A DNA stretch of 64,000 nucleotides from Mytilus californianus (taxonomy: Eukaryota): positions 4,278,001 to 4,342,000 of the forward strand of contig NW_026262690.1 in the NCBI RefSeq assembly GCF_021869535.1. The letters run 5' to 3'. The stretch's first letter is position 1, and the number at the start of each line of letters is the position of its first letter. This document shows positions 1 to 64,000 of this stretch, one piece after another. A program made the translations under genes and the position numbers. A model generated the notes under the pieces. That model ran no database searches. It saw only the letters and a program-made list of their open reading frames with translations, and had not been told where the DNA came from.

Positions 1-1139
1 AAGACCTTCAATGGTTCTCTGAACTATTGATTTTTAAATGTAATATGTTTTACTAACACTTGTCAATTGTTATTCCTTAGACACACACCTTTTACATTTT
101 TTACATGAGATGTTTCACATTTTTAAAATAATTTAAATGTCAAAAATAATATAATAATCTGTATTTCCCTTTATTATCTGAAAAGCAGACACTGTCGATA
201 CATCTATTTCAAAACACATCTTGATGATATTTTTACCTACAAAAAAGAGAATACAATTAGAATTAGTATAGTTGTAGTTAACTATAATAGATTTGAAGTG
301 TCGGCATTATTTCTCAAATAGCTAAAGTGGTTTTATGAAATAAAGATAAAAGCAAAATCCACAAACCTCGTTTATACCAAATAATACTTCCTTTTTTTAT
401 TTCATATAGATATATAGGCATATTTTTTACATTTAGATCACATCTCCTTTTATTCATACGTATACATGTTTTAATCAATTTATAATGTCTCTTTCCTTGT
501 TGCAAAAAGTTTAATTAATTTATTGTCCCAATCAACAAAAATTTTGAATGAAAATTACTGCAAGAATTTTATCTTCGAATGTTAAAGAGGACTCCAATGT
601 TTTTCACATGAGAGTATGACATTGCTTCTTCTGTCTAGTGTTGTTTTTTTAAGAACAATTTCCATAACCTTCCCTTTGAATTTTTTTATAAAATAGTCAA
701 TCAGATGCCTCTTTCTTTAAAAAAGATTTCTTTGATTTATCTATTCAGCATCAAAATGTAAAAAGAGTAACTAATGTTTACATTTTGTCAATTTAAGCAG
801 ATGGACGATGTGATGGTTCTTCTGAAAGAAAACTCAAAAACTCTCATACATTGCTTTATATACCTATTACTTGTGATCGGATGTTTTCATATAGCAATTT
901 ATTTCAATAAATCACATTTTCATTTTTAATTGCGTTATTAAAATTCACATTAAGTGTTAGTAGTAATGTCAAACTCTCTGTTAATAGAAGTAAGATAGTC
1001 ATATTTGGTTTGCATAATAATTGTAAGATAAACATGTTGTTCATCTGACTTTTACCTACTTTGCATGGTTGAATTGGTTTAATAATTAAGTCTAAAAAGT
1101 AGAATAATAAAAATTCCGAACATCAAGGGATATTATAAA

Positions 1140-1420
1140 TGAAAAGACCCTTAAAAGAGGGGCTAAAAATACCAGAGGAATAGTCAAACTCATAAATCGA
1201 AAATAAACTGACAACGCCATGGCTAAAAATAAAAAAGACAAACAGACAAATAATAGTACACAAGAAGCAACAACGAAAACTAAAGACTGAGCAACATGAA
1301 CCCCACCAAAAACTGGGGGTGATCTCAGGTGCTCCGGAAGGGAAAGTAGATCCTGTTCCACATGTGGCACCCGTCACGTGCTCATGTTATTACAAACCCG
1401 GTAAATAGTCTAATTCGGTA
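1140..1420 (-). repeat. Dispersed repeat, probable 3' tail of a non-LTR/Penelope-type retroelement (related pieces about 2310-2470, 37370-37530, 61380-61510)
   Basis: The same motif (ctcaggtgctccggaaggg...gatcctgttccacatgtggcacccgtc) recurs in degenerate form at 37455-37520. It generates the spurious ORFs 1092..1370, 1123..1377 and 37316..37558. Boundaries approximate. Confidence 0.6.
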
Positions 1421-2685
1421 GGTTACAATACAAATGGCAATATCAAAAGGTCAAACACATCAAACAAATGGTTAACAACTTTAATATTCCATACTTGGTA
1501 CAACATTTCCTTATGCAGAAAATGGCGGATTAAACCTAGTATAATAGCTAGCAAAACCTCTCATTTGTATGACAGTCGCGTAAAATTTCATAATATAAAA
1601 AAAACCATGTGTGAGCAAAACAAACAGTCATTATAGATAAACATGTCGAAAATTGGGCCGTGCTGTAGTCAAAACTGTGTTATTATCTTAATCACTATAA
1701 AAACATAAAACTATGTCAACAAATAAAAACAAAATGGTTTGTAGACACTCTAGTTACTTTAGTTGCAAAATGATACCAATTCATCTTTTACGATTGATGA
1801 ATGAGTTCGGCTCGGTTATTATACACTTTCAATCTTTTATTCTTAACCAGGATACATTCTATTTGACGGAAAGCTCTTTCAGATGCAAAACAGCTTAGTT
1901 TGATTCATTCAAAACATTCGATGCAAAACTACAAAACACATGTTAAATTTACAATCTTGTCATTAACAGTAGTTTGTATATCTGAATAACATTTTTCAAT
2001 TTATAGAAAGATGCAAAACTGTAGACTTATTGTTTTTTTTTAATATTGTTAAAACTCTTCGTTATCTAACTGTTTGTAGGTTTAACCGACTTTAAAATGT
2101 TTACCCTGTGAGTATAACATACAGAGGAAATATGTCCTACCTCTTTAATGCATTCGTTGCAATTTTTGCTTTGACTAGTATCATTTCTTCAGGAGAACCC
2201 AAACCAATGTTCGAAAAGCTTTTATGTATAAAGATGTTTTGAAAAATTCTAGCGCAACACAGTTTGCATAAATATTTAAATATTGATATTTTTTGTTCTC
2301 ATTTAATCAGCCTATGTGTGATCTCCCCGGATTTTGTAGGGTCTGTTTTGATCATTCTTTAGTTTTCGATATTGTGTTTATCTTTTCATAATTTTCTTTT
2401 TTTTTTTGGTCGTGTTTTTGTTTGTTTTTGACTTATGAATTTGAATATCCCTTTGGTATCATCTACCTCTATTCTCAACATATACTATCAATATAATATG
2501 TACCGTATCGACATTTTTACATCGAATAACATCTACATTTTTGGTGGATGCAAAATACAGACTTACAAATAATTTTGAAAAAATATCTACTATCAAGAAT
2601 GACAGTACTGCCTTACAAAACGTAAACCCGAGTTGTAAATTGCTATTGTTAATTTTACGTTATTTTTGCAATGTCTTACCTTATA

Positions 2686-2973
2686 TTAAATAATTATACA
2701 AGATGAACGTTTCTCATAGCCACAATAGCATCTCATATAAAGACGCTGATGCAAACGTCCATGACGCATTTCCTTTATAATGTAGGGTTGGCAAACACTT
2801 AGTGTGTGATAAAATTGCCGAACTGGTTTTCGGATTTTACAGTGACATTCAGTTTCATAGAAATAATAATCTAAAAACGTTATGCACTTGTATCTAATTG
2901 AACATACGTTGCTTTCATGATCGTAATCATCATAAATATCATCAAATTCAGTACACGTTTCATTGTTTGCCAT
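2686..2973 (-). CDS. Small Cys/His-rich protein, paralogue 1 (95 aa, short-linker type), ends in CaaX-like CIII
   Basis: ATG-stop ORF with H19-x4-C24-x18-C43-x-C45 and H56-x4-C61-x20-C82-x-C84. Shares PVRQFxH and CYCG with the ORF at 9760. Acceptor TTTGATTTTAG 3 nt before the ATG; donor AAG|GTAAGA 6 nt after the stop. Confidence 0.75.
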   Translation of the reverse strand: MANNETCTEFDDIYDDYDHESNVCSIRYKCITFLDYYFYETECHCKIRKPVRQFYHTLSVCQPYIIKEMRHGRLHQRLYMRCYCGYEKRSSCIII

Positions 2974-5059
2974 TTTCTAAAATCAAATATAATAATCTTA
3001 AAGTCATCAAAAGGGATCCGTTTCGATATATCCTGGTTAACTCTATGTTATGATAAGCTGTTACTGCTGTATGACTTTTATACAGACACATGACTTGTGT
3101 ATTTAAATATCTCCTCCTACTTAAGTTAAATTGATTCCGATGAAAAGTAAAGAATTGCAAACATGACTTGAAATTTTTTGGCATAGACTTTCATTTATAT
3201 CTTCAAATAATAATTCCTGGATGTTATAGAAGAACAATTTATTTTAAGAAGTCTACCCTCAACTACAATCATTAATATCAGAGAGTAAGATGTCATGAAT
3301 TCATATCAGCAGGTTAAGTACCTTGAGTTTATTTCGTTATACGCGAGCATGTTTTGATATGATATTGAGTTTTTATTTTGCTATCTATAAATCGATATAA
3401 AGAAATGATTTTTATGTACTGATTTTTTTACGTTCTTGTTTGGTATATTGCAGTGTCTGTTGTTATATCTTAATTGATATTAGTATCTAAAGAATCTGGT
3501 TGAAATAGCATCGATGCCGCGATTTTTGCTTTGATTTTTTGAATATTAAAAAGAATTCTAGTTTTTAAAGTTAACGTGTTATCGTTAGATTCTGTTCACT
3601 AGTTGTATTTTACTGAATGAGGCTTTCTGTTCAATTGTCTTATTTTTGTTCGAACAGTTCTTAATATCTCAAAATGATGACTTTTAACAAAGTTTCTTCT
3701 CCTTCCTTTGTCACATCTATACTCTATGTACTTAAAACATATCTGTACACATGACATTTGGATCTTTGCTATATATCATTCGATATTAATAAGTACACAC
3801 TATTCAGATATTTCAATTGACTCATTTCATGTCACAACCGCCTCATAAACATATATCATGGATCAATCGCGCCATTGCGTAATGAAATCTGCTCGAAATT
3901 TCCAAATGACAACTATCTAAAAATACCTTAATAATTTCCATTACAACCAGGAGGTGATACTACTGTTTTTTACGTTTTTAGAATTAAACAAAAGGCATAG
4001 AACTTTTTTTTGTGATATACAACTTGAATTTTTATGTTTTTTATCTAAATATATATTTTAAACAAACGTCCAGTGTAAAATCCAGGATTAAAATTGGGTA
4101 CACAAGATACGCGTTTTGTCTACAAAAAAACACATCAGTGACGCTCGAAGAAAAAAATGCAAAAAGGCAATCAAATGAAGAACAAAACTATAAACTACTG
4201 CCTTATAAGTGGGAGGTTCGTTTAGCTATGAAACCCAGTATGAACTACCATTTTATTCTAAAAAAGTCAGTTATTTTCCGTTTGTGTGGTTGACTCATGT
4301 AGTTCTAACGTCAGTTTATAAGGACTTCCAATTTTTTATTTAACGTTTGAGTTCGATATTCTTTTAATAGTATTTTCTACTGAAACATTATTTATAAATT
4401 TAATTGGCAAAGGATAGAAAAAAAAGATTCATAAATATCAATACTGGTTATTTTTTTTAACAGAAAGTAGATCATAGGTTCTGTACAATACTTCTGTAAT
4501 CTCTTCAAACCAAAAGCAGACAGAAATGAATAAGGCCAATGAACGGAATAAAAGCCATAGGTACAAAACAATCGTAAAAACCAAAATCTAGCAAAGCCAT
4601 TGTCCAATGGATGCTAGGTTTGAAAAAGAAGTAAAATAAACAGTACCAACTTGTTCCTGATTTTATATTATACACGTTCCATTATACATAGCTATAGTTA
4701 TAAAGGTAAATCATTACTATAACATGAATTAAGATAATTAAATATTCATGACATACAGCAAATCAAAAGTCACAGTTATAACAGAGATACTAAATGGAAC
4801 AAACCAAACGAAGCAAATGTCTACAATATTTCCGAAATAATTTATATTGTAAATTAAATGATTCCTTACTGTAAGTCATATTGACAGGTATTCCTTCTCC
4901 GATTAAATAATTAAATACAAATCATAAGTTGTTTCGTTGCAAAGAATCATCCGGTTGTATCAAGCAAAAAATTTACTTTAATACTTAGAAATGTATGTTC
5001 TCCATAAAATAATGAACAAAAAATATACTTGTATTTAAACACTTTTAAGGCTTTCTGAG

Positions 5060-5200
5060 TTATTTTGTATGATCATCTCTAGATCCTCTTGCATGTGTCT
5101 CCCTATACTTGTTTACTAGGAACCAGATAATAACGACCAATAATCCTACTCCTACTACGGGTATTCCTACAGCAAGGGCGATTATTCCTCCGGTAACCAT
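5060..5200 (-). CDS. Candidate 46-aa single-pass membrane microprotein MVTGGIIALAVGIPVVGVGLLVVIIWFLVNKYRETHARGSRDDHTK
   Basis: Hand-translated (below the ORF-track cutoff). Uninterrupted hydrophobic stretch of about 25 residues followed by basic residues (KYR), GC-richer than its flanks, upstream acceptor-like TTTATCTAACAG. Confidence 0.45.
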   Translation of the reverse strand: MVTGGIIALAVGIPVVGVGLLVVIIWFLVNKYRETHARGSRDDHTK

Positions 5201-6384
5201 TATAAAATATTCAATTTAAAAGAATAAACGGTTGTTATTCTGCGTTAACAATGCACTGTTAGATAAACATATCAAATTATATACTTCGTTGGTAACCTAT
5301 TGATTGGACTGTTTCATTGCAACCAGATAACAAATTTGTACAAATCATGAACAAACTAAGCCTATATAACTCATGGTTTTGGTAATATCTTTTTCTAAAA
5401 ATACATAAGCTTAGCGAAAAAAACAGAACAGGTGGTTAATTTTGTAAATTAATTTAGAGATTGTTAAGAACCTAGGTTCAAACTTCCTCAGGTAAATTAT
5501 TCCGTAGCTGTACTTACTCAACTTAAAGGGGTTTGTTTCCCATTAAGCTCCTCAAATGTTAATTTATGTATAGATATCTAGAGCTTACAATTTTAGGGTT
5601 TGGGCCTACCTGGTTAAGAGAATCCAGAAAAGCTCTAAGGATGCATCAAATTTATAAATTGTTATTTTTATGAAATATTTCGTCCTAAACATGCATGCAA
5701 TTTTTGCCACTAGGCGTTAAGCATCCAGCAATCAATCAATCATCTAAATATTAAATTGAATTTATATAGTTTTAACATTCAATTATCAAGTTAATATGGT
5801 TGTCTCCTTATCTTCTTAAAGATATATATGACACCACACACACACGGTCTAGTTAATACGATATTTAGTCTTTATTTTTTCTTCCAAAACTTGTTTTCAC
5901 AACGTTCACGTCAAAAAGGTAAAGCATTATGAAAAAAATCAAAAAAAAAAAAAAATTAAATCAGTGAGAGTCGTTAGATATATTTCTATTTTGTTTAGAC
6001 AGGTGAAAAGGATTTTATAAAATGAATTTACCGAAAAATTTGAGACTGTCCTTACTGTGGTGAATAGTTTTTATTTTTGACAATTCCGGTTAAACAGCTG
6101 ACCGAAAGAAGAAGTGTAGGTAGTCAACGTGTAATGTAAAAAGCCATATGTAAATTGTTCATTTCCTCAAGTTAGGAACCTTTCTTTTCGATTGTAGTTT
6201 ATAGTTATATATTAGTATTTTGTCCTTTATAGAATTTGATGTGTGTAACATAATTTTTTGTCGCTTATAAATTTTTTAATACTTATTTTAAATCGTTTAG
6301 TTAAAAAAATGTCTAAATCAACTAAGGTGAACTATACCTGATCTACGTATAGATATGTTAAAGGAAAATACCTAAAATTAAAAC

Positions 6385-6726
6385 TTACTTAGAGCTGGAC
6401 ATGTATTCCTGACGTGCATTGCAACTACATGTATTAGTAATTATAAATGCTTTATGCTGCCTATATTTACGAAAACAGTTAGCATGATGATGGATGAAAA
6501 CTCCGTCCTTATTCATATCCGAAATCTTCCGAAAATTAACATCTCTATTTGAGACATAGGAATATTGGTTGCAAAAGCAATGTCTAAGAAAGATATAGTA
6601 AGTCTGGTCATTTCTGATATAACATTTTCTTATCATTTTACACGTATTACTTAAGTGCTTTTCAAATACACTATCATCATCATTTTTGTATCCATAAAAC
6701 TCATCTATACTTATTGAACTGTGCAT
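6385..6726 (-). CDS. Small Cys/His-rich protein, paralogue 2 (113 aa from first ATG, long-linker type)
   Basis: H24-x4-C29-x20-C50-x-C52 and H79-x4-C84-x15-C100-x-C102; IDEF at residues 7-10 as in paralogue 4. The stop codon lies inside a donor-like AA|GTAAGT, so the C-terminus may continue in another exon. Confidence 0.7.
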   Translation of the reverse strand: MHSSISIDEFYGYKNDDDSVFEKHLSNTCKMIRKCYIRNDQTYYIFLRHCFCNQYSYVSNRDVNFRKISDMNKDGVFIHHHANCFRKYRQHKAFIITNTCSCNARQEYMSSSK

Positions 6727-8348
6727 ATCAAAATTTTGATTGTATTTCAAATTCGGTACTTTTAACTAATACTTTTATAAAAGGAAACATATGATTTATA
6801 TCTTCTCTATCATATAAATATATATCTGTTTTATATGTTTTATATTTAAATTCTGGAATTTCTTTTAAGTATTATTACACTCCCAATCGTTTTGTTACAC
6901 GTTTTTTCCTAGAGGTTCTGACGTGTTACGTAAATCAATACTTGTAATTTAGCGATGAATGTCAACGAAAGCTGAACTTTATTTGTTAAATCTTAACTCA
7001 TTTTTTAAGATACACTTCTTAGCCATCCGTCGCGCCGTCAATATTTAAACTGGGCTTTTATGTCTTTATTTAACGCTCTACTTCAATACACATTTTTATT
7101 AAAAAAAATATGTAACAAGTATCCATTCCTACTTTAATATATGTGTCGTCTCGTTTTCAGAATGTAGAAATGTCCGGAAAAATGTATTCATTTTGTTTTT
7201 ACTGAATTAATACTTCGTTTTGGGCAATGGTTAAATTTGAACCTCATGTCTTGTTTAGTTACCAATCTGATTATACGGTTATCTTTAATTATGCTGTACT
7301 TATTAGGACACCATAATTAAATTATCAAAGGTATCTATAGGTATGTCTTTGCTATGGGTGCGCGATACATCTCTTGTGGTTTAGCTTATAATGCTTGAAA
7401 AACATTGTTTTCATATGCAGGAAATTTTGACTCAAAATCAATAATACATCCAGTTATCCTCTAGCCTGCCAACCTATTTTTATCTTCTATTGATAAAACA
7501 TCATTTAAAACGGAGGACCTTACAGATGATCACATTGGTCATTTCTAAGATTTAAACACATTTTCTTAGTCAAAAAGTCACAAAACTTATCTTACAAACT
7601 ATGATCTTCCAACAGTGCAGTTTAAACGTGAATTAAAAAATCAAAACATATAATACATTGTGTACAATAACTTTAGCTTTCGTAAACATAGGATTTTCCA
7701 GACTCTATACCGCTTATCACAATATGGAAATTGAAATATGAGAATAATAGTTAAAACTGTATATATTGATAGAACTCACATCCAGGTCATGAAATTACAT
7801 AAAAGAGGGGCGAAAGATACCAGAGGAACAATTATAATAATTATAATACCAGCCAATATGTTGAAAAAATAAATAAGATGTCGTGGTATGATTGCAAAAG
7901 CGATAACTATCCTCGTAGACCAAATGACGTAGATATTTGACGATTTCGGTTTTAGTCGAAGATGTTTCAATATTAGGGTTCTCCAACGTATTATACTTTT
8001 GGCTTTCCAACTTTTTGTTTCATGTGTTCCTGATGCAGATGTTTCCTGAAAAATGTGTGAAATGACCTGGAAACATGCCAGAAATATTTGTTTTTTTTAT
8101 CATCTTACTTTTTAACTCACATTAGAAATTTTATGTATCTGGATTTACTTTCATAAGTAACGCTCGAAATCAAATAGTTGAAAGACAAAATGGAATATTC
8201 TGATGTTATGCATATATGGATTTCACATTTTGAGAACCTGACATAAAAAAAAGATAAACACCATTCATTTATTAAGCCGTAAATAGTGAACAAGATACAT
8301 TAACAGTTATGTTTTATACAACAGAAAGAGTTCATGTAATCATCTTAA

Positions 8349-9009
8349 ATGGGCACTAGCTGTCAAATTCATGTTCACTGATTTGACTTAAATTCCCATA
8401 TTTGATTTATAACCATGTAAAACATTTATCAAAATTATAAAAAATCTAAAATAAACAATTTACAGGGCACGGGCTTGATAATTTGTAGCTTCATGTTGTG
8501 TGTATTGTAGTTTTGGTGCCATCAAATTAACTATCGAGTTAACCTCCGAAGACCTCTGATGTCATATAAGCGATATAAACATAAATATAGATGTAAATAG
8601 AAAGCGAACTCGTGCAGTTAGATTTTTTTTCTAGGTCTGTTTAATTTCATATTATAGATTAAAAATATATGTTACTCATCGTTTTTACCTGTATAAGAAT
8701 GATTTTTTTTGTGGATCGAATCAGTCAATCAAATGATTTACCTTTGTTTCACTTTCAATGTTGACATTATTTTCCTTTAAATAACAGAACACGCACAAAT
8801 CATGCGTTATCAATCCCTAGCTAAGGGGTTAAATTGAGTTCACTTGCAAGTGAATAGTTCATCATCAATGTTTCTTAGCTTAATTTGACAAAATTGAACC
8901 ATACTGGCTGCTAAAAGCGAATTGTTATTTCACTATTTCACTTTCGTTAATGATTGAACAAAAAAAAATCGTACTTTTGATTTTTTTATATCTCGTAGCT
9001 AGTGCCCCT
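8349..9009. mobile_element. Non-autonomous Kolobok-like DNA transposon
   Basis: 13-bp TIRs ATGGGCACTAGCT / AGCTAGTGCCCCT (1 mismatch), flanked by TTAA at 8345-8348 and 9010-9013. TTAA TSD with purine-starting termini fits Kolobok rather than piggyBac. Confidence 0.7.
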
Positions 9010-9218
9010 TTAAGAATATAAATAGCTATTGTTAACAAACGAATTAGTTGATTTATACACTGCGGTATGGCAAATGTACTAATACTCAGTTTTTCGAAGG
9101 TAGAAAGACCATCAATTGTTTTAGTTTCCTATTATTATTTCTTGAATATCACAAAATCTTTATATCTTTTCATCTTCTAATAAACATATTTGTCTTTTTC
9201 TTTGTGGTACATCTTTCT

Positions 9219-9760
9219 TTAGTTGTCTGCAATGAAGAACAATAAATCTATATCTATCCATATAAAATTCGAATAAACTAAATCGCTGATGGTGTTTAAA
9301 AAAAATCTACGGTTCAAAAAACAGAACCATTTATTTAATGGTAGAATTTAAGGAGTTCAATGCAAATTTGAATATAGCATTGTATGCTAACTTTACAATT
9401 TCTAAATAATGTACTCCTATTTATATAATCTGTGCAAATCACAAAACGTTCAAACCAAAAACATGTCAACTTACCTAGTCTATTATATGATTTGTTAACA
9501 CTTCCACAATAGCATATCATCAGAAGATGTATAACTTTTCTACCGCGTTTATATCTGGATTCTTTATGTTCTCTACAATAAGGACCAACGTGGACAAATT
9601 GTCGAACTGGTCGCTGCAAGCTGCAGTAGCAATTTAACTCAAACAAGTAGGCACCGTCATATGTTGGGTGCCTACCTTTGTTCTTTATACAGCATGCCTC
9701 ATCCATATGATCTTCTGTATATTCATAGGTTTCTTGGGTATCAGTAAAATTAGAATCCAT
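9219..9760 (-). CDS. Small Cys/His-rich protein, paralogue 3 (short-linker type); predicted exons 9760-9475 and 9226-9219, 97 aa
   Basis: H18-x4-C23-x20-C44-x-C46 and H57-x4-C62-x20-C83-x-C85; clearly alignable to paralogue 1. Donor AG|GTAAGT at 9475/9474 and strong acceptor TTATTGTTCTTCATTGCAG ending at 9227 give ...NRLDN-stop, matching the length of paralogue 1. The second exon is inferred. Confidence 0.75.
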
Positions 9761-11956
9761 TGATTTCTATTTCTAGAAGTATTTGAAAATGAGCAAATTG
9801 CATTTGGTTTTGTTTCTTTGTAAAACCAAATCTATTATATATCCCGTTGTAACAAGATATAATCATGTTAAGTCTTCAGCTCCTCCTACTATTCAATTAT
9901 GTCGGCGCAGTCGAACAGCATAGAATTTTAAAACGTAATAGACCCACCATTTTTTCTTAAAATGTCCTGTATCAAGTCAGGAACATGGCTATTGTTATCT
10001 TGTAGTTCGTTTCTGTGTGTGTTGCATTTCAGGGTTTCTGTTGTGTCATGGTTCTCCTCTTATAGTTGATGTGTTTCCCTAAGTTTTAGTTTGTAACCCG
10101 GATTTGTTTTTTCTCAATCGATTTATGAATTTAGAACATTTTGATTATATACCATATCTTTGGTTACTAAAACATTTCTATTACTATGATTTTCTAAATT
10201 TATTGTAGTGGAATCAATTTTTTTTAAAAACAGAATAGGTAAGGGAATGAATCATTGTCACGGCTATTGAACAGTAACACATTAAAAAAATAAAACATTA
10301 AATATATGTGAGGCAGAACAAATGATCATTTTTTGTTTTAAGATAAACCTTTATTTCACAATATCACAGATCCGATGTTAGTACAAAATTTTAACGATAT
10401 GCTATATATGATATGAAATACTAAACACGTACGAAATGGTATATGCAGCTGTCAAATGTGATACAATATGGCTTTGTTCATGTGAACAAAATGGAAAGTT
10501 TAAGGTACGAAATTGTCATTTTGGGTACAAATAGCAATGGTACAAAATCACTAGCTTCCTTGGTATTTAAATTTTATCAAGATTCAATAGACATATACTC
10601 TTTACTACAATAATAACAGATTTTTTTCAATAAATACTTATTCTTTTAATTATAACAAATACAAATTAAAACGTCAATTGAAAACGTTGGTGTACTTTCG
10701 AAAAGTCTTTTAAAAATTTGTTCTTTTTTCCATCTTCACTTTGTAAATATCTGTAAAACTGTGCAACTATTGGTTCAACCATATTTTGAATACATTTTTT
10801 TAATCTAGATCACAGCCTTTAAATGTGCCGAAAGAAATCAAACTCCGGTTCAGTTGCAGATGAAGTAAATATTTTTTGGATGGTAACTCAGCTTCGTCTT
10901 GGCATTTGTCAACACAACATTCATTTTGAACTTTTTGTCACGCTTCTTCATTATACCTGTAAATATGAATAATAATTAGGAAAAGTGTATGTTATATTTG
11001 AAAATGCAAATAATTGTAAGTTAAAAGAGAGAGAAATTAACTAATTAGAAATCAATAATCATAAGTTCAATAAAAACATAAAGCGCCATGACTTAATTTA
11101 AAATGACTTTTGTAAATTGTAACTTGGATGGACAGTTGTCTCATTGGCACTCATACCACATCTTCCTATATCTATAAAACAAACAACAATAACAAAAATT
11201 TACACAGAAATATAATTTAAGAATAACAGTACTGTAGTTGATGATGATGCTACCGTCAATTGGCGATTTGACGGTCGCAAATGCAGTTTAACTGGCGACG
11301 CGTAGATCTTACGGTAACTTTTAGCCAATAAAGACAATTGTTGCATAAAAATTTCATTAGAATAAAGTTTTGACATATCGACAATCTTTTAAAAGAAGAT
11401 ATGAAAAAATACATGCGGCTAAAAATCTTTCATTCGACACTGGTCATTTGCTTCTCTCCTAAACCGTAATTAATTACTACTTCGTCATTGCAAAACATTT
11501 TTTAAGTTGACATATTAGTAATAAGAGTAACATCTAACCAAATGACGTTCTCATTTGAAAACAATAGTATTTACATGCGCAATAATCGGAAAGCGTATGT
11601 CATCTTATCAGTTTACAGTGTAATGAGATTGGTTTTCAACAGGTTTAACCCTTTATTTTCTTCAGCAAATACATGTACTAAGTTAGGAATACGATAATTG
11701 TTTCCCGTTAATTAAGCTGAACGTTCGGTTTTGTCAGTTTTTATGGACCATCTCTTTTTAATTTACTATGGAGTTTGATAATTTTGCCATACGTTTTTAA
11801 TCAAAAAGAAGCAATTACTGAATAATATGATAAAGCAGAAACAATCCTATTTTCAGTTCACTATTTTTTGTTATTCGCTATACATACAATGTTTTGTATT
11901 CTTGATACTGTAGTTGATATATAAGAAAAGAATAATATACCTTTTTACTTGTAGCA

Positions 11957-12286
11957 TTATCTTGAATATGAGTATGATTCATCTCTACAATAACAACGTC
12001 GCAAAAATTTCAGCTTGAAAGGTGATACTTTCTTCGTATCGTATGTACAGTGTTTTCCGATAATGTGTAGGTCTATGCTTTCACCTAGATAAGTTGATCC
12101 TTGTTCCTTAAACTCTTTATGAACGTTTCTCTTTTTCAAACCGCATTGACATACCATAAAAATAGCAATAACTTTGTATTTGTCATTCACGATGCCAATT
12201 TCTGTTTTTATTTGACAATCTAAGCCATGTGTTTCTATATCCATATTGTCACTGGTAAACTCGTCAATATTGGTTGGATTCGACAT
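11957..12286 (-). CDS. Small Cys/His-rich protein, paralogue 4 (109 aa, long-linker type)
   Basis: H20-x3-C24-x21-C46-x-C48 and H74-x5-C80-x17-C98-x-C100; IDEF at residues 7-10. Upstream acceptor AACTTTCAG at about 12337; donor-like AAG|GTATAT shortly after the stop. Confidence 0.7.
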   Translation of the reverse strand: MSNPTNIDEFTSDNMDIETHGLDCQIKTEIGIVNDKYKVIAIFMVCQCGLKKRNVHKEFKEQGSTYLGESIDLHIIGKHCTYDTKKVSPFKLKFLRRCYCRDESYSYSR

Positions 12287-13095
12287 ATTAATATTTAAAA
12301 ATGTAGAACGGATTGTAAAGCATTGATTGATAAGACTGAAAGTTGCATGTTAAATAAGAAGAAATGTACAGTTTCATTGGATGTTATTAATACATTTCAT
12401 GAAATTCCAGAATCCGTTTAAAGAACCTCAAATTTTGTCTGGTATGTGGGAATTATTCGCAGACTATAGATGACACAACAAATTTATAAATAAGAATTAC
12501 CTTAGTTTGATTAAATAATGGCAATTGAATGATGAAATAACAGGAAAAAGGGACACCATGCAATAACTGTATCACGAAATTGTGTTGTCAAGTTACCTGA
12601 GCGTGTTAGTATGAAGCCTTTTACTATCTCTTTTATGTCGGTTCATATGTGTGTGTGATACAAGGCAGAACCAAACCCATGTAATGCTTTATAATAACCA
12701 TCATCGATAAATGTTAATCATATATTTCGTCAAAAAACATGTAGATATTAATTAACTTAATAACTTAATTCATCTTTAACCCCAACCCGTCCCCAAAAAG
12801 AATTACTCCGGATCCGGATACTATTGAAAGGTACATATAATTACTAAATCCTATGTAATTTAAGTTAACATGTTAAACAACATTCATTCAAAACATACTA
12901 CTAGTTTATGTTTCAAACCTGACATTTAAACATGTGAATATATGTATGTGTAAGTGTATAAATTATTTTTTGTATATATAAGAATACAAATAATATGGCT
13001 GTGTTTAAATATCTAAATCAATTGCAGTCACGTCAAAATAAACTAAGAAGAATTTCCTTTACCTGAACTATTTTTAACTATGTTATTTGTAGGCA

Positions 13096-14288
13096 ATGAA
13101 GAGGAAATTTCTACCAGGGAGTGACGTGTTTGTCAATAATAACTGTAAAATGGCGAATGCTAGAGATCCTGTAAAAAAGAAATGTGATATAGATGATAAT
13201 ATAACATCACATGGCGCCTCTAAAGTTGTTGCAGTAGAATTAAATAAGAAACTACCAAAAGCGAAGGAAAACGAACAGGACTCTATGCCGTCTGATGGTA
13301 AGTTAAAATATAATTCGTCGTTGTATTGTAATACTCTAAAGTCGTTTGCACCATGAATGAAAAAGTGATTTTATTTTCATCTTTCTTAATTCGTATGCAT
13401 AAATCATAAAATTTTGGATTTTTTATCAATAAAATATTTGAAGATATAAAGTATTAATGTTCAAAATCAATGCAAAAATTCTATCGATGGAACTTCCTTG
13501 AAGACCAATCGGTGTAAACAGTAAACAACTGCACATTGTATTGTCATGTCAAACACCTAGGGAAAAAAATATTTTTACGTAATATTGATATCGGCAGGAA
13601 AATAAAACAAGAAAATAAAAATGATAACAAATTAATCTAAAAAGGCAAACGATATAAAAGTAGTAGTCAATAGCAGCCTAATTGGCATGATAATGAAACA
13701 TCAACCTCTTATATGGAATATGTTGGGATTTGTAACCGTAAAAAAAATGATTAAGTACGACTACAAGACCAGCGTGAAAATAGTAAATAAAATACAAAAA
13801 CAAAAACAAAAGCATAAGATTTAGTACATCAATTTTAAAATTCTATATTGTCGTCATTTAACTATATATATTTATATTTCGTGTGATATACACTTTTTCT
13901 TCCTTGTCTGGCTATCTGTTCCTGTTAACCTTTACTGCATTCTACCAATAATCTTTATGTTCACATCAGTGATGATCGCAAGTGCTTTATAACATATACA
14001 TAAGTCATCATCTTAGTCCAGGCTGAAATCTGGAAAAAAAGTCACAAACCAGAAGAGGACAGACTAATGATGGACAAACTGAGTTTATCAAATGCTATCA
14101 GCAGCATAAATGTTCTATAACAGCCAACCAAATTAAATTTAAAAACCAAATGTGTCACTGTTAATACAGGGTTTCATTTGATTTCAGATGAGGATGGTTA
14201 TCCAGATTTACATCTTGATCCTGATGTTATAGCTCAACGGAAGAGAGACAAAAACAAAAAAGAAAATATTGAGATGTCGAACAGTTAA
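13096..14288 (+). CDS. Two-exon 100-aa hydrophilic, charged protein of unknown function (exons 13096-13297, 14188-14288)
   Basis: Acceptor TTATTTGTAG ending at 13092, ATG at 13096, donor ATG|GTAAGT at 13297/13298 (phase 1), acceptor TTTGATTTCAG ending at 14187. The phase-compatible second exon reads DEDGYPDLHLDPDVIAQRKRDKNKKENIEMSNS-stop. Confidence 0.6.
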
Positions 14289-14698
14289 ACAAACAGAATG
14301 ACTAAAGACTGTAAAGAACTTTTATGCAAATCTTAATACCGCAGTTATTATATTGAAACTGAATAGATACGTTGTTCAATTGAATCTGAAAACAGCGTTT
14401 AGACGTTTTATCATTGAAATGACCTTCGTGGTAACTATATAAAACTTTTTATGTACATTATAGATGTATGAAAACTTGCCTTAAATATGTTAGCATATGC
14501 ATTTTTTATTGTATCCAATGAGACATGAAACATGTATATATTACGAAATTTGTTCATTTTGTGGTTTTTGTATTACCATATCATAACACATTCACGTGTC
14601 TAAACCAAGACCTTGTGTGCGCAAGTTCAAATATCATCTATTGATTTTGTATTGAAATTTAAAGGACTAAATTACAGCATGTATGAATGTATGATTTA

Positions 14699-15821
14699 GG
14701 CCGTGTTCACATTGATCTAAACTCGGTGTTGTGTTTGTGTAATTCACACGTAAACTAAACACACTTACGTTCCCATTGATACAACTCAATGTTTACATGT
14801 AGTTTATATCATGTTTTGTCTACATGCAGTCGATAGTCAATGTAGGCCTTGTGTGGGTCAAGTGTACACAAAACAAGGTATTAAGAACATGAATTCTACC
14901 ATGTATATTTAAAGAAGAAACGTTTTTTGAATAAAATTGATATTTATCACAATTATTAATAAAGTTCTTTACTGAATTGATTGTCTAAACTCAATATATT
15001 GCTTTGTTATAAAAAAAACTAAAGGTAGCTTTATCAAGACTCAAAGCATCATCATCACCTTTGTCAAGACTCAAAGCATCATCATCACCTTTGTCAAGAC
15101 TCAAAGCATCATCATTGCCAAACTCATAATTCATTTGAAAATGTCTTCCCGAATCGACTGGACGTACACAGAAATATTTGCCACTGGTCTTTACTCAATC
15201 AACGATTCACTCATAAATACATTACTAAAAAGAGTGTGCGGTAAATTGTATCGTTTGGTTAGTAACTCAGATCCGGTAAAATGCACTTAGAAATAAAAAA
15301 AAAAGCATTAATTTGTAATGTACGTAACGATCTGTTATTTTTTAGCCAAAGTTTTTTTTTCGCGACCAAATTTATTAAGTTTTTAAAGCAATCAATCAAT
15401 TTTTTTTTCTTCAAAATTTAACACTATAAGGTATGGGGGAAATCTGCATTCAGAATATTTTTTTTTTATCATCTGCTTGACCAGAATATTTTTTTTTTTA
15501 AGTTAAATGGTTGTTCTCTAAGCACGTTGCTGCGGCCTACGTTTTTTATTGGGTAATCGAGACATCTTTAGTATCTTAAAAGTACTGCAAATCATCGAAA
15601 TGGCTTTCATAGCTGCTAGAAAAGTTTCCAAGAAATTTGAATTCGATTCTATGTAATGAGCATTTAAATGACATATAGTTTACAAGTGTGAACAAATCTC
15701 ATGTACAGGTAATTAAACCAGGTGTATAGATGTGAACAAATTTAATGTGAAACCAGTGTACATTACATTAAACTAAATGTAAACATGTTTACTGTACATG
15801 ACGTTTGGTGTGAACACGGCC
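14699..15821. mobile_element. Non-autonomous PIF/Harbinger-like element
   Basis: Perfect 13-bp TIRs GGCCGTGTTCACA / TGTGAACACGGCC, TTA target duplication at 14696-14698 and 15822-15824, subterminal TGTGAACA repeats. Confidence 0.75.
15034..15115. repeat. 30-bp tandem repeat, 2.7 copies
   Basis: Unit TCAAGACTCAAAGCATCATCATCACCTTTG, read directly. Confidence 0.95.
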
Positions 15822-16211
15822 TTAGACTAGTTTTATTGATTACAAATAAAATTTTGTACAAGAGTATTTTTCTTAATTAAAATTTCACTAGAAACATACT
15901 TTTCAAAGCAATATTTATTCCATCATCTGAAGTTTTATGATTATGGAAATAGAACGATAAGAAACTACTAACAACAGAAGAAGTAACTATGCATATATTT
16001 TATTCAGGTTATATGTATATAAATCTATATATAGCCCGAATAAGAAACTAATTGTCCGCTGTTTCATTTAAATGAGAAATTGAAAACGCATTGTCAATTC
16101 TAAAATTGGTTTACTTGTCATTTTTAAATCTGATGATAATTTGTAAATTTAACGGTCGAAATTCTCGCGGGGAACAAAACGAAGCAAATAACATTAACTG
16201 TACCATGTTTT

Positions 16212-16255
16212 GCACCAGATTCGCATTTCGATATTAAACGTCTCTTCAGTGATGC
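16212..16255 (-). ncRNA. Type I minimal hammerhead ribozyme motif, near intact
   Basis: Minus strand: GCATCA-CUGAAGA-GAC(gtttaat)ATC-GAAA-U(GCGA)A-UC/-UGGUGC. Stem I has 6 bp, the core is conserved, stem II has one mismatch. Confidence 0.65.
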
Positions 16256-17558
16256 TCAGGTCAAAATACTTGAAAATCCAAAGCTTATTAAAAACATCCG
16301 AAAGGTAAAAAAAATAGTATAGACACAGTCAGGCTAGTAATCAGAGAACTGATCAAAATTGAACAGGAAGTTAATATTCTTGTTGTTGCGTTACATTCTT
16401 TGGTTAAAAAATATTTGAAAGAGACAATTTATAAATGTTATACATAAGGAAGCACTTCCTTCGTACACTTTGTAATAGTAATTCAACAAAAGAAAAATTT
16501 TACCGATGCTGATCTAAGTAATGTGTTCACTATCAAACTATTAAACCATATGCAAATTTCGACAAATACTAAATTACAAATTATCTATTAAACTCAACCG
16601 TCAAACGTCAAATCGTTTGGGAATCTAACATAGTAGTCGATTCAAGATTTAAAACACTGTCAAAAATTTATTATTATTATTATTATTCTAATATTTTTCT
16701 AATAATTTTCCTCTCCCAAATTAACTGTTCGTGTTTAAAGATCGAAATTTTAGATAAATAGATGACAATGTTCTATTTATTTTATGTGAATACAAACATT
16801 TTAAACTTTTGAATCTTTTGAAACTTATTTGTATTTCACTATAAAATCATCTACATGATTGTACAAACAAACATAATGCACAAACAAAATATAAGAGATT
16901 TTCCAAATCGAATTTTCCTTGGAGTTCGGTATTTTTATTATTTCACTTTTAAATCAACCAACATTAATGAACTTATATGAAACATTCACTAATATAAAGA
17001 TACATTTTGAACTGTTCATATATCAAATAAAATTCAAATGAGTGAAAGAGTAACTTCCCTTGAAATGTAGACTTCCGGTAAATTAGAGTTACCGTACTTG
17101 CAATAAGCGTATCAAAGAGCCTGTAAATCAGCGTTAGGGAAAGCCGCTCATTTTGAAAAAGAATGAGACAGTCGAACAAAAACAATTGAAATAGTATTTG
17201 AATATGATATAAAGCTTCCCGATAGCGATTGCCATTCGACGTTTTCGCAGTTCCACCAATGGATAAGCTAAACAATGTAATTAAATGCCGAAACACGGCG
17301 ATTGAGGCGATAGATCCGAATTGTCACAATGTAATTTAAACATAAAACAGATAATCAGGTTGCGGACAACCTTTCAAATAGGTAATAGTTCCCAAAAAGA
17401 GTAACTAATCCTCAAATGAGGGATATCTCTCTTTTATTAACGGAACTTTTTTTCTAGTGCTCTGTTTATACTTGAAATGACACACAACGGGAGGGTTGAG
17501 ATCTAAAAAAAACCAACATGTTTAACCCTGCTGCATTTTTGAGCATGTCCCAAGTCAG

Positions 17559-18024
17559 GGGTAACACGAATGACCGAATAACACCGTTATTATCCAAATA
17601 ACACTTGTAATGACCGAATAACACTTGAAATTTTAATATTAGCACATATTGGTGACTTTTAAACATTGATTATTAAATAATATTATATTATAAGTGTATT
17701 TTATAACTTAAAAATGATTAACAGAAAGCAGGTAACTTCATAAAGATCGTTTTAAATTTAGTGTGCACATCCAACATGGCGACCATTGTGATTTCCTTGG
17801 TCGCCATGTTGGATGTACACACTATATTTAAAATAATCTTTATGAACTTACCTACTTTCTGTAAATTATTTTTAAGTTATAAAATACATTAATAATATAC
17901 TATTATTTTTTAATCAATATTTAAAAGTCACCAATATGTGCTAATATTAAAATTTTAAGTGTTATTCGGTCATTACAAGTGTTATTCTGATAATAACGGT
18001 GTTATTCGGTAATTCTAGGTACCG
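17559..18024. mobile_element. 466-bp fully palindromic (foldback) MITE, Mutator/MULE-like
   Basis: Arms are symmetric about a 12-nt loop (17786-17797) out to both ends; 9-bp TSD CCAAGTCAG at 17550-17558 and 18025-18033. It interrupts another dispersed repeat (about 17505-18275). Confidence 0.8.
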
Positions 18025-20230
18025 CCAAGTCAGTCCTCAGGCCTTTGTTAGTGTTGTATGATTTTTAATTTTAGTTTCTTTTATATATTTCTGAGTTTAG
18101 TATGATGTCCATTATCACTGAACTAGTACATATTTTTGTTTAGGGGCCAGCTGAAGCACTCCTCCAGGTGTGGGATTTTCTTGCTGTATTGAAGACCAAT
18201 TGGTGGCCTTCAGCTGTTTTCTGCTCTTCTGGGCGGGTTGTTGTCTTTTTGACACATTCCCCATTTCCATTCTTATTTTTTGTATTCATGAAAAAGACGA
18301 ATAGTTCTAACCTGCTTTACTGGAAAGTAACAAGCCTGAGCAATATTCGAAAAAATTTACAATTTTTAAGACTTTTAACTTTTTTTTTAAACCAAATATA
18401 AAAGTATGGTGCTTTGCCTTTCGAAGTATTGCTCTGTTTTCTTAAATATATTGTGCCATTAAAAATGATTTTCAATAAAAAGACTTGATTAAGAAAATTT
18501 TGTTTTTACCACTATAAAATGATTACTCAATTGAGGGAGTGTTTCTAATTTCGGGAATACTTCCCCATTTTGATGGTTGTCCCAACATGGAATACAGAAT
18601 CTAGAAAACAACAATTCTGGATTATACAAGTCTCATAACAAATATAGCTAGATTTAGCTAAAAAATAATTATCTCCCTTTGATATATTTGATAGAAATTT
18701 CTGCTTTATTATAAGGTACAGCATTATAAAAAAATCTGAAATTATTTCAAAAAGCAAATGACAATATTTTATAAGAAGAAAAAAAAAAGCTCTGTACCAA
18801 TCAAACACAGATCATACCAACCAATTAATTTGAACAAAACTTGAATACTGTTCACTGTTGCCCCTCCTTGAACCTACCACAATTTAAAACAGTAATTCCG
18901 TAGGAAAGATTCAAAAGCTGGTCAATTAAGATTTGATAGAACTACTATTTTAGGCATGTGTTACCTGTTAAAGTGGACAAAGTCTATTACAAATTTTATT
19001 TTCATTGTAATGCTTTCATTATTCTTTTTGGTACTCAGATATGCAAATTTGTAGGAAATCATATGGCTTACATGGCAGTGTCTGTCAATAGAACAGGAAC
19101 AGGGTAATGCACAAGCTCATTTGTTTAGAGAAAAAAAGATAATAATTTTGAGTTTCTTACTGTAGCATATTGTTTTTATGAATCTACTTTTATTGAGGAC
19201 TTCTTCCTTCTACATGAATAATAAACAGTTTACACAGAAATATGTCTAGCCTTTTTATAACTTTGATAGTACATCTATAATGATTATTGATAATTCAAAA
19301 TTGAATGTTAATATTTAAACATGCAAACTATGCAAAACATTCAAAATCAATGGCCCATGACTGAACAGAGGGTTGACAAAAAACCCTGTTCTATGAGAAT
19401 AGCCCAACTCAGAAGATAATACTGGGAACACCCATGTTTAACTGGGTTTATAGACGGTAATACTAGGCAATGCATGCATGACATACTGGATATGCTGGCC
19501 TTAATCTCCAAGAGGTTTTACTGACTAATTACATTGTACAATAATTTGAGAGAGCGTTGGTCCAGAAACTAGACAATCGTGAACAATTTGCTTGAAAGGA
19601 TTCAAAGATAACCCTTATAAAAATTGTAATGCCTTTCTACCTTAATTGATCAAAGTCAAATAATTAAATATTTTATACTTTTTTTAATAATACAACATGA
19701 AATTGAGTAAAAAAGTAGTCAAAATATGTAAGGAAAATGACAATTCTAAAAGCAATCAATTAAAGGCAGGGTTTGTGAAGCTGATTTTGTTACAGGACAA
19801 GTTTATTATGGGTAGAGTCAATAGGGAGTAATTTCTAGGACCCAAGGTCACAATTAATTAACAAGTGCAGTCTGCACCAAAATCTTTACCAACTACTAGT
19901 CTGAAGACCATATTCAAACAGTTTTCATATGTGTTTAAACAAATATTTGCATAAACTTACTAGTCTGATTACAATTTTACTAGTCAAGGGCATCGGGCTA
20001 GTGGCTATAAATGGTGTAGACTGCAAGTGTAAACAAGTAAATGCGGAATGCACAAATTAATCCTATAAATAATGCTACACATGTTTCTTACATGTATTTA
20101 TGATATTTTCTTTAATAAGTTCTTGATATGGTTCAAGCATTGATTAAATGAGAACTTATCATACTAAGGCTATATTTCATGGTACAATTATAAGGGCTTT
20201 ACTGTCAAAATTAATCTGAATTAGGCCATG

Positions 20231-21145
20231 TTTTTTGTCAAGCCTATGACTTTTGTCACAAAAAGCAAGACACATGGATATTGATGCAGTGGTTGCATTG
20301 TCTAATTACTTAAAAGTTTTTAATATTTCAGAAGGTAGAAGACCTGGATACTTCATACTTTAATTTGTATATAGACACCTTATATACATGTAATGTAGTG
20401 TCTGTCATATGTCCATTGTCCTTGGCCTCATTTTCATGGATAAGTGACAACTTGAAAAAGAGATAAGATATAATTTGTAATGTTAATTTCCCTCTTATTA
20501 TGAGAAATAGAATTAACTATATTTGGTTTGTACAAAATCTTCATGTCTGTCAGACAGTGTTCACTTGACTTCTACCTCATTTCATGGATCAGTGAAAAAG
20601 GTTAAGTTTTCATGGTCAAGTCCATATCTCAGAAACTAAAGGCAATAGGTGTACTATGTTTGGTATATGGAATGATTGTGAGGTGTACATTTCCAGCTGG
20701 TACAAATGTAGGTGTCATCTGACCTTGACCTCATTTTCATAGTTGAGTGATAAAAGTTAAGTTTTTGTGTTTTTGGTCTGTTTTTTTATACACTTTATAA
20801 CAATATTAATAGGTCAGTTAAGTTTGGTGTATGAAATAATGTAAGCTGTACATTTCTGTTTGGCCAGTTTCTTATGACCTTGACTTATTTTCACGGTTCA
20901 TTGGTCAATGTAAAGATTTTGTGTTTTGTGGGGTGTTTTTTTTAATGACAGTCTTGAATTTAATTTTTTTGACATAATTAATATTTAAATTAAATCTTTA
21001 TAGATTTTTATAAAGCTTGGACAGAAGTTAATCTTTTTTTTTAATCTGTATTTTTCTTGAAAAATGGATTCACTTTTTAAGTCAACATTACACTTTTACA
21101 CTGTGTTGCAGGCAAGACACAGGGTTCCACAAAACCTTACAAGCT
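20231..21145 (+). mobile_element. Degenerate Helentron-type HINE with internal ~150-bp repeats
   Basis: 5' tttttgtcaagcctatgacttttgtcac hairpin, internal TGACCTTGACC units and 3' gcaggcaagacac end; homologous to 46658-47836. Confidence 0.65.
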
Positions 21146-21867
21146 TTTATAGTTTGTTCTTGTATTGTACTGATATACCACTAACTCAGGTTAGGGGGAG
21201 GGTTTGGCATCAACAAGTTTAACCCTGCACCATTCTGTAAAAACTCTGTGCTTGTCCGAAGACAGGAACATGTAATTTTGTGGTTGTTGTTTGTTGCTGT
21301 ATATCATACATGTATTTGTTTTCTCGTTCAATGGTTTTGTACATAAATCATGCAGTTAATTTAGGTCTTTTATTGCTGAATATCAGTTTTTCATTTGGTC
21401 TCTGGTCTCACATTGGCAACTATATCAAATCTTATTTTTACATACAATAAAATTAGTACAACAATTCTTCAATCATGTTTATTCAAATGTAGAAGATGAC
21501 TTAAATCTAGAGCACATATTATCATGATAACTTACAGCTACATTTTGTGAATGCTAAAGTTAACATATATGAACAATTCTCTAATTCTTACACAATTTAT
21601 CTTTTTCCTGACATGTTGATTATTTATATTTAATCAATGTGTGGTTCTTTTGATCTCAGTTCTCTATTGGTCAAAATTTGATTGTGACGTCTAATTTTCT
21701 TTCTTTCCCATTGTGATGGCATGAAAAAAGGCAACTATGCCTGATGACGTCACATAGAAAGAACACATCTTTTTGTAGATCATTTGAAAAAAAGGAATAA
21801 GTTTGCCTGCATATTGTTCAAAAATCTTTATAGAAACAGATTCCAACACCAAATCTCGTATAATACA

Positions 21868-21968
21868 ATATTTATCCACTCTCGACAGTTAAATTTAGCA
21901 TATTTTAAACGCTCGGCCAGCCTCATGTTTTAAATTTGAAAATTTAACTGTCTCGAGTGGATAAATAT
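21868..21968. repeat. Inverted repeat (29-bp arms, 2 mismatches) within a dispersed repeat
   Basis: ATATTTATCCACTCTCGACAGTTAAATTT ... AAATTTAACTGTCTCGAGTGGATAAATAT. Confidence 0.8.
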
Positions 21969-24011
21969 CGTATCACACTCGATGCAGTGGAGAATCTATA
22001 CTATGCTTTAAAAGCTCCTTTAAATTTCTCAGGTTTATCACATTAGCTTAAGACAATCATATTTTCAATTGTATCCATATTTTCTTTCTCTCAGATTTTA
22101 CCATTATTTCAAGCAATTCTTGAGATCGGAAGTCAATTTCAGAATAAAAATGTTTGACAAGAAGCATGTTTGAAATAAAATGTGTTTGCCAATGTTTGCC
22201 CTCATGAACAGTTACAGTATATTTCACTTTCCTTGATTCAGAAAGTAGCAGTAATTGATGGCACTCTAATTTCAGATTTATCAAATTATCTTATATGGTT
22301 GTTATAATGTTTTATTACATTGTTTTGCACAAATATACAGTTATATGTAAATACTAAATAATTAAATTTTCTGCAATTGTTAATTTATGTATCTACAAAT
22401 TTCTATTTCACAATGTGGCACAATTTATTATTATTTTTTTAAATATTTGAAAATAACCAGACTAATTTTATCAATTTAAATTCCAGTTTCATTGATTTTT
22501 CTATATATATATAGCTATATTTCATCAGTTTTATTTTGCAATTTTATCTTTAGGTTTTAAATTGTTCATTAATCAAAACCTGGGATTTCACATTGCCAAT
22601 GACGTGGTATAAACACCTTGTTCTGATACACGATCTTAGTCAAATCTGTTTATAGATATTGGGATTTAGAGCCTATTTATAGTTTACAAAAATATTGTAA
22701 AGTCATATTTTTTAAGTTGACATATGTAAAAATAAGTTTGTATGTTATCGACACATTTTCAACTTGAAATTCCATTGTCTTTGTTTTGCTCTTTTGGGGT
22801 CTTACAGATGATTTTATATTTTGATTGCATGACATGGTTATTACTTCAAATAATAAACCTATTATTGAAGTTAAGTTATTTGTAAAAATATTATATGCAA
22901 GGTTGAAGGCATGTTAAAAAACAACTCATAAAAATGTCAAATGCTTTAAATTGCTATGATTTGTTATATTTAATTTCAGTAAGGAACTTGGTATGACTTA
23001 CTTCTAATTACAATTTCAAAATTGAAACTAAGCTCTTTCTTTATTCTACAGCATTCATTATTATCTCATATTTCTGTGAAAGAATATATTATCTGAAGTA
23101 CTTGATATATTGCTATATATGTAAAAGAACAAGTGAAATCTTATACTTTTTAGAAAATACAAAAAAAAGGGATTACATTTCTCCCAATACACAAGCTGTG
23201 ACTTGAAATTTATGGTTTAAGTACATATATGTTAAATAATCTCTATCTCACACAATGATAACAATTTCTCTGACTAAAAAATATTAATGACATCAGAATC
23301 AGTGAAAATAACTTTTTTCTATCTTTATGAATTGTTGAAAACAGCTATACATTAGACCACAGAGCCAAGGATATTTTTAGCTTTTTATATCATAATGTAG
23401 TAGAATAATTAAGAAGATCAAGATCCTACTTAAAAGATTGGTTTCTTCAAAAACATAAATATGAACAAAGCTAGTTCATAGAGTTGAAATATTATTCTTT
23501 TCTTGTACAGTTACAAAACACATACAGATTTATTTACATGTACAAAGCCTCGATGCATATTGAGATTTTGTGACAATGAGAATTTAAGTATGTTCAGTAG
23601 TAATCTAAAATAAAATTAACAGTGTTTCAATTTATCTTGTATAATTCAAATTTTAATATCTGAATACAATTGATGCATTTTTCCTGTATATTTCTAAGAT
23701 CATTTACAGAAATATAACTGTTAGTAACATTTGGTGTTATCAGTATTATAGTAACCTGGTTGGGACCAATCAAGTTTGGAAAAGAGGAATTATTCAGAGA
23801 ACAAACCAAGAATTGTGCAGCCATTGCAGGAGCCATCATCATAAAGGTAATATTTGAAATGAACATTGCAAAAGAAATGTTAAGAAATGCGAAAGAACTA
23901 ATAAGAAATTGTAATAAGAAAGTTTTAATATAATTCTAAATGTACATTAATACTGAGCATTGGTGTCACATAACATGTACAAGCTTTAATCGAATCTGTG
24001 CTTTAATATTT

Positions 24012-24390
24012 TATAGTGTGTCTTTTTATGTTGTAATGTTACACTACTGTCTCAGGTTAGGGTGAAGATTGGCACCTGTTTAAACGTTTAAACCCACTGC
24101 ATTTTTATGCACCTGTCCTAAGTCAGGAGCCTGTTGTCCGGTGGTTGTCGTTTGTTGGTGTGGCTCATAGGTGTTTCTCGTTTCTCGCTTTTTTATATAG
24201 ATTAGACCATTGGTTTTCCTGTTTGAATTGTTTTACACTAGTCATTTTAGGGCCCTTTATAGCTTGCTGTTCATTGTGAACCAAGGCTCTGTCTTGAAGG
24301 CCGTACTTTGACCTATAATTTTAAACTTTTTATACATTGTGACTTGGATGGAGAGTTGTCTCATTGGCACTCATACCACATCTTCTTATT
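24012..24390 (+). repeat. Abundant dispersed repeat family A (common end GAGTTGTCTCATTGGC-A-TCATACCACATCTT)
   Basis: Other copies or fragments at about 11120-11175, 21170-21440, 28040-28215(-), 28915-29110(-), 29345-29440(-), 36615-36690(-), 39760-39880(-), 41715-41780(-), 49925-50462, 51590-51860 and 60915-61090(-). Confidence 0.85.
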
Positions 24391-26787
24391 TATATTTGAA
24401 ATGGAGTAAAAACCTAATTGTTTAATTTTAAAAGCAGACTTGTCAGTAAAATTCTTTGAAGAGAAAATCTCATTTGTGTGATTAGTTAGGGTTGATTCTT
24501 ATTGAACATTCTATTTAGATTTAGTCATGGCGAATATGTTACTGAGATCACTAAAAAAGTTTGGAGGTTGGCAGAAAAGTAGGAATAAATAAGAAAATGC
24601 TCATCTGTTCAGTCAAAGTTTTTGTTTGTATACAATGGAAGCTTGAATTGAATCCAAGTTCAAGTAGGTATGAGAAAAACTGTTTTTTTTTAATTTACCG
24701 AACTTATATGATGCACCTTGTATATCCAATGTAAAAACTGTATACATTTTTTAAACTAAAAAAAAATACATGTACGGAGCCATAGTGTTAGCACATATTA
24801 CAATACCTGTCTTAATGATATTGAATAAAGATTTTTGTTGATAGAATCTGTTTAAACAAGACATACAAGCTATCCTTGTAAGAATCATTAATTTTCTGAA
24901 AACCTTGTTTGTGTTTTTCTCAGTAAATGTATTTTGTATGACCTGTTTTGAAATAGTTTATTCATAGTAGGTCATTAACATGAAAAGACATAAGAAACCT
25001 GTCCTGTCATGAATATAGATAATTTGAATAAACTTTGTACTGTGCAAAGTTTTGTCAGATTGACAGGTAAATTAAAGAGATACTTATATGAGTTCATGTA
25101 TTTTGTATATCTATACCATAGCATTATCTAAATATAAAATATTTTATGACACAAAATTGTTTTTCCAAGGGAGATATTTGCTTAGGTCATAAATTAAAAT
25201 CCAGAAAGTACTAGAATTCTTATATTTTAGTTTCAGTTATCATGGTTATTGACCCATTTACTTTTACAAACTATTATAAATTGTTATCTGAAATACATGT
25301 CTTTTTCATACTTTATATTTAATAATAAAGAAGTATATTCCATGAAATATATGTATGGTAGTTTGTATTTGAAAAAAATTCATTGAAGGACTAGGAATAA
25401 CAAATTAAGATAAGATATTTAAAAAAAATCTTTTTAAGCATTCTTCATTGAAACAATTGGTGATTGACCAATCCATCTCTGACTTGGTAAAGACACTTTT
25501 TAAAGGAAAGTGTCAGAGTTATCTGTCACATGAACATACTTTTTGACCGACCTGTAAATTCTGGACTTATGATAAAATTATTAAGGGATGTTCAGTCTAT
25601 CAGTCAGTATCAAGACATTTTCACTGTGATTACATTATGGAAAGTGACTAAACAAATCTTAATTACTTCTTAAGGAAATGTCTGACTGCCTTTTTAAATA
25701 CTGCAAAGAAAATGTTTGAACAAATCCTGAGATCTAAACAATACAGAACAGTAATTTAAAGACATTTCATATTCCCTATTACAGGACCTACTTATTGTAT
25801 TTATTGTTAATTAGTTCTTATACTGAATATGCATGACATATTTGCCACTGGAAATTAATCAGCCAACAATCAATCAATCACATTAAGTAACAAGGTTATA
25901 ATTTTGAATTAAAGTTATGCTAAGTGATATAACAAACCAGTACAAGTTGCACTGTAGAAATGTTTAGAAAACTTCTGACAATCTGCTTAGCTATGGCAAC
26001 CATAGTAATGAAATGAAATTGTTGTGATGTAATGCTACATTTGAACAATTTGATACTTAAGCTCCCTTTCTTGTTTATTATTTTTCAGAATAAAGTTTCA
26101 TGAATTTCAAAGATACTTTCTTATGTTTACTGGAGAGGTTCAGTTGAGTAGTTAGCAATAGATGAAGTGTTATCAAAAATTTGAAGACTGGAATAGGGTG
26201 TATGGAGGCTGCTAAAAACTAAAACTTGTGCAATGAAAACCCATTTTCAAGAGAAACAATACATACTGACTTTTGAACAAGGATTTTTGAAAACTAAATG
26301 TTTTGTCAATCAGTCATATATACATTATCACTGATTGGTGTAGAATCACTGTATGATCAAAATGCACAATGAAACTGTACAATTCATAAATTAAGGAAGT
26401 CTGGCAACTTTAATGTCATCAAAAGATACCAATTTTATAATAAAAGGGAGATACTCTATTTAACAACACAGTCTCAAGTCTTATCAGAGGTGTTCAAACC
26501 TCAATCAACTCCAAAACTCATGCAGTAATGAAGAATTTCTGATCTTTCATTTTTGTTTTATACTGACTTTAAAAGAAACTTGTAAAACACGAGACACTTA
26601 TCCATCATAATACAACAAATGAAGTTTTAAACAACTTCACATACCCATATGGCTACAGAGCAAAAAATTTACTCAAAAAAGGACAACCTAATGTTCTGAT
26701 TTAAGGCACAAGTGTTTTGATGAAATGGAGCTACATTGCTATCTAGTTACTGTGGTTTTGCTGAAATATGTGTGGTCTTCTGTTGTT

Positions 26788-27072
26788 TTTTTATGCCCCA
26801 CCTATGATAGAAGAGGGGCATTATTTTTTTCGGTCTGTGTGTCCGTTTGTTTGTCCATCCGTCTGTCCCACTTCAGGTTAAAGTTTTTGGTCTAGGTAGT
26901 TTTTGATGAAGTTGAAGTCCAATCAACTTAAAACTTAATACACATATTTCCTATGATATGATCTTTCTAATTTTAAAGCCAAATTAGAGTTTTGGCCCCA
27001 ATTTCACGGTCCACTGAACATAGAAGATGATAGTGCGAGTGGGACATCCGTGTACTATGGACACATTCTTGT
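26788..27072 (+). mobile_element. Short Helentron-type HINE (DINE-1/pearl-like architecture)
   Basis: 5' TATGCCCC...GGGGCAT inverted repeat, GTCC-like microsatellite, sub-TIR GTCCCACT / AGTGGGAC, 3' hairpin-like CCGTGTACTATGGACAC, T-rich flanks. Confidence 0.65.
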
Positions 27073-27104
27073 TTAACATTCTTAAACTGTTTTCATTGCA
27101 TACT

Positions 27105-27320
27105 TAAGTCTATTGTAAATATGATTAAAATCTATAAAATATTTTTTCAGATTAAACTACAACAGCTTCTGATGAGACAAAAATTGATTTTTAGGTTCAG
27201 ATTACTACAGGATAGTTGCCATGTGAGTTCTTTTCTTTACATATTGATTGAAATAACTGAATATTTCAGATTTGCATGACAAGGATTGATTGATGGCAAA
27301 ATATCTGTACTTTAAAAAAT
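27105..27320 (+). repeat. Duplicated exon-like module, copy 1 (copy 2 at about 29125-29345)
   Basis: Both copies keep an acceptor TTTTTCAG, a donor CCAT|GT(G/A)AGT and a second acceptor AATATTTCAG; no shared open frame. Confidence 0.7.
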
Positions 27321-27797
27321 GTCCTCCTTCCTTGTTGTTTATAACCAAAGATACTGATCTGTTACATTATGTTTATGTAAGTATATTTTTAAAGAAAATA
27401 GAAGATGACTGGATGAGTTTATGAATGAATAGCAGGAAGATTATGAATGAATGACAGGAAATAATAACTAGATAAAATCAATACAATAAGATTGTTAAAC
27501 TATAACTATCTCCTCAATTTTTAGGAAAATTTTTGAAGAACAAGAACAATGTATATAACTGTGTTTCCTATTCTGTTGTTTGGAACTCTCAGATATTCAA
27601 ACACCTTTAAATTGTACAAATAAAAGTAGATATGGTCCCTCATATGGGGTATATGTCAGTAAAAATAGCACCTCATATGGGGTATATGTCACTGATATGG
27701 AAGCAACTTAACAATGAATGGCAGCCAAAAACTTTTTTCTAAAACAATATCCCAAAGACCCTTGTCTGACAAAAGATCATGAACTTTCTAGATACTT

Positions 27798-27957
27798 TTC
27801 TTTATTATAGAATAATGGGTTTATCATGTTTCTTATTATAGAATGGTGGGTAAATCATGTCTTAGTATAGAATGATGGGTTTAACATTTATCATGTTTCT
27901 TATTATAGAATGCTGGGTTATTGTAGAATGATCATGTTTCCCTATTTCTATAGAATC
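27798..27957. repeat. Minisatellite, ~30-bp degenerate unit (TTCTTATTATAGAATGNTGGGTTTATCATGT)
   Basis: About 5 imperfect copies, read directly. Confidence 0.8.
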
Positions 27958-28327
27958 TTGATCATTGATATCACTACACAGTTTTTGTTGAGCAAAAAAA
28001 GAAAAAAAACTGACATCATAAGTAAAAGATATATATGAAAATAAGAAGGTATGATAGCCAATGAGACGACTCTCCACAAGAGACCAAATGACACAGAAAC
28101 TAACGACTATAGGTCATCATATGGCTTTCAACAATGAGTAAAACCCAAACCGCATATTGAGCTATAAAAGGCCCCGAAATGACAAATGTAAAACAATTCT
28201 AACAAGAAAACTAATGTTAATTAAAAGGTCCATGATATAATTTTCCCTTGTCTTACTTTTGATAAATAGTTGTCTTCTTGCAAACCATACTATTTTTTAT
28301 TATTTTATAAGGCATTCTATCTGTAAA

Positions 28328-28820
28328 TAGGTGTAATACCACCAAATCATAGTACGTCACATCCGGTTGCATACGAAAACGTCACATCCAGTTGCATACG
28401 AAAATAGGTCGAAAAAATTATTCCCTTGAATTTGACAGTTGTAGGTAATTGATCCTACATTTCATTGCAGTAAAACATTTCTGAGTCATAAACATATATC
28501 TTGGGTATTTCAAAGCACCATTATTTCTTTATTTGGGGTTTCTATAGAATATTTTGGAAACTTGAGGTTACATGGTTACTAAAGCTTGTACACAGGTTAA
28601 AAAAGGGGGAAAATTTGATTGGTTAACTTCCAGTGATGGTTATTTTCTTATATGCAATGAAATGTTATGTGAAATTTTTTCTATAGTACTGGACAGGATA
28701 AAACTTTACTCATGCCAAGTATTTGTTTATTTGAAACAAAGATAAATTCTGCACAATTTTTTGAAAAGTGCAAATTTAACAAAGACTAATAGGGGAAAAT
28801 CAATGGTGGTATTACACCTA
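28328..28820. mobile_element. MITE with 17-bp perfect inverted ends including TA
   Basis: TAGGTGTAATACCACCA / TGGTGGTATTACACCTA; internal 25-bp tandem duplication at 28354-28403. Confidence 0.7.
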
Positions 28821-29719
28821 TATGCATGCATGAGATAAATGACATTTTATAATTGGTTTTTTTTTGGTTTTTTTTTTTTCTTTTCTTGAGATAAAGAAGA
28901 AATATACATGTACCATGAAATAAGGAGATGTGTTATGATTATCAATATTGAGACAACTATATATTTATCCACCAGAAACTAAATGATGTAGAAGTAAGCA
29001 ACCATAGGTCATTGTATGGCTTCAACAAAGTGCAAACCCATACTGCATGCTATAATAGCCCCCAAAAATCACAAATGTAAAACAGTTAAAAAAAAAAGAA
29101 AACTAACAGCCCACTTATCATGCTTATGTCTATTGTAAATATGACTTAAATCTATAGATATTTTTCAGGTTGTACTGCAAAAGCTTTTGATGAGACAGTA
29201 TTAGAAATTGATTTTTATGTTCAGATTACAACACGATGGTTGCCATGTAAGTTCTTTTCATAAAATATTGATGAAAATAACTGAATATTTCAGATTTGCA
29301 TGACGAGTATTGATTGATGGCAAAATATCTGCACTATAAAAAATGAAAATAAGGAGATGTGTTATGATTATCAATATTGAGACAACTATGCACCAGAAAC
29401 CAAATGATGTAGATGTCAGCAACTATAGGTCATTGTACGGCTTATACTTTATAGTAATGTGACATATTCTAATGAGACACCAACAGCTTGATTTATAATA
29501 TAATATTGATTCAAAAACAAATATGACAGACAGCAAGCAACCACAGCCACTGAATTACCTCGTCCTGACTTAGGACAGACAGATATAGAATGCGGAGGGG
29601 TGAAACATGTTTGTGAGCGCTCAACCTTCATTGGCATGATAAGCTGTAACAAGATTTGTCATCAAATTTTGTTGAACGCGAAGTTTTCTTACTTTTAGGT
29701 TCATATTATATTTCAATGC

Positions 29720-30788
29720 TTTTTAGCTCAGTGAGCTTTTCTCATCACTTGGCATCCGGCGTCTGTCGTTGTCTGTTAACTTTTACAAAAATCTTCTCCT
29801 CTGAAACTACTGGGCCAAATTTAACCAAACTTGGCCACAATTATCATTGGGTATCTAGTTTTCAAAATGTGTCCGATGACCCCACCTGTCAACCAAAATG
29901 ACCGACATGGCTAAAAATAGAACATAGGGGTAAAATGCAAGTTTTGTCTATCATTTTGAAAACCGTTATAAATAGAGAAAATCTGACTAGGCCAAAAATG
30001 TTCTGATTTTGAGCTCTACCAACTGTCCATATATGTCAAAACTGTCAGACGACTTATAGGAGTTATTGCCCTTAAATGACAAATTTTACCCATTTTTTTT
30101 CATTTTTGCCTATTATCTTGAAAATAGATAGAGAGAAACATTCAATTGCAAAAATGATCAGCAAGACAAGTTCTACTAATAAGTCTAATGGTTGCAATCG
30201 TCAGTTGACTCCTTATTAGAGTTATTGCCCTTTGATGATGATGATTAGTACCAATTTTTTGCTTTTTTCCTTATATCTTATAAATTATAATAGATAGATA
30301 GAAACTTTAATCAACAAAAATGATCAGCAAGACAAGATCTACAATTAAAACAAATGGTGGAATTTGTCCAACGACTCCTTATTAGAGTTATTGCCCTTTA
30401 ATGATGATTTTACCATTTTTTTTGCTTTTTGTCTTATATATTAAAATTATAATAGATAGATAGAAACTTAAATAAGCAAAAATGATCAGCAAGACAAGAT
30501 CTACTAAAAAGTCAAATTTTGCCGATATAGTGAGAAGACTGTCACTCTTTATATATATAGGAGTGATTCTCCTTAAATGAGAATTTTTTTTTACCCTTTT
30601 TGTGTTTTGAGCAAAAACTAAAGAAGATAGAGAGAAACTAAATAGACTAAATGATCAGCAATACAAGATCAACAAAACAGAGATTTTTGTCATGAATTCT
30701 ATTCTCGTCTGCAATGTTGGAGAGTGTCCTTTGTTGAATATGTATATAGACCAAGGTATGTGATACAGGCTCTTTAGAGCCTCTAGTT
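29720..30788 (+). mobile_element. Helentron-type HINE with ~160-175-bp internal repeats
   Basis: 5' TTTTAGCTCA...GAGCT, repeated GAGTTATTGCCCTT...ATGATCAGCAAGACAAG units, 3' hairpin AGGCTCTTTAGAGCCT. Confidence 0.7.
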
Positions 30789-32139
30789 TGTTGTTGAATA
30801 TTATACAAAGTGGATGGTATTTTGTTTACTAAAGATTTATGCCACTTTCTATGCTTAATTATTTTTTACATAATTTATCTTTTCAGAATCTAATGCATAA
30901 TGGTTTACTGGTTGACATTTTGAAAGGCGAACAACAAAACATGACCAAAATGTTACCACTGTCCAAAACAGTGCCAACGAAGTGAGATTATTTTTCTTTT
31001 GTCCAAAACAGTGAAATTACCCACAATCTTGTAGATTCTTAAGTGATGGTTTCAAAGGTACAGTCTATACTAGAGAGAATTTTGTAAATGTAGCATTGTC
31101 TATCATCTCAAACAAATACAAAATTAATTACACGTCATACCGTAATGATAAAGGTGATTAGTGAAAAAAAGATCTTCATGAAAGGAATAATTCAAGATAA
31201 AATTCGTAATTAGTAATATAAACTATTTTCATTCACACATTTTATCATATCAATACTCTGCAATATCTGACGTGTGATATGAAGTAGAGTGTTTAGACTG
31301 AATGATATCATGAAATTCATAAAAAAAGCTCAGAAAAAGACAAATGACATTTCTTTTTTTAATTTAAAGTGATTTATTTGTACATAAAGAAAAACAAAAT
31401 CCTGTGAGACAGTTAATTTAGATTTTGTTATTTTCTCTTTATATAGGGGAGATAAATCTTTGTTTTTTTACAAAATAGTTAAAGGCTTCTATATGAAATA
31501 TTTTTCCATCATTTTGGGACTAAGTATACATAAAAAAGAAAGCATAATAAAATTAAAGCACCATCTCTTTATCATTCGTTATATTAATATGGTTTTGTTT
31601 GACTCTATAGTAAAACTTGTTTCACAGAAATGTTTTGTAAAGTAATATTAATCTTGACTTCAGGATATTAGCAATGTCAAACTTTTTGATCCAAAATTAT
31701 TTTATTAACCTGCAGTCAGTTTAAAGAATAGGGAAACAATAAACTATAGATCTTGATAAGCACTTCAAATCAGTTATCATGTATTGTTTACATTATTTCT
31801 TGAATATCAGCCATTTAGTAGAAAGCTTCTTTTTATCTTATTCCCTGCACTTTTTCCCCACCTTTTAACAAACAGTTGATATTTTATGATATTAAGATGC
31901 TGAAAACCTAATAAAGTATTCTTTTTTTGTAGGCAGCTCTGTTTTATTACAATAAACAAAAATACACATTTTGACCTAAACAAGGTCTTGATATTAAGTT
32001 AAGTGCTTTCATACTTCATCAACATTTTTATAACATAATAAAATTACAATAAGAAGCATTCAATTCTTATAATTACATTTTTATGCTATACAACCATGAA
32101 ATTACAAGTTACCGGTATATGCATTGTTGTGATGCTATT

Positions 32140-33934
32140 CAGTGGCATAGCTAGGCGGAAGCTCGGAAGCCAAGGCTTCAACATCGTTTTGTCATAAACA
32201 AAAAATCATAATAAAAAAAAATAAAAATAAAAACGAGCTAGAGGTATGAGAGAGAGGGAGGAGACTCCCAGTGAGAGTAAGTGGAGGGGAAAATAAATGG
32301 GCACTGTGAGGTTAAATAAACAAAAAGTTGTAGAAGTCAACGAGTCGATATCACTTCTCAGACTCCCGGCGTTCGTTCCCATCACCAACGCTTTATTTCC
32401 CCTCTTTTTATAGCAGACGAATATTGTGTCTGCAGGGTGTTCTGCTATTTACAATGCAACGCAGAATTGACAATGCCTGTGACCAATTCCACGGCTGAAT
32501 CAACGCAGTTTCAGTGTCATGTGCCAGGTTAAAACATATCTGCATTATACGATGACAACCGAACGACTTTCGGGGCTATAGATGTATCCTTCACACGTAC
32601 AAGGAGACGTACATTGATAAAGTAATTGACAGTAGGCTTGCTTTTTTGTTGGTGAGAGAGATTGACTCTCACTCTTTTAATAATTCATGTCCACACAAAC
32701 AATTCAAACGCGAAAAATAACGGAATGATTTATGTACCAAATAATGAAAGAAACACAAATATGATACAGCAACAAACCACAACCATTACACCGAATAACA
32801 TGCTCCTGACTTGGGACAGGCACATACCGAATGTGGCGGGGCTAAACTAATTTGAAGGCGCCATCCTGCCCTAACCTGGGTACCCACTATATTAACCTGA
32901 ATATATTGTTTACATCTCACCTACAAACAATTTTTAATGGTGTGGTTTTTGTCGAGCCTGTGACTTTTGTCACAAAAGCAAGACATAGCGATCTTTACAT
33001 TCTGTCAGCGGCAGCGGCGGCGTCCACAAATATTTACTGTGTGGTTAAAAGTTTTTGAAATTTTAATAACTTTCTTAAACAACCCTGGATTTCTAGCAAA
33101 CTTGGACAGAAGCTTGTTTATGATCATAGATAGTATCCAGAAGTAAATTTTGTAAAAACAAAATCCTTATTTTTTGTATTTCGTATTTTACTTATAAATG
33201 GACTTAGTTTTTCTGCCAGTTAACATTACATTCACTCTGTGGTTAAAGTTTTTAAAAATTTTTTAATAACTTTCTTAAACTACCCTGGATTTCACCAAAC
33301 TTGGACAGAAGTAAATTTTGTAAAAAAAATCCTTTTTTTCATATTTTACTTATAAATGGACTTAGTTTTTCTGCCAGTTAACATTACATTCACTCTGTGG
33401 TTAAAGTTTTTAAAATTTCAACAATTTTCCTAAACTATCCTGGATTTCTACCAAACTTGGACAGAAACTTGATTATGATCAAAAGCTAGTATCTAGAAGG
33501 AAATTTAAAAAAAATGTATTTCCTGTTTTTCCGTATATTACCTATATATGGGCTTAGTTTTTCTTCCAGTTAACATTACATACAGTCTGCAGTTAATATT
33601 CTTAAAACATTTATTAGATTCTTAAAGTAGGCGAGACACTGGTCTTAGTAAATATAACTTTTTTATCCCTCTGGAATCTCCTGGCTTTTACAGTTTCTTT
33701 AAGGAACAACATATATTTTTTCACAAAATTATCTGACTTGTATCAAACAAAAATGCTTTTGACTACACCTTAACATTCAATATTTTCAGTTAATATTTGT
33801 GGGTCTAAAACCCTAAAATCCAGGAGCTTCAGGGGGTTTTGCCCCCTGGCCCCCTACCAGGGGGGACTTTAGTGGCCCCCAGACCCCCTGCTGATTTGGG
33901 CTTCACCTTCAACATTTGTCTAGCTACGCCACTG
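32140..33934. mobile_element. Non-autonomous hAT-like element with 5-bp TSD
   Basis: 15-bp TIRs CAGTGGCATAGCTAG / CTAGCTACGCCACTG (1 mismatch); CTATT at 32135-32139 and 33935-33939; GC-rich subterminal block. The superfamily assignment is inference. Confidence 0.7.
32944..33650 (+). mobile_element. HINE nested in the hAT-like element, ~170-bp internal repeats
   Basis: 5' TTTTTGTCGAGCCTGTGACTTTTGTCAC, repeated GTGGTTAAAGTTTTT...CAAACTTGGACAGAA units, 3' AGGCGAGACAC. Confidence 0.7.
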
Positions 33935-34398
33935 CTATTGTGAGAAGCACGTGCTATCATGAATGTTAAATTTTACGGAGAAATACAATTTGATATTAGA
34001 ATGCCCTGCGATTGCTTTCAGCCAATCGAAAGTGAGGATGTTTATAAAAACATACATGTAATGTAATTATAATTGTATGATTTATTTGTCTAGCTGTTTA
34101 TCCTAGCTGAGGAAAGACTACTATACTGTGTAAAAATAGATCATATATTATACAAATGAAATAGTGAATAGGACATGATATAGTAGTACATACTATGTAT
34201 AACCTTTTATAAGTTTTATTATTATTTCAGTAAAGAAAGAAGAAACCATAAGATGTAACAAGATTTATTATTAACTTTTGTCAATATAAAGTTTTCTTCA
34301 ACAAAGGTTTAGTAAACAAATATTTTAGTTCTTTTTTTTTTATATTGATAAATAATTTTATTCTGTTCTGAACTTTATTTTTTTAGTAACTATTTACT

Positions 34399-34995
34399 AT
34401 AGTGTCAAACCTGCATTAAGCGGTCACTCAATGGAAGTATCAAAAGTGACCGCTCAAGAGAGGTGACCTTTTAAATTCAGTTTCCAAAAAATAAAATCTG
34501 ATTCCCACATTGCATGTGGCCGGGATGAGGTCAAATTGTTTTAATATTTTCAACTGGTAGTGTTATCGTTCGTGCTAGCAGTCAAATAAAAACTGGCATA
34601 TTCCAGCTCTCTAAATCTGAAGAAAACATTCGAAATAGTTAATTTTCGTGGATAAATAAGTTGATGATACAGTTTTCAGTTGAAACTGAAAGGAGTGGAA
34701 CACGAGAAATTCACAAATTCACCTCCTTTTGCACGATCTTGGTTACAAAAGGGTTCCAACTCTCATTTTGACCTCAATACTGAACACATATATTTTTCGT
34801 CATGATTATATTTTGGTTGTTAAAAACATGACAATGGCCATGGTTAAAAGTTGAAATTACGATGTTGTGCAAAAATTAGGTGACTGCTGAAAGGAGTTAA
34901 ATTATATAGAGAAAACGTTTGGGAGGGTCTGAAAGTGGCCCTTAGAGGCAGGTGACTGCTGAAGCGAAGTGACTATTAAGGCAGGTTTGACTTTA
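34399..34995. mobile_element. Tc1/mariner-like MITE
   Basis: Imperfect TIRs GTCAAACCTGCATTAAGCGGTCAC / GTGACTATTAAGGCAGGTTTGAC with TA-containing ends and subterminal GTGAC repeats. Confidence 0.6.
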
Positions 34996-35520
34996 TTGCG
35001 AGAAAAAAGTCCAGTGAATAATCAAGAGTGATTAACATTGTGAAATACTCAGAAAATTCTGCAGATTGATTTATTTTGAACACTGTCCTACATCCTGTTG
35101 ATACATATATCGGGACGTTCCAAAGGCCATGCCTTCTTAAACTGCTATGACATATGTGGTTTATACTGTTGGAGGTGTAATGATTGATTTGTTTATCTGG
35201 AAGAACATGGTTTGTTTATTAGTTGAATTGACCTTAAACATTCTTTTAGTAACTGTAAGTACCCTTATATTGGTACTTTGTGGGTTTTATCTTCTTGTTC
35301 TTTGTTGGATAATAGTTGATGAATGTGAAACGTATGGATGCTAATCCAGAATTGGTGGCAGCAGTGATGGAGTAAACTATATGTATAAAGCTTTCAGAAG
35401 GTGGATGACCTGGATATCTTTTGTCTTGTATACAGATGACTCATTTTCTGAATTTTCCGCCTGACATATGTCTGTTATCCTTGACCCAATTTTTATTGTT
35501 CAGCTGCTTAAAACTGTATA

Positions 35521-36539
35521 GTTTTTGTCTCGCCTGTGTGCGAGAAATAGGTATTACTATCTGTTGGCTGCAGGGGCGGCTATGTAAACTATTTGTATTA
35601 AGCTTTATATTTCAGAAGGTAGAAAACCTGGATGCTTCATACCTTGTGAGCAGATACCTTATCTTACAAAGTTTCCGTCTGTCATATGTCCATTGGCCTT
35701 GACCTCATTTTCATGGTTCAGCGACTGCACAAAAAAATATTATTATATTTTTGTCATGTGAATTTCTCACTTATTACGAGTAATAGGATAACTATATTTG
35801 GTATAGGGATTCCTTGCAACGTCAACATGTCAGTCAGACAGGGTTCACCTTACCTCGACCTCGTTTCATGGGTCAGTGATTAGGTGTGTTTCTCAGATAC
35901 TATAAGCAGTAGGTCAACAATATGTGGTGTATGGAATGATCGTAAGGTAAACATGTCTGTCTAGCTGGTATAATCTGACCTTGACCTCATTTTCATGGTT
36001 CAATGGTCAATGTTAAGATTTTGTGTATTGGTCTGTTTTTCAATTACCATAAGCTATAGGGCAACTATATTTGGTGTATAAAAAAAATTGTAAGGCGTAT
36101 ATGTCTGTCTGACAGGATTTATCTGACCTTGACCTCAATGTTATGTTTTTTTGTTTTGGTCTGTTTTTCAAATACTTTAAGCAGTAGGTCAGCTGTATTT
36201 GATGTATGGAATGATTGTAAGGTGTACATGTCTATCTTGCAAGTATAATCTGACCCTGACCTCATTTTCATGGTTCATTGGTCAATGTTAAGTTTTGTGT
36301 TTTGGTCTGTTTTTCAATTACCATAAGCTATAGGGCAACTATGTTTGGTGTAAGGAAAAGTTGTAAGGTGTACATGTCTGTCTGACAGGACTTATCTGAC
36401 CTTGACCTCATTGTCATGGATCTTTCAAAATGTTAAGTTTATTAGATACTTTTAGTGAAACCTTTACCTTTAAGACTTTCAACATAAAATCAATGGTCAG
36501 TAAAGCAGGTGAGAAATTTCAGTGTGTGCACTCTTGTTT
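35521..36539 (+). mobile_element. Helentron-type HINE with ~130-150-bp satellite core (further units at about 36690-37060)
   Basis: Sub-TIR GTCTCGCCT at the 5' end versus AGGTGAGAA at the 3' end, 3' GTGTGCACTCTTGT, TGACCTTGACCTCATTTTC periodicity. Confidence 0.75.
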
Positions 36540-38359
36540 ATCACATGAATTCTCAATATTTTGAGTAATAGGATACCTATATTTGGTATATAGAATCATT
36601 ACAAGTTAAAAATAAAAAGGTGTGGTATGATTGCCAATGAAGCAACTATCTATCAGAGACCAAATGATGTGGATGGAAGCAACTTATACATGTCCATCGG
36701 ACAGGGTCCACTTGACCTTCACCTCATTTCTTTGATCAGGGATTAAGTTAAGTTTTCATAGTCTAGTCAGTTTCTCAGACACTATTGTCAATAAGTCAAC
36801 TAAATATGGTGTATGGAATGATTGTAAGGTACATGTTCATCTGGCAGGTTTTATTTGACCTTAACCTTGTTGGTTCACAAGTCAATGTTAATTTTTTTGT
36901 GGTAAGGTGTGTTTCTCAGATATTATAAGCAATAGGTCAAATATATTTGGTGTAAGAAATGATTGTTAGGTAAATATGTCCATCTGGAACACTTTTGTCT
37001 GAACTTGAACTCACTTTCTCGTTTAATTTGTAAATGTTTAGTTTTCTTGTATAGCTCCATTTCTCAAATACTTTATTCAATAAACCAATTATATTTGGTG
37101 TTTACATCGTTGTCTTCTGGTCCTGTAAATTCTTTAATTTGTGTGTGCATATATTATTGTGATTGTTGAACAGTGGACAAAAATGCATGATTAATTATTT
37201 TGATTTTAGGAAATGTTGCATATAAATAATGCTATCAAAATTTAGGATGCATTTTTTTTTTTTTTTTTTTTTGCAAAACCTGTCCCTTTGCAATTTTTTG
37301 CAATGATAAAAAAATCTATATATGTACATTTAAATAATTTAATTTGGGTTTGCTATATATGTTCTCTCCATTTAGAAAAAAGAGGCAGAAGATACCAAAG
37401 GAACGATTATAAATCATAAGTTGAAAAAAAGCAACAACATCATGACAAAAACCTATTGTGATCTCACATGCTCCAGAAGGATAAGCAGATCTTGCTCCAC
37501 ATGTGACACCCCTCATATTGCTCATGGCATGATGGAAAGATGAATTTGGTGATGTCACAATTGGAAAAAAACTAAGACAGATTTCTCATGTTATCTTGAG
37601 TTCTAATGTAATCTTAAATCTAAGAAAAAGACATACATACAGTATACATGGTTCCCAAATGTACATTTTTTTTGAGAAAAAATGGTTTAGATTTTAATGA
37701 TGCATTTTCAATTTACGCCATTGCTGAAACTGATGCAATTAATCTATAAATGATTTATGGTAGAAGCTTTAATGCATTTCAGTGTACTTGAAAAAGCTGC
37801 ACGACTTCATTGAAATCATAACCAAAAAGAATCATATCTTAATATAAACAGAAAAAAAACTATGCCCTTGGATCAATATAAACCTTTCCACTTTATATGG
37901 AGGGGTTCAGATGTGAACTTGCTCACTAAGGTTCTTTATTAGTTTAGAAAAGAACTGAAATTGTAAGTTGGAGGAGATCATTTTTTTGCATTGTGAAATT
38001 GCTGTTTAAAGCATATTCAAATAAATACCGGTATTCAAAGATATCACTTTATATTGATGAAATTCTCTAGTTTTATTATTGTGAAATATTCATTGCTAAA
38101 TGAATGATGTTGTGAGTAATATAGTATAACATATATTTCAAGATTAATAGAACTTGTTGCTTCATTGTGTAACTTTATTGAGATCATTCAATAATCATAA
38201 ATCAATACAAAGACTTTAACTATGCAGTATGTATACTATTATCATATATTTTTTACAGAAAAAGAAGAGCATGACAGACTATAATAAATATGATGATAAT
38301 ATAATTATCTCTAGTATCACAAAACAGGTAGATTAACTTAGATAAAGTCTTAAATGTAC

Positions 38360-39263
38360 CTTTTTGTCTCACCTGCGACGAAAGTCTCTGTATACGAGAC
38401 ATAGGTATTACTATCCAAAAGTGGCAACGGCGTCAATGTTAACTATTTGTATAAAGCTTTATATTTCAGAAGATAGAAGACCTGGATGCTTCATATCTTG
38501 TATGCAGATACCTTATCTTACAAAGTTTCCATCTGCCATATGTCCATTGTCCTTGACCTCATTTTCATGGTTCAGCGACTGCTTATTATAAATTTCTCAC
38601 TTATTATGAGTAAAAGGATAACTATATTTGATATATGGGTTCCTTGGTACGTCTACATGTCCGTCAGATATGGTTCACCTGACCTCGATCTTGTTTCATG
38701 GATCAGTGATCAAAGTTAAAATTACATGATGAGGTCCGTTTCTCAAATACTATAAGCAGTAGGTCAGCTATATTTTTTGAATGGAATGATTGTAAGGTGT
38801 ACATGTCTGTCTGGTAGGTACCATCTGACCTTGACCTCATTTTTATGGTTCATTGGTCAATGTTAAGTTTTTGTGTTTTGGTCTGTTTTTCAAACACTTG
38901 TAGCAATAGGTCAGCTATATTTGGTATATGGAATAATTGTAAGGTGTACATGACTGTCTGGCAGGTTTCATTTGACCTTGACCTCATTTTCATGGTTAAT
39001 TGGTCAGTGTTAAGATTTTGTGTTTTGGTCTGTTAATTCAATTACCATAAGCAATAGGTCAACTATATTTGGTGTATAAAAAAATTGTAAGGTGTATTAT
39101 GTCTGTCTGACAAGATTTATCTGACCTTGACCTCATTGTCATAGATCTTTAAAAATGTTAAGTTTATGTGATACTTAAAGTAAAACCTTTATCTTTAGAC
39201 TTTCAACATAATATCAATGGTCAGTGAAGCAGGCAAATCATTTCAGTGTGTGCACTCTTGTTT
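38360..39263 (+). mobile_element. Helentron-type HINE with ~147-bp satellite core, present in only one arm of the duplication
   Basis: 5' TTTTTGTCTCACCTG, units at about 38551, 38679, 38826, 38972 and 39123, 3' GTGTGTGCACTCTTGTTT. Confidence 0.8.
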
Positions 39264-39319
39264 AAAAAGTTATATAATTAATATTAAAGCAGATGCTTAA
39301 CAGTTTTGATATAGATATA

Positions 39320-39531
39320 GCGTCAGATAGAAATCGACCTTATGCAAATGAATATCAATACATCTGTTAACCTATTTTGGGTTGAAAAAATCTCTACGGA
39401 AAGTCTGTAACTGTTTGAAAACAGACATAAATTCATCTTTTATTTCATATTTGAATGTTCCAAAATCAATCAAAGTGTTATACATATACATGTATATGTG
39501 CACTTGCATAAGGTCGATTTCTATCAGACGT
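39320..39531. mobile_element. Small MITE (~210 bp)
   Basis: 28-bp inverted arms GCGTCAGATAGAAATCGACCTTATGCAA / TTGCATAAGGTCGATTTCTATCAGACGT (2 mismatches); absent from the second duplication arm. Confidence 0.7.
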
Positions 39532-42500
39532 AGCTCATATGTAAAATATTAATACAAAATGCTCATTGTAAAAACCTTAACATTCAATCTAATGTTATTT
39601 TGCAGGAAAAGGAGCAACTAATGTTTGTGTTTTTATTATGATTAGAGAATGTTTATTACATTACATGTACAATGAAAATTTGGAAAACAGAAGAGTAAAC
39701 AAAAAAATTAACATAAACTTTATAAATAATTCTTGGCATGTCAGATATTTAATGAATAAGGAGATGTGGTATGATTGCCAATGAGACAACTATCTACCAA
39801 AGTTCAAATGAAGTGGATGTAAGCGATTATAGGCAACCATACTGCCTTCAACAATGAGAAAAACCCATACTGTATAGTCGGTTAGTTCATAAACATTCTT
39901 TAAATTATGACATTATTATGTATAGTGTATAAAAGGTGGATTTCTTTCCTATATAAGGGAGATAAATCTCATATTTTTGTGTTGAATGTTGGACAATAGC
40001 TTAAAGATTCTTAAAACTGTTACAATATTCAGGACACATTATTTTTACTATTCTAAACATAAAATGAATATGTAAGAAACAAAACTTGTATTTATGGAAA
40101 TATCATTTGATTGAAAGATTTTTATTGCTTTGTTTTTGACAGTGAATTTATACATTTTCATTTACCTCAAAGAATAGGTAATTTTGTATATAACAATAAA
40201 AGTAAAGTTAATTAAGGTAAAGTTGATCATCTTGTTCTTACACTCTCTTTTGTAGACAGAAATAATAAGCTTTAGACTTCTATATATACCCCTCTGAAGA
40301 AGTCTCTGAGGAATATAGTTATGGTACTGGTCAAGTAAATTAAAACAATCAGCTGGAAACAGAAGAAATAATGAGCTACAGTCAATTGTAAGTTTTCAAT
40401 GCAATACAGACTAAACCTCTTTAGTAAACTTCATTAGAGTTGGAAGAAACTATAGTCAGAATATCATTAAATGTGGTAAATGTCTGGTCATTTTGGAGAG
40501 GTCAATCATGATGCCTCATGAAAAGAGAGTCTCACACTCTCACCAAGTTGAAGAATCTTGACATCAAAGCTCTGGTTGGCCTATAGGTGGCCTGTTTCAA
40601 GGAAATACATTTGCCCCTATCCAACATACCATTGTTTTTTATAGTGAAAGTCCTAAATCATGACCTTCATCTCTTTCCTCCCACCTTGCAGAATCTTCCT
40701 ATTGTAGAATTGTTAGAAGTTTCTTGTCCTGCTTGGAATAATTGCTGCTGGACATTGAGCAAGGAAGAATCGTCCAATCAGCAATATATTTGTATCCTAA
40801 TTTGTGGTAAAATGTTTGATTGTAGAAATGACATATAATTGTAATTAAGGAGGGGAGGTTACTTTTTACCCCAATAATTTTGGAAACAATGAAATCACTG
40901 TATTAAGCATAATCAAATATTCAAATATATTTCAATTTACATAGAAAAGAGTGTTTTAAACTAGTTTCTTCTTAAATAATTAAAAAACATGAATTGATAC
41001 AAAGATTGTTAGTATGCAGTATGTATACAATTATCATTTATCTTTTTTTATAGAAACAAATGAGCAAGACAGAAAATAATAAACATTGTAAAGAAAAGTG
41101 TTGATGATAGAAAATAGTCTCTGGCATCAATCAACAGGTAAATAAAAATTGCATAAATATGTTAAATATACCTTTTAAAAAAAGTGTACAGTTAAGGTTT
41201 AAGCAGATGCTTAATAGTTTCGATATGAATATTCAAAATACTAATACACAAAGCTCACTGTTAAATACAATTGAACCTTTAAACTTAAGCCACTCTTATA
41301 GGAAGAAGAGCAACTTGAGTAAAATTCATGCAAATTTTCATGTGATAACTCATTTTATGCATAGAAATTGCTTGTAACATTACAACAGAAAGATTTAAAA
41401 ACAGAAAAAATAGTAAATAAATATAGTTTACATAAACTGGATAAATAATACTTGGAGGAACATATGCATGTCAGTTATAAAATTAAATTTAAGTACAAAT
41501 TCTGGAAAAGTTCATTAACATTCTTTGAATAATGACAGCATGATAATGTATAGTGTAGAAAGGTGGATTTCTTTCTTATATAAGGGAGATAAATCTCAAA
41601 TTTTTGTGTTGAATGTTGAAAAAAAGATTATAGAATTTGTCTTTGTGGAAATATCATTGATTGTTTGATTTTTATTTCTTTGTTATAGAAAATGAAGTTA
41701 ATGATTTATATAAAAATAAGGAGATGTGGTATGATTGTCAATGAGACAACTATCAACCAAAGTTCAAATGAAGTGGATGTTATACATTTTCATTTAATTC
41801 AAAATACAGGTTAATTGGTACCTAACAAATAAAAGTAAAGTAAAGCTAGGTATAAGTGATCATCTTGTTCCCAGATACTATTTTATGAGCTATGGACTTC
41901 CACTTATTCCCCCTCTGAAGAAGTTTCCAAAGGAATATAGTAATAGTATAGATAAAGTATGTTTAAACAATTTGTCAGCTGGAAACAGAAGAAATAATCC
42001 CCCAAGGTTAATAATAAGTTTCCAAAGAAAAACAAACTAAACCACTTTAGCAACTTCATTAGAGTTGTTTTACATCATTATCAAGCAGATAATATGACTA
42101 GATTGATTAAAAAACAAACTAAAGACAAGTGTCTAGGTAACATCTAAGTAATGCAATTCTAGCAAAACCTCTTGAGCCAACTAGTGAAGATTTGTTAAAC
42201 ATAATCAGTTTGAAGAAAGGATGAAATTGATTTTCAGGATAAAAAATAAATCATGCTGAGTTTAAAAATCAATGTCAAAGATATTATTATTATTTTGAAT
42301 CAAAATTAGCTGTTTGGTTAACTAACATCAAACTTAGTGTACTTCATCCATATGTGTTAGAATTGTCATGACCCTAACATAATTGATGGTAACTGATCCT
42401 CATGCCCATAAAAGATTACATCACAATACATCACAATTGAAAACTAGTAACTCTTTTTTTCATCATTTTAATTTTGAAATTGAGGATTTAAATATTGGTT

Positions 42501-43705
42501 CTGAAAAATATTGATTGATTGATTTGTGGTTTCTTTACGTCCAGTGGTTCTGAAAATTATAATGTAAACCTTTATGTTGAAAAATAAAGGCTGATCATCA
42601 ATCAGGAGGAGTAATTAGTGTTATCTGCAGTTTTCAAAAAGGGCAGAATAATTTTTTGCTTAGAGGATGACAACACTTTTAGGGCAGCCTTAATAGAGAT
42701 ATGAACACTTCATAGGCCCCTCCTGATTCTAGACAAACTGATATATTCATAGTAACTACATATACTTTATCTGCTGTTAGATCATCTACCACAAAACTGA
42801 AATTAAAAATAAATATGATATGGATTGGATGTACACCTGGGCTCTTCATCATGAAAACACTGCTATGGATAGGGATTTAACATAATATATCATTATCGTT
42901 TGATATTTGAATTTTTAATGTTAAAAAGTTAAAGATTTATTATTAGATAACTATTTATTTATTTTGGTAATGAAATGTTTATTTCTAGACAAAACTCATG
43001 GAATCTTGATAGTGCTCCCACCTCAATTTATTTAATAACTCCAGCTAATACTCACTATGGCTGGCCAGGATGTAATGTGATGATTTGTTGTGAAGGCTTT
43101 TAAGCTACTAAGGAGAAGGGCATGGTACAAAAAACGTCTACAATAGGGCAGGTAGTCATAGAAATTGGAACATGGTGCTGCACTCACCTATAACTTCATG
43201 TAGGAAACACCAAATTAAGCCTCATATAAGGTTACAGTAAATAGTTGTTTAAATTACCCTTTTCCACATTAGCTAGCAATTTTAATAAAACTTTAGTCCA
43301 TTAATTACAGTCATAAATCATATTGCAAGTTATATCATCTATACTTAAGTGTACAGACAAAAGATTGTCACTGTGACTTAACTTTCATGCTTCACCGACG
43401 TTAGTATTAGAAGTTCTATTTAAGGTAGCACAATACAAAGATTTTTTCACCCCCAACCAGATAACTTTAAACTGATATAATTTCTTTCATCCAGCTTTAA
43501 ATTTTATAAATGAGGTACCAAAAGAAAGAAGAAAGATTAATCTTTCAAATGGTGATTATTTCATTATGACATGATTATTACATAATTAATTATTATGTAA
43601 TTAGTTGCTATATTGTGATGTCCACACTTGAATGAAATTAGCTTCTTTGTTATTCATACCATCCCAAAATATTTTATAGATTCTTGTGCAACACAGTTTG
43701 ACCTC

Positions 43706-43856
43706 CAAAAGGGTGTCTCAGATTCTTCCTATTGTATTTCATTCTCTCATAAACCTTCAATGAAGTTTGCAACCTCAATTCATAAGAGATCACTAAATTA
43801 AATTGGGTATAAAATTTGTTCTATTGATGTTTTTGGAAATCTGAGACACCCTTTTG
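43706..43856. repeat. 151-bp element bounded by a perfect 19-bp inverted repeat
   Basis: CAAAAGGGTGTCTCAGATT / AATCTGAGACACCCTTTTG. Confidence 0.75.
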
Positions 43857-45930
43857 AAGATAACTGGTCAAGGAACAACGTGTGAAAATCAAGCATATAG
43901 AGGCACCCATCTAGAAGCTAATTTCATTTAAAACTACATTTTCATGACAAAAATGAATGTGTCACAATTGAATAAATAAGGATTTTCCTACTTGTACCCC
44001 TTTAACTTCAATATAATTCACACATGTATCATGGGAATACTTCAGGATTGACCTTTAATCATAAATCAATTAGGTTTTGACCAGTAAGAAAGCATTCTAA
44101 TTCAGCAATTCTAAATATATAAAGAAAATGCACACCCTATGCATCAACAATCAGATCTGGCGGGAGATGTTATATCATTATTGACCTTGCTGTAAGTCAG
44201 TTGCTACTGATATGGTCAAAACTCCACCCACCATGATAAACCTTTACTATTAATGATCTCAGAAGTTTAATTACACATTGCATTTACTTTTTTCAATATG
44301 GATTTTATTGTTTTAGTACATAAAATGATATATTTTGTTTTTTGCATTGTTACAAAAAGTAAGTTATGCATGTGTACACAAAATGATCAGTTGGTCGGTC
44401 TAGAGGATCCTTAATACAATGACAATATGGTGTTTTACACAAAGTATTTTTTTTCATTTTTTGCAGTTTGAAAATGAAGTATTTAATTTGTATTTTCTTT
44501 TAAAAAGAATTCATATTTAAACATTCTCCTCAAGAAATTCTAGTATAAACATCAGCAACATTTATTGTTGTACAATTATATTTGTTTACTATCTGTACAT
44601 TTATATTTTGATTCCCTCCTTAGCTCCAAATACCGGTAGTTGTTTTGTTTTTTCTCCTGACATCTCCAATACAGAAATGTATTTTTATTTGGAATTCATT
44701 ATCTTTCATTTTTCCATAAATCCCTAATCCACCTCTTTTTCATAACTGTTATTTTCTATTGCTGGTCAGTGGTTGTAAAGCTTTCAAATGATTCTGTTGA
44801 TTAACCACATAGTACTGCCCACATGTTCTTATCTTGTATCAGTCAGACACGTGCATTTGTTTATAAAACTATTTATCATCAAAACTCATTAACACTGCAA
44901 GATATGTAAATAATTTTTTCTTCTGTGGTTTTTGAATATTAAGAAGTAACAAAAACAGCCGAAAATGAAATTTTGATAAAATTTAATTGCTTTTGTATTG
45001 TGCTACTGTAACATGGAATCCTCTCAAACTTTTATGTAGATGTGCTTTTAACATATATGAAAGTGGTTTTTATCCTCTTTTCATGATGTACTGACTTAAC
45101 ATCAGATTTATATTAAAGGCACTGTAGGATATAGGCTCATCCAAGGCCATGTAAGATTGGTTTAGTAATTTAATTTAGTTATGCCTAAGATGTATATTCT
45201 GTTATAAGATAATACGATTGCTAATATCATGAATAACAAATCCACAAATTTTTGTCTAACTTGGATGCTCTGAAATGAATACATCAACAAATTTGTAGAA
45301 TTGCAATAATAAATTGCTGCAAAATCAACTTGAAAGGGATTTAATGAATAAAAGTATCCATGAAAATAAGTTGGTTTACAAAAATTTTATCATAGAGAAA
45401 TTATTTGTTATTTAATGGTCCATTGACAAATCTGGGATTAAATATATCTGTTGAAATAACCACAAATCTCTTTTAAAAAATGAAATTTACAAGAAATATG
45501 TTATTGGACATGCAAAGACATAATGAAAATCATTAGTGTTTGTACAATAATTTTATGTTAGTTTTGGGAATCATGTATTCTGCCAAGTGATTAACATTCT
45601 TATCACAGTTATGTTTTGTCGACTCTTATTGATGCCAGTTTAAGGCTTGTGTTTTCTTACACTGCTCATGTTGTCATGAAAGGTGAGACAAAGGCATTGC
45701 TTTTGCGGCAACAACGAATAAGCAATCTTCAATGTTAAGTTTTCTGCTTTTAAGTAAGTTTGATAGGAACTACTTGTGGTAGATCAATGATATTTTCTAT
45801 AAAGTTGCATTACTGTTTGTACATTTCAAGGCCTTGCCCACTAGTTCATGTTCCAGAAACTTTGAATTATTTAGCAATGTTGCTGTCCATCAGATTATCT
45901 TTTTTGAATTTTATGCTGATATGCGAGACA

Positions 45931-46500
45931 TACCGTATAGCGGGTTATTTTTGCGGGTGTAAAATTTCGCGATTTAGGGGCAACAAAGTATACGAAAAAT
46001 TTGGCGGTTTTTATTTTGGTGGATTCTTAAATCCCAATAAAATATTTTGGCGGATACTGAAATTGTTGCATATAAAATATTGAAAAATTAAGAAGCAAGT
46101 TTATTGATTTGTTTACCTTAATGACGTCTTATTTATTGATCTTGACCGGAACTTTGATGTACTCACTAATTAGGTTATAAAATTATCAAGACTGACTTAC
46201 AACTCTTATGCAAGTTGACACTAATTAATAAGGGTAATTACCTGATAGAGTACCCTACTCATAATCTATTTGACACTAATTGATAAGGATATACACACGT
46301 GACAGTCATTTTATAAAATACATGTATGTTCAATGCCCTTTTTGTTTATGTTGTTAAAAATAACCTATACCGTTATTGACCTACCGACAGACGCTTTAGC
46401 TATTAGAAAGTAACAAAAGTATGCATTAATTTTCGTGGAATTTATTTTCGCGATTTTCTTTCATCCGCCAAAATAAGCGAAAATAACCCGCTATACGGTA
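45931..46500. mobile_element. Tc1/mariner-like MITE (570 bp)
   Basis: Perfect 21-bp inverted ends TACCGTATAGCGGGTTATTTT / AAAATAACCCGCTATACGGTA, terminal TA. Confidence 0.75.
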
Positions 46501-46657
46501 TCTCTGTGTCAACAGTTTATTTGATAAATAATTAAGTATTGCTTTATTTGAACTTGTGTTTTTGTTGTCTTTTATTCCAGTACTTTAGAGTTGAATGAAT
46601 TTGTTTAACTGTATATTTTGAAATGTAAATGATGCTTTGTTTTATTTGATTGTTTAC

Positions 46658-47836
46658 TTTTTGTCGAGCCTGCGACTTTTGTCGCAGAAAGCTCGACATA
46701 GGGATAGTGATTTGACTTCTTAAAAGCTTTATATTTTAGAAGGTGAAAGACCTGGATGCTTCATACTTTGTTTATAGATGCCTTATGTTACGAAGTTTCC
46801 GTCTGTCACATGTCCATTGTCCTTGACCTCATTTTCATGGTTCAGTGACTACTTGAAAAAAAAGTTGTGATTTTTTGTAATGTTAATTTCTCTCTTATTA
46901 TGAGTAATAGGATAACTATATTTGGTATGTGCCTATCTATCAAGGTCCTCATGCCCGTCAGACAGTTTTCACTTGACCTCAACCTCATTTCATGGATCAG
47001 TGAACAAGGTGAAGTTTTGGTGGTCAAGTCCATATCTCAGATACTATAAGCAATAGGTCTAGTATATTTGGTGTATGGAATGATTGTAAGTTGTACATGT
47101 CCAACTGGCAGGTGTCATCTGACCTTGACCTCATTTTCATGGTTCAGTGGTTATAGTTAAGTTTTTGTGTTTTGGTCCGTTTTTCTTATACTTTATGCAA
47201 TAGGTCTACTATATTTGGTGTATGGAATGATTGTAAGGTGTACATGTCCAACTGGCAGGTGTCATCTGACTTTGACCTCATTTTCATGGTTCAGTGGTCA
47301 AAGTTAAGTTTTTGAGTTTTGGTCTTTTTTGTTATACTATATGCAATAAGTAAACTATATTTGGTGTATGGAAATATTCTATGATGTACATGTCAGTCTC
47401 GCAGGTTTTATTTGACCTTGACCTCATTTTCACGGTTCATTGCTCAGTGTCAAGTTTATGTGTTTCAGTCTGTTTTTCTTAAACTATAAGCAATAGGTCA
47501 GCTATATTTGTTGTATGGAAGGATTGTAAGCTGTTCATGTCTGCCTGGTATGGTTCATCTGACCTTGACCTCATTTTCACGATTCATTGGTCAATGTTTA
47601 GTTTTCTTAAGTCTGTTTCTTAGAAACTATAAGCAATAGGTCAACTATATTTAGTGTATTGAATGATTGTAAGGTGTACATGTATTTCTCGTTTGGTTAA
47701 TATGACCGTGACTTCATTTTCTTTGATCATGTTAAGTTTATGTAATAGCTGTAGTAAAGCTTTCATTTAGGACTATCAACATAATATCAATGGTTAGTAA
47801 AGAAGGCGAGACATTTCAGCATGTGCACTCTTGTTT
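46658..47836 (+). mobile_element. Helentron-type HINE, best-preserved copy, about seven ~147-bp internal units
   Basis: 5' nested inverted repeats GTCGAGC-CTGCGAC...GTCGCAG-GCTCGAC, tandem TGACCTTGACCTCATTTTCA units, 3' AGGCGAGAC and TGTGCACTCTTGTT. Confidence 0.8.
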
Positions 47837-49194
47837 ATTTTCTGTAAAATGCTCAGCAAAGCTTATGTTACTATGTTTTATACAATACAAAATAAAACAA
47901 AGTTTTCTATCTATGTCTATGTCATTTTCAGATTTACATAAGAAATTGTGCCAGTTAGGAGGATATCTCTTAACCTTGTTGATTAAAGAAACGCTGAATT
48001 TTAGTCAGACACAAGACCAGTAAGGAGGATATCCCTTAACAGTGTAGATTGGAAGAATGATTGAATGTTACTGAGAATGTAGATTGATATTCTATGAAGA
48101 TTCCACACATTAAAAAAAAAACCTTTATTTTGTTATTTTATTACTTTGTATCAAAAATAAATTAGCACAATGTTGAAGCTTGCCATCAGATCTGACATGA
48201 CAATTTAAGATTATTATACTCCCATTGAACAAAAATAAATATACCTTTATATCTGTTAGACCATCACACAATAAATTAAATATCACTTGACTGATATTGA
48301 CTTGTGTCTCTTTAAGAATATTATTTGATGGATTTGTTGAGTTGCACATTTACATTCAAGGGGCCATAAAAGTGACATTATCATACATTTCCCTGTATTG
48401 AAACTAATTGTTTCTAGGAAATATCATTGGTAACGTTTTAGATTGGTATAGATGTCAAATCAAAAATATCTGCTGAAATGAATCAAAATTTTAGACATTG
48501 TTTGGTAGACCTCCTGAATCCCAAACTCCAGCTGAAAATTTTCAAATCTCCAGTTGTGACTTGACAACTCTGTCATATATCTTCTTTTTGTCCCCTGTAG
48601 TATCTAAGCTTCTATTATTGTTATTAAACTTTCACACGAGTGTCATTTTCAATCTCCAAAAACTGACACTATTATTTTTTAAAGCCTATTGTTGTGTCAA
48701 GGTCCTTTTTAGATATCCAGCTGATGTGATCTAATGCAATCACTTGGCGTTCATCATTGCTGACTGTCGTAGACTTAATTGATCAAATTTCTCTGGGCCA
48801 ACTGTGCCAATTACAACAAACTTGACCACCATCATTCTTGGGCAGTCTTGTTTATAAATTATGATAATTATGCCAGGTGACCGTCTGACTTATGAATAGT
48901 TCATATTTAAAATACAGTATACAGAATTTATGGTCTAAAGCTTCATTCTGATATGTGTTTGTTGTCCTTCACCTAATTGTCATGGTTCAATGACTGCTAA
49001 CAACTTTTTAGTTAGGTGTTTTTTAGTCATGATGAATAATAGGACAATACATTTGGTACAAATAATCAATCCAGTGTATGCATATCCGTATGGCATGGTT
49101 CTTCTGATCAAACCTTATTTCATAGTTCTTTGATTAACGTTTAGGTTGTGTAATCATATCTGTTTCTAAGAAACTTAAGTAAAAGACCCATCTA

Positions 49195-49870
49195 AATTGC
49201 ATTTAATGATAAATTCAACAACGCTTACCATTATCTTGATGATATTTTTTCGTTAAAGAATTTTCTAAATATACTGCCGAAATTTACCCAAAAGAACTTA
49301 CTTTAAATAAATCAAATATAGACGGTAATAACTGTCCTTTCCTAGAGTTACATATTTCAGTTTTACACGGGAAACTCTACACTAAAATTTGCGACAAAAG
49401 GGACGATTTTTCGTTCCCTATTGTTTATTTTTCTTTTTTGGATGGGGATGTTCCTTTGGCACCATCTTATGGTGTTTATATATCACAACTCGTTCGATAT
49501 GCCAGTGTCTGTTGTGAGGTTTTGGATTTGAATGAAAGTAATCTATGTGTTTCTGGTAAATTATTAAGTCAGGGATTTCGTTACCACAAATTACTCAAAA
49601 CCTTTACTAAATTCTTGCATAGATATAAAGATTTGGTTTGAAGTTTGGTTGTACCTGTAGAAAACTTCTTTCAAACAGGATAGCACATCCTCATTTTTAC
49701 GGAGATGTTGTTTACTGAGCCCGGAAATTTAGAAACGATCCAGGTAAACTTATCGATCCTTTAAATAAACTTATTCTAAAAGGTTACCAATTCAACACTG
49801 TAATTAGATCTTTGAATACTGTTTTTATTGGTATTAATATTGATTTTGTTATCAGTAAATTAAAAGACTG
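49195..49870 (+). pseudogene. Penelope-like retroelement RT, C-terminal fragment (frameshifted)
   Basis: KFNNAYHYLDDIF (YLDD at 49232-49243), followed after frameshifts by DGDVPLAPSYGVYISQLVRYA...KLLSQGFRYHKLLKTFTKF, typical of the PLE RT thumb region. Confidence 0.8.
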
Positions 49871-52344
49871 AAGTCTTTACACTAAATCCATTGGATGATG
49901 GATGTGTACTGATTGATAATTTAGTCTTAAATGCATGATTTTTTTTATTAGTTGTTATTGGCTTTGAACTAGCTGTCAGTAACTGCGAGTACTCTCAGAT
50001 CTGTACTTAGTGTCTTTTTGTTGTTGGGATGTACAAGTACCTGTCCACGTCCACTCTGTGTTTTTGTTAGATGTATTTCTATTTGTATCCATCTGATGTG
50101 ATAAGCCTTTTTCAACTGATTTTTATAGTTTGTTCTTATGTTGTACTGTTACACCACTGTCCCATGTTAGCGGGAGGGTTTGGGCGCCCGCTAACATATT
50201 TAACCCGCCACATTCTGTATGTGCCTGTCCCAAGTCAGGAACCTGTAATTCAGTGGTTGTCGTTTGTTGCTGTGTTACATATTTGTTTTTCGTTTATTAT
50301 TTTGTACATAAATTAGGCCGTTGGTTTTCTCGTTTAAATTATTTTACATTTGTCATTTAGGGGCCTTTTATAGATGACTATGTGGTATGGGCTCTGCTTC
50401 TGTGTCATTTTGGTCTCTTGTGGAGAGTTGTCTCATTGGCAATCATAACACATCTTCTTTTTTACAGTTACATTTTGTGTGAAGAATGACTCGGGTAAAC
50501 ATTTCCGTTATAGAAGGTTTTATGACCTTGACCTCATTTTCATGGTTCATTAATATTAAGTTTTTGTGATCTTGATCTTTTTAAGACTTTCAACATATAA
50601 TTCAATTTTAATTTGTAAAGCAGGCTCGATATTTCACCGTGTGTGTGTGTACTTGTTTTGATAAAAAAAAAAAGCCTAGATACAGAGACATATGATACAT
50701 TTATTATATGTCTCTGCTAGATATAATCTCTTTAAGGAAAACTGATGAGCCCATTACTAGTCCAATATGTCTACCACTATGGAAAAGCGAAGGAAATAAA
50801 AATATTTGCAAACCTCTCTGAAACCACTGTTTGAAACTGAGACAAACTTAGACACAATCATTTTGTAAACTATCCTGCAAAATCACGAAATCGACGGCAA
50901 TCTTTCTTATGTTATCTCGATGAAAAACTATATTGATTATGCTTGCCGAGTTACTAAAACATGATTACTGTTTCATAAATGGAAAAATACGTAAGATGCA
51001 TGTAATTATCAATTATTCTGGAGCTTTACAAGAATGCTAGACGTAAAATACATATAATTATCAATTATTCTGGAGCTTTACATGATTGTTACACGTAAAA
51101 TACATATCAATTAGTCCGAAGCTATACAACGTAACTTCATGAAATGTTGCTGAAATGTCCTTCTGTGATCTTGATCTTTTAAGATTGTCAACATATAAAT
51201 CTATTAATCCTCTAATAGTGCCCTGTCAGAATTTACAATTTTATCCCTCTTGACTCTTACAGAAAATAGAAAACTCTGAAAACAAATATACAAAAATTCT
51301 TATTTAATCTACTAGCTTTCATTGGTGTTGATGATTGCTGTCTGTCATTTACTTTATTGTTTTGTTTAAAAATTTTTAGCTTGGTATAAGTTAAAGTTAG
51401 AAATGCAAGCTGACCAATAAATAAACATGTATTACAAATTCACTTAATTATTAATTATTTTTAACTGAGTTTTGCAGCGTAAATTGATGAAATATTTTTG
51501 GAATTGTCCTCTAGTATTGACCTTTTTGAATATATACTTATATCCCTGTAATCTGAGGGATTCATGTTATTCTTTTTTGTGTACTTTATCCATATGCTAT
51601 ATGTGCATGTTCTAAGTGAGGAGCCAGGAATTCAGTACTCTTTGGTTGCTGTCTCATAATTGTTATTCTTTTACTAATTTTTCATAATTCAGGTCGTTGG
51701 TTTTCTCGTTTGAATAGTTTTACTTTTGCCATGCCTGAGATTTTTATAGCTGACTATAGGGTATGTGTTTTACTCGTTGACGAAAGCTGCACGAAGACTT
51801 ACATCCACGTCATTTGTTCCCTGGTGTATATCTGTTTCATTGACAATCCTACCACAAACATTTTCTTTGACAAAGCTATTCCAGTCTGAAGCAAACATTA
51901 CAATTATTCTAACAGTGCGTTGTTTAACAAGAGAACACCAGATGAAATGTCTCGCCTTTATAGATCATGATTGAATTCATGTTGGAAGTCTTTATGACAT
52001 TAGGTTCTACTACAGGTATAATACATTTTACAATATTAATAATCTATGGAAATGATTCAAGCTCAGATGAAACCTGCCAGACAGATTTATTCACCTTGCA
52101 ATTATTCTATAAGAAAATTTTGTATAATAAAGCATCTGCATACGAGATATGAAGGTCTTCTACCTTGTGAAACATAAGACTATCTTAATAGTTTTATGCC
52201 TGTGTCGATGGATGATCATGCCTATGTCCGGTTGCATATATGTGCAAAGTGACTAACACGGCTGACGTTATATAAAAAGAAATACCATCAATATATAAAT
52301 GAGACGGAGATAAATGAAGTTAAATGTCATTTATTCCAATGTTA

Positions 52345-52610
52345 CCTTGGTGGTCCCCTGGTAGTGAACTCGCCTCGATTGCGCGAGGTCTTTGGGTTCA
52401 ATCCCCTGCAGGATCGACACAAAGACTAAATTGGTATTTGATGTCCCCGCTTATCATAAGGCACATTAAGAAGTAGGAGCAAGCACTGGACGGCTCAGAT
52501 TCTGAATAATGTGTCTGGATAGGGTAACATGTCGTCTTGCCGACTATAAACTTGTGAACTAGCATATTAAATTTTCAGCTCAGCGTGTTGGTCTACTACA
52601 AAGCAGGGCT
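52345..52610 (+). mobile_element. tRNA-derived SINE, 5' part; probable continuation at about 58901-58960
   Basis: A-box-like segment and B-box GGGTTCAATCCC at about 52394-52405. After the Ngaro element the sequence resumes with ...GTTCATGTCCTGAATG, similar to SINE tails at about 5680-5745 and 25810-25880. Confidence 0.65.
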
Positions 52611-53043
52611 ATTAATCTTAGGATACATTAAGAGACCCCCCCTTATACTGGCATCCACCCTAGGCCACACAGCACCCGATGACATATGTAGATATCATAA
52701 GATGCAATGTAAAGGAGCATATATCAATGCCAGGACACAGCATTACTTCTTCTTTGCCTCCCTGCCAACACTTGATATATCTTAAACTTATACATCAAGG
52801 TTGGATACACCACACCGGTAACCGGCATGGATACAGTGGCCAAGCAGAACATAAAGTAATGGTGAAATAATATATAAATGTCAACAAAGACAGGTTTGGG
52901 AAAAACTAACCACAGTTTATTAAGCATAGTTAAAATTTCAAATAAGGCAAGAAATATACAATACATGTACAAATGTATATGCATGATAAACAAAATTTTA
53001 AAACATGAATAACTGAAAGTGTAAGTCAAACTGTGGTTCTCCA
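52611..53043 (-). repeat. Split direct repeat B2 (433 bp)
   Basis: Matches 53509-53940 with 9 substitutions and 1 indel by manual alignment. Confidence 0.95.
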
Positions 53044-53142
53044 CAGTAATATAAAATCACTGCGGACAAAATTCTAAAACTACAATAATGCACATAGAGT
53101 CAAAACGCACAAAACTAGAAAATAAGGGAGTGGTGGGTGGGA

Positions 53143-53508
53143 AAAGAAATACGATTATGCTTGATCGATTTGACATACAACTTGCTTGCTGCTTGCAAAA
53201 TTTTTGAATGTTGCGAGATGCTGGGATGCATACTGTGCAAGATAAATTTGATTGAATTTATTGGATTAGGTTAAACCGGGAAATATGAAAAATCAAAGCT
53301 GATTGGTAGATAAATATATCCCAGACAAAGCAAGATTCAAATAGGACAATCCGATTGGCTGTTGTCCGTAACCAGCCAAAACAAACGTGAAAAGGGGGTG
53401 CAGGGTTTTATAAAAAATAGCAATCAAATAATACGAAACTAAAGAATGTACAAATGCTTCTACAATACATGTATCTATATTAATACTGTATATTCAAAAA
53501 ATACTTCC
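53143..53508 (-). repeat. Split direct repeat A2 (366 bp)
   Basis: Matches 58535-58900 with 5 substitutions by manual alignment. Confidence 0.95.
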
Positions 53509-53940
53509 ATTAATCTTAGGATACATTAAGAGACCCCCCTTATACAGGCATCCACCCTAGGCCACACATCGCCCGATGACATATGTAGATATCATAAGAT
53601 GCAATGTAAAGGAGCATATATCAATGCCAGGACACAGCATTACTGCTTCTTTGCCTCCCTGCCAACACTTGATGTATCTTAAACTTATACATCAAGGATG
53701 GATACACCACACCGGTAACCGGCATGGATACAGTGGCCAAGCAGAACATAAAGTAATGGTGAAATAATATATAAATGTAAACAAAGACAGGTTTGGGGAA
53801 AACTAACCACAATTTATTAAGCATAGTTAAAATTTCAAATAAGGCAAGAAATATACAATACATGTACAAATGTATATGCATGATAAACAAAATTTTAAAA
53901 CATGAATAACTGAAAGTGTAAGTCAAACTGTGGTTCTCCA
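53509..53940 (-). repeat. Split direct repeat B1 (432 bp), abutting A2
   Basis: Junction AAATACTTCC|ATTAATCTTAGG joins the element's two termini. Confidence 0.95.
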
Positions 53941-54393
53941 ATTAAAGTATCCCAAACCTGTAGTAGGGGTAGGAGAAGAATAACCTAAAATTGGATTCAA
54001 AAATGAAAGCAAAAAACTAAAATTATAAATAGGTAAAAACCAAATAAAACAATGCTCAATAACACACAAGAGTACATGTATAATAAATTGTATTTGAAGT
54101 AGTCTGATCTGTACCATACAAAATCACAGTCTGTATAAACGGTCCCAACACAAGTACATATAAGTCCAACACAAGAATCCATGAATTCAGTAGATATGAA
54201 AGTCACAACTTAATATGTACATTGTAGGTGTCCATTTCAACCATACATGTACCATATCAGATTAGCAGAATAGTAATAATAAAACTTCCGTGCATGGCAA
54301 GACCCGTATGAATGCTATCTGAAGTTATTATTATAAGCAACATTAAAAAGAACACACATAATGATATTATATATACATGTACAAAACAAAAAA

Positions 54394-55393
54394 TTACAGA
54401 TATAAAAATAGTTTTTCCTGAATACGCTTTGCAAAAGTATCCATAACCATGTGCATATAGTCAAGGGAAGGGTCGATATAGCGTTTGTAAGCATCACTTT
54501 TCCAGTCTCCCTGAGACTGTATTAACTCCGTAGGAATGCCACATTCCAGGGCAAAAGAGGCACCCCCTCTGCGAAAACTATGCCCAGAATATTGGTCCGG
54601 ATTGATACCAAAATGCGACAAAGAATGTTTTAGTCTGGATAAAAATTTACCATATGTTAATGGAATTAATCTACCTTGTGAAACATACATAAATGCTGAA
54701 GACAAGGGGGCGGCTTTTGGGGTAAGCTTAAAGCAAAGTAGAAGGGCTTGGGCTGGGCAAAGAGGGGGACCAGGAATTCTGGGCAAAGGAATTTCAAGAA
54801 GTCGCTCCTTGTTTTGAATAGTTTTCGTCTTTCTTAATTTAAGAATTACCCCTCGGTGAGAGAAAGAGACTACTTGTCTACTTAGATGTTGGTCAGCATC
54901 AAAATCATTCAAGGAGGGTACGAAAAGGTTGGATTTACGAAAAAAGGAGAAGAAAGCTACTAAACACGCTGCCCAGAAAGTTAAATCAAAAGCACTTTTT
55001 AAACATAGAGTTGAGAAAATTCCCATTAATAATTTGGGTGTTATGGGCAACTTAGAACAACTTGCATCTCCAAGGACCCTTCTTGCACCTTTGAGGACAC
55101 TGTGCACTAAATGAGAGTCCAAAGGGGAAGGTAAGCCTGCTTCTTTATGCAATAAGGATATGATTGATAAATAATTTTGGATAGAAGAAAATTTAAGGCG
55201 ACATGATAAGTTGGCAATGTATCTCATTAAGTAGACTTGGCTCAAAGGAATAGGGAGAATACCTATATCATTGCAAAAACTACAGTAACTTTTTAGATAT
55301 AGCATGTAAGTCTTTTTTGTAGACTGCAAAGGTGTGACACCGGAAATTGGCTACAATAATGTCCAGGGCTTGCACTTTACTGGTACTTGGCAT
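54394..55393 (-). pseudogene. Tyrosine recombinase of the Ngaro element (frameshift at about 55324)
   Basis: MPSTSKVQALDIIVANFRCHTFA shifts frame into STKKTY...; catalytic R (FFRKSN), K (KTKT), HxxR (GHSFRRGGA), W (GDWKS) and Y (AYKRY) residues are all present. Confidence 0.92.
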
Positions 55394-57016
55394 GCCTATG
55401 CAAAAGAAAAAATAAGGATTTGTTAGACATGTGGGAATCCAACTGCCTGACAAATAGGGGAGAAGGCAAACAACAACGCATAAAACATATAAATGAGATG
55501 GGGTCATGAAGTCTGGAAATATGGTCTGCTAGAATATTCTTTTTCCCTGGGATATGTTTAGCAATTAGTTGAAAATTATATGAGGCTGACAACCAGAATA
55601 GATGCCGTAGATATGCCATCAATCTCTTATTGCGTGATGTACATCTATTGATGCAACCTACAGTGGCCATGTTGTCAGAGTAAACAATCACTTTTTTATT
55701 TTGCCATGTTTTACCCCAGCGAATTGCAGACAAGACTACAGACAATGCCTCTAATTCATTAATATGGAGGTCCTTAGTAAAAGCAAAATCTGCATCCCAT
55801 TTAGCATAAAACCAATTTGACCCAAAGTGACCCCGCCACCTTCTTGACAAGCATCCGTATACACTGATTTAACCGGATGTTTGTCAAGAATTAAGGATTT
55901 ACCATTAAAAGTAGAAATACAATTTTGCCACCATAATATATCTTGCATTATATCCCCTTTTATCAAAAATTTATGCCAATCATGCTGCAGTTGCGTAATG
56001 CTATCAATAATTCTGCGAAGGAATACTCTCCCGCCATGAACCACTGTAGATGCCCAATTAAGCTTGCCAGCTAAAGATTGCAGCTGTTTTTTCGAAGCAC
56101 GCTTGCGATTGCCAAAATCAGTTAATTCTTGCTTAAGCAGGGACAGCTTATCCCCTGGAAGCCGGAGCTCCATAGCGAAAGAGTCTATCTCAACTCCTAA
56201 AAATGTAAGTTTAGTGGTAGGGTCAACCACTTTTTGCCAATTAATCATAAATCCCAGCTCTCGAAGTAAAAAAATTAGAGAATTCAGTGCTTGCCTACAT
56301 CTGAATTCAGATTGTTCACACGAAAAAAAATCGTCTAGGTAAGCAACTACAGTAAAACCTCTGCGAGACATCATGCGTCGCACAGCTTGAGTTAGTCTGT
56401 GAAAAATGCCAGGGGCTAATTTACAGCCAAAAGGTAATTTAGTATCATAGAGTGTAAATTCTTGCCCTTCTGGGAAGGTCCAATTGAAACCAGTAACCTT
56501 TTGACTTCTCTTACTTAACTTTACAGATCTGTACGCAGACTTTAGGTCCACTTTACTCATAAAACAATTTTTTGTTAATAGCTTAGCAGCATCATCAAGG
56601 GTTTGAAAACGCTGCTTTTCAATTTCAGATACAGGAGAATTTACCGAAGAGCCTTTTGGCCTGCTACAATCATGAATGAGGCGTATTCCCCCATCCTGCT
56701 TTGGTATCACCCCAATAGGACTAATTATGCATGGATCTGAAGAAGTGAATTTGTAGTTGCCACACTCTATCTCATTAAGAACCTGAGTATGGGCCTTTAC
56801 ATACAAAGGATTATTAAGTGAGGCTGACGGATGGTTTTTGGAAACCATGCCGGATGGGAATTGGTCACAATCTATAATATCAAACCCAAATTCAATTCCA
56901 TTTAATAAAAATTCTCTATCAAAATCATTGGCCAGTTCTCGACTCCAGGCATGCAAGTCAAGAGCCCGCAAAGGTTTTACTGTATTGCCTAGTTTTTTGG
57001 ATTTGAGCTCTAATGG
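55377..57016 (-). pseudogene. pol (RT + RNase H) of the Ngaro element, one frameshift at G-run 55831-55834
   Basis: RLIHDCS, KVDLKSAYRSV, LPFG, AYLDDF; RNase H motifs YTDAC, INELE, SDN and LADHISR are split across ORFs 55751..56971 and 55377..55850. Confidence 0.93.
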
Positions 57017-58127
57017 CTACCTGCAGAGTGCTTCTGCTCACATCCAAATATGCTACACGCATGCTCAAACTTACAAGAAGCAAGAGTGCAGCCATATCTA
57101 GAGTTAAACTTCCTACAAATCTCTTAACCACTGGAGGTATGGGACGCATAATTTCTGGCCCCTCTAGTACTAGCTCCCGATCCCTTTTGCTGGGTATTGG
57201 CCTGCTGTGGGTATCGTGCCGCTCTAGGCTTCAAGTAAACCATCCAAATGTGCAGTATATCAGTGCCCCACCTAAACCTATGCATGCTCTGTAGCCGTCG
57301 ATACTCCCTGTCATAAAAGAATACTGATACCATATCATGGGAAGTAATCAGCTGGTAAACTCGGGTGGTATAGGACAAATAGTCTAATACTTGTCCCTGG
57401 TCCAATAACCCCTCCCCCAATAACTTGTGCAAAATGGCTAGGTTTGCCATTGACCATTGGCACATGGTTACAGTTTCTAACTTTGGCTTTGAGGGCCCTG
57501 ATTTAAAAACTAATTGACCACAATCAGACTTAGATATAAGTTTTTCTTCATAAAAAAAAACCCTGAAGATTGAACAAAATCAACAATATCATGATATACA
57601 ACCGAACTACTACTGCTATTTAAGGATTTTAAATAAATTTGAGGGTCTTGCCATGAAATATTGTCATTTAAATTAAGACTGCTACCTGCGTTGTTCGTTG
57701 TACTAACGTGTCCACCATGTTGCGGCTGCTGTTTTTGAAGCTGTCCCAGTACTTCCCGAATGTAATTGTCCGTTACTTCCGGTTCCGTGGGTGCCGGAAG
57801 TCCGTTGTTGGTTCCTGACGACACATTTATATCTGCGTGCGCACCTGCACTAGAAGATGCAGGAAGTTCTTCACTGTTGTCCGCCATACTTGATCGCTTC
57901 GGCAAACCGCCATCGTTTTCCTCTTCCGATTGCAAGAATGTCCGACAGACAGATTTAATCAAAAGTTTCTGTTGACCGATCGGCAGTTTAGATTAAGATA
58001 AGTCCTCCTGCGTTAACAAAGCCAGCGCCTCCAGTGAATCAAATCCGAGTTGCAGTATTGTGCTTGCCGTCGCTTCACTAAGTTTTTTGGCCTCGGCCCA
58101 CTTCAAAACTTTATCCGCGTCACTCAT
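57010..58127 (-). pseudogene. gag-like ORF1 with SAM-like N-terminus and C-terminal Cys/His knuckle; two in-frame stops and one frameshift
   Basis: ATG at 58127; stops at 57993-57995 and 57124-57126; frameshift in the A9 run at 57552-57560; ends ICRKFNSRYGCTLASCKFEHACSIFGCEQKHSAGSH-stop. Confidence 0.85.
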
Positions 58128-58534
58128 TTGTGACTTTTATATCGTTCATATTTAGTCTGTAGTAATCTTTAAATAATTGCGTGATGCTCGCAAAACGTTA
58201 AATTGTCAACAACTTCTCTGGCTGGAACAAGCGGAACAAACGGCCTCAATTTCTTCGCAGAAAATACATCCTTCAAAACAGGCTGAACAGTCCAATTTAA
58301 TCATGAAGATCACTTTGCTTAAATCGGCCTCAGATTCGGTTATATACGCACTGTATCTGTAAACCTCTTCAAAGCTCAACACATACCATGACGGTAAACG
58401 AAGAAAGTTAGACACAACTTTAGAAAAGAAGACGTGATCCAAATATTGATCATTAGTATCCTTTAAACTTAATTTAGCTTAACGTTTGTGTAACAATTGT
58501 CTCTAAAATGCCTTACTAATCGGCAATCAAAAAT

Positions 58535-58900
58535 AAAGAAATACGATTATGCTTGATCAATTTGACATACAACTTGCTTGCTGCTTGCAAAATATTTGAA
58601 TGTTGCGAGATGCTGGGATGCATACTGTGCAAGATAAATTTGATTGAATTTATTGGATTAGGTTAAACCGGGAAATTTGAAAAATCAAAGCTGATTGGTA
58701 GATAAATATATCCCAGACAAAGCAAGATTCAAATAGGACAATCCGATTGGCTGTTGTCCGTAACCAGCCAAAACAAACGTGAAAAGGAGGTGCAGGGTTT
58801 TATAAAAAATAGCAATCAAATAATACGAAACTAAAGAATGTACAAATGCTTCTACAATACATGTATCTATATTAATACTGTATTTTCAAAAAATACTTCC
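58535..58900 (-). repeat. Split direct repeat A1 (366 bp), 5' end of the element
   Basis: Matches 53143-53508. Confidence 0.95.
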
Positions 58901-59149
58901 CTTATTCATATCGTATTAACAGTTCATGTCCTGAATGTGGATTTTAAACAGACATCCATCGTTCTCATCTACTTGAAACAGAAAAAAAAGTCTATGTTTA
59001 CAAAACTTTGAATTTTTCGAAATACTAAGGATTTTCTATCCCAGAAATAGATTACCTTAGCTGTATTTGGCAAAACGTTTAGACATTTTTGGTCCTCAAT
59101 GTTCTTCAACTTCGTAATTTATTTGGCCTCTTTAACTTATTTTATTCTA

Positions 59150-59192
59150 GCGTCACTGATGAGTCTTTGTAGACGAAACGCGCGTCTGGTGT
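59150..59192 (+). ncRNA. Type I minimal hammerhead ribozyme within a retrozyme-like repeat (about 58990-59225)
   Basis: GCGUCA-CUGAUGA-GUCU(UUGU)AGAC-GAAA-C(GCGC)G-UC/-UGGUGU. Intact core, 4-bp stem II, palindromic stem III loop, predicted cleavage after 59186. Confidence 0.8.
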
Positions 59193-61546
59193 ACAAAATT
59201 TCAATACTGGTATTTATGATGAGTTCATTCCTAAACTACACAAGAAACTTTAACATTTTATATCTGGAACCAGAATAACATTAACGGTACACATTTTACT
59301 GTATTAGATGCGCATTTCGACAATTAATGTCTTCAGTGATGCTCGAGGTCCAAATATTTGAATACAAACGTACCCCTGAGGTCAGAATTTTCGCACACTG
59401 TACAGATAGAAATGTACAGTAGGAACGATCAAAACATGGAAATAGAAAGATAAAAAACTTTTTTGCGCCTCCATGTTTTTATTTCTGTGCATTGAACGAA
59501 AGAAGTGGGACATTCAAAATGGCAGGACACGGTTTTGTGAATATGTAAACCCCGGTTTCGTTCTCAAGTTTCTCATAGCCGGAACTGGTTTCGTTATAAA
59601 GAATTATGTAAACTAGCATAATGAAAATTGAAATCTGACGTTCAACAGGCACTTTTAAGCTCTTTGTACAAATATTTCTGCAAGGGAACAACTTTATTAT
59701 TTATTTGAATCCGTAAATATTCGAATTCCTGATTTATTGAAAAAAAAATGATTTGATTTTGAATTGCGTCAAAATAAAAAAAATAACGGCTAAATACAAA
59801 TACATACATGATGATTTTTTTGTTTGGTTCCAATTGTCGTAACAAAAATTTCATTTCTCCTTTTCCTCGAATGTGTCATCACCAAATGACATTTATTACT
59901 GCTAAAATAGCCGCAGTTTGATATCTCGTCATAAACATTTAGATAAAAACCAAAACATTACCTAATAAGATATTTTGCCACAAGATGTATTTTACAAGAC
60001 TTTCAATTTCTGTTAAAATTTCTATTTTGGTAAGGCCTTGGGCCATATCTATTTTGTCAAAAAAACTATGTGTACAATAGCCATTTTAGGTCAAATATGT
60101 CAATTTAATATGTTTTTGACATCACAGTAACATCACAAGTAACATTTCTGCAATAATTGAGCAGATTATTTTAAGCTGTTCATTTATCAATAAAATTAAC
60201 ATAATTTTGAACAGGCTTAATTAATTTCACTTTTTTGTCATGGGCAACATAATGGCTATTATAACTCCTCCTTACTTTTAACGGAAATAGGTCAGATCTA
60301 TAAAGGCTTTTATGTGCGTGTGTTATTAAAACGAAACGAAACCGGGTTCTGAATAAAGACCGCACTTGGTCCTTATGTTGAAAACAACATTTACAAAACC
60401 GTGTCATTCCATTCTGGCATGTCATATTTCTTTTGTTCTATGAATAGCAAAATAAACATTTAGGGATAAAAAGTTCCTAATATTGCAATCTACATTCAAC
60501 TATCGTTCCTTCTTTACATTTGTTTCCGTAAAATGTATGCAATTTAATGAGAAATTAAACCAAAGTCGAGGTAAGGATCACTCATCATTTTGATATGCAT
60601 TTTTACTTATTTCTCAATTTATCTAGAACGGTTTTAGAAATTGACACATCTCACAATCGAAAATAATAGTATGTGCATTTAAGTTCTACAATTATATACA
60701 GATAACAAATAAGTCAGCAAGAATCCTACATGTTTCCAGAATTTGGTGATCCATGACTGTACTGGAAATTCGATACTATTGAGTCGAAACAGTTTTTGCC
60801 GGGATAGTTTGAACTAGTGCTCTTACAGCTACAAAGGAACTCGTTTTTAAATCTTAAATTAGTTCTGGTATTTACCAATTGCTAGTGTAAAAACGCTTTT
60901 GGCAAATAGATATAAGAAGATGTGGTATGAGTGCCAATGAGACAACTCTCCATCCAAGTCAAAATTTATAAAAGTAAACCATTATAGGTCACAGTACGGT
61001 CTTCAACACGGAGCCTTGGCTCACACCGAACAGTAAGCTATAAAGGGCCCCAAAAAAATACTGGTGTAAAACCATTCAAACGGAAAATTTACTTGTTTGA
61101 TTATAAAGTCATCATACGTTCTAGGGCGTGCGTTCCTATCATGATTTAGGGGTACTGTTTATAAGACGGCTTTTGAACTTAAGGTTCCTACTGGTAAATT
61201 GATGTTATCCCTTCGTACATTTTAATGTAGCACTCATGATTTGGTTGACCCTCGTGTATATATATAACATATTACCGCATATTTACCCCACTTGCTGAAT
61301 CCACCATCTTGTTCTCCTTTTCCACCAATGTGATTACACTGAATGCGACTTGGCATCGAGTTTTTACATTCTAGTTACCATGATTTACACAACGGATGCG
61401 ACAGGTAGAGTAGAATTGTTTCCCTTTGTAAGCACTTAGGCCCCTCCGGAGCACCTTAGTTGAAACCCAGTTTTTGTCCATCTATATTTTCAGGTGTAAT
61501 GTTCTTTGAACTGTCTTCTTGACTTGACATTTTTCTCATTTCCAAC

Positions 61547-63300
61547 TTGACATTTCCGAAATGGGGATTGGAATGTGGTTCCAGTAAGTTTACATTACTA
61601 GGAATAAACTTTTCTGTCAATTTGCATGAAACGGAATTGTTGAACTATGGTCCAAGAATAAAAGAAATTGAAAATGTAATAAAAATTTGGTCTAAACAAA
61701 CATATACACCAACTGGAAAAATAACAATCATCAAGACACTAATTATTTCAAAATTAAACTATCTGTTTTTAACATAACAAGCACCATGCAAAAATACTTT
61801 AAAACAACTAATTGATAAAATTTATTCATTTATTTGGGAAAACAAACCTGACAAGATAAAAAGAGAAATATTATGTTTTGGACATAAACTAGGAGGGCTG
61901 AAAATGCTAGATATTGACAAATATATTAAAGGATTGAAATTAACATGGATTAGACGATTGTTAAAAACAACCCAAAACTAAATAAGCTATTAGAAAGTAT
62001 TGAAAAAATTTGTATTCAAAACCTAGTATATTTAGGCCCAACAAAAAGATGTAAAAACCCTTTTTGGAAAGAGGTCTTTAAAGCTTGGACAGATTTTCAA
62101 AATAAATGTATACCAAAAAATGGAGAAGAGTTTCTATCAGACTCGCTCTGGAATAAAGAAAATATTAAAATAGGAACAACATCTATTTTCTATAAAGACT
62201 GAGCAAATAAAGGGATCTTTTTGATACATGATCTGTTAGATGATGAGGGTAAACTAATGACTTTTCAACAATTCCAAAATATTTATAAAATTAAGTCAAA
62301 CTTTCTTACTTATAATGGGGTAATTTCATCATAAAATCATATAAAAAAGCTCTCAATAACGATATATCCAAAAACAATCTTTATAAAACACGAGGACCAA
62401 TTATTCCAAATAATATAAGAATATTTTTTTTTATCAAACAAAGGCTCGAAAGATATGTATAATGTTTTATTAGAAAAAAATAGTACTAAACTTATCTGTA
62501 AAGACAAATGGTCCTTAAGACTGAACAAAAATTTTGATTGGAAAACCGTGCATGATATGTCTTTTTACTCCACAAAAAACTAAAAACTTCATTGGTTCCA
62601 GTACAGAATAATACACAGAATCTTGGGCACAAATAAATTTGTATTTAAAATTAAAATAAAACAAAGCGATAAATGTACTTTCTGCAATGAAGCTATTGAA
62701 GATATTGAACACATATTTTGGACATGCCATAAAATAGTAGATCTGTGGATAAGACTCGGTGACTGGATTTATAACCAGACACAAATAATAATTCCGTTTA
62801 ACATGGATATAATTTTATTTGGAAACTTAGGAAAAACAGGAAATAATAAAATAAAAAACTTAATAATACTATTATCAAAACTCTTTATTTATAGAACAAA
62901 ACTATGTGAAAATCAAGTAAATTTTACAGGGCTCAAAAATTATCTCAAAGAAAATCTAATACTGGAAAAGAATGTATTTTTTAAAATTAAGCCTCTTCAC
63001 ATTGCCAATCTCTGCTGGGACCCCTGGCTTCCATTACTAGAATAATTTATACTGAAACAACTTAGCATTACCTTACGTAATGTTACTGTGTATATTGTTT
63101 AGCCTTCTCCACACCACCATATATGTTTTATGTTTTATATATTATATTTTATATGTTGTTTATTGTTTTTTGTTCATGTTTGTGCCTATAACCACATGTA
63201 TGTTTTTAATATCTGTTTGTGTTTGTATGAATTTTTACAACAGAAAACCATCCTTGCCAAATGTGTTAAATGTTGTTTTTTAAGACACATTTTAGTTTTG
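61547..63300 (+). mobile_element. 5'-truncated, degenerate Tx1/L1-clade LINE (ORF2 post-RT region, zinc knuckle, 3' UTR)
   Basis: LLGINF...GKITIIKTLIISKLNYL...FIWENK...GGLKMLDI...LTWIRRLL, and C-terminal CTFCNEAIEDIEHIFWTC (C-x2-C-x8-H-x4-C); several stops and frameshifts. Confidence 0.85.
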
Positions 63301-63309
63301 ACCAATATA

Positions 63310-63490
63310 CAATAAGAAGCTCCTGTGTGAAGTTAGTCTCATATGAATAAAGGAACAAGTCGGCATGAAGAGGAGCACAGCTGGTTCCAATTGGAATGAC
63401 GAGTGCTTTTTTTAAATACACGTCTCTAAACGTAACAAATATGTTGTCAATCAAGATATCAAGCATCTTGATAATGTCACTTTTAGAGAA
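63310..63490 (-). pseudogene. Penelope-like RT fragment
   Basis: MLDILIDNIFVTF...IPIGTSCAPLHADLFLYSYE corresponds to the PLE RT G-I-P-M-G-x-x-C-A-P-x-L-A-D-L region. Confidence 0.75.
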
Positions 63491-63685
63491 CCAGAGTGAT
63501 TTTTACGACGTTTCTAAAATTGTCCGTTTATAAATTTTGAAATTATATGAAACTAAGGTTTTAACTCCCTCAGGCAAAGTTGACCTTAGATAGATTTGGC
63601 TATTTTTTTAGGTCCTTTCTGGTCATATAGCTCTTCAACTGTTTAGGTTATTATACATTCTTGATTTTCAAATATTCGGCTTTGA

Positions 63686-63727
63686 GCGTTCCTGATGAAG
63701 GTAAATCCAGAAAAGCGCTTCGGACGC
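63686..63727 (+). ncRNA. Variant type I hammerhead motif in a retrozyme-like repeat (about 63495-63745)
   Basis: GCGUUC-CUGAUGA-AGGUAAAUCCA-GAAA-A(GCGC)U-UC/-GGACGC. Stem I has 6 bp and stem III is palindromic, but stem II is weak with A-A at its base. Confidence 0.55.
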
Positions 63728-64000
63728 ATGAAATTATTTAACGTGTTGTTTTCATTTTTTTCAGTTATCTCGGTCTCATAAATCGACGAAAGGATTGTTT
63801 CTCTCGAAAACCTTTAAAGACTATTAAAGATTGAAAATTGAATAGTAACTCATAATGGCAACAACACACGATAACTATCAAACGAATTTAATATTTCAGT
63901 AAACTGAAGGTTGCATTTTAATCAGGGTAAATAATGACCTGACACAGGTCATAATTATACGCCTTGAAGCAGGACATTTCATTGAAGCTTGGTATCGCAA

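What the first reader, a model, noticed from the sequence alone, without database searches (positions are those of the whole stretch)
2686..12286. Tandem cluster of four small genes encoding an unrecognised double H-x4-C-x(15-21)-CxC module
Seen in sequence: four same-strand ORFs (95, 113, about 97 and 109 aa) spaced 2.5-3.7 kb apart, each with an acidic N-terminus and exactly two repeats of H-x(3-5)-C-x(15-21)-C-x-C, alternating hydrophobic (beta-strand-like) residues between C and CxC, and no signal peptide. The DNA is too diverged to align by eye, yet all eight putative ligands persist, which implies protein-level selection. Established: the spacing does not match the C2H2, CCHC, CCCH, RING, LITAF, CSL or SWIM consensus as I know them, and known bivalve Cys-rich peptide families are secreted. 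Inference: a cytosolic or nuclear two-metal (Zn) beta-hairpin domain family, possibly lineage-specific, fast-evolving, or of viral or transposon origin.
Basis: partly seen in the sequence, partly recalled or inferred. Interest (0 to 1): 0.85.

Follow-up and report, generated by a model that had tools for sequence, protein, structure and literature searches.

The report
Mussel-only double His-Cys3 small protein family
Four neighbouring mussel genes are real, transcribed and spliced. They encode a previously undescribed family of ~100-residue proteins without a secretion signal, built from two copies of a His+3Cys motif that most likely holds two zinc ions in an all-beta fold matching no known domain.

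Summary
Four minus-strand genes (o1-o4; proteins of 95, 113, 97 and 109 aa) each carry H-x(3-5)-C-x(15-21)-C-x-C twice. This double motif occurs exactly four times in the 64 kb window and never in shuffles.

- **Transcription:** RNA-derived contigs cover the genes. GT..AG introns sit at or just after the stop codon in o3 and o4, an exon boundary at the stop in o2, and a matching donor is predicted in o1.
- **Conservation:** all four are intact at the syntenic locus of Mytilus galloprovincialis, where only two are annotated, as "hypothetical" proteins.
- **Family:** an exhaustive profile search of 1.84 billion proteins found only 87-139 aa relatives. More divergent ones lie in similar tandem clusters on contigs with no DNA similarity to Mytilus. 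Across 21 representatives the only (near-)invariant residues are the eight putative ligands and one C-terminal Ser.
- **Repeat and fold:** the two halves are homologous (hhalign E 5e-7). AlphaFold gives a six-stranded all-beta model (pLDDT 80). Nothing convincing turned up in Pfam, PDB, BFVD or the ESM Atlas.
- **Selection:** dN/dS is 0.19-1.44, yet the open frames and ligands are kept far beyond neutral expectation.
- **Location:** no signal peptide and often an odd Cys count favour intracellular Zn(His)(Cys)3 sites, but metal binding and function are untested.
- **Origin:** viral or transposon origin has no support.

The parts
2686..2973 (-). o1: complete CDS, 95 aa. Putative ligands H19 C24 C43 C45 / H56 C61 C82 C84.
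   Evidence: ORF. Orthologues are intact in M. galloprovincialis (76% aa) and in L001/L002 (74%, 61%). RNA-like runs of three studies hold 0.43-0.84 of the sampled words of 2600-3100. A GTAAGA donor is predicted 6 nt after the stop; this was not checked with reads.
3075..3120 (-). o1 promoter: GTAGGAGGAG motif (3111-3120) and TATAAAAG box (3075-3082).
   Evidence: The motif lies 138-147 nt upstream of the ATG and is shared with o3. It is kept in L001, L002 and the M. galloprovincialis o3 orthologue. Six matches at <=1 mismatch in the window against 0.89 expected.
6385..6726 (-). o2: complete CDS, 113 aa, long-linker subtype. H24 C29 C50 C52 / H80-82 C85 C101 C103.
   Evidence: ORF. A 430-nt contig of X8 covers 6385-6788 and then continues elsewhere, so an exon boundary lies at the stop codon. 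An organism-B contig covers it at ~90% identity. The M. galloprovincialis orthologue is 73% identical and intact.
9475..9795 (-). o3 exon 1: 5' UTR from about 9795, ATG at 9760, codons 1-95 plus the first base of codon 96.
   Evidence: X8 contig record 19 joins 9795..9475 to 9226..8984 with no mismatches. GTAAGT donor at 9474. TATATAAT box at 9834-9841 and GTAGGAGGAG at 9880-9889.
9227..9474 (-). o3 intron (248 nt, GT..AG). The 141-aa ORF of the raw sequence reads into it by accident.
   Evidence: The same stretch carries stop codons in M. galloprovincialis.
8984..9226 (-). o3 exon 2: last two codons (D, N), stop TAA at 9219-9221, then 3' UTR.
   Evidence: The annotated orthologue P0003 is 97 aa.
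11941..12286 (-). o4 CDS (109 aa, stop at 11957-11959) plus 16 nt of 3' UTR up to the splice donor.
   Evidence: ORF. Spliced contigs of X8, X14 and X18 join about 11936/11941 to 10951/10956. The donor AAG|GTATAT lies 16 nt after the stop. Orthologue P0004 = VDH89555.1, 87% identical.
10957..11940 (-). o4 intron in the 3' UTR (984 nt, GT..AG on the minus strand); it contains an interspersed repeat.
   Evidence: The joint 'skips 984, CT..AC (cut +5)' is seen in three runs. Depth is very high at 10940-11339.
10329..10956 (-). o4 exon 2 (3' UTR).
   Evidence: X8 record 21 and X14 record 6.

Best explanation
The locus is a tandem array of four old paralogues of a mussel-restricted gene family. Each gene has a short TATA-box promoter, one exon holding essentially the whole CDS, and an intron at or just after the stop codon (read-supported for o3 and o4, an exon boundary for o2, predicted for o1).

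The products are proteins of about 95-113 residues with no leader peptide. They consist of an acidic N-terminal strand followed by a basic body made of an internally duplicated unit: strand a, His, x3-5, Cys, strand b, turn, strand c, Cys-x-Cys.

Most likely mechanism (inferred). In each half, the His at the end of strand a, the Cys that opens strand b and the CxC that closes strand c come together at the base of the b-c hairpin and bind one structural Zn2+ as Zn(His)(Cys)3. The two zinc-clasped three-stranded halves pack into a small pseudo-symmetric beta-sandwich. The scaffold is held constant while the hairpin tips (often Arg/Lys-rich), the inter-repeat linker and the acidic tail change fast. 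The proteins would therefore act as intracellular binding modules for a protein or nucleic-acid partner, and the array diversifies by birth-and-death evolution.

Shown here: the genes, their transcription and splicing, their conservation, the internal repeat, the ligand invariance, the lack of a leader and the lack of known relatives. Inferred: metal binding, the fold details, the location and the binding role.
For: - **Genes are real and expressed.** Spliced GT..AG contigs come from runs of two studies of the window's own species and one of a relative. Runs of three studies hold o1.
- **Orthologues.** The locus is colinear with M. galloprovincialis UYJE01000047.1 at 80-88% DNA identity, with all four genes intact there.
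- **Constraint.** None of the 32 ligand positions changed between the two species, while 18% of all residues did. Under simulated neutral change of o1, an open frame with all eight ligands kept has P = 0.009 at 34 substitutions and 0.0001 at 68.
- **Family.** There were 12 hits among 1.84e9 representatives, all 87-139 aa, and more from word-based searches. Tandem clusters also occur on unrelated contigs L003, L004 and L009.
- **Alignment of 21 members.** C24, C45, H56 and C84 are invariant. H19, C43, C61, C82 and S90 are kept in at least 90%. The same picture holds in 55 sequences.
- **Internal duplication.** hhalign of half 1 against half 2 gives probability 92.6% and E 4.7e-7, with H..C..CxC in register.
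- **Fold.** The AlphaFold model has pLDDT 79.8 and pTM 0.66. Its strands are 10-19, 25-31, 37-42, 51-56, 62-70 and 73-82, which places each ligand set at strand ends around a hairpin base.
- **Intracellular and zinc rather than disulfide.** There is no hydrophobic leader, and in-frame stops lie upstream of the ATG. The transcripts of o2 and o3 start less than 70 nt upstream. The His residues are as conserved as the Cys. Total Cys counts are often odd (6-9).
Against:
- The AlphaFold alignment is shallow (21 sequences).
- Six conserved Cys could in principle form three disulfides.
- Several short-linker members keep an N-x-T sequon near the N-terminus, which would make more sense in a secreted protein.
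- dN/dS of o1, o2 and o4 is about 0.7-1.4, so constraint outside the ligands is weak.
- Three family members each lack one ligand (P0034, P0031, P0050).
- Tissue, cellular location and partner are unknown.
- The one confirmed RNA raw-read run shows almost no reads on the genes.
Confidence: 0.6

Rival explanations
1. These are leaderless but exported, disulfide-bonded effector peptides, such as antimicrobial or toxin-like peptides. They would resemble the many hypervariable Cys-rich peptide families of mussels, with the six conserved Cys forming three disulfides.
For: The genes are small, tandemly arrayed and fast-evolving, with an invariant Cys framework. That is the pattern of mussel peptide families such as MgCRP-I (abstract of PMC4558851, listed). 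An N-x-T sequon sits near the N-terminus of many short-linker members. By cross-strand register in the AlphaFold model (inference), the single Cys and the first Cys of CxC would be neighbours.
Against: No member has a signal peptide or any hydrophobic N-terminus, and the start codons are well defined. Two His are as conserved as the Cys, which disulfides do not explain. Total Cys numbers are often odd. Pfam models for defensin-like or knottin-like families gave nothing, with a best score of gamma-thionin E 3.5 in 1 of 21 members.
Confidence: 0.13
2. The 3Cys+1His sets bind iron-sulfur clusters or another redox-active metal, as in the NEET/CDGSH proteins, rather than structural zinc. The proteins would then be small redox or cluster-transfer factors.
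For: The ligand set is exactly 3 Cys + 1 His per half and includes a CxC pair. From established knowledge, that is the composition of the NEET [2Fe-2S] site. In the long-linker members a D-G-x-x-I-H element precedes the second His.
Against: There was no Pfam zf-CDGSH hit in 21 members at E<=10. The spacing differs: CDGSH is C-x-C-x8-C-x3-H, and here it is H-x4-C-x15-21-C-x-C. The predicted fold is a beta-sandwich, and NEET proteins did not appear in the top 50 structural hits.
Confidence: 0.08
3. This is a very diverged offshoot of a known cytosolic beta-sandwich family, such as the alpha-crystallin domain of small heat-shock proteins or the CS/p23 domain, that later acquired Cys/His clasps.
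Confidence: 0.05
4. These are chance or decaying ORFs within transcribed non-coding RNA, and no functional protein is made.
For: dN/dS is near 1 for o1, o2 and o4. There is no proteomic evidence. Expression in the one confirmed RNA raw-read run is almost nil.
Against: The motif occurs four times against 0 in shuffles. The frames stay open in 3-4 taxa, with only in-frame indels. Neutral simulation gives P = 0.009 to 0.0001. o3 has dN/dS 0.19. The eight ligands are kept across paralogues that have lost all DNA similarity.
Confidence: 0.02

Closest known systems
LIM-type double zinc finger (and similar sequential two-zinc modules)
   Same: Two consecutive metal sites, each built from a ligand pair, a beta-hairpin of about 15-23 residues, and a second ligand pair. 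It is Cys-rich with one His per site, intracellular and a binding scaffold. This comparison rests on knowledge of the LIM consensus C-x2-C-x16-23-H-x2-C-x2-C-x2-C-x16-21-C-x2-C/H/D.
   Different: The ligand pairs here are H-x(3-5)-C and C-x-C, not CxxC/HxxC knuckles. Each unit is about 40 residues with three strands. The two units are predicted to pack into one sandwich. No Pfam LIM hit appeared at E<=10 in 21 members.
Mussel hypervariable Cys-rich peptide families (MgCRP-I, mytilins, myticins, mytimycins)
   Same: They are restricted to mussels, small and tandemly arrayed, with fast-evolving sequence around an invariant Cys framework.
   Different: Those families are secreted pre-pro-peptides with disulfides (abstract of PMC4558851). 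This family has no signal peptide, has conserved His, often has an odd Cys count, and has a different gene structure, with the whole CDS in exon 1.
NEET / CDGSH 3Cys-1His metal sites
   Same: The same ligand composition (3 Cys + 1 His), including a CxC pair.
   Different: The order and spacing of the ligands differ, there is no sequence match, and the predicted fold is different.
Alpha-crystallin / CS (HSP20-like) beta-sandwich
   Same: It is the best, though weak, structural resemblance: a compact cytosolic beta-sandwich of about 80-90 residues.

Membership tests
Any Pfam-A family (including LIM, zf-CDGSH, HSP20, CS, IL17, defensin/knottin-type, C2H2, CCHC, RING, LITAF, CSL, SWIM) | Sequence match to the family HMM at or near its gathering score | tested here: not met
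   hmmscan of the 4 window proteins and of 21 family members at E<=10 gave only WSC (E 3.1) and gamma-thionin (E 3.5), each in one member.
Any protein with a solved structure | Profile-to-sequence match, or a fold match clearly above background | tested here: not met
   The best BFVD Foldseek hit had E 0.31. An IMG/VR scan with one member found no relative, but that scan reaches only close relatives. The profile could not be used, because it has no conserved 7-10-mer.
Secreted Cys-rich peptides of bivalves | N-terminal signal peptide | tested here: not met
   The maximum 12-residue hydropathy in the first 35 residues is at most 1.15 in 14 diverse members, and the N-termini are acidic. In-frame stops lie upstream and the 5' UTRs are short. 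No dedicated signal-peptide predictor was available.
Structural zinc-binding domains (general class) | Four conserved Cys/His ligands per site that are clustered in space and bind Zn2+ | tested here: inconclusive
   Conservation of the 2 x (1 His + 3 Cys) set is met. Metal binding cannot be tested with these tools.
Cystine-knot growth factor / IL-17-like fold | Signal peptide, C..CxC knot on paired long hairpins, and a structural match | tested here: not met
   There is no leader, no Pfam IL17, TGF-beta or NGF hit, and no cystine-knot protein among the top 50 structural hits.

The most novel reading that the evidence does not exclude
A new structural-zinc fold: a pseudo-symmetric six-stranded beta-sandwich made by duplication of a three-stranded unit, with each half clasped by a His-x4-Cys...Cys-x-Cys site. 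It would be unrelated to any described zinc finger, would have arisen within mytilid mussels, and would be kept as a tandem array whose exposed loops are under diversifying selection. That would make it an intracellular recognition module in some host-parasite, host-transposon or reproductive conflict.
Probability: 0.3. Interest if true: 0.75.

Novelty: new variant of a known kind. Interest (0 to 1): 0.55.

Why it matters
If the two His-Cys3 sites do bind zinc, this is a new ligand signature and probably a new small beta fold to add to the catalogue of zinc-binding modules. It was found in an animal lineage known for inventing fast-evolving gene families.

It also gives a clean natural experiment. 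The scaffold residues are frozen over paralogues that have lost all DNA similarity, while the surfaces change at or above the neutral rate.

For mussel genomics, two of the four genes (o1 and o2) are not annotated in the M. galloprovincialis assembly, and the other two are labelled only 'hypothetical'. The family is therefore invisible to current functional analyses.

On the other side, function, tissue and metal are all unknown, and lineage-specific small-protein families are common in bivalves.

Tried and rejected
- **Pfam:** the 4 window proteins and 21 family members gave nothing.
- **PDB sequence profile:** nothing at E<=10.
- **ESM Atlas by features:** no usable hit for o1 or P0017.
- **First AlphaFold run** with 6 sequences was poor (pLDDT 59). 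Only the 21-sequence run was usable.
- **IL-17 or cystine-knot idea** (C...CxC) was considered early and dropped: no leader, no Pfam hit and no fold hit.
- **Viral or transposon origin** was rejected (introns, synteny, single-copy read depth, no viral match).
- **The search for related loci** with the family alignment failed because no conserved 7-10-mer exists. Single-protein scans of the JGI metagenome contigs (P0050, P0052) and of IMG/VR (P0017) found nothing.
- **Naming the other taxa:** literature searches for the accessions (VDH89555/6, SRR, ERZ and Ga numbers) and for a description of such a family in Mytilus found nothing. The non-Mytilus taxa therefore remain unnamed.
- **Earlier notes of this scan** hold nothing on this family.
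- **The bacterial-type promoter scan** is irrelevant for a eukaryote.
Full report

Yes. The ORF listing shows four minus-strand ORFs at 2686-2973, 6385-6750 (ATG at 6726), 9335-9760 and 11957-12286. A six-frame scan for H-x(2-6)-C-x(14-22)-C-x-C, a linker, then H-x(0-6)-C-x(14-22)-C-x-C finds exactly these four places. It finds none in 30 shuffles of the window. The single unit occurs 12 times against 0.27 expected.

At the DNA level the four gene units share nothing detectable. As proteins, only o1 and o3 are significantly alike (E 5e-10). The window has about 30% G+C throughout.

**2. Are they genes?**

Laying public runs on 6340-12330 showed contigs that skip introns with GT..AG ends on the minus strand.

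- **o3:** 9795..9475 is joined to 9226..8984. The donor is GTAAGT.
- **o4:** about 11941 is joined to about 10956, in three runs (X8, X14, X18).
- **o2:** contigs of two species stop aligning exactly at 6385, the last base of the stop codon, and continue elsewhere.

The runs labelled 'RNA?' are therefore RNA-derived. The gene model is one exon holding the 5' UTR and essentially the whole CDS, then an intron at or just after the stop codon, then a 3' UTR exon. o1 has a matching GTAAGA donor 6 nt after its stop. That donor was not checked with reads.

For o3 the splice gives a 97-aa protein ending ...SYNRLDN. The 141-aa ORF in the raw sequence is an accidental read-through into the intron, and the same stretch carries stop codons in M. 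galloprovincialis.

In-frame stops lie just upstream of every ATG, and TATA boxes lie about 50-110 nt upstream of o1, o2 and o3. The o2 and o3 contigs end 62 and 35 nt upstream of the ATG. No hidden signal-peptide exon is therefore indicated for those two genes.

o1 was outside the laid stretch. RNA-like runs from three studies hold 0.43-0.84 of the sampled words of 2600-3100, while other runs of the same study hold none. This suggests restricted expression.

The only confirmed RNA raw-read run (X21, about 6% of it read) has almost no reads on the genes. The few reads on o2 have the orientation expected for a minus-strand RNA in a standard stranded library.

**3. Relatives**

A word-based search with o1 found two proteins, at 74% and 61% identity. 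Their contigs, L001 and L002, are genomic and colinear with window 2432-4140 at 88% and 83-86% DNA identity.

An exhaustive profile search of 1.84 billion cluster representatives found 12 proteins, all 87-139 aa. The module was therefore not detected inside any larger protein. Two hits are M. galloprovincialis 'hypothetical predicted proteins', VDH89556.1 and VDH89555.1.

Their contig, locus L007, is colinear with window 196-18000 at 80-88% identity. It carries intact orthologues of all four genes, at 76%, 73%, about 91% and 87% aa identity. Only two of them are annotated there.

Two further word-based searches raised the family to about 40 clusters, none with a functional name.

More divergent members sit in the same kind of same-strand tandem array on contigs that share no DNA, not even repeats, with the window.

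- L003 carries five members within 20 kb; a sixth called gene running off the locus end was not examined.
- L004 carries two.
- L009 carries three within 2.85 kb.

A maximum-likelihood tree puts the L009 107-aa gene with o4 and the long-linker genes of other taxa with o2. The paralogue lineages in the window therefore predate those species splits. I could not name the other taxa. That they are other mytilid mussels is only a guess.

**4. What is conserved?**

In an alignment of 21 representatives with mean column identity 30%, the invariant columns are C24, C45, H56 and C84 (o1 numbering). The columns kept in at least 90% are H19, C43, C61, C82 and S90.

The 55-sequence alignment gives the consensus E-x-H-x-s-x2-C ... 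f-v-r-x-C-x-C ... (d-g-x2-)i-H-x4-C ... y ... C-x-C-x4-e-x2-S-y. Three members each lack one ligand (P0034, P0031, P0050).

Splitting the alignment in two and comparing the halves with hhalign gives probability 92.6% and E 4.7e-7. His, Cys and CxC align in register. The protein is therefore an internal duplication.

**5. Selection**

| Comparison | dN/dS |
|---|---|
| o1, window vs M. galloprovincialis | 1.06 |
| o2, window vs M. galloprovincialis | 0.73 |
| o3, window vs M. galloprovincialis | 0.19 |
| o4, window vs M. galloprovincialis | 1.44 |
| Four genes pooled | 0.69 |
| o1 vs L001 / L002 | 1.07-1.21 |

None of the 32 ligand residues differs between the two species, although 18% of all residues do. 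Indels are in frame.

I simulated neutral substitution of the o1 CDS.

| Substitutions | P(no stop) | P(8 ligands kept) | P(both) |
|---|---|---|---|
| 34 | 0.116 | 0.068 | 0.009 |
| 68 | 0.023 | 0.003 | 0.0001 |

Even the copies with dN/dS near 1 are therefore not drifting. It follows, as inference, that the non-scaffold positions evolve at or above the neutral rate. It is not met.

**6. Fold and known families**

Pfam gives nothing at E<=10 for the four proteins or for 21 members. A family profile finds no PDB sequence at E<=10.

AlphaFold with six sequences was poor (pLDDT 59). With 21 sequences it gave pLDDT 79.8 and pTM 0.66, with about 90 in the core. The model has six strands: 10-19, 25-31, 37-42, 51-56, 62-70 and 73-82.

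Read against the alignment, each half is strand a ending in His, a five-residue loop, then Cys opening strand b, a turn, and strand c closed by CxC. By hairpin register, C24 faces C43 and C61 faces C82, with C45 and C84 on the same face two residues on.

| Fold search | Best result |
|---|---|
| Foldseek, PDB | E 0.9 |
| Foldseek, BFVD | E 0.31 |
| ESM Atlas | unrelated bacterial clusters, TM 0.37-0.54 |

**7. Where, and which metal?**

No member has a hydrophobic N-terminus. The first ~18 residues carry net charge -3 to -7 and the rest +3 to +16. Total Cys counts are 6-9 and often odd.

No leader, odd Cys counts and two His conserved as strictly as the Cys together favour a reduced intracellular protein with two Zn(His)(Cys)3 sites over a disulfide-bonded secreted peptide.

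A 3Cys-1His iron-sulfur site of the NEET type is a minority alternative. The ligand order and spacing differ from CDGSH, and no Pfam hit supports it.

One point runs the other way. Many short-linker members keep an N-x-T sequon in their first ten residues.

**8. Origin**

- The genes have spliceosomal introns.
- They are syntenic between species.
- They show ordinary depth (about 5-70), while the interspersed repeats between them reach depths of thousands to over a hundred thousand.
- They have no viral structural or sequence relatives.

**9. Verdict**

The protein-family reading is supported. Zinc binding and the function remain inferred.

This is a real, expressed family known only as 'hypothetical', with a new His-Cys3 x 2 signature and no recognisable relatives. 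I file it as a new variant of the general kind 'small structural-metal domain'. There is a fair chance (about 0.3) that it is a truly new zinc fold under diversifying selection.

Noticed in passing
window 13096-13356 (+): An 86-aa plus-strand ORF (MKRKFLPGSD...) is 90.6% identical and intact in M. galloprovincialis, with no Pfam match. The M. galloprovincialis annotation has a 147-aa gene on this strand spanning the whole 20.5 kb locus, so the four-gene array may lie inside an intron of an opposite-strand host gene. The 2164-nt X8 contig that holds o4 runs 1129 nt beyond 12330 and would cover this ORF. This is either a long o4 5' UTR or a merger of overlapping antisense transcripts; it was not resolved.
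   Followed up: partly
window 3111-3120 and 9880-9889 (-): A shared GTAGGAGGAG element lies 120-147 nt upstream of the start codons of o1 and o3, about 30-40 nt upstream of their TATA boxes. It is conserved in L001, L002 and the M. galloprovincialis o3 orthologue. The DNA similarity between o1 and its extra paralogue on L008 begins within a few bases of this motif. It is a candidate cis-regulatory element of the o1/o3 subfamily.
   Followed up: partly
window 7740-7939, 8340-9139, 9940-10139, 10940-11339: Interspersed repeats between the genes reach read and contig depths of thousands to over 150,000 in RNA-derived runs of two species, with many rearranged joints. They are probably abundant transcribed MITE- or SINE-like elements. 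One overlaps the o3 3' UTR exon and one lies in the o4 intron.
   Followed up: no
window 52611-58900: A retrotransposon with a reverse-transcriptase ORF (55751-56971), an RNase H-like ORF (55377-55850), a tyrosine-recombinase-like ORF (54394-55329) and duplicated 106-aa ORFs at 52724-53044 and 53621-53941. The same first-stage scan noted it as a Ngaro-type YR element (s1-345156).
   Followed up: no
window 62623-63045 (+): A 140-aa ORF matching Pfam zf-RVT (zinc-binding region of reverse transcriptases) at E 4.7e-6, just at the gathering score. It looks like a non-LTR retrotransposon remnant.
   Followed up: no
window 6538-6721 (o2 CDS): The transcript contig of the same species (X8) differs from the reference at four CDS positions, three of them non-synonymous: H2Q, K14E and T28K. 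The last two match the M. galloprovincialis state. This points to high amino-acid polymorphism within the species.
   Followed up: partly
L003 12473-13219 and L004 17192-18271: In the unnamed other taxon, a long tandem repeat (13-residue period ISISETRRDTKLD when translated, open in several frames) sits inside the family's gene cluster. It is probably a satellite, not a gene.
   Followed up: no
L008 3492-3803 (same run as L001): The taxon that carries the o1 orthologue on L001 also has an extra o1-like paralogue (P0006, 103 aa, 41% identical to o1, about 64% DNA identity including the promoter). No fifth copy was found in the window or in the 20.5-kb M. galloprovincialis stretch L007. Copy number therefore differs between close relatives.
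   Followed up: partly
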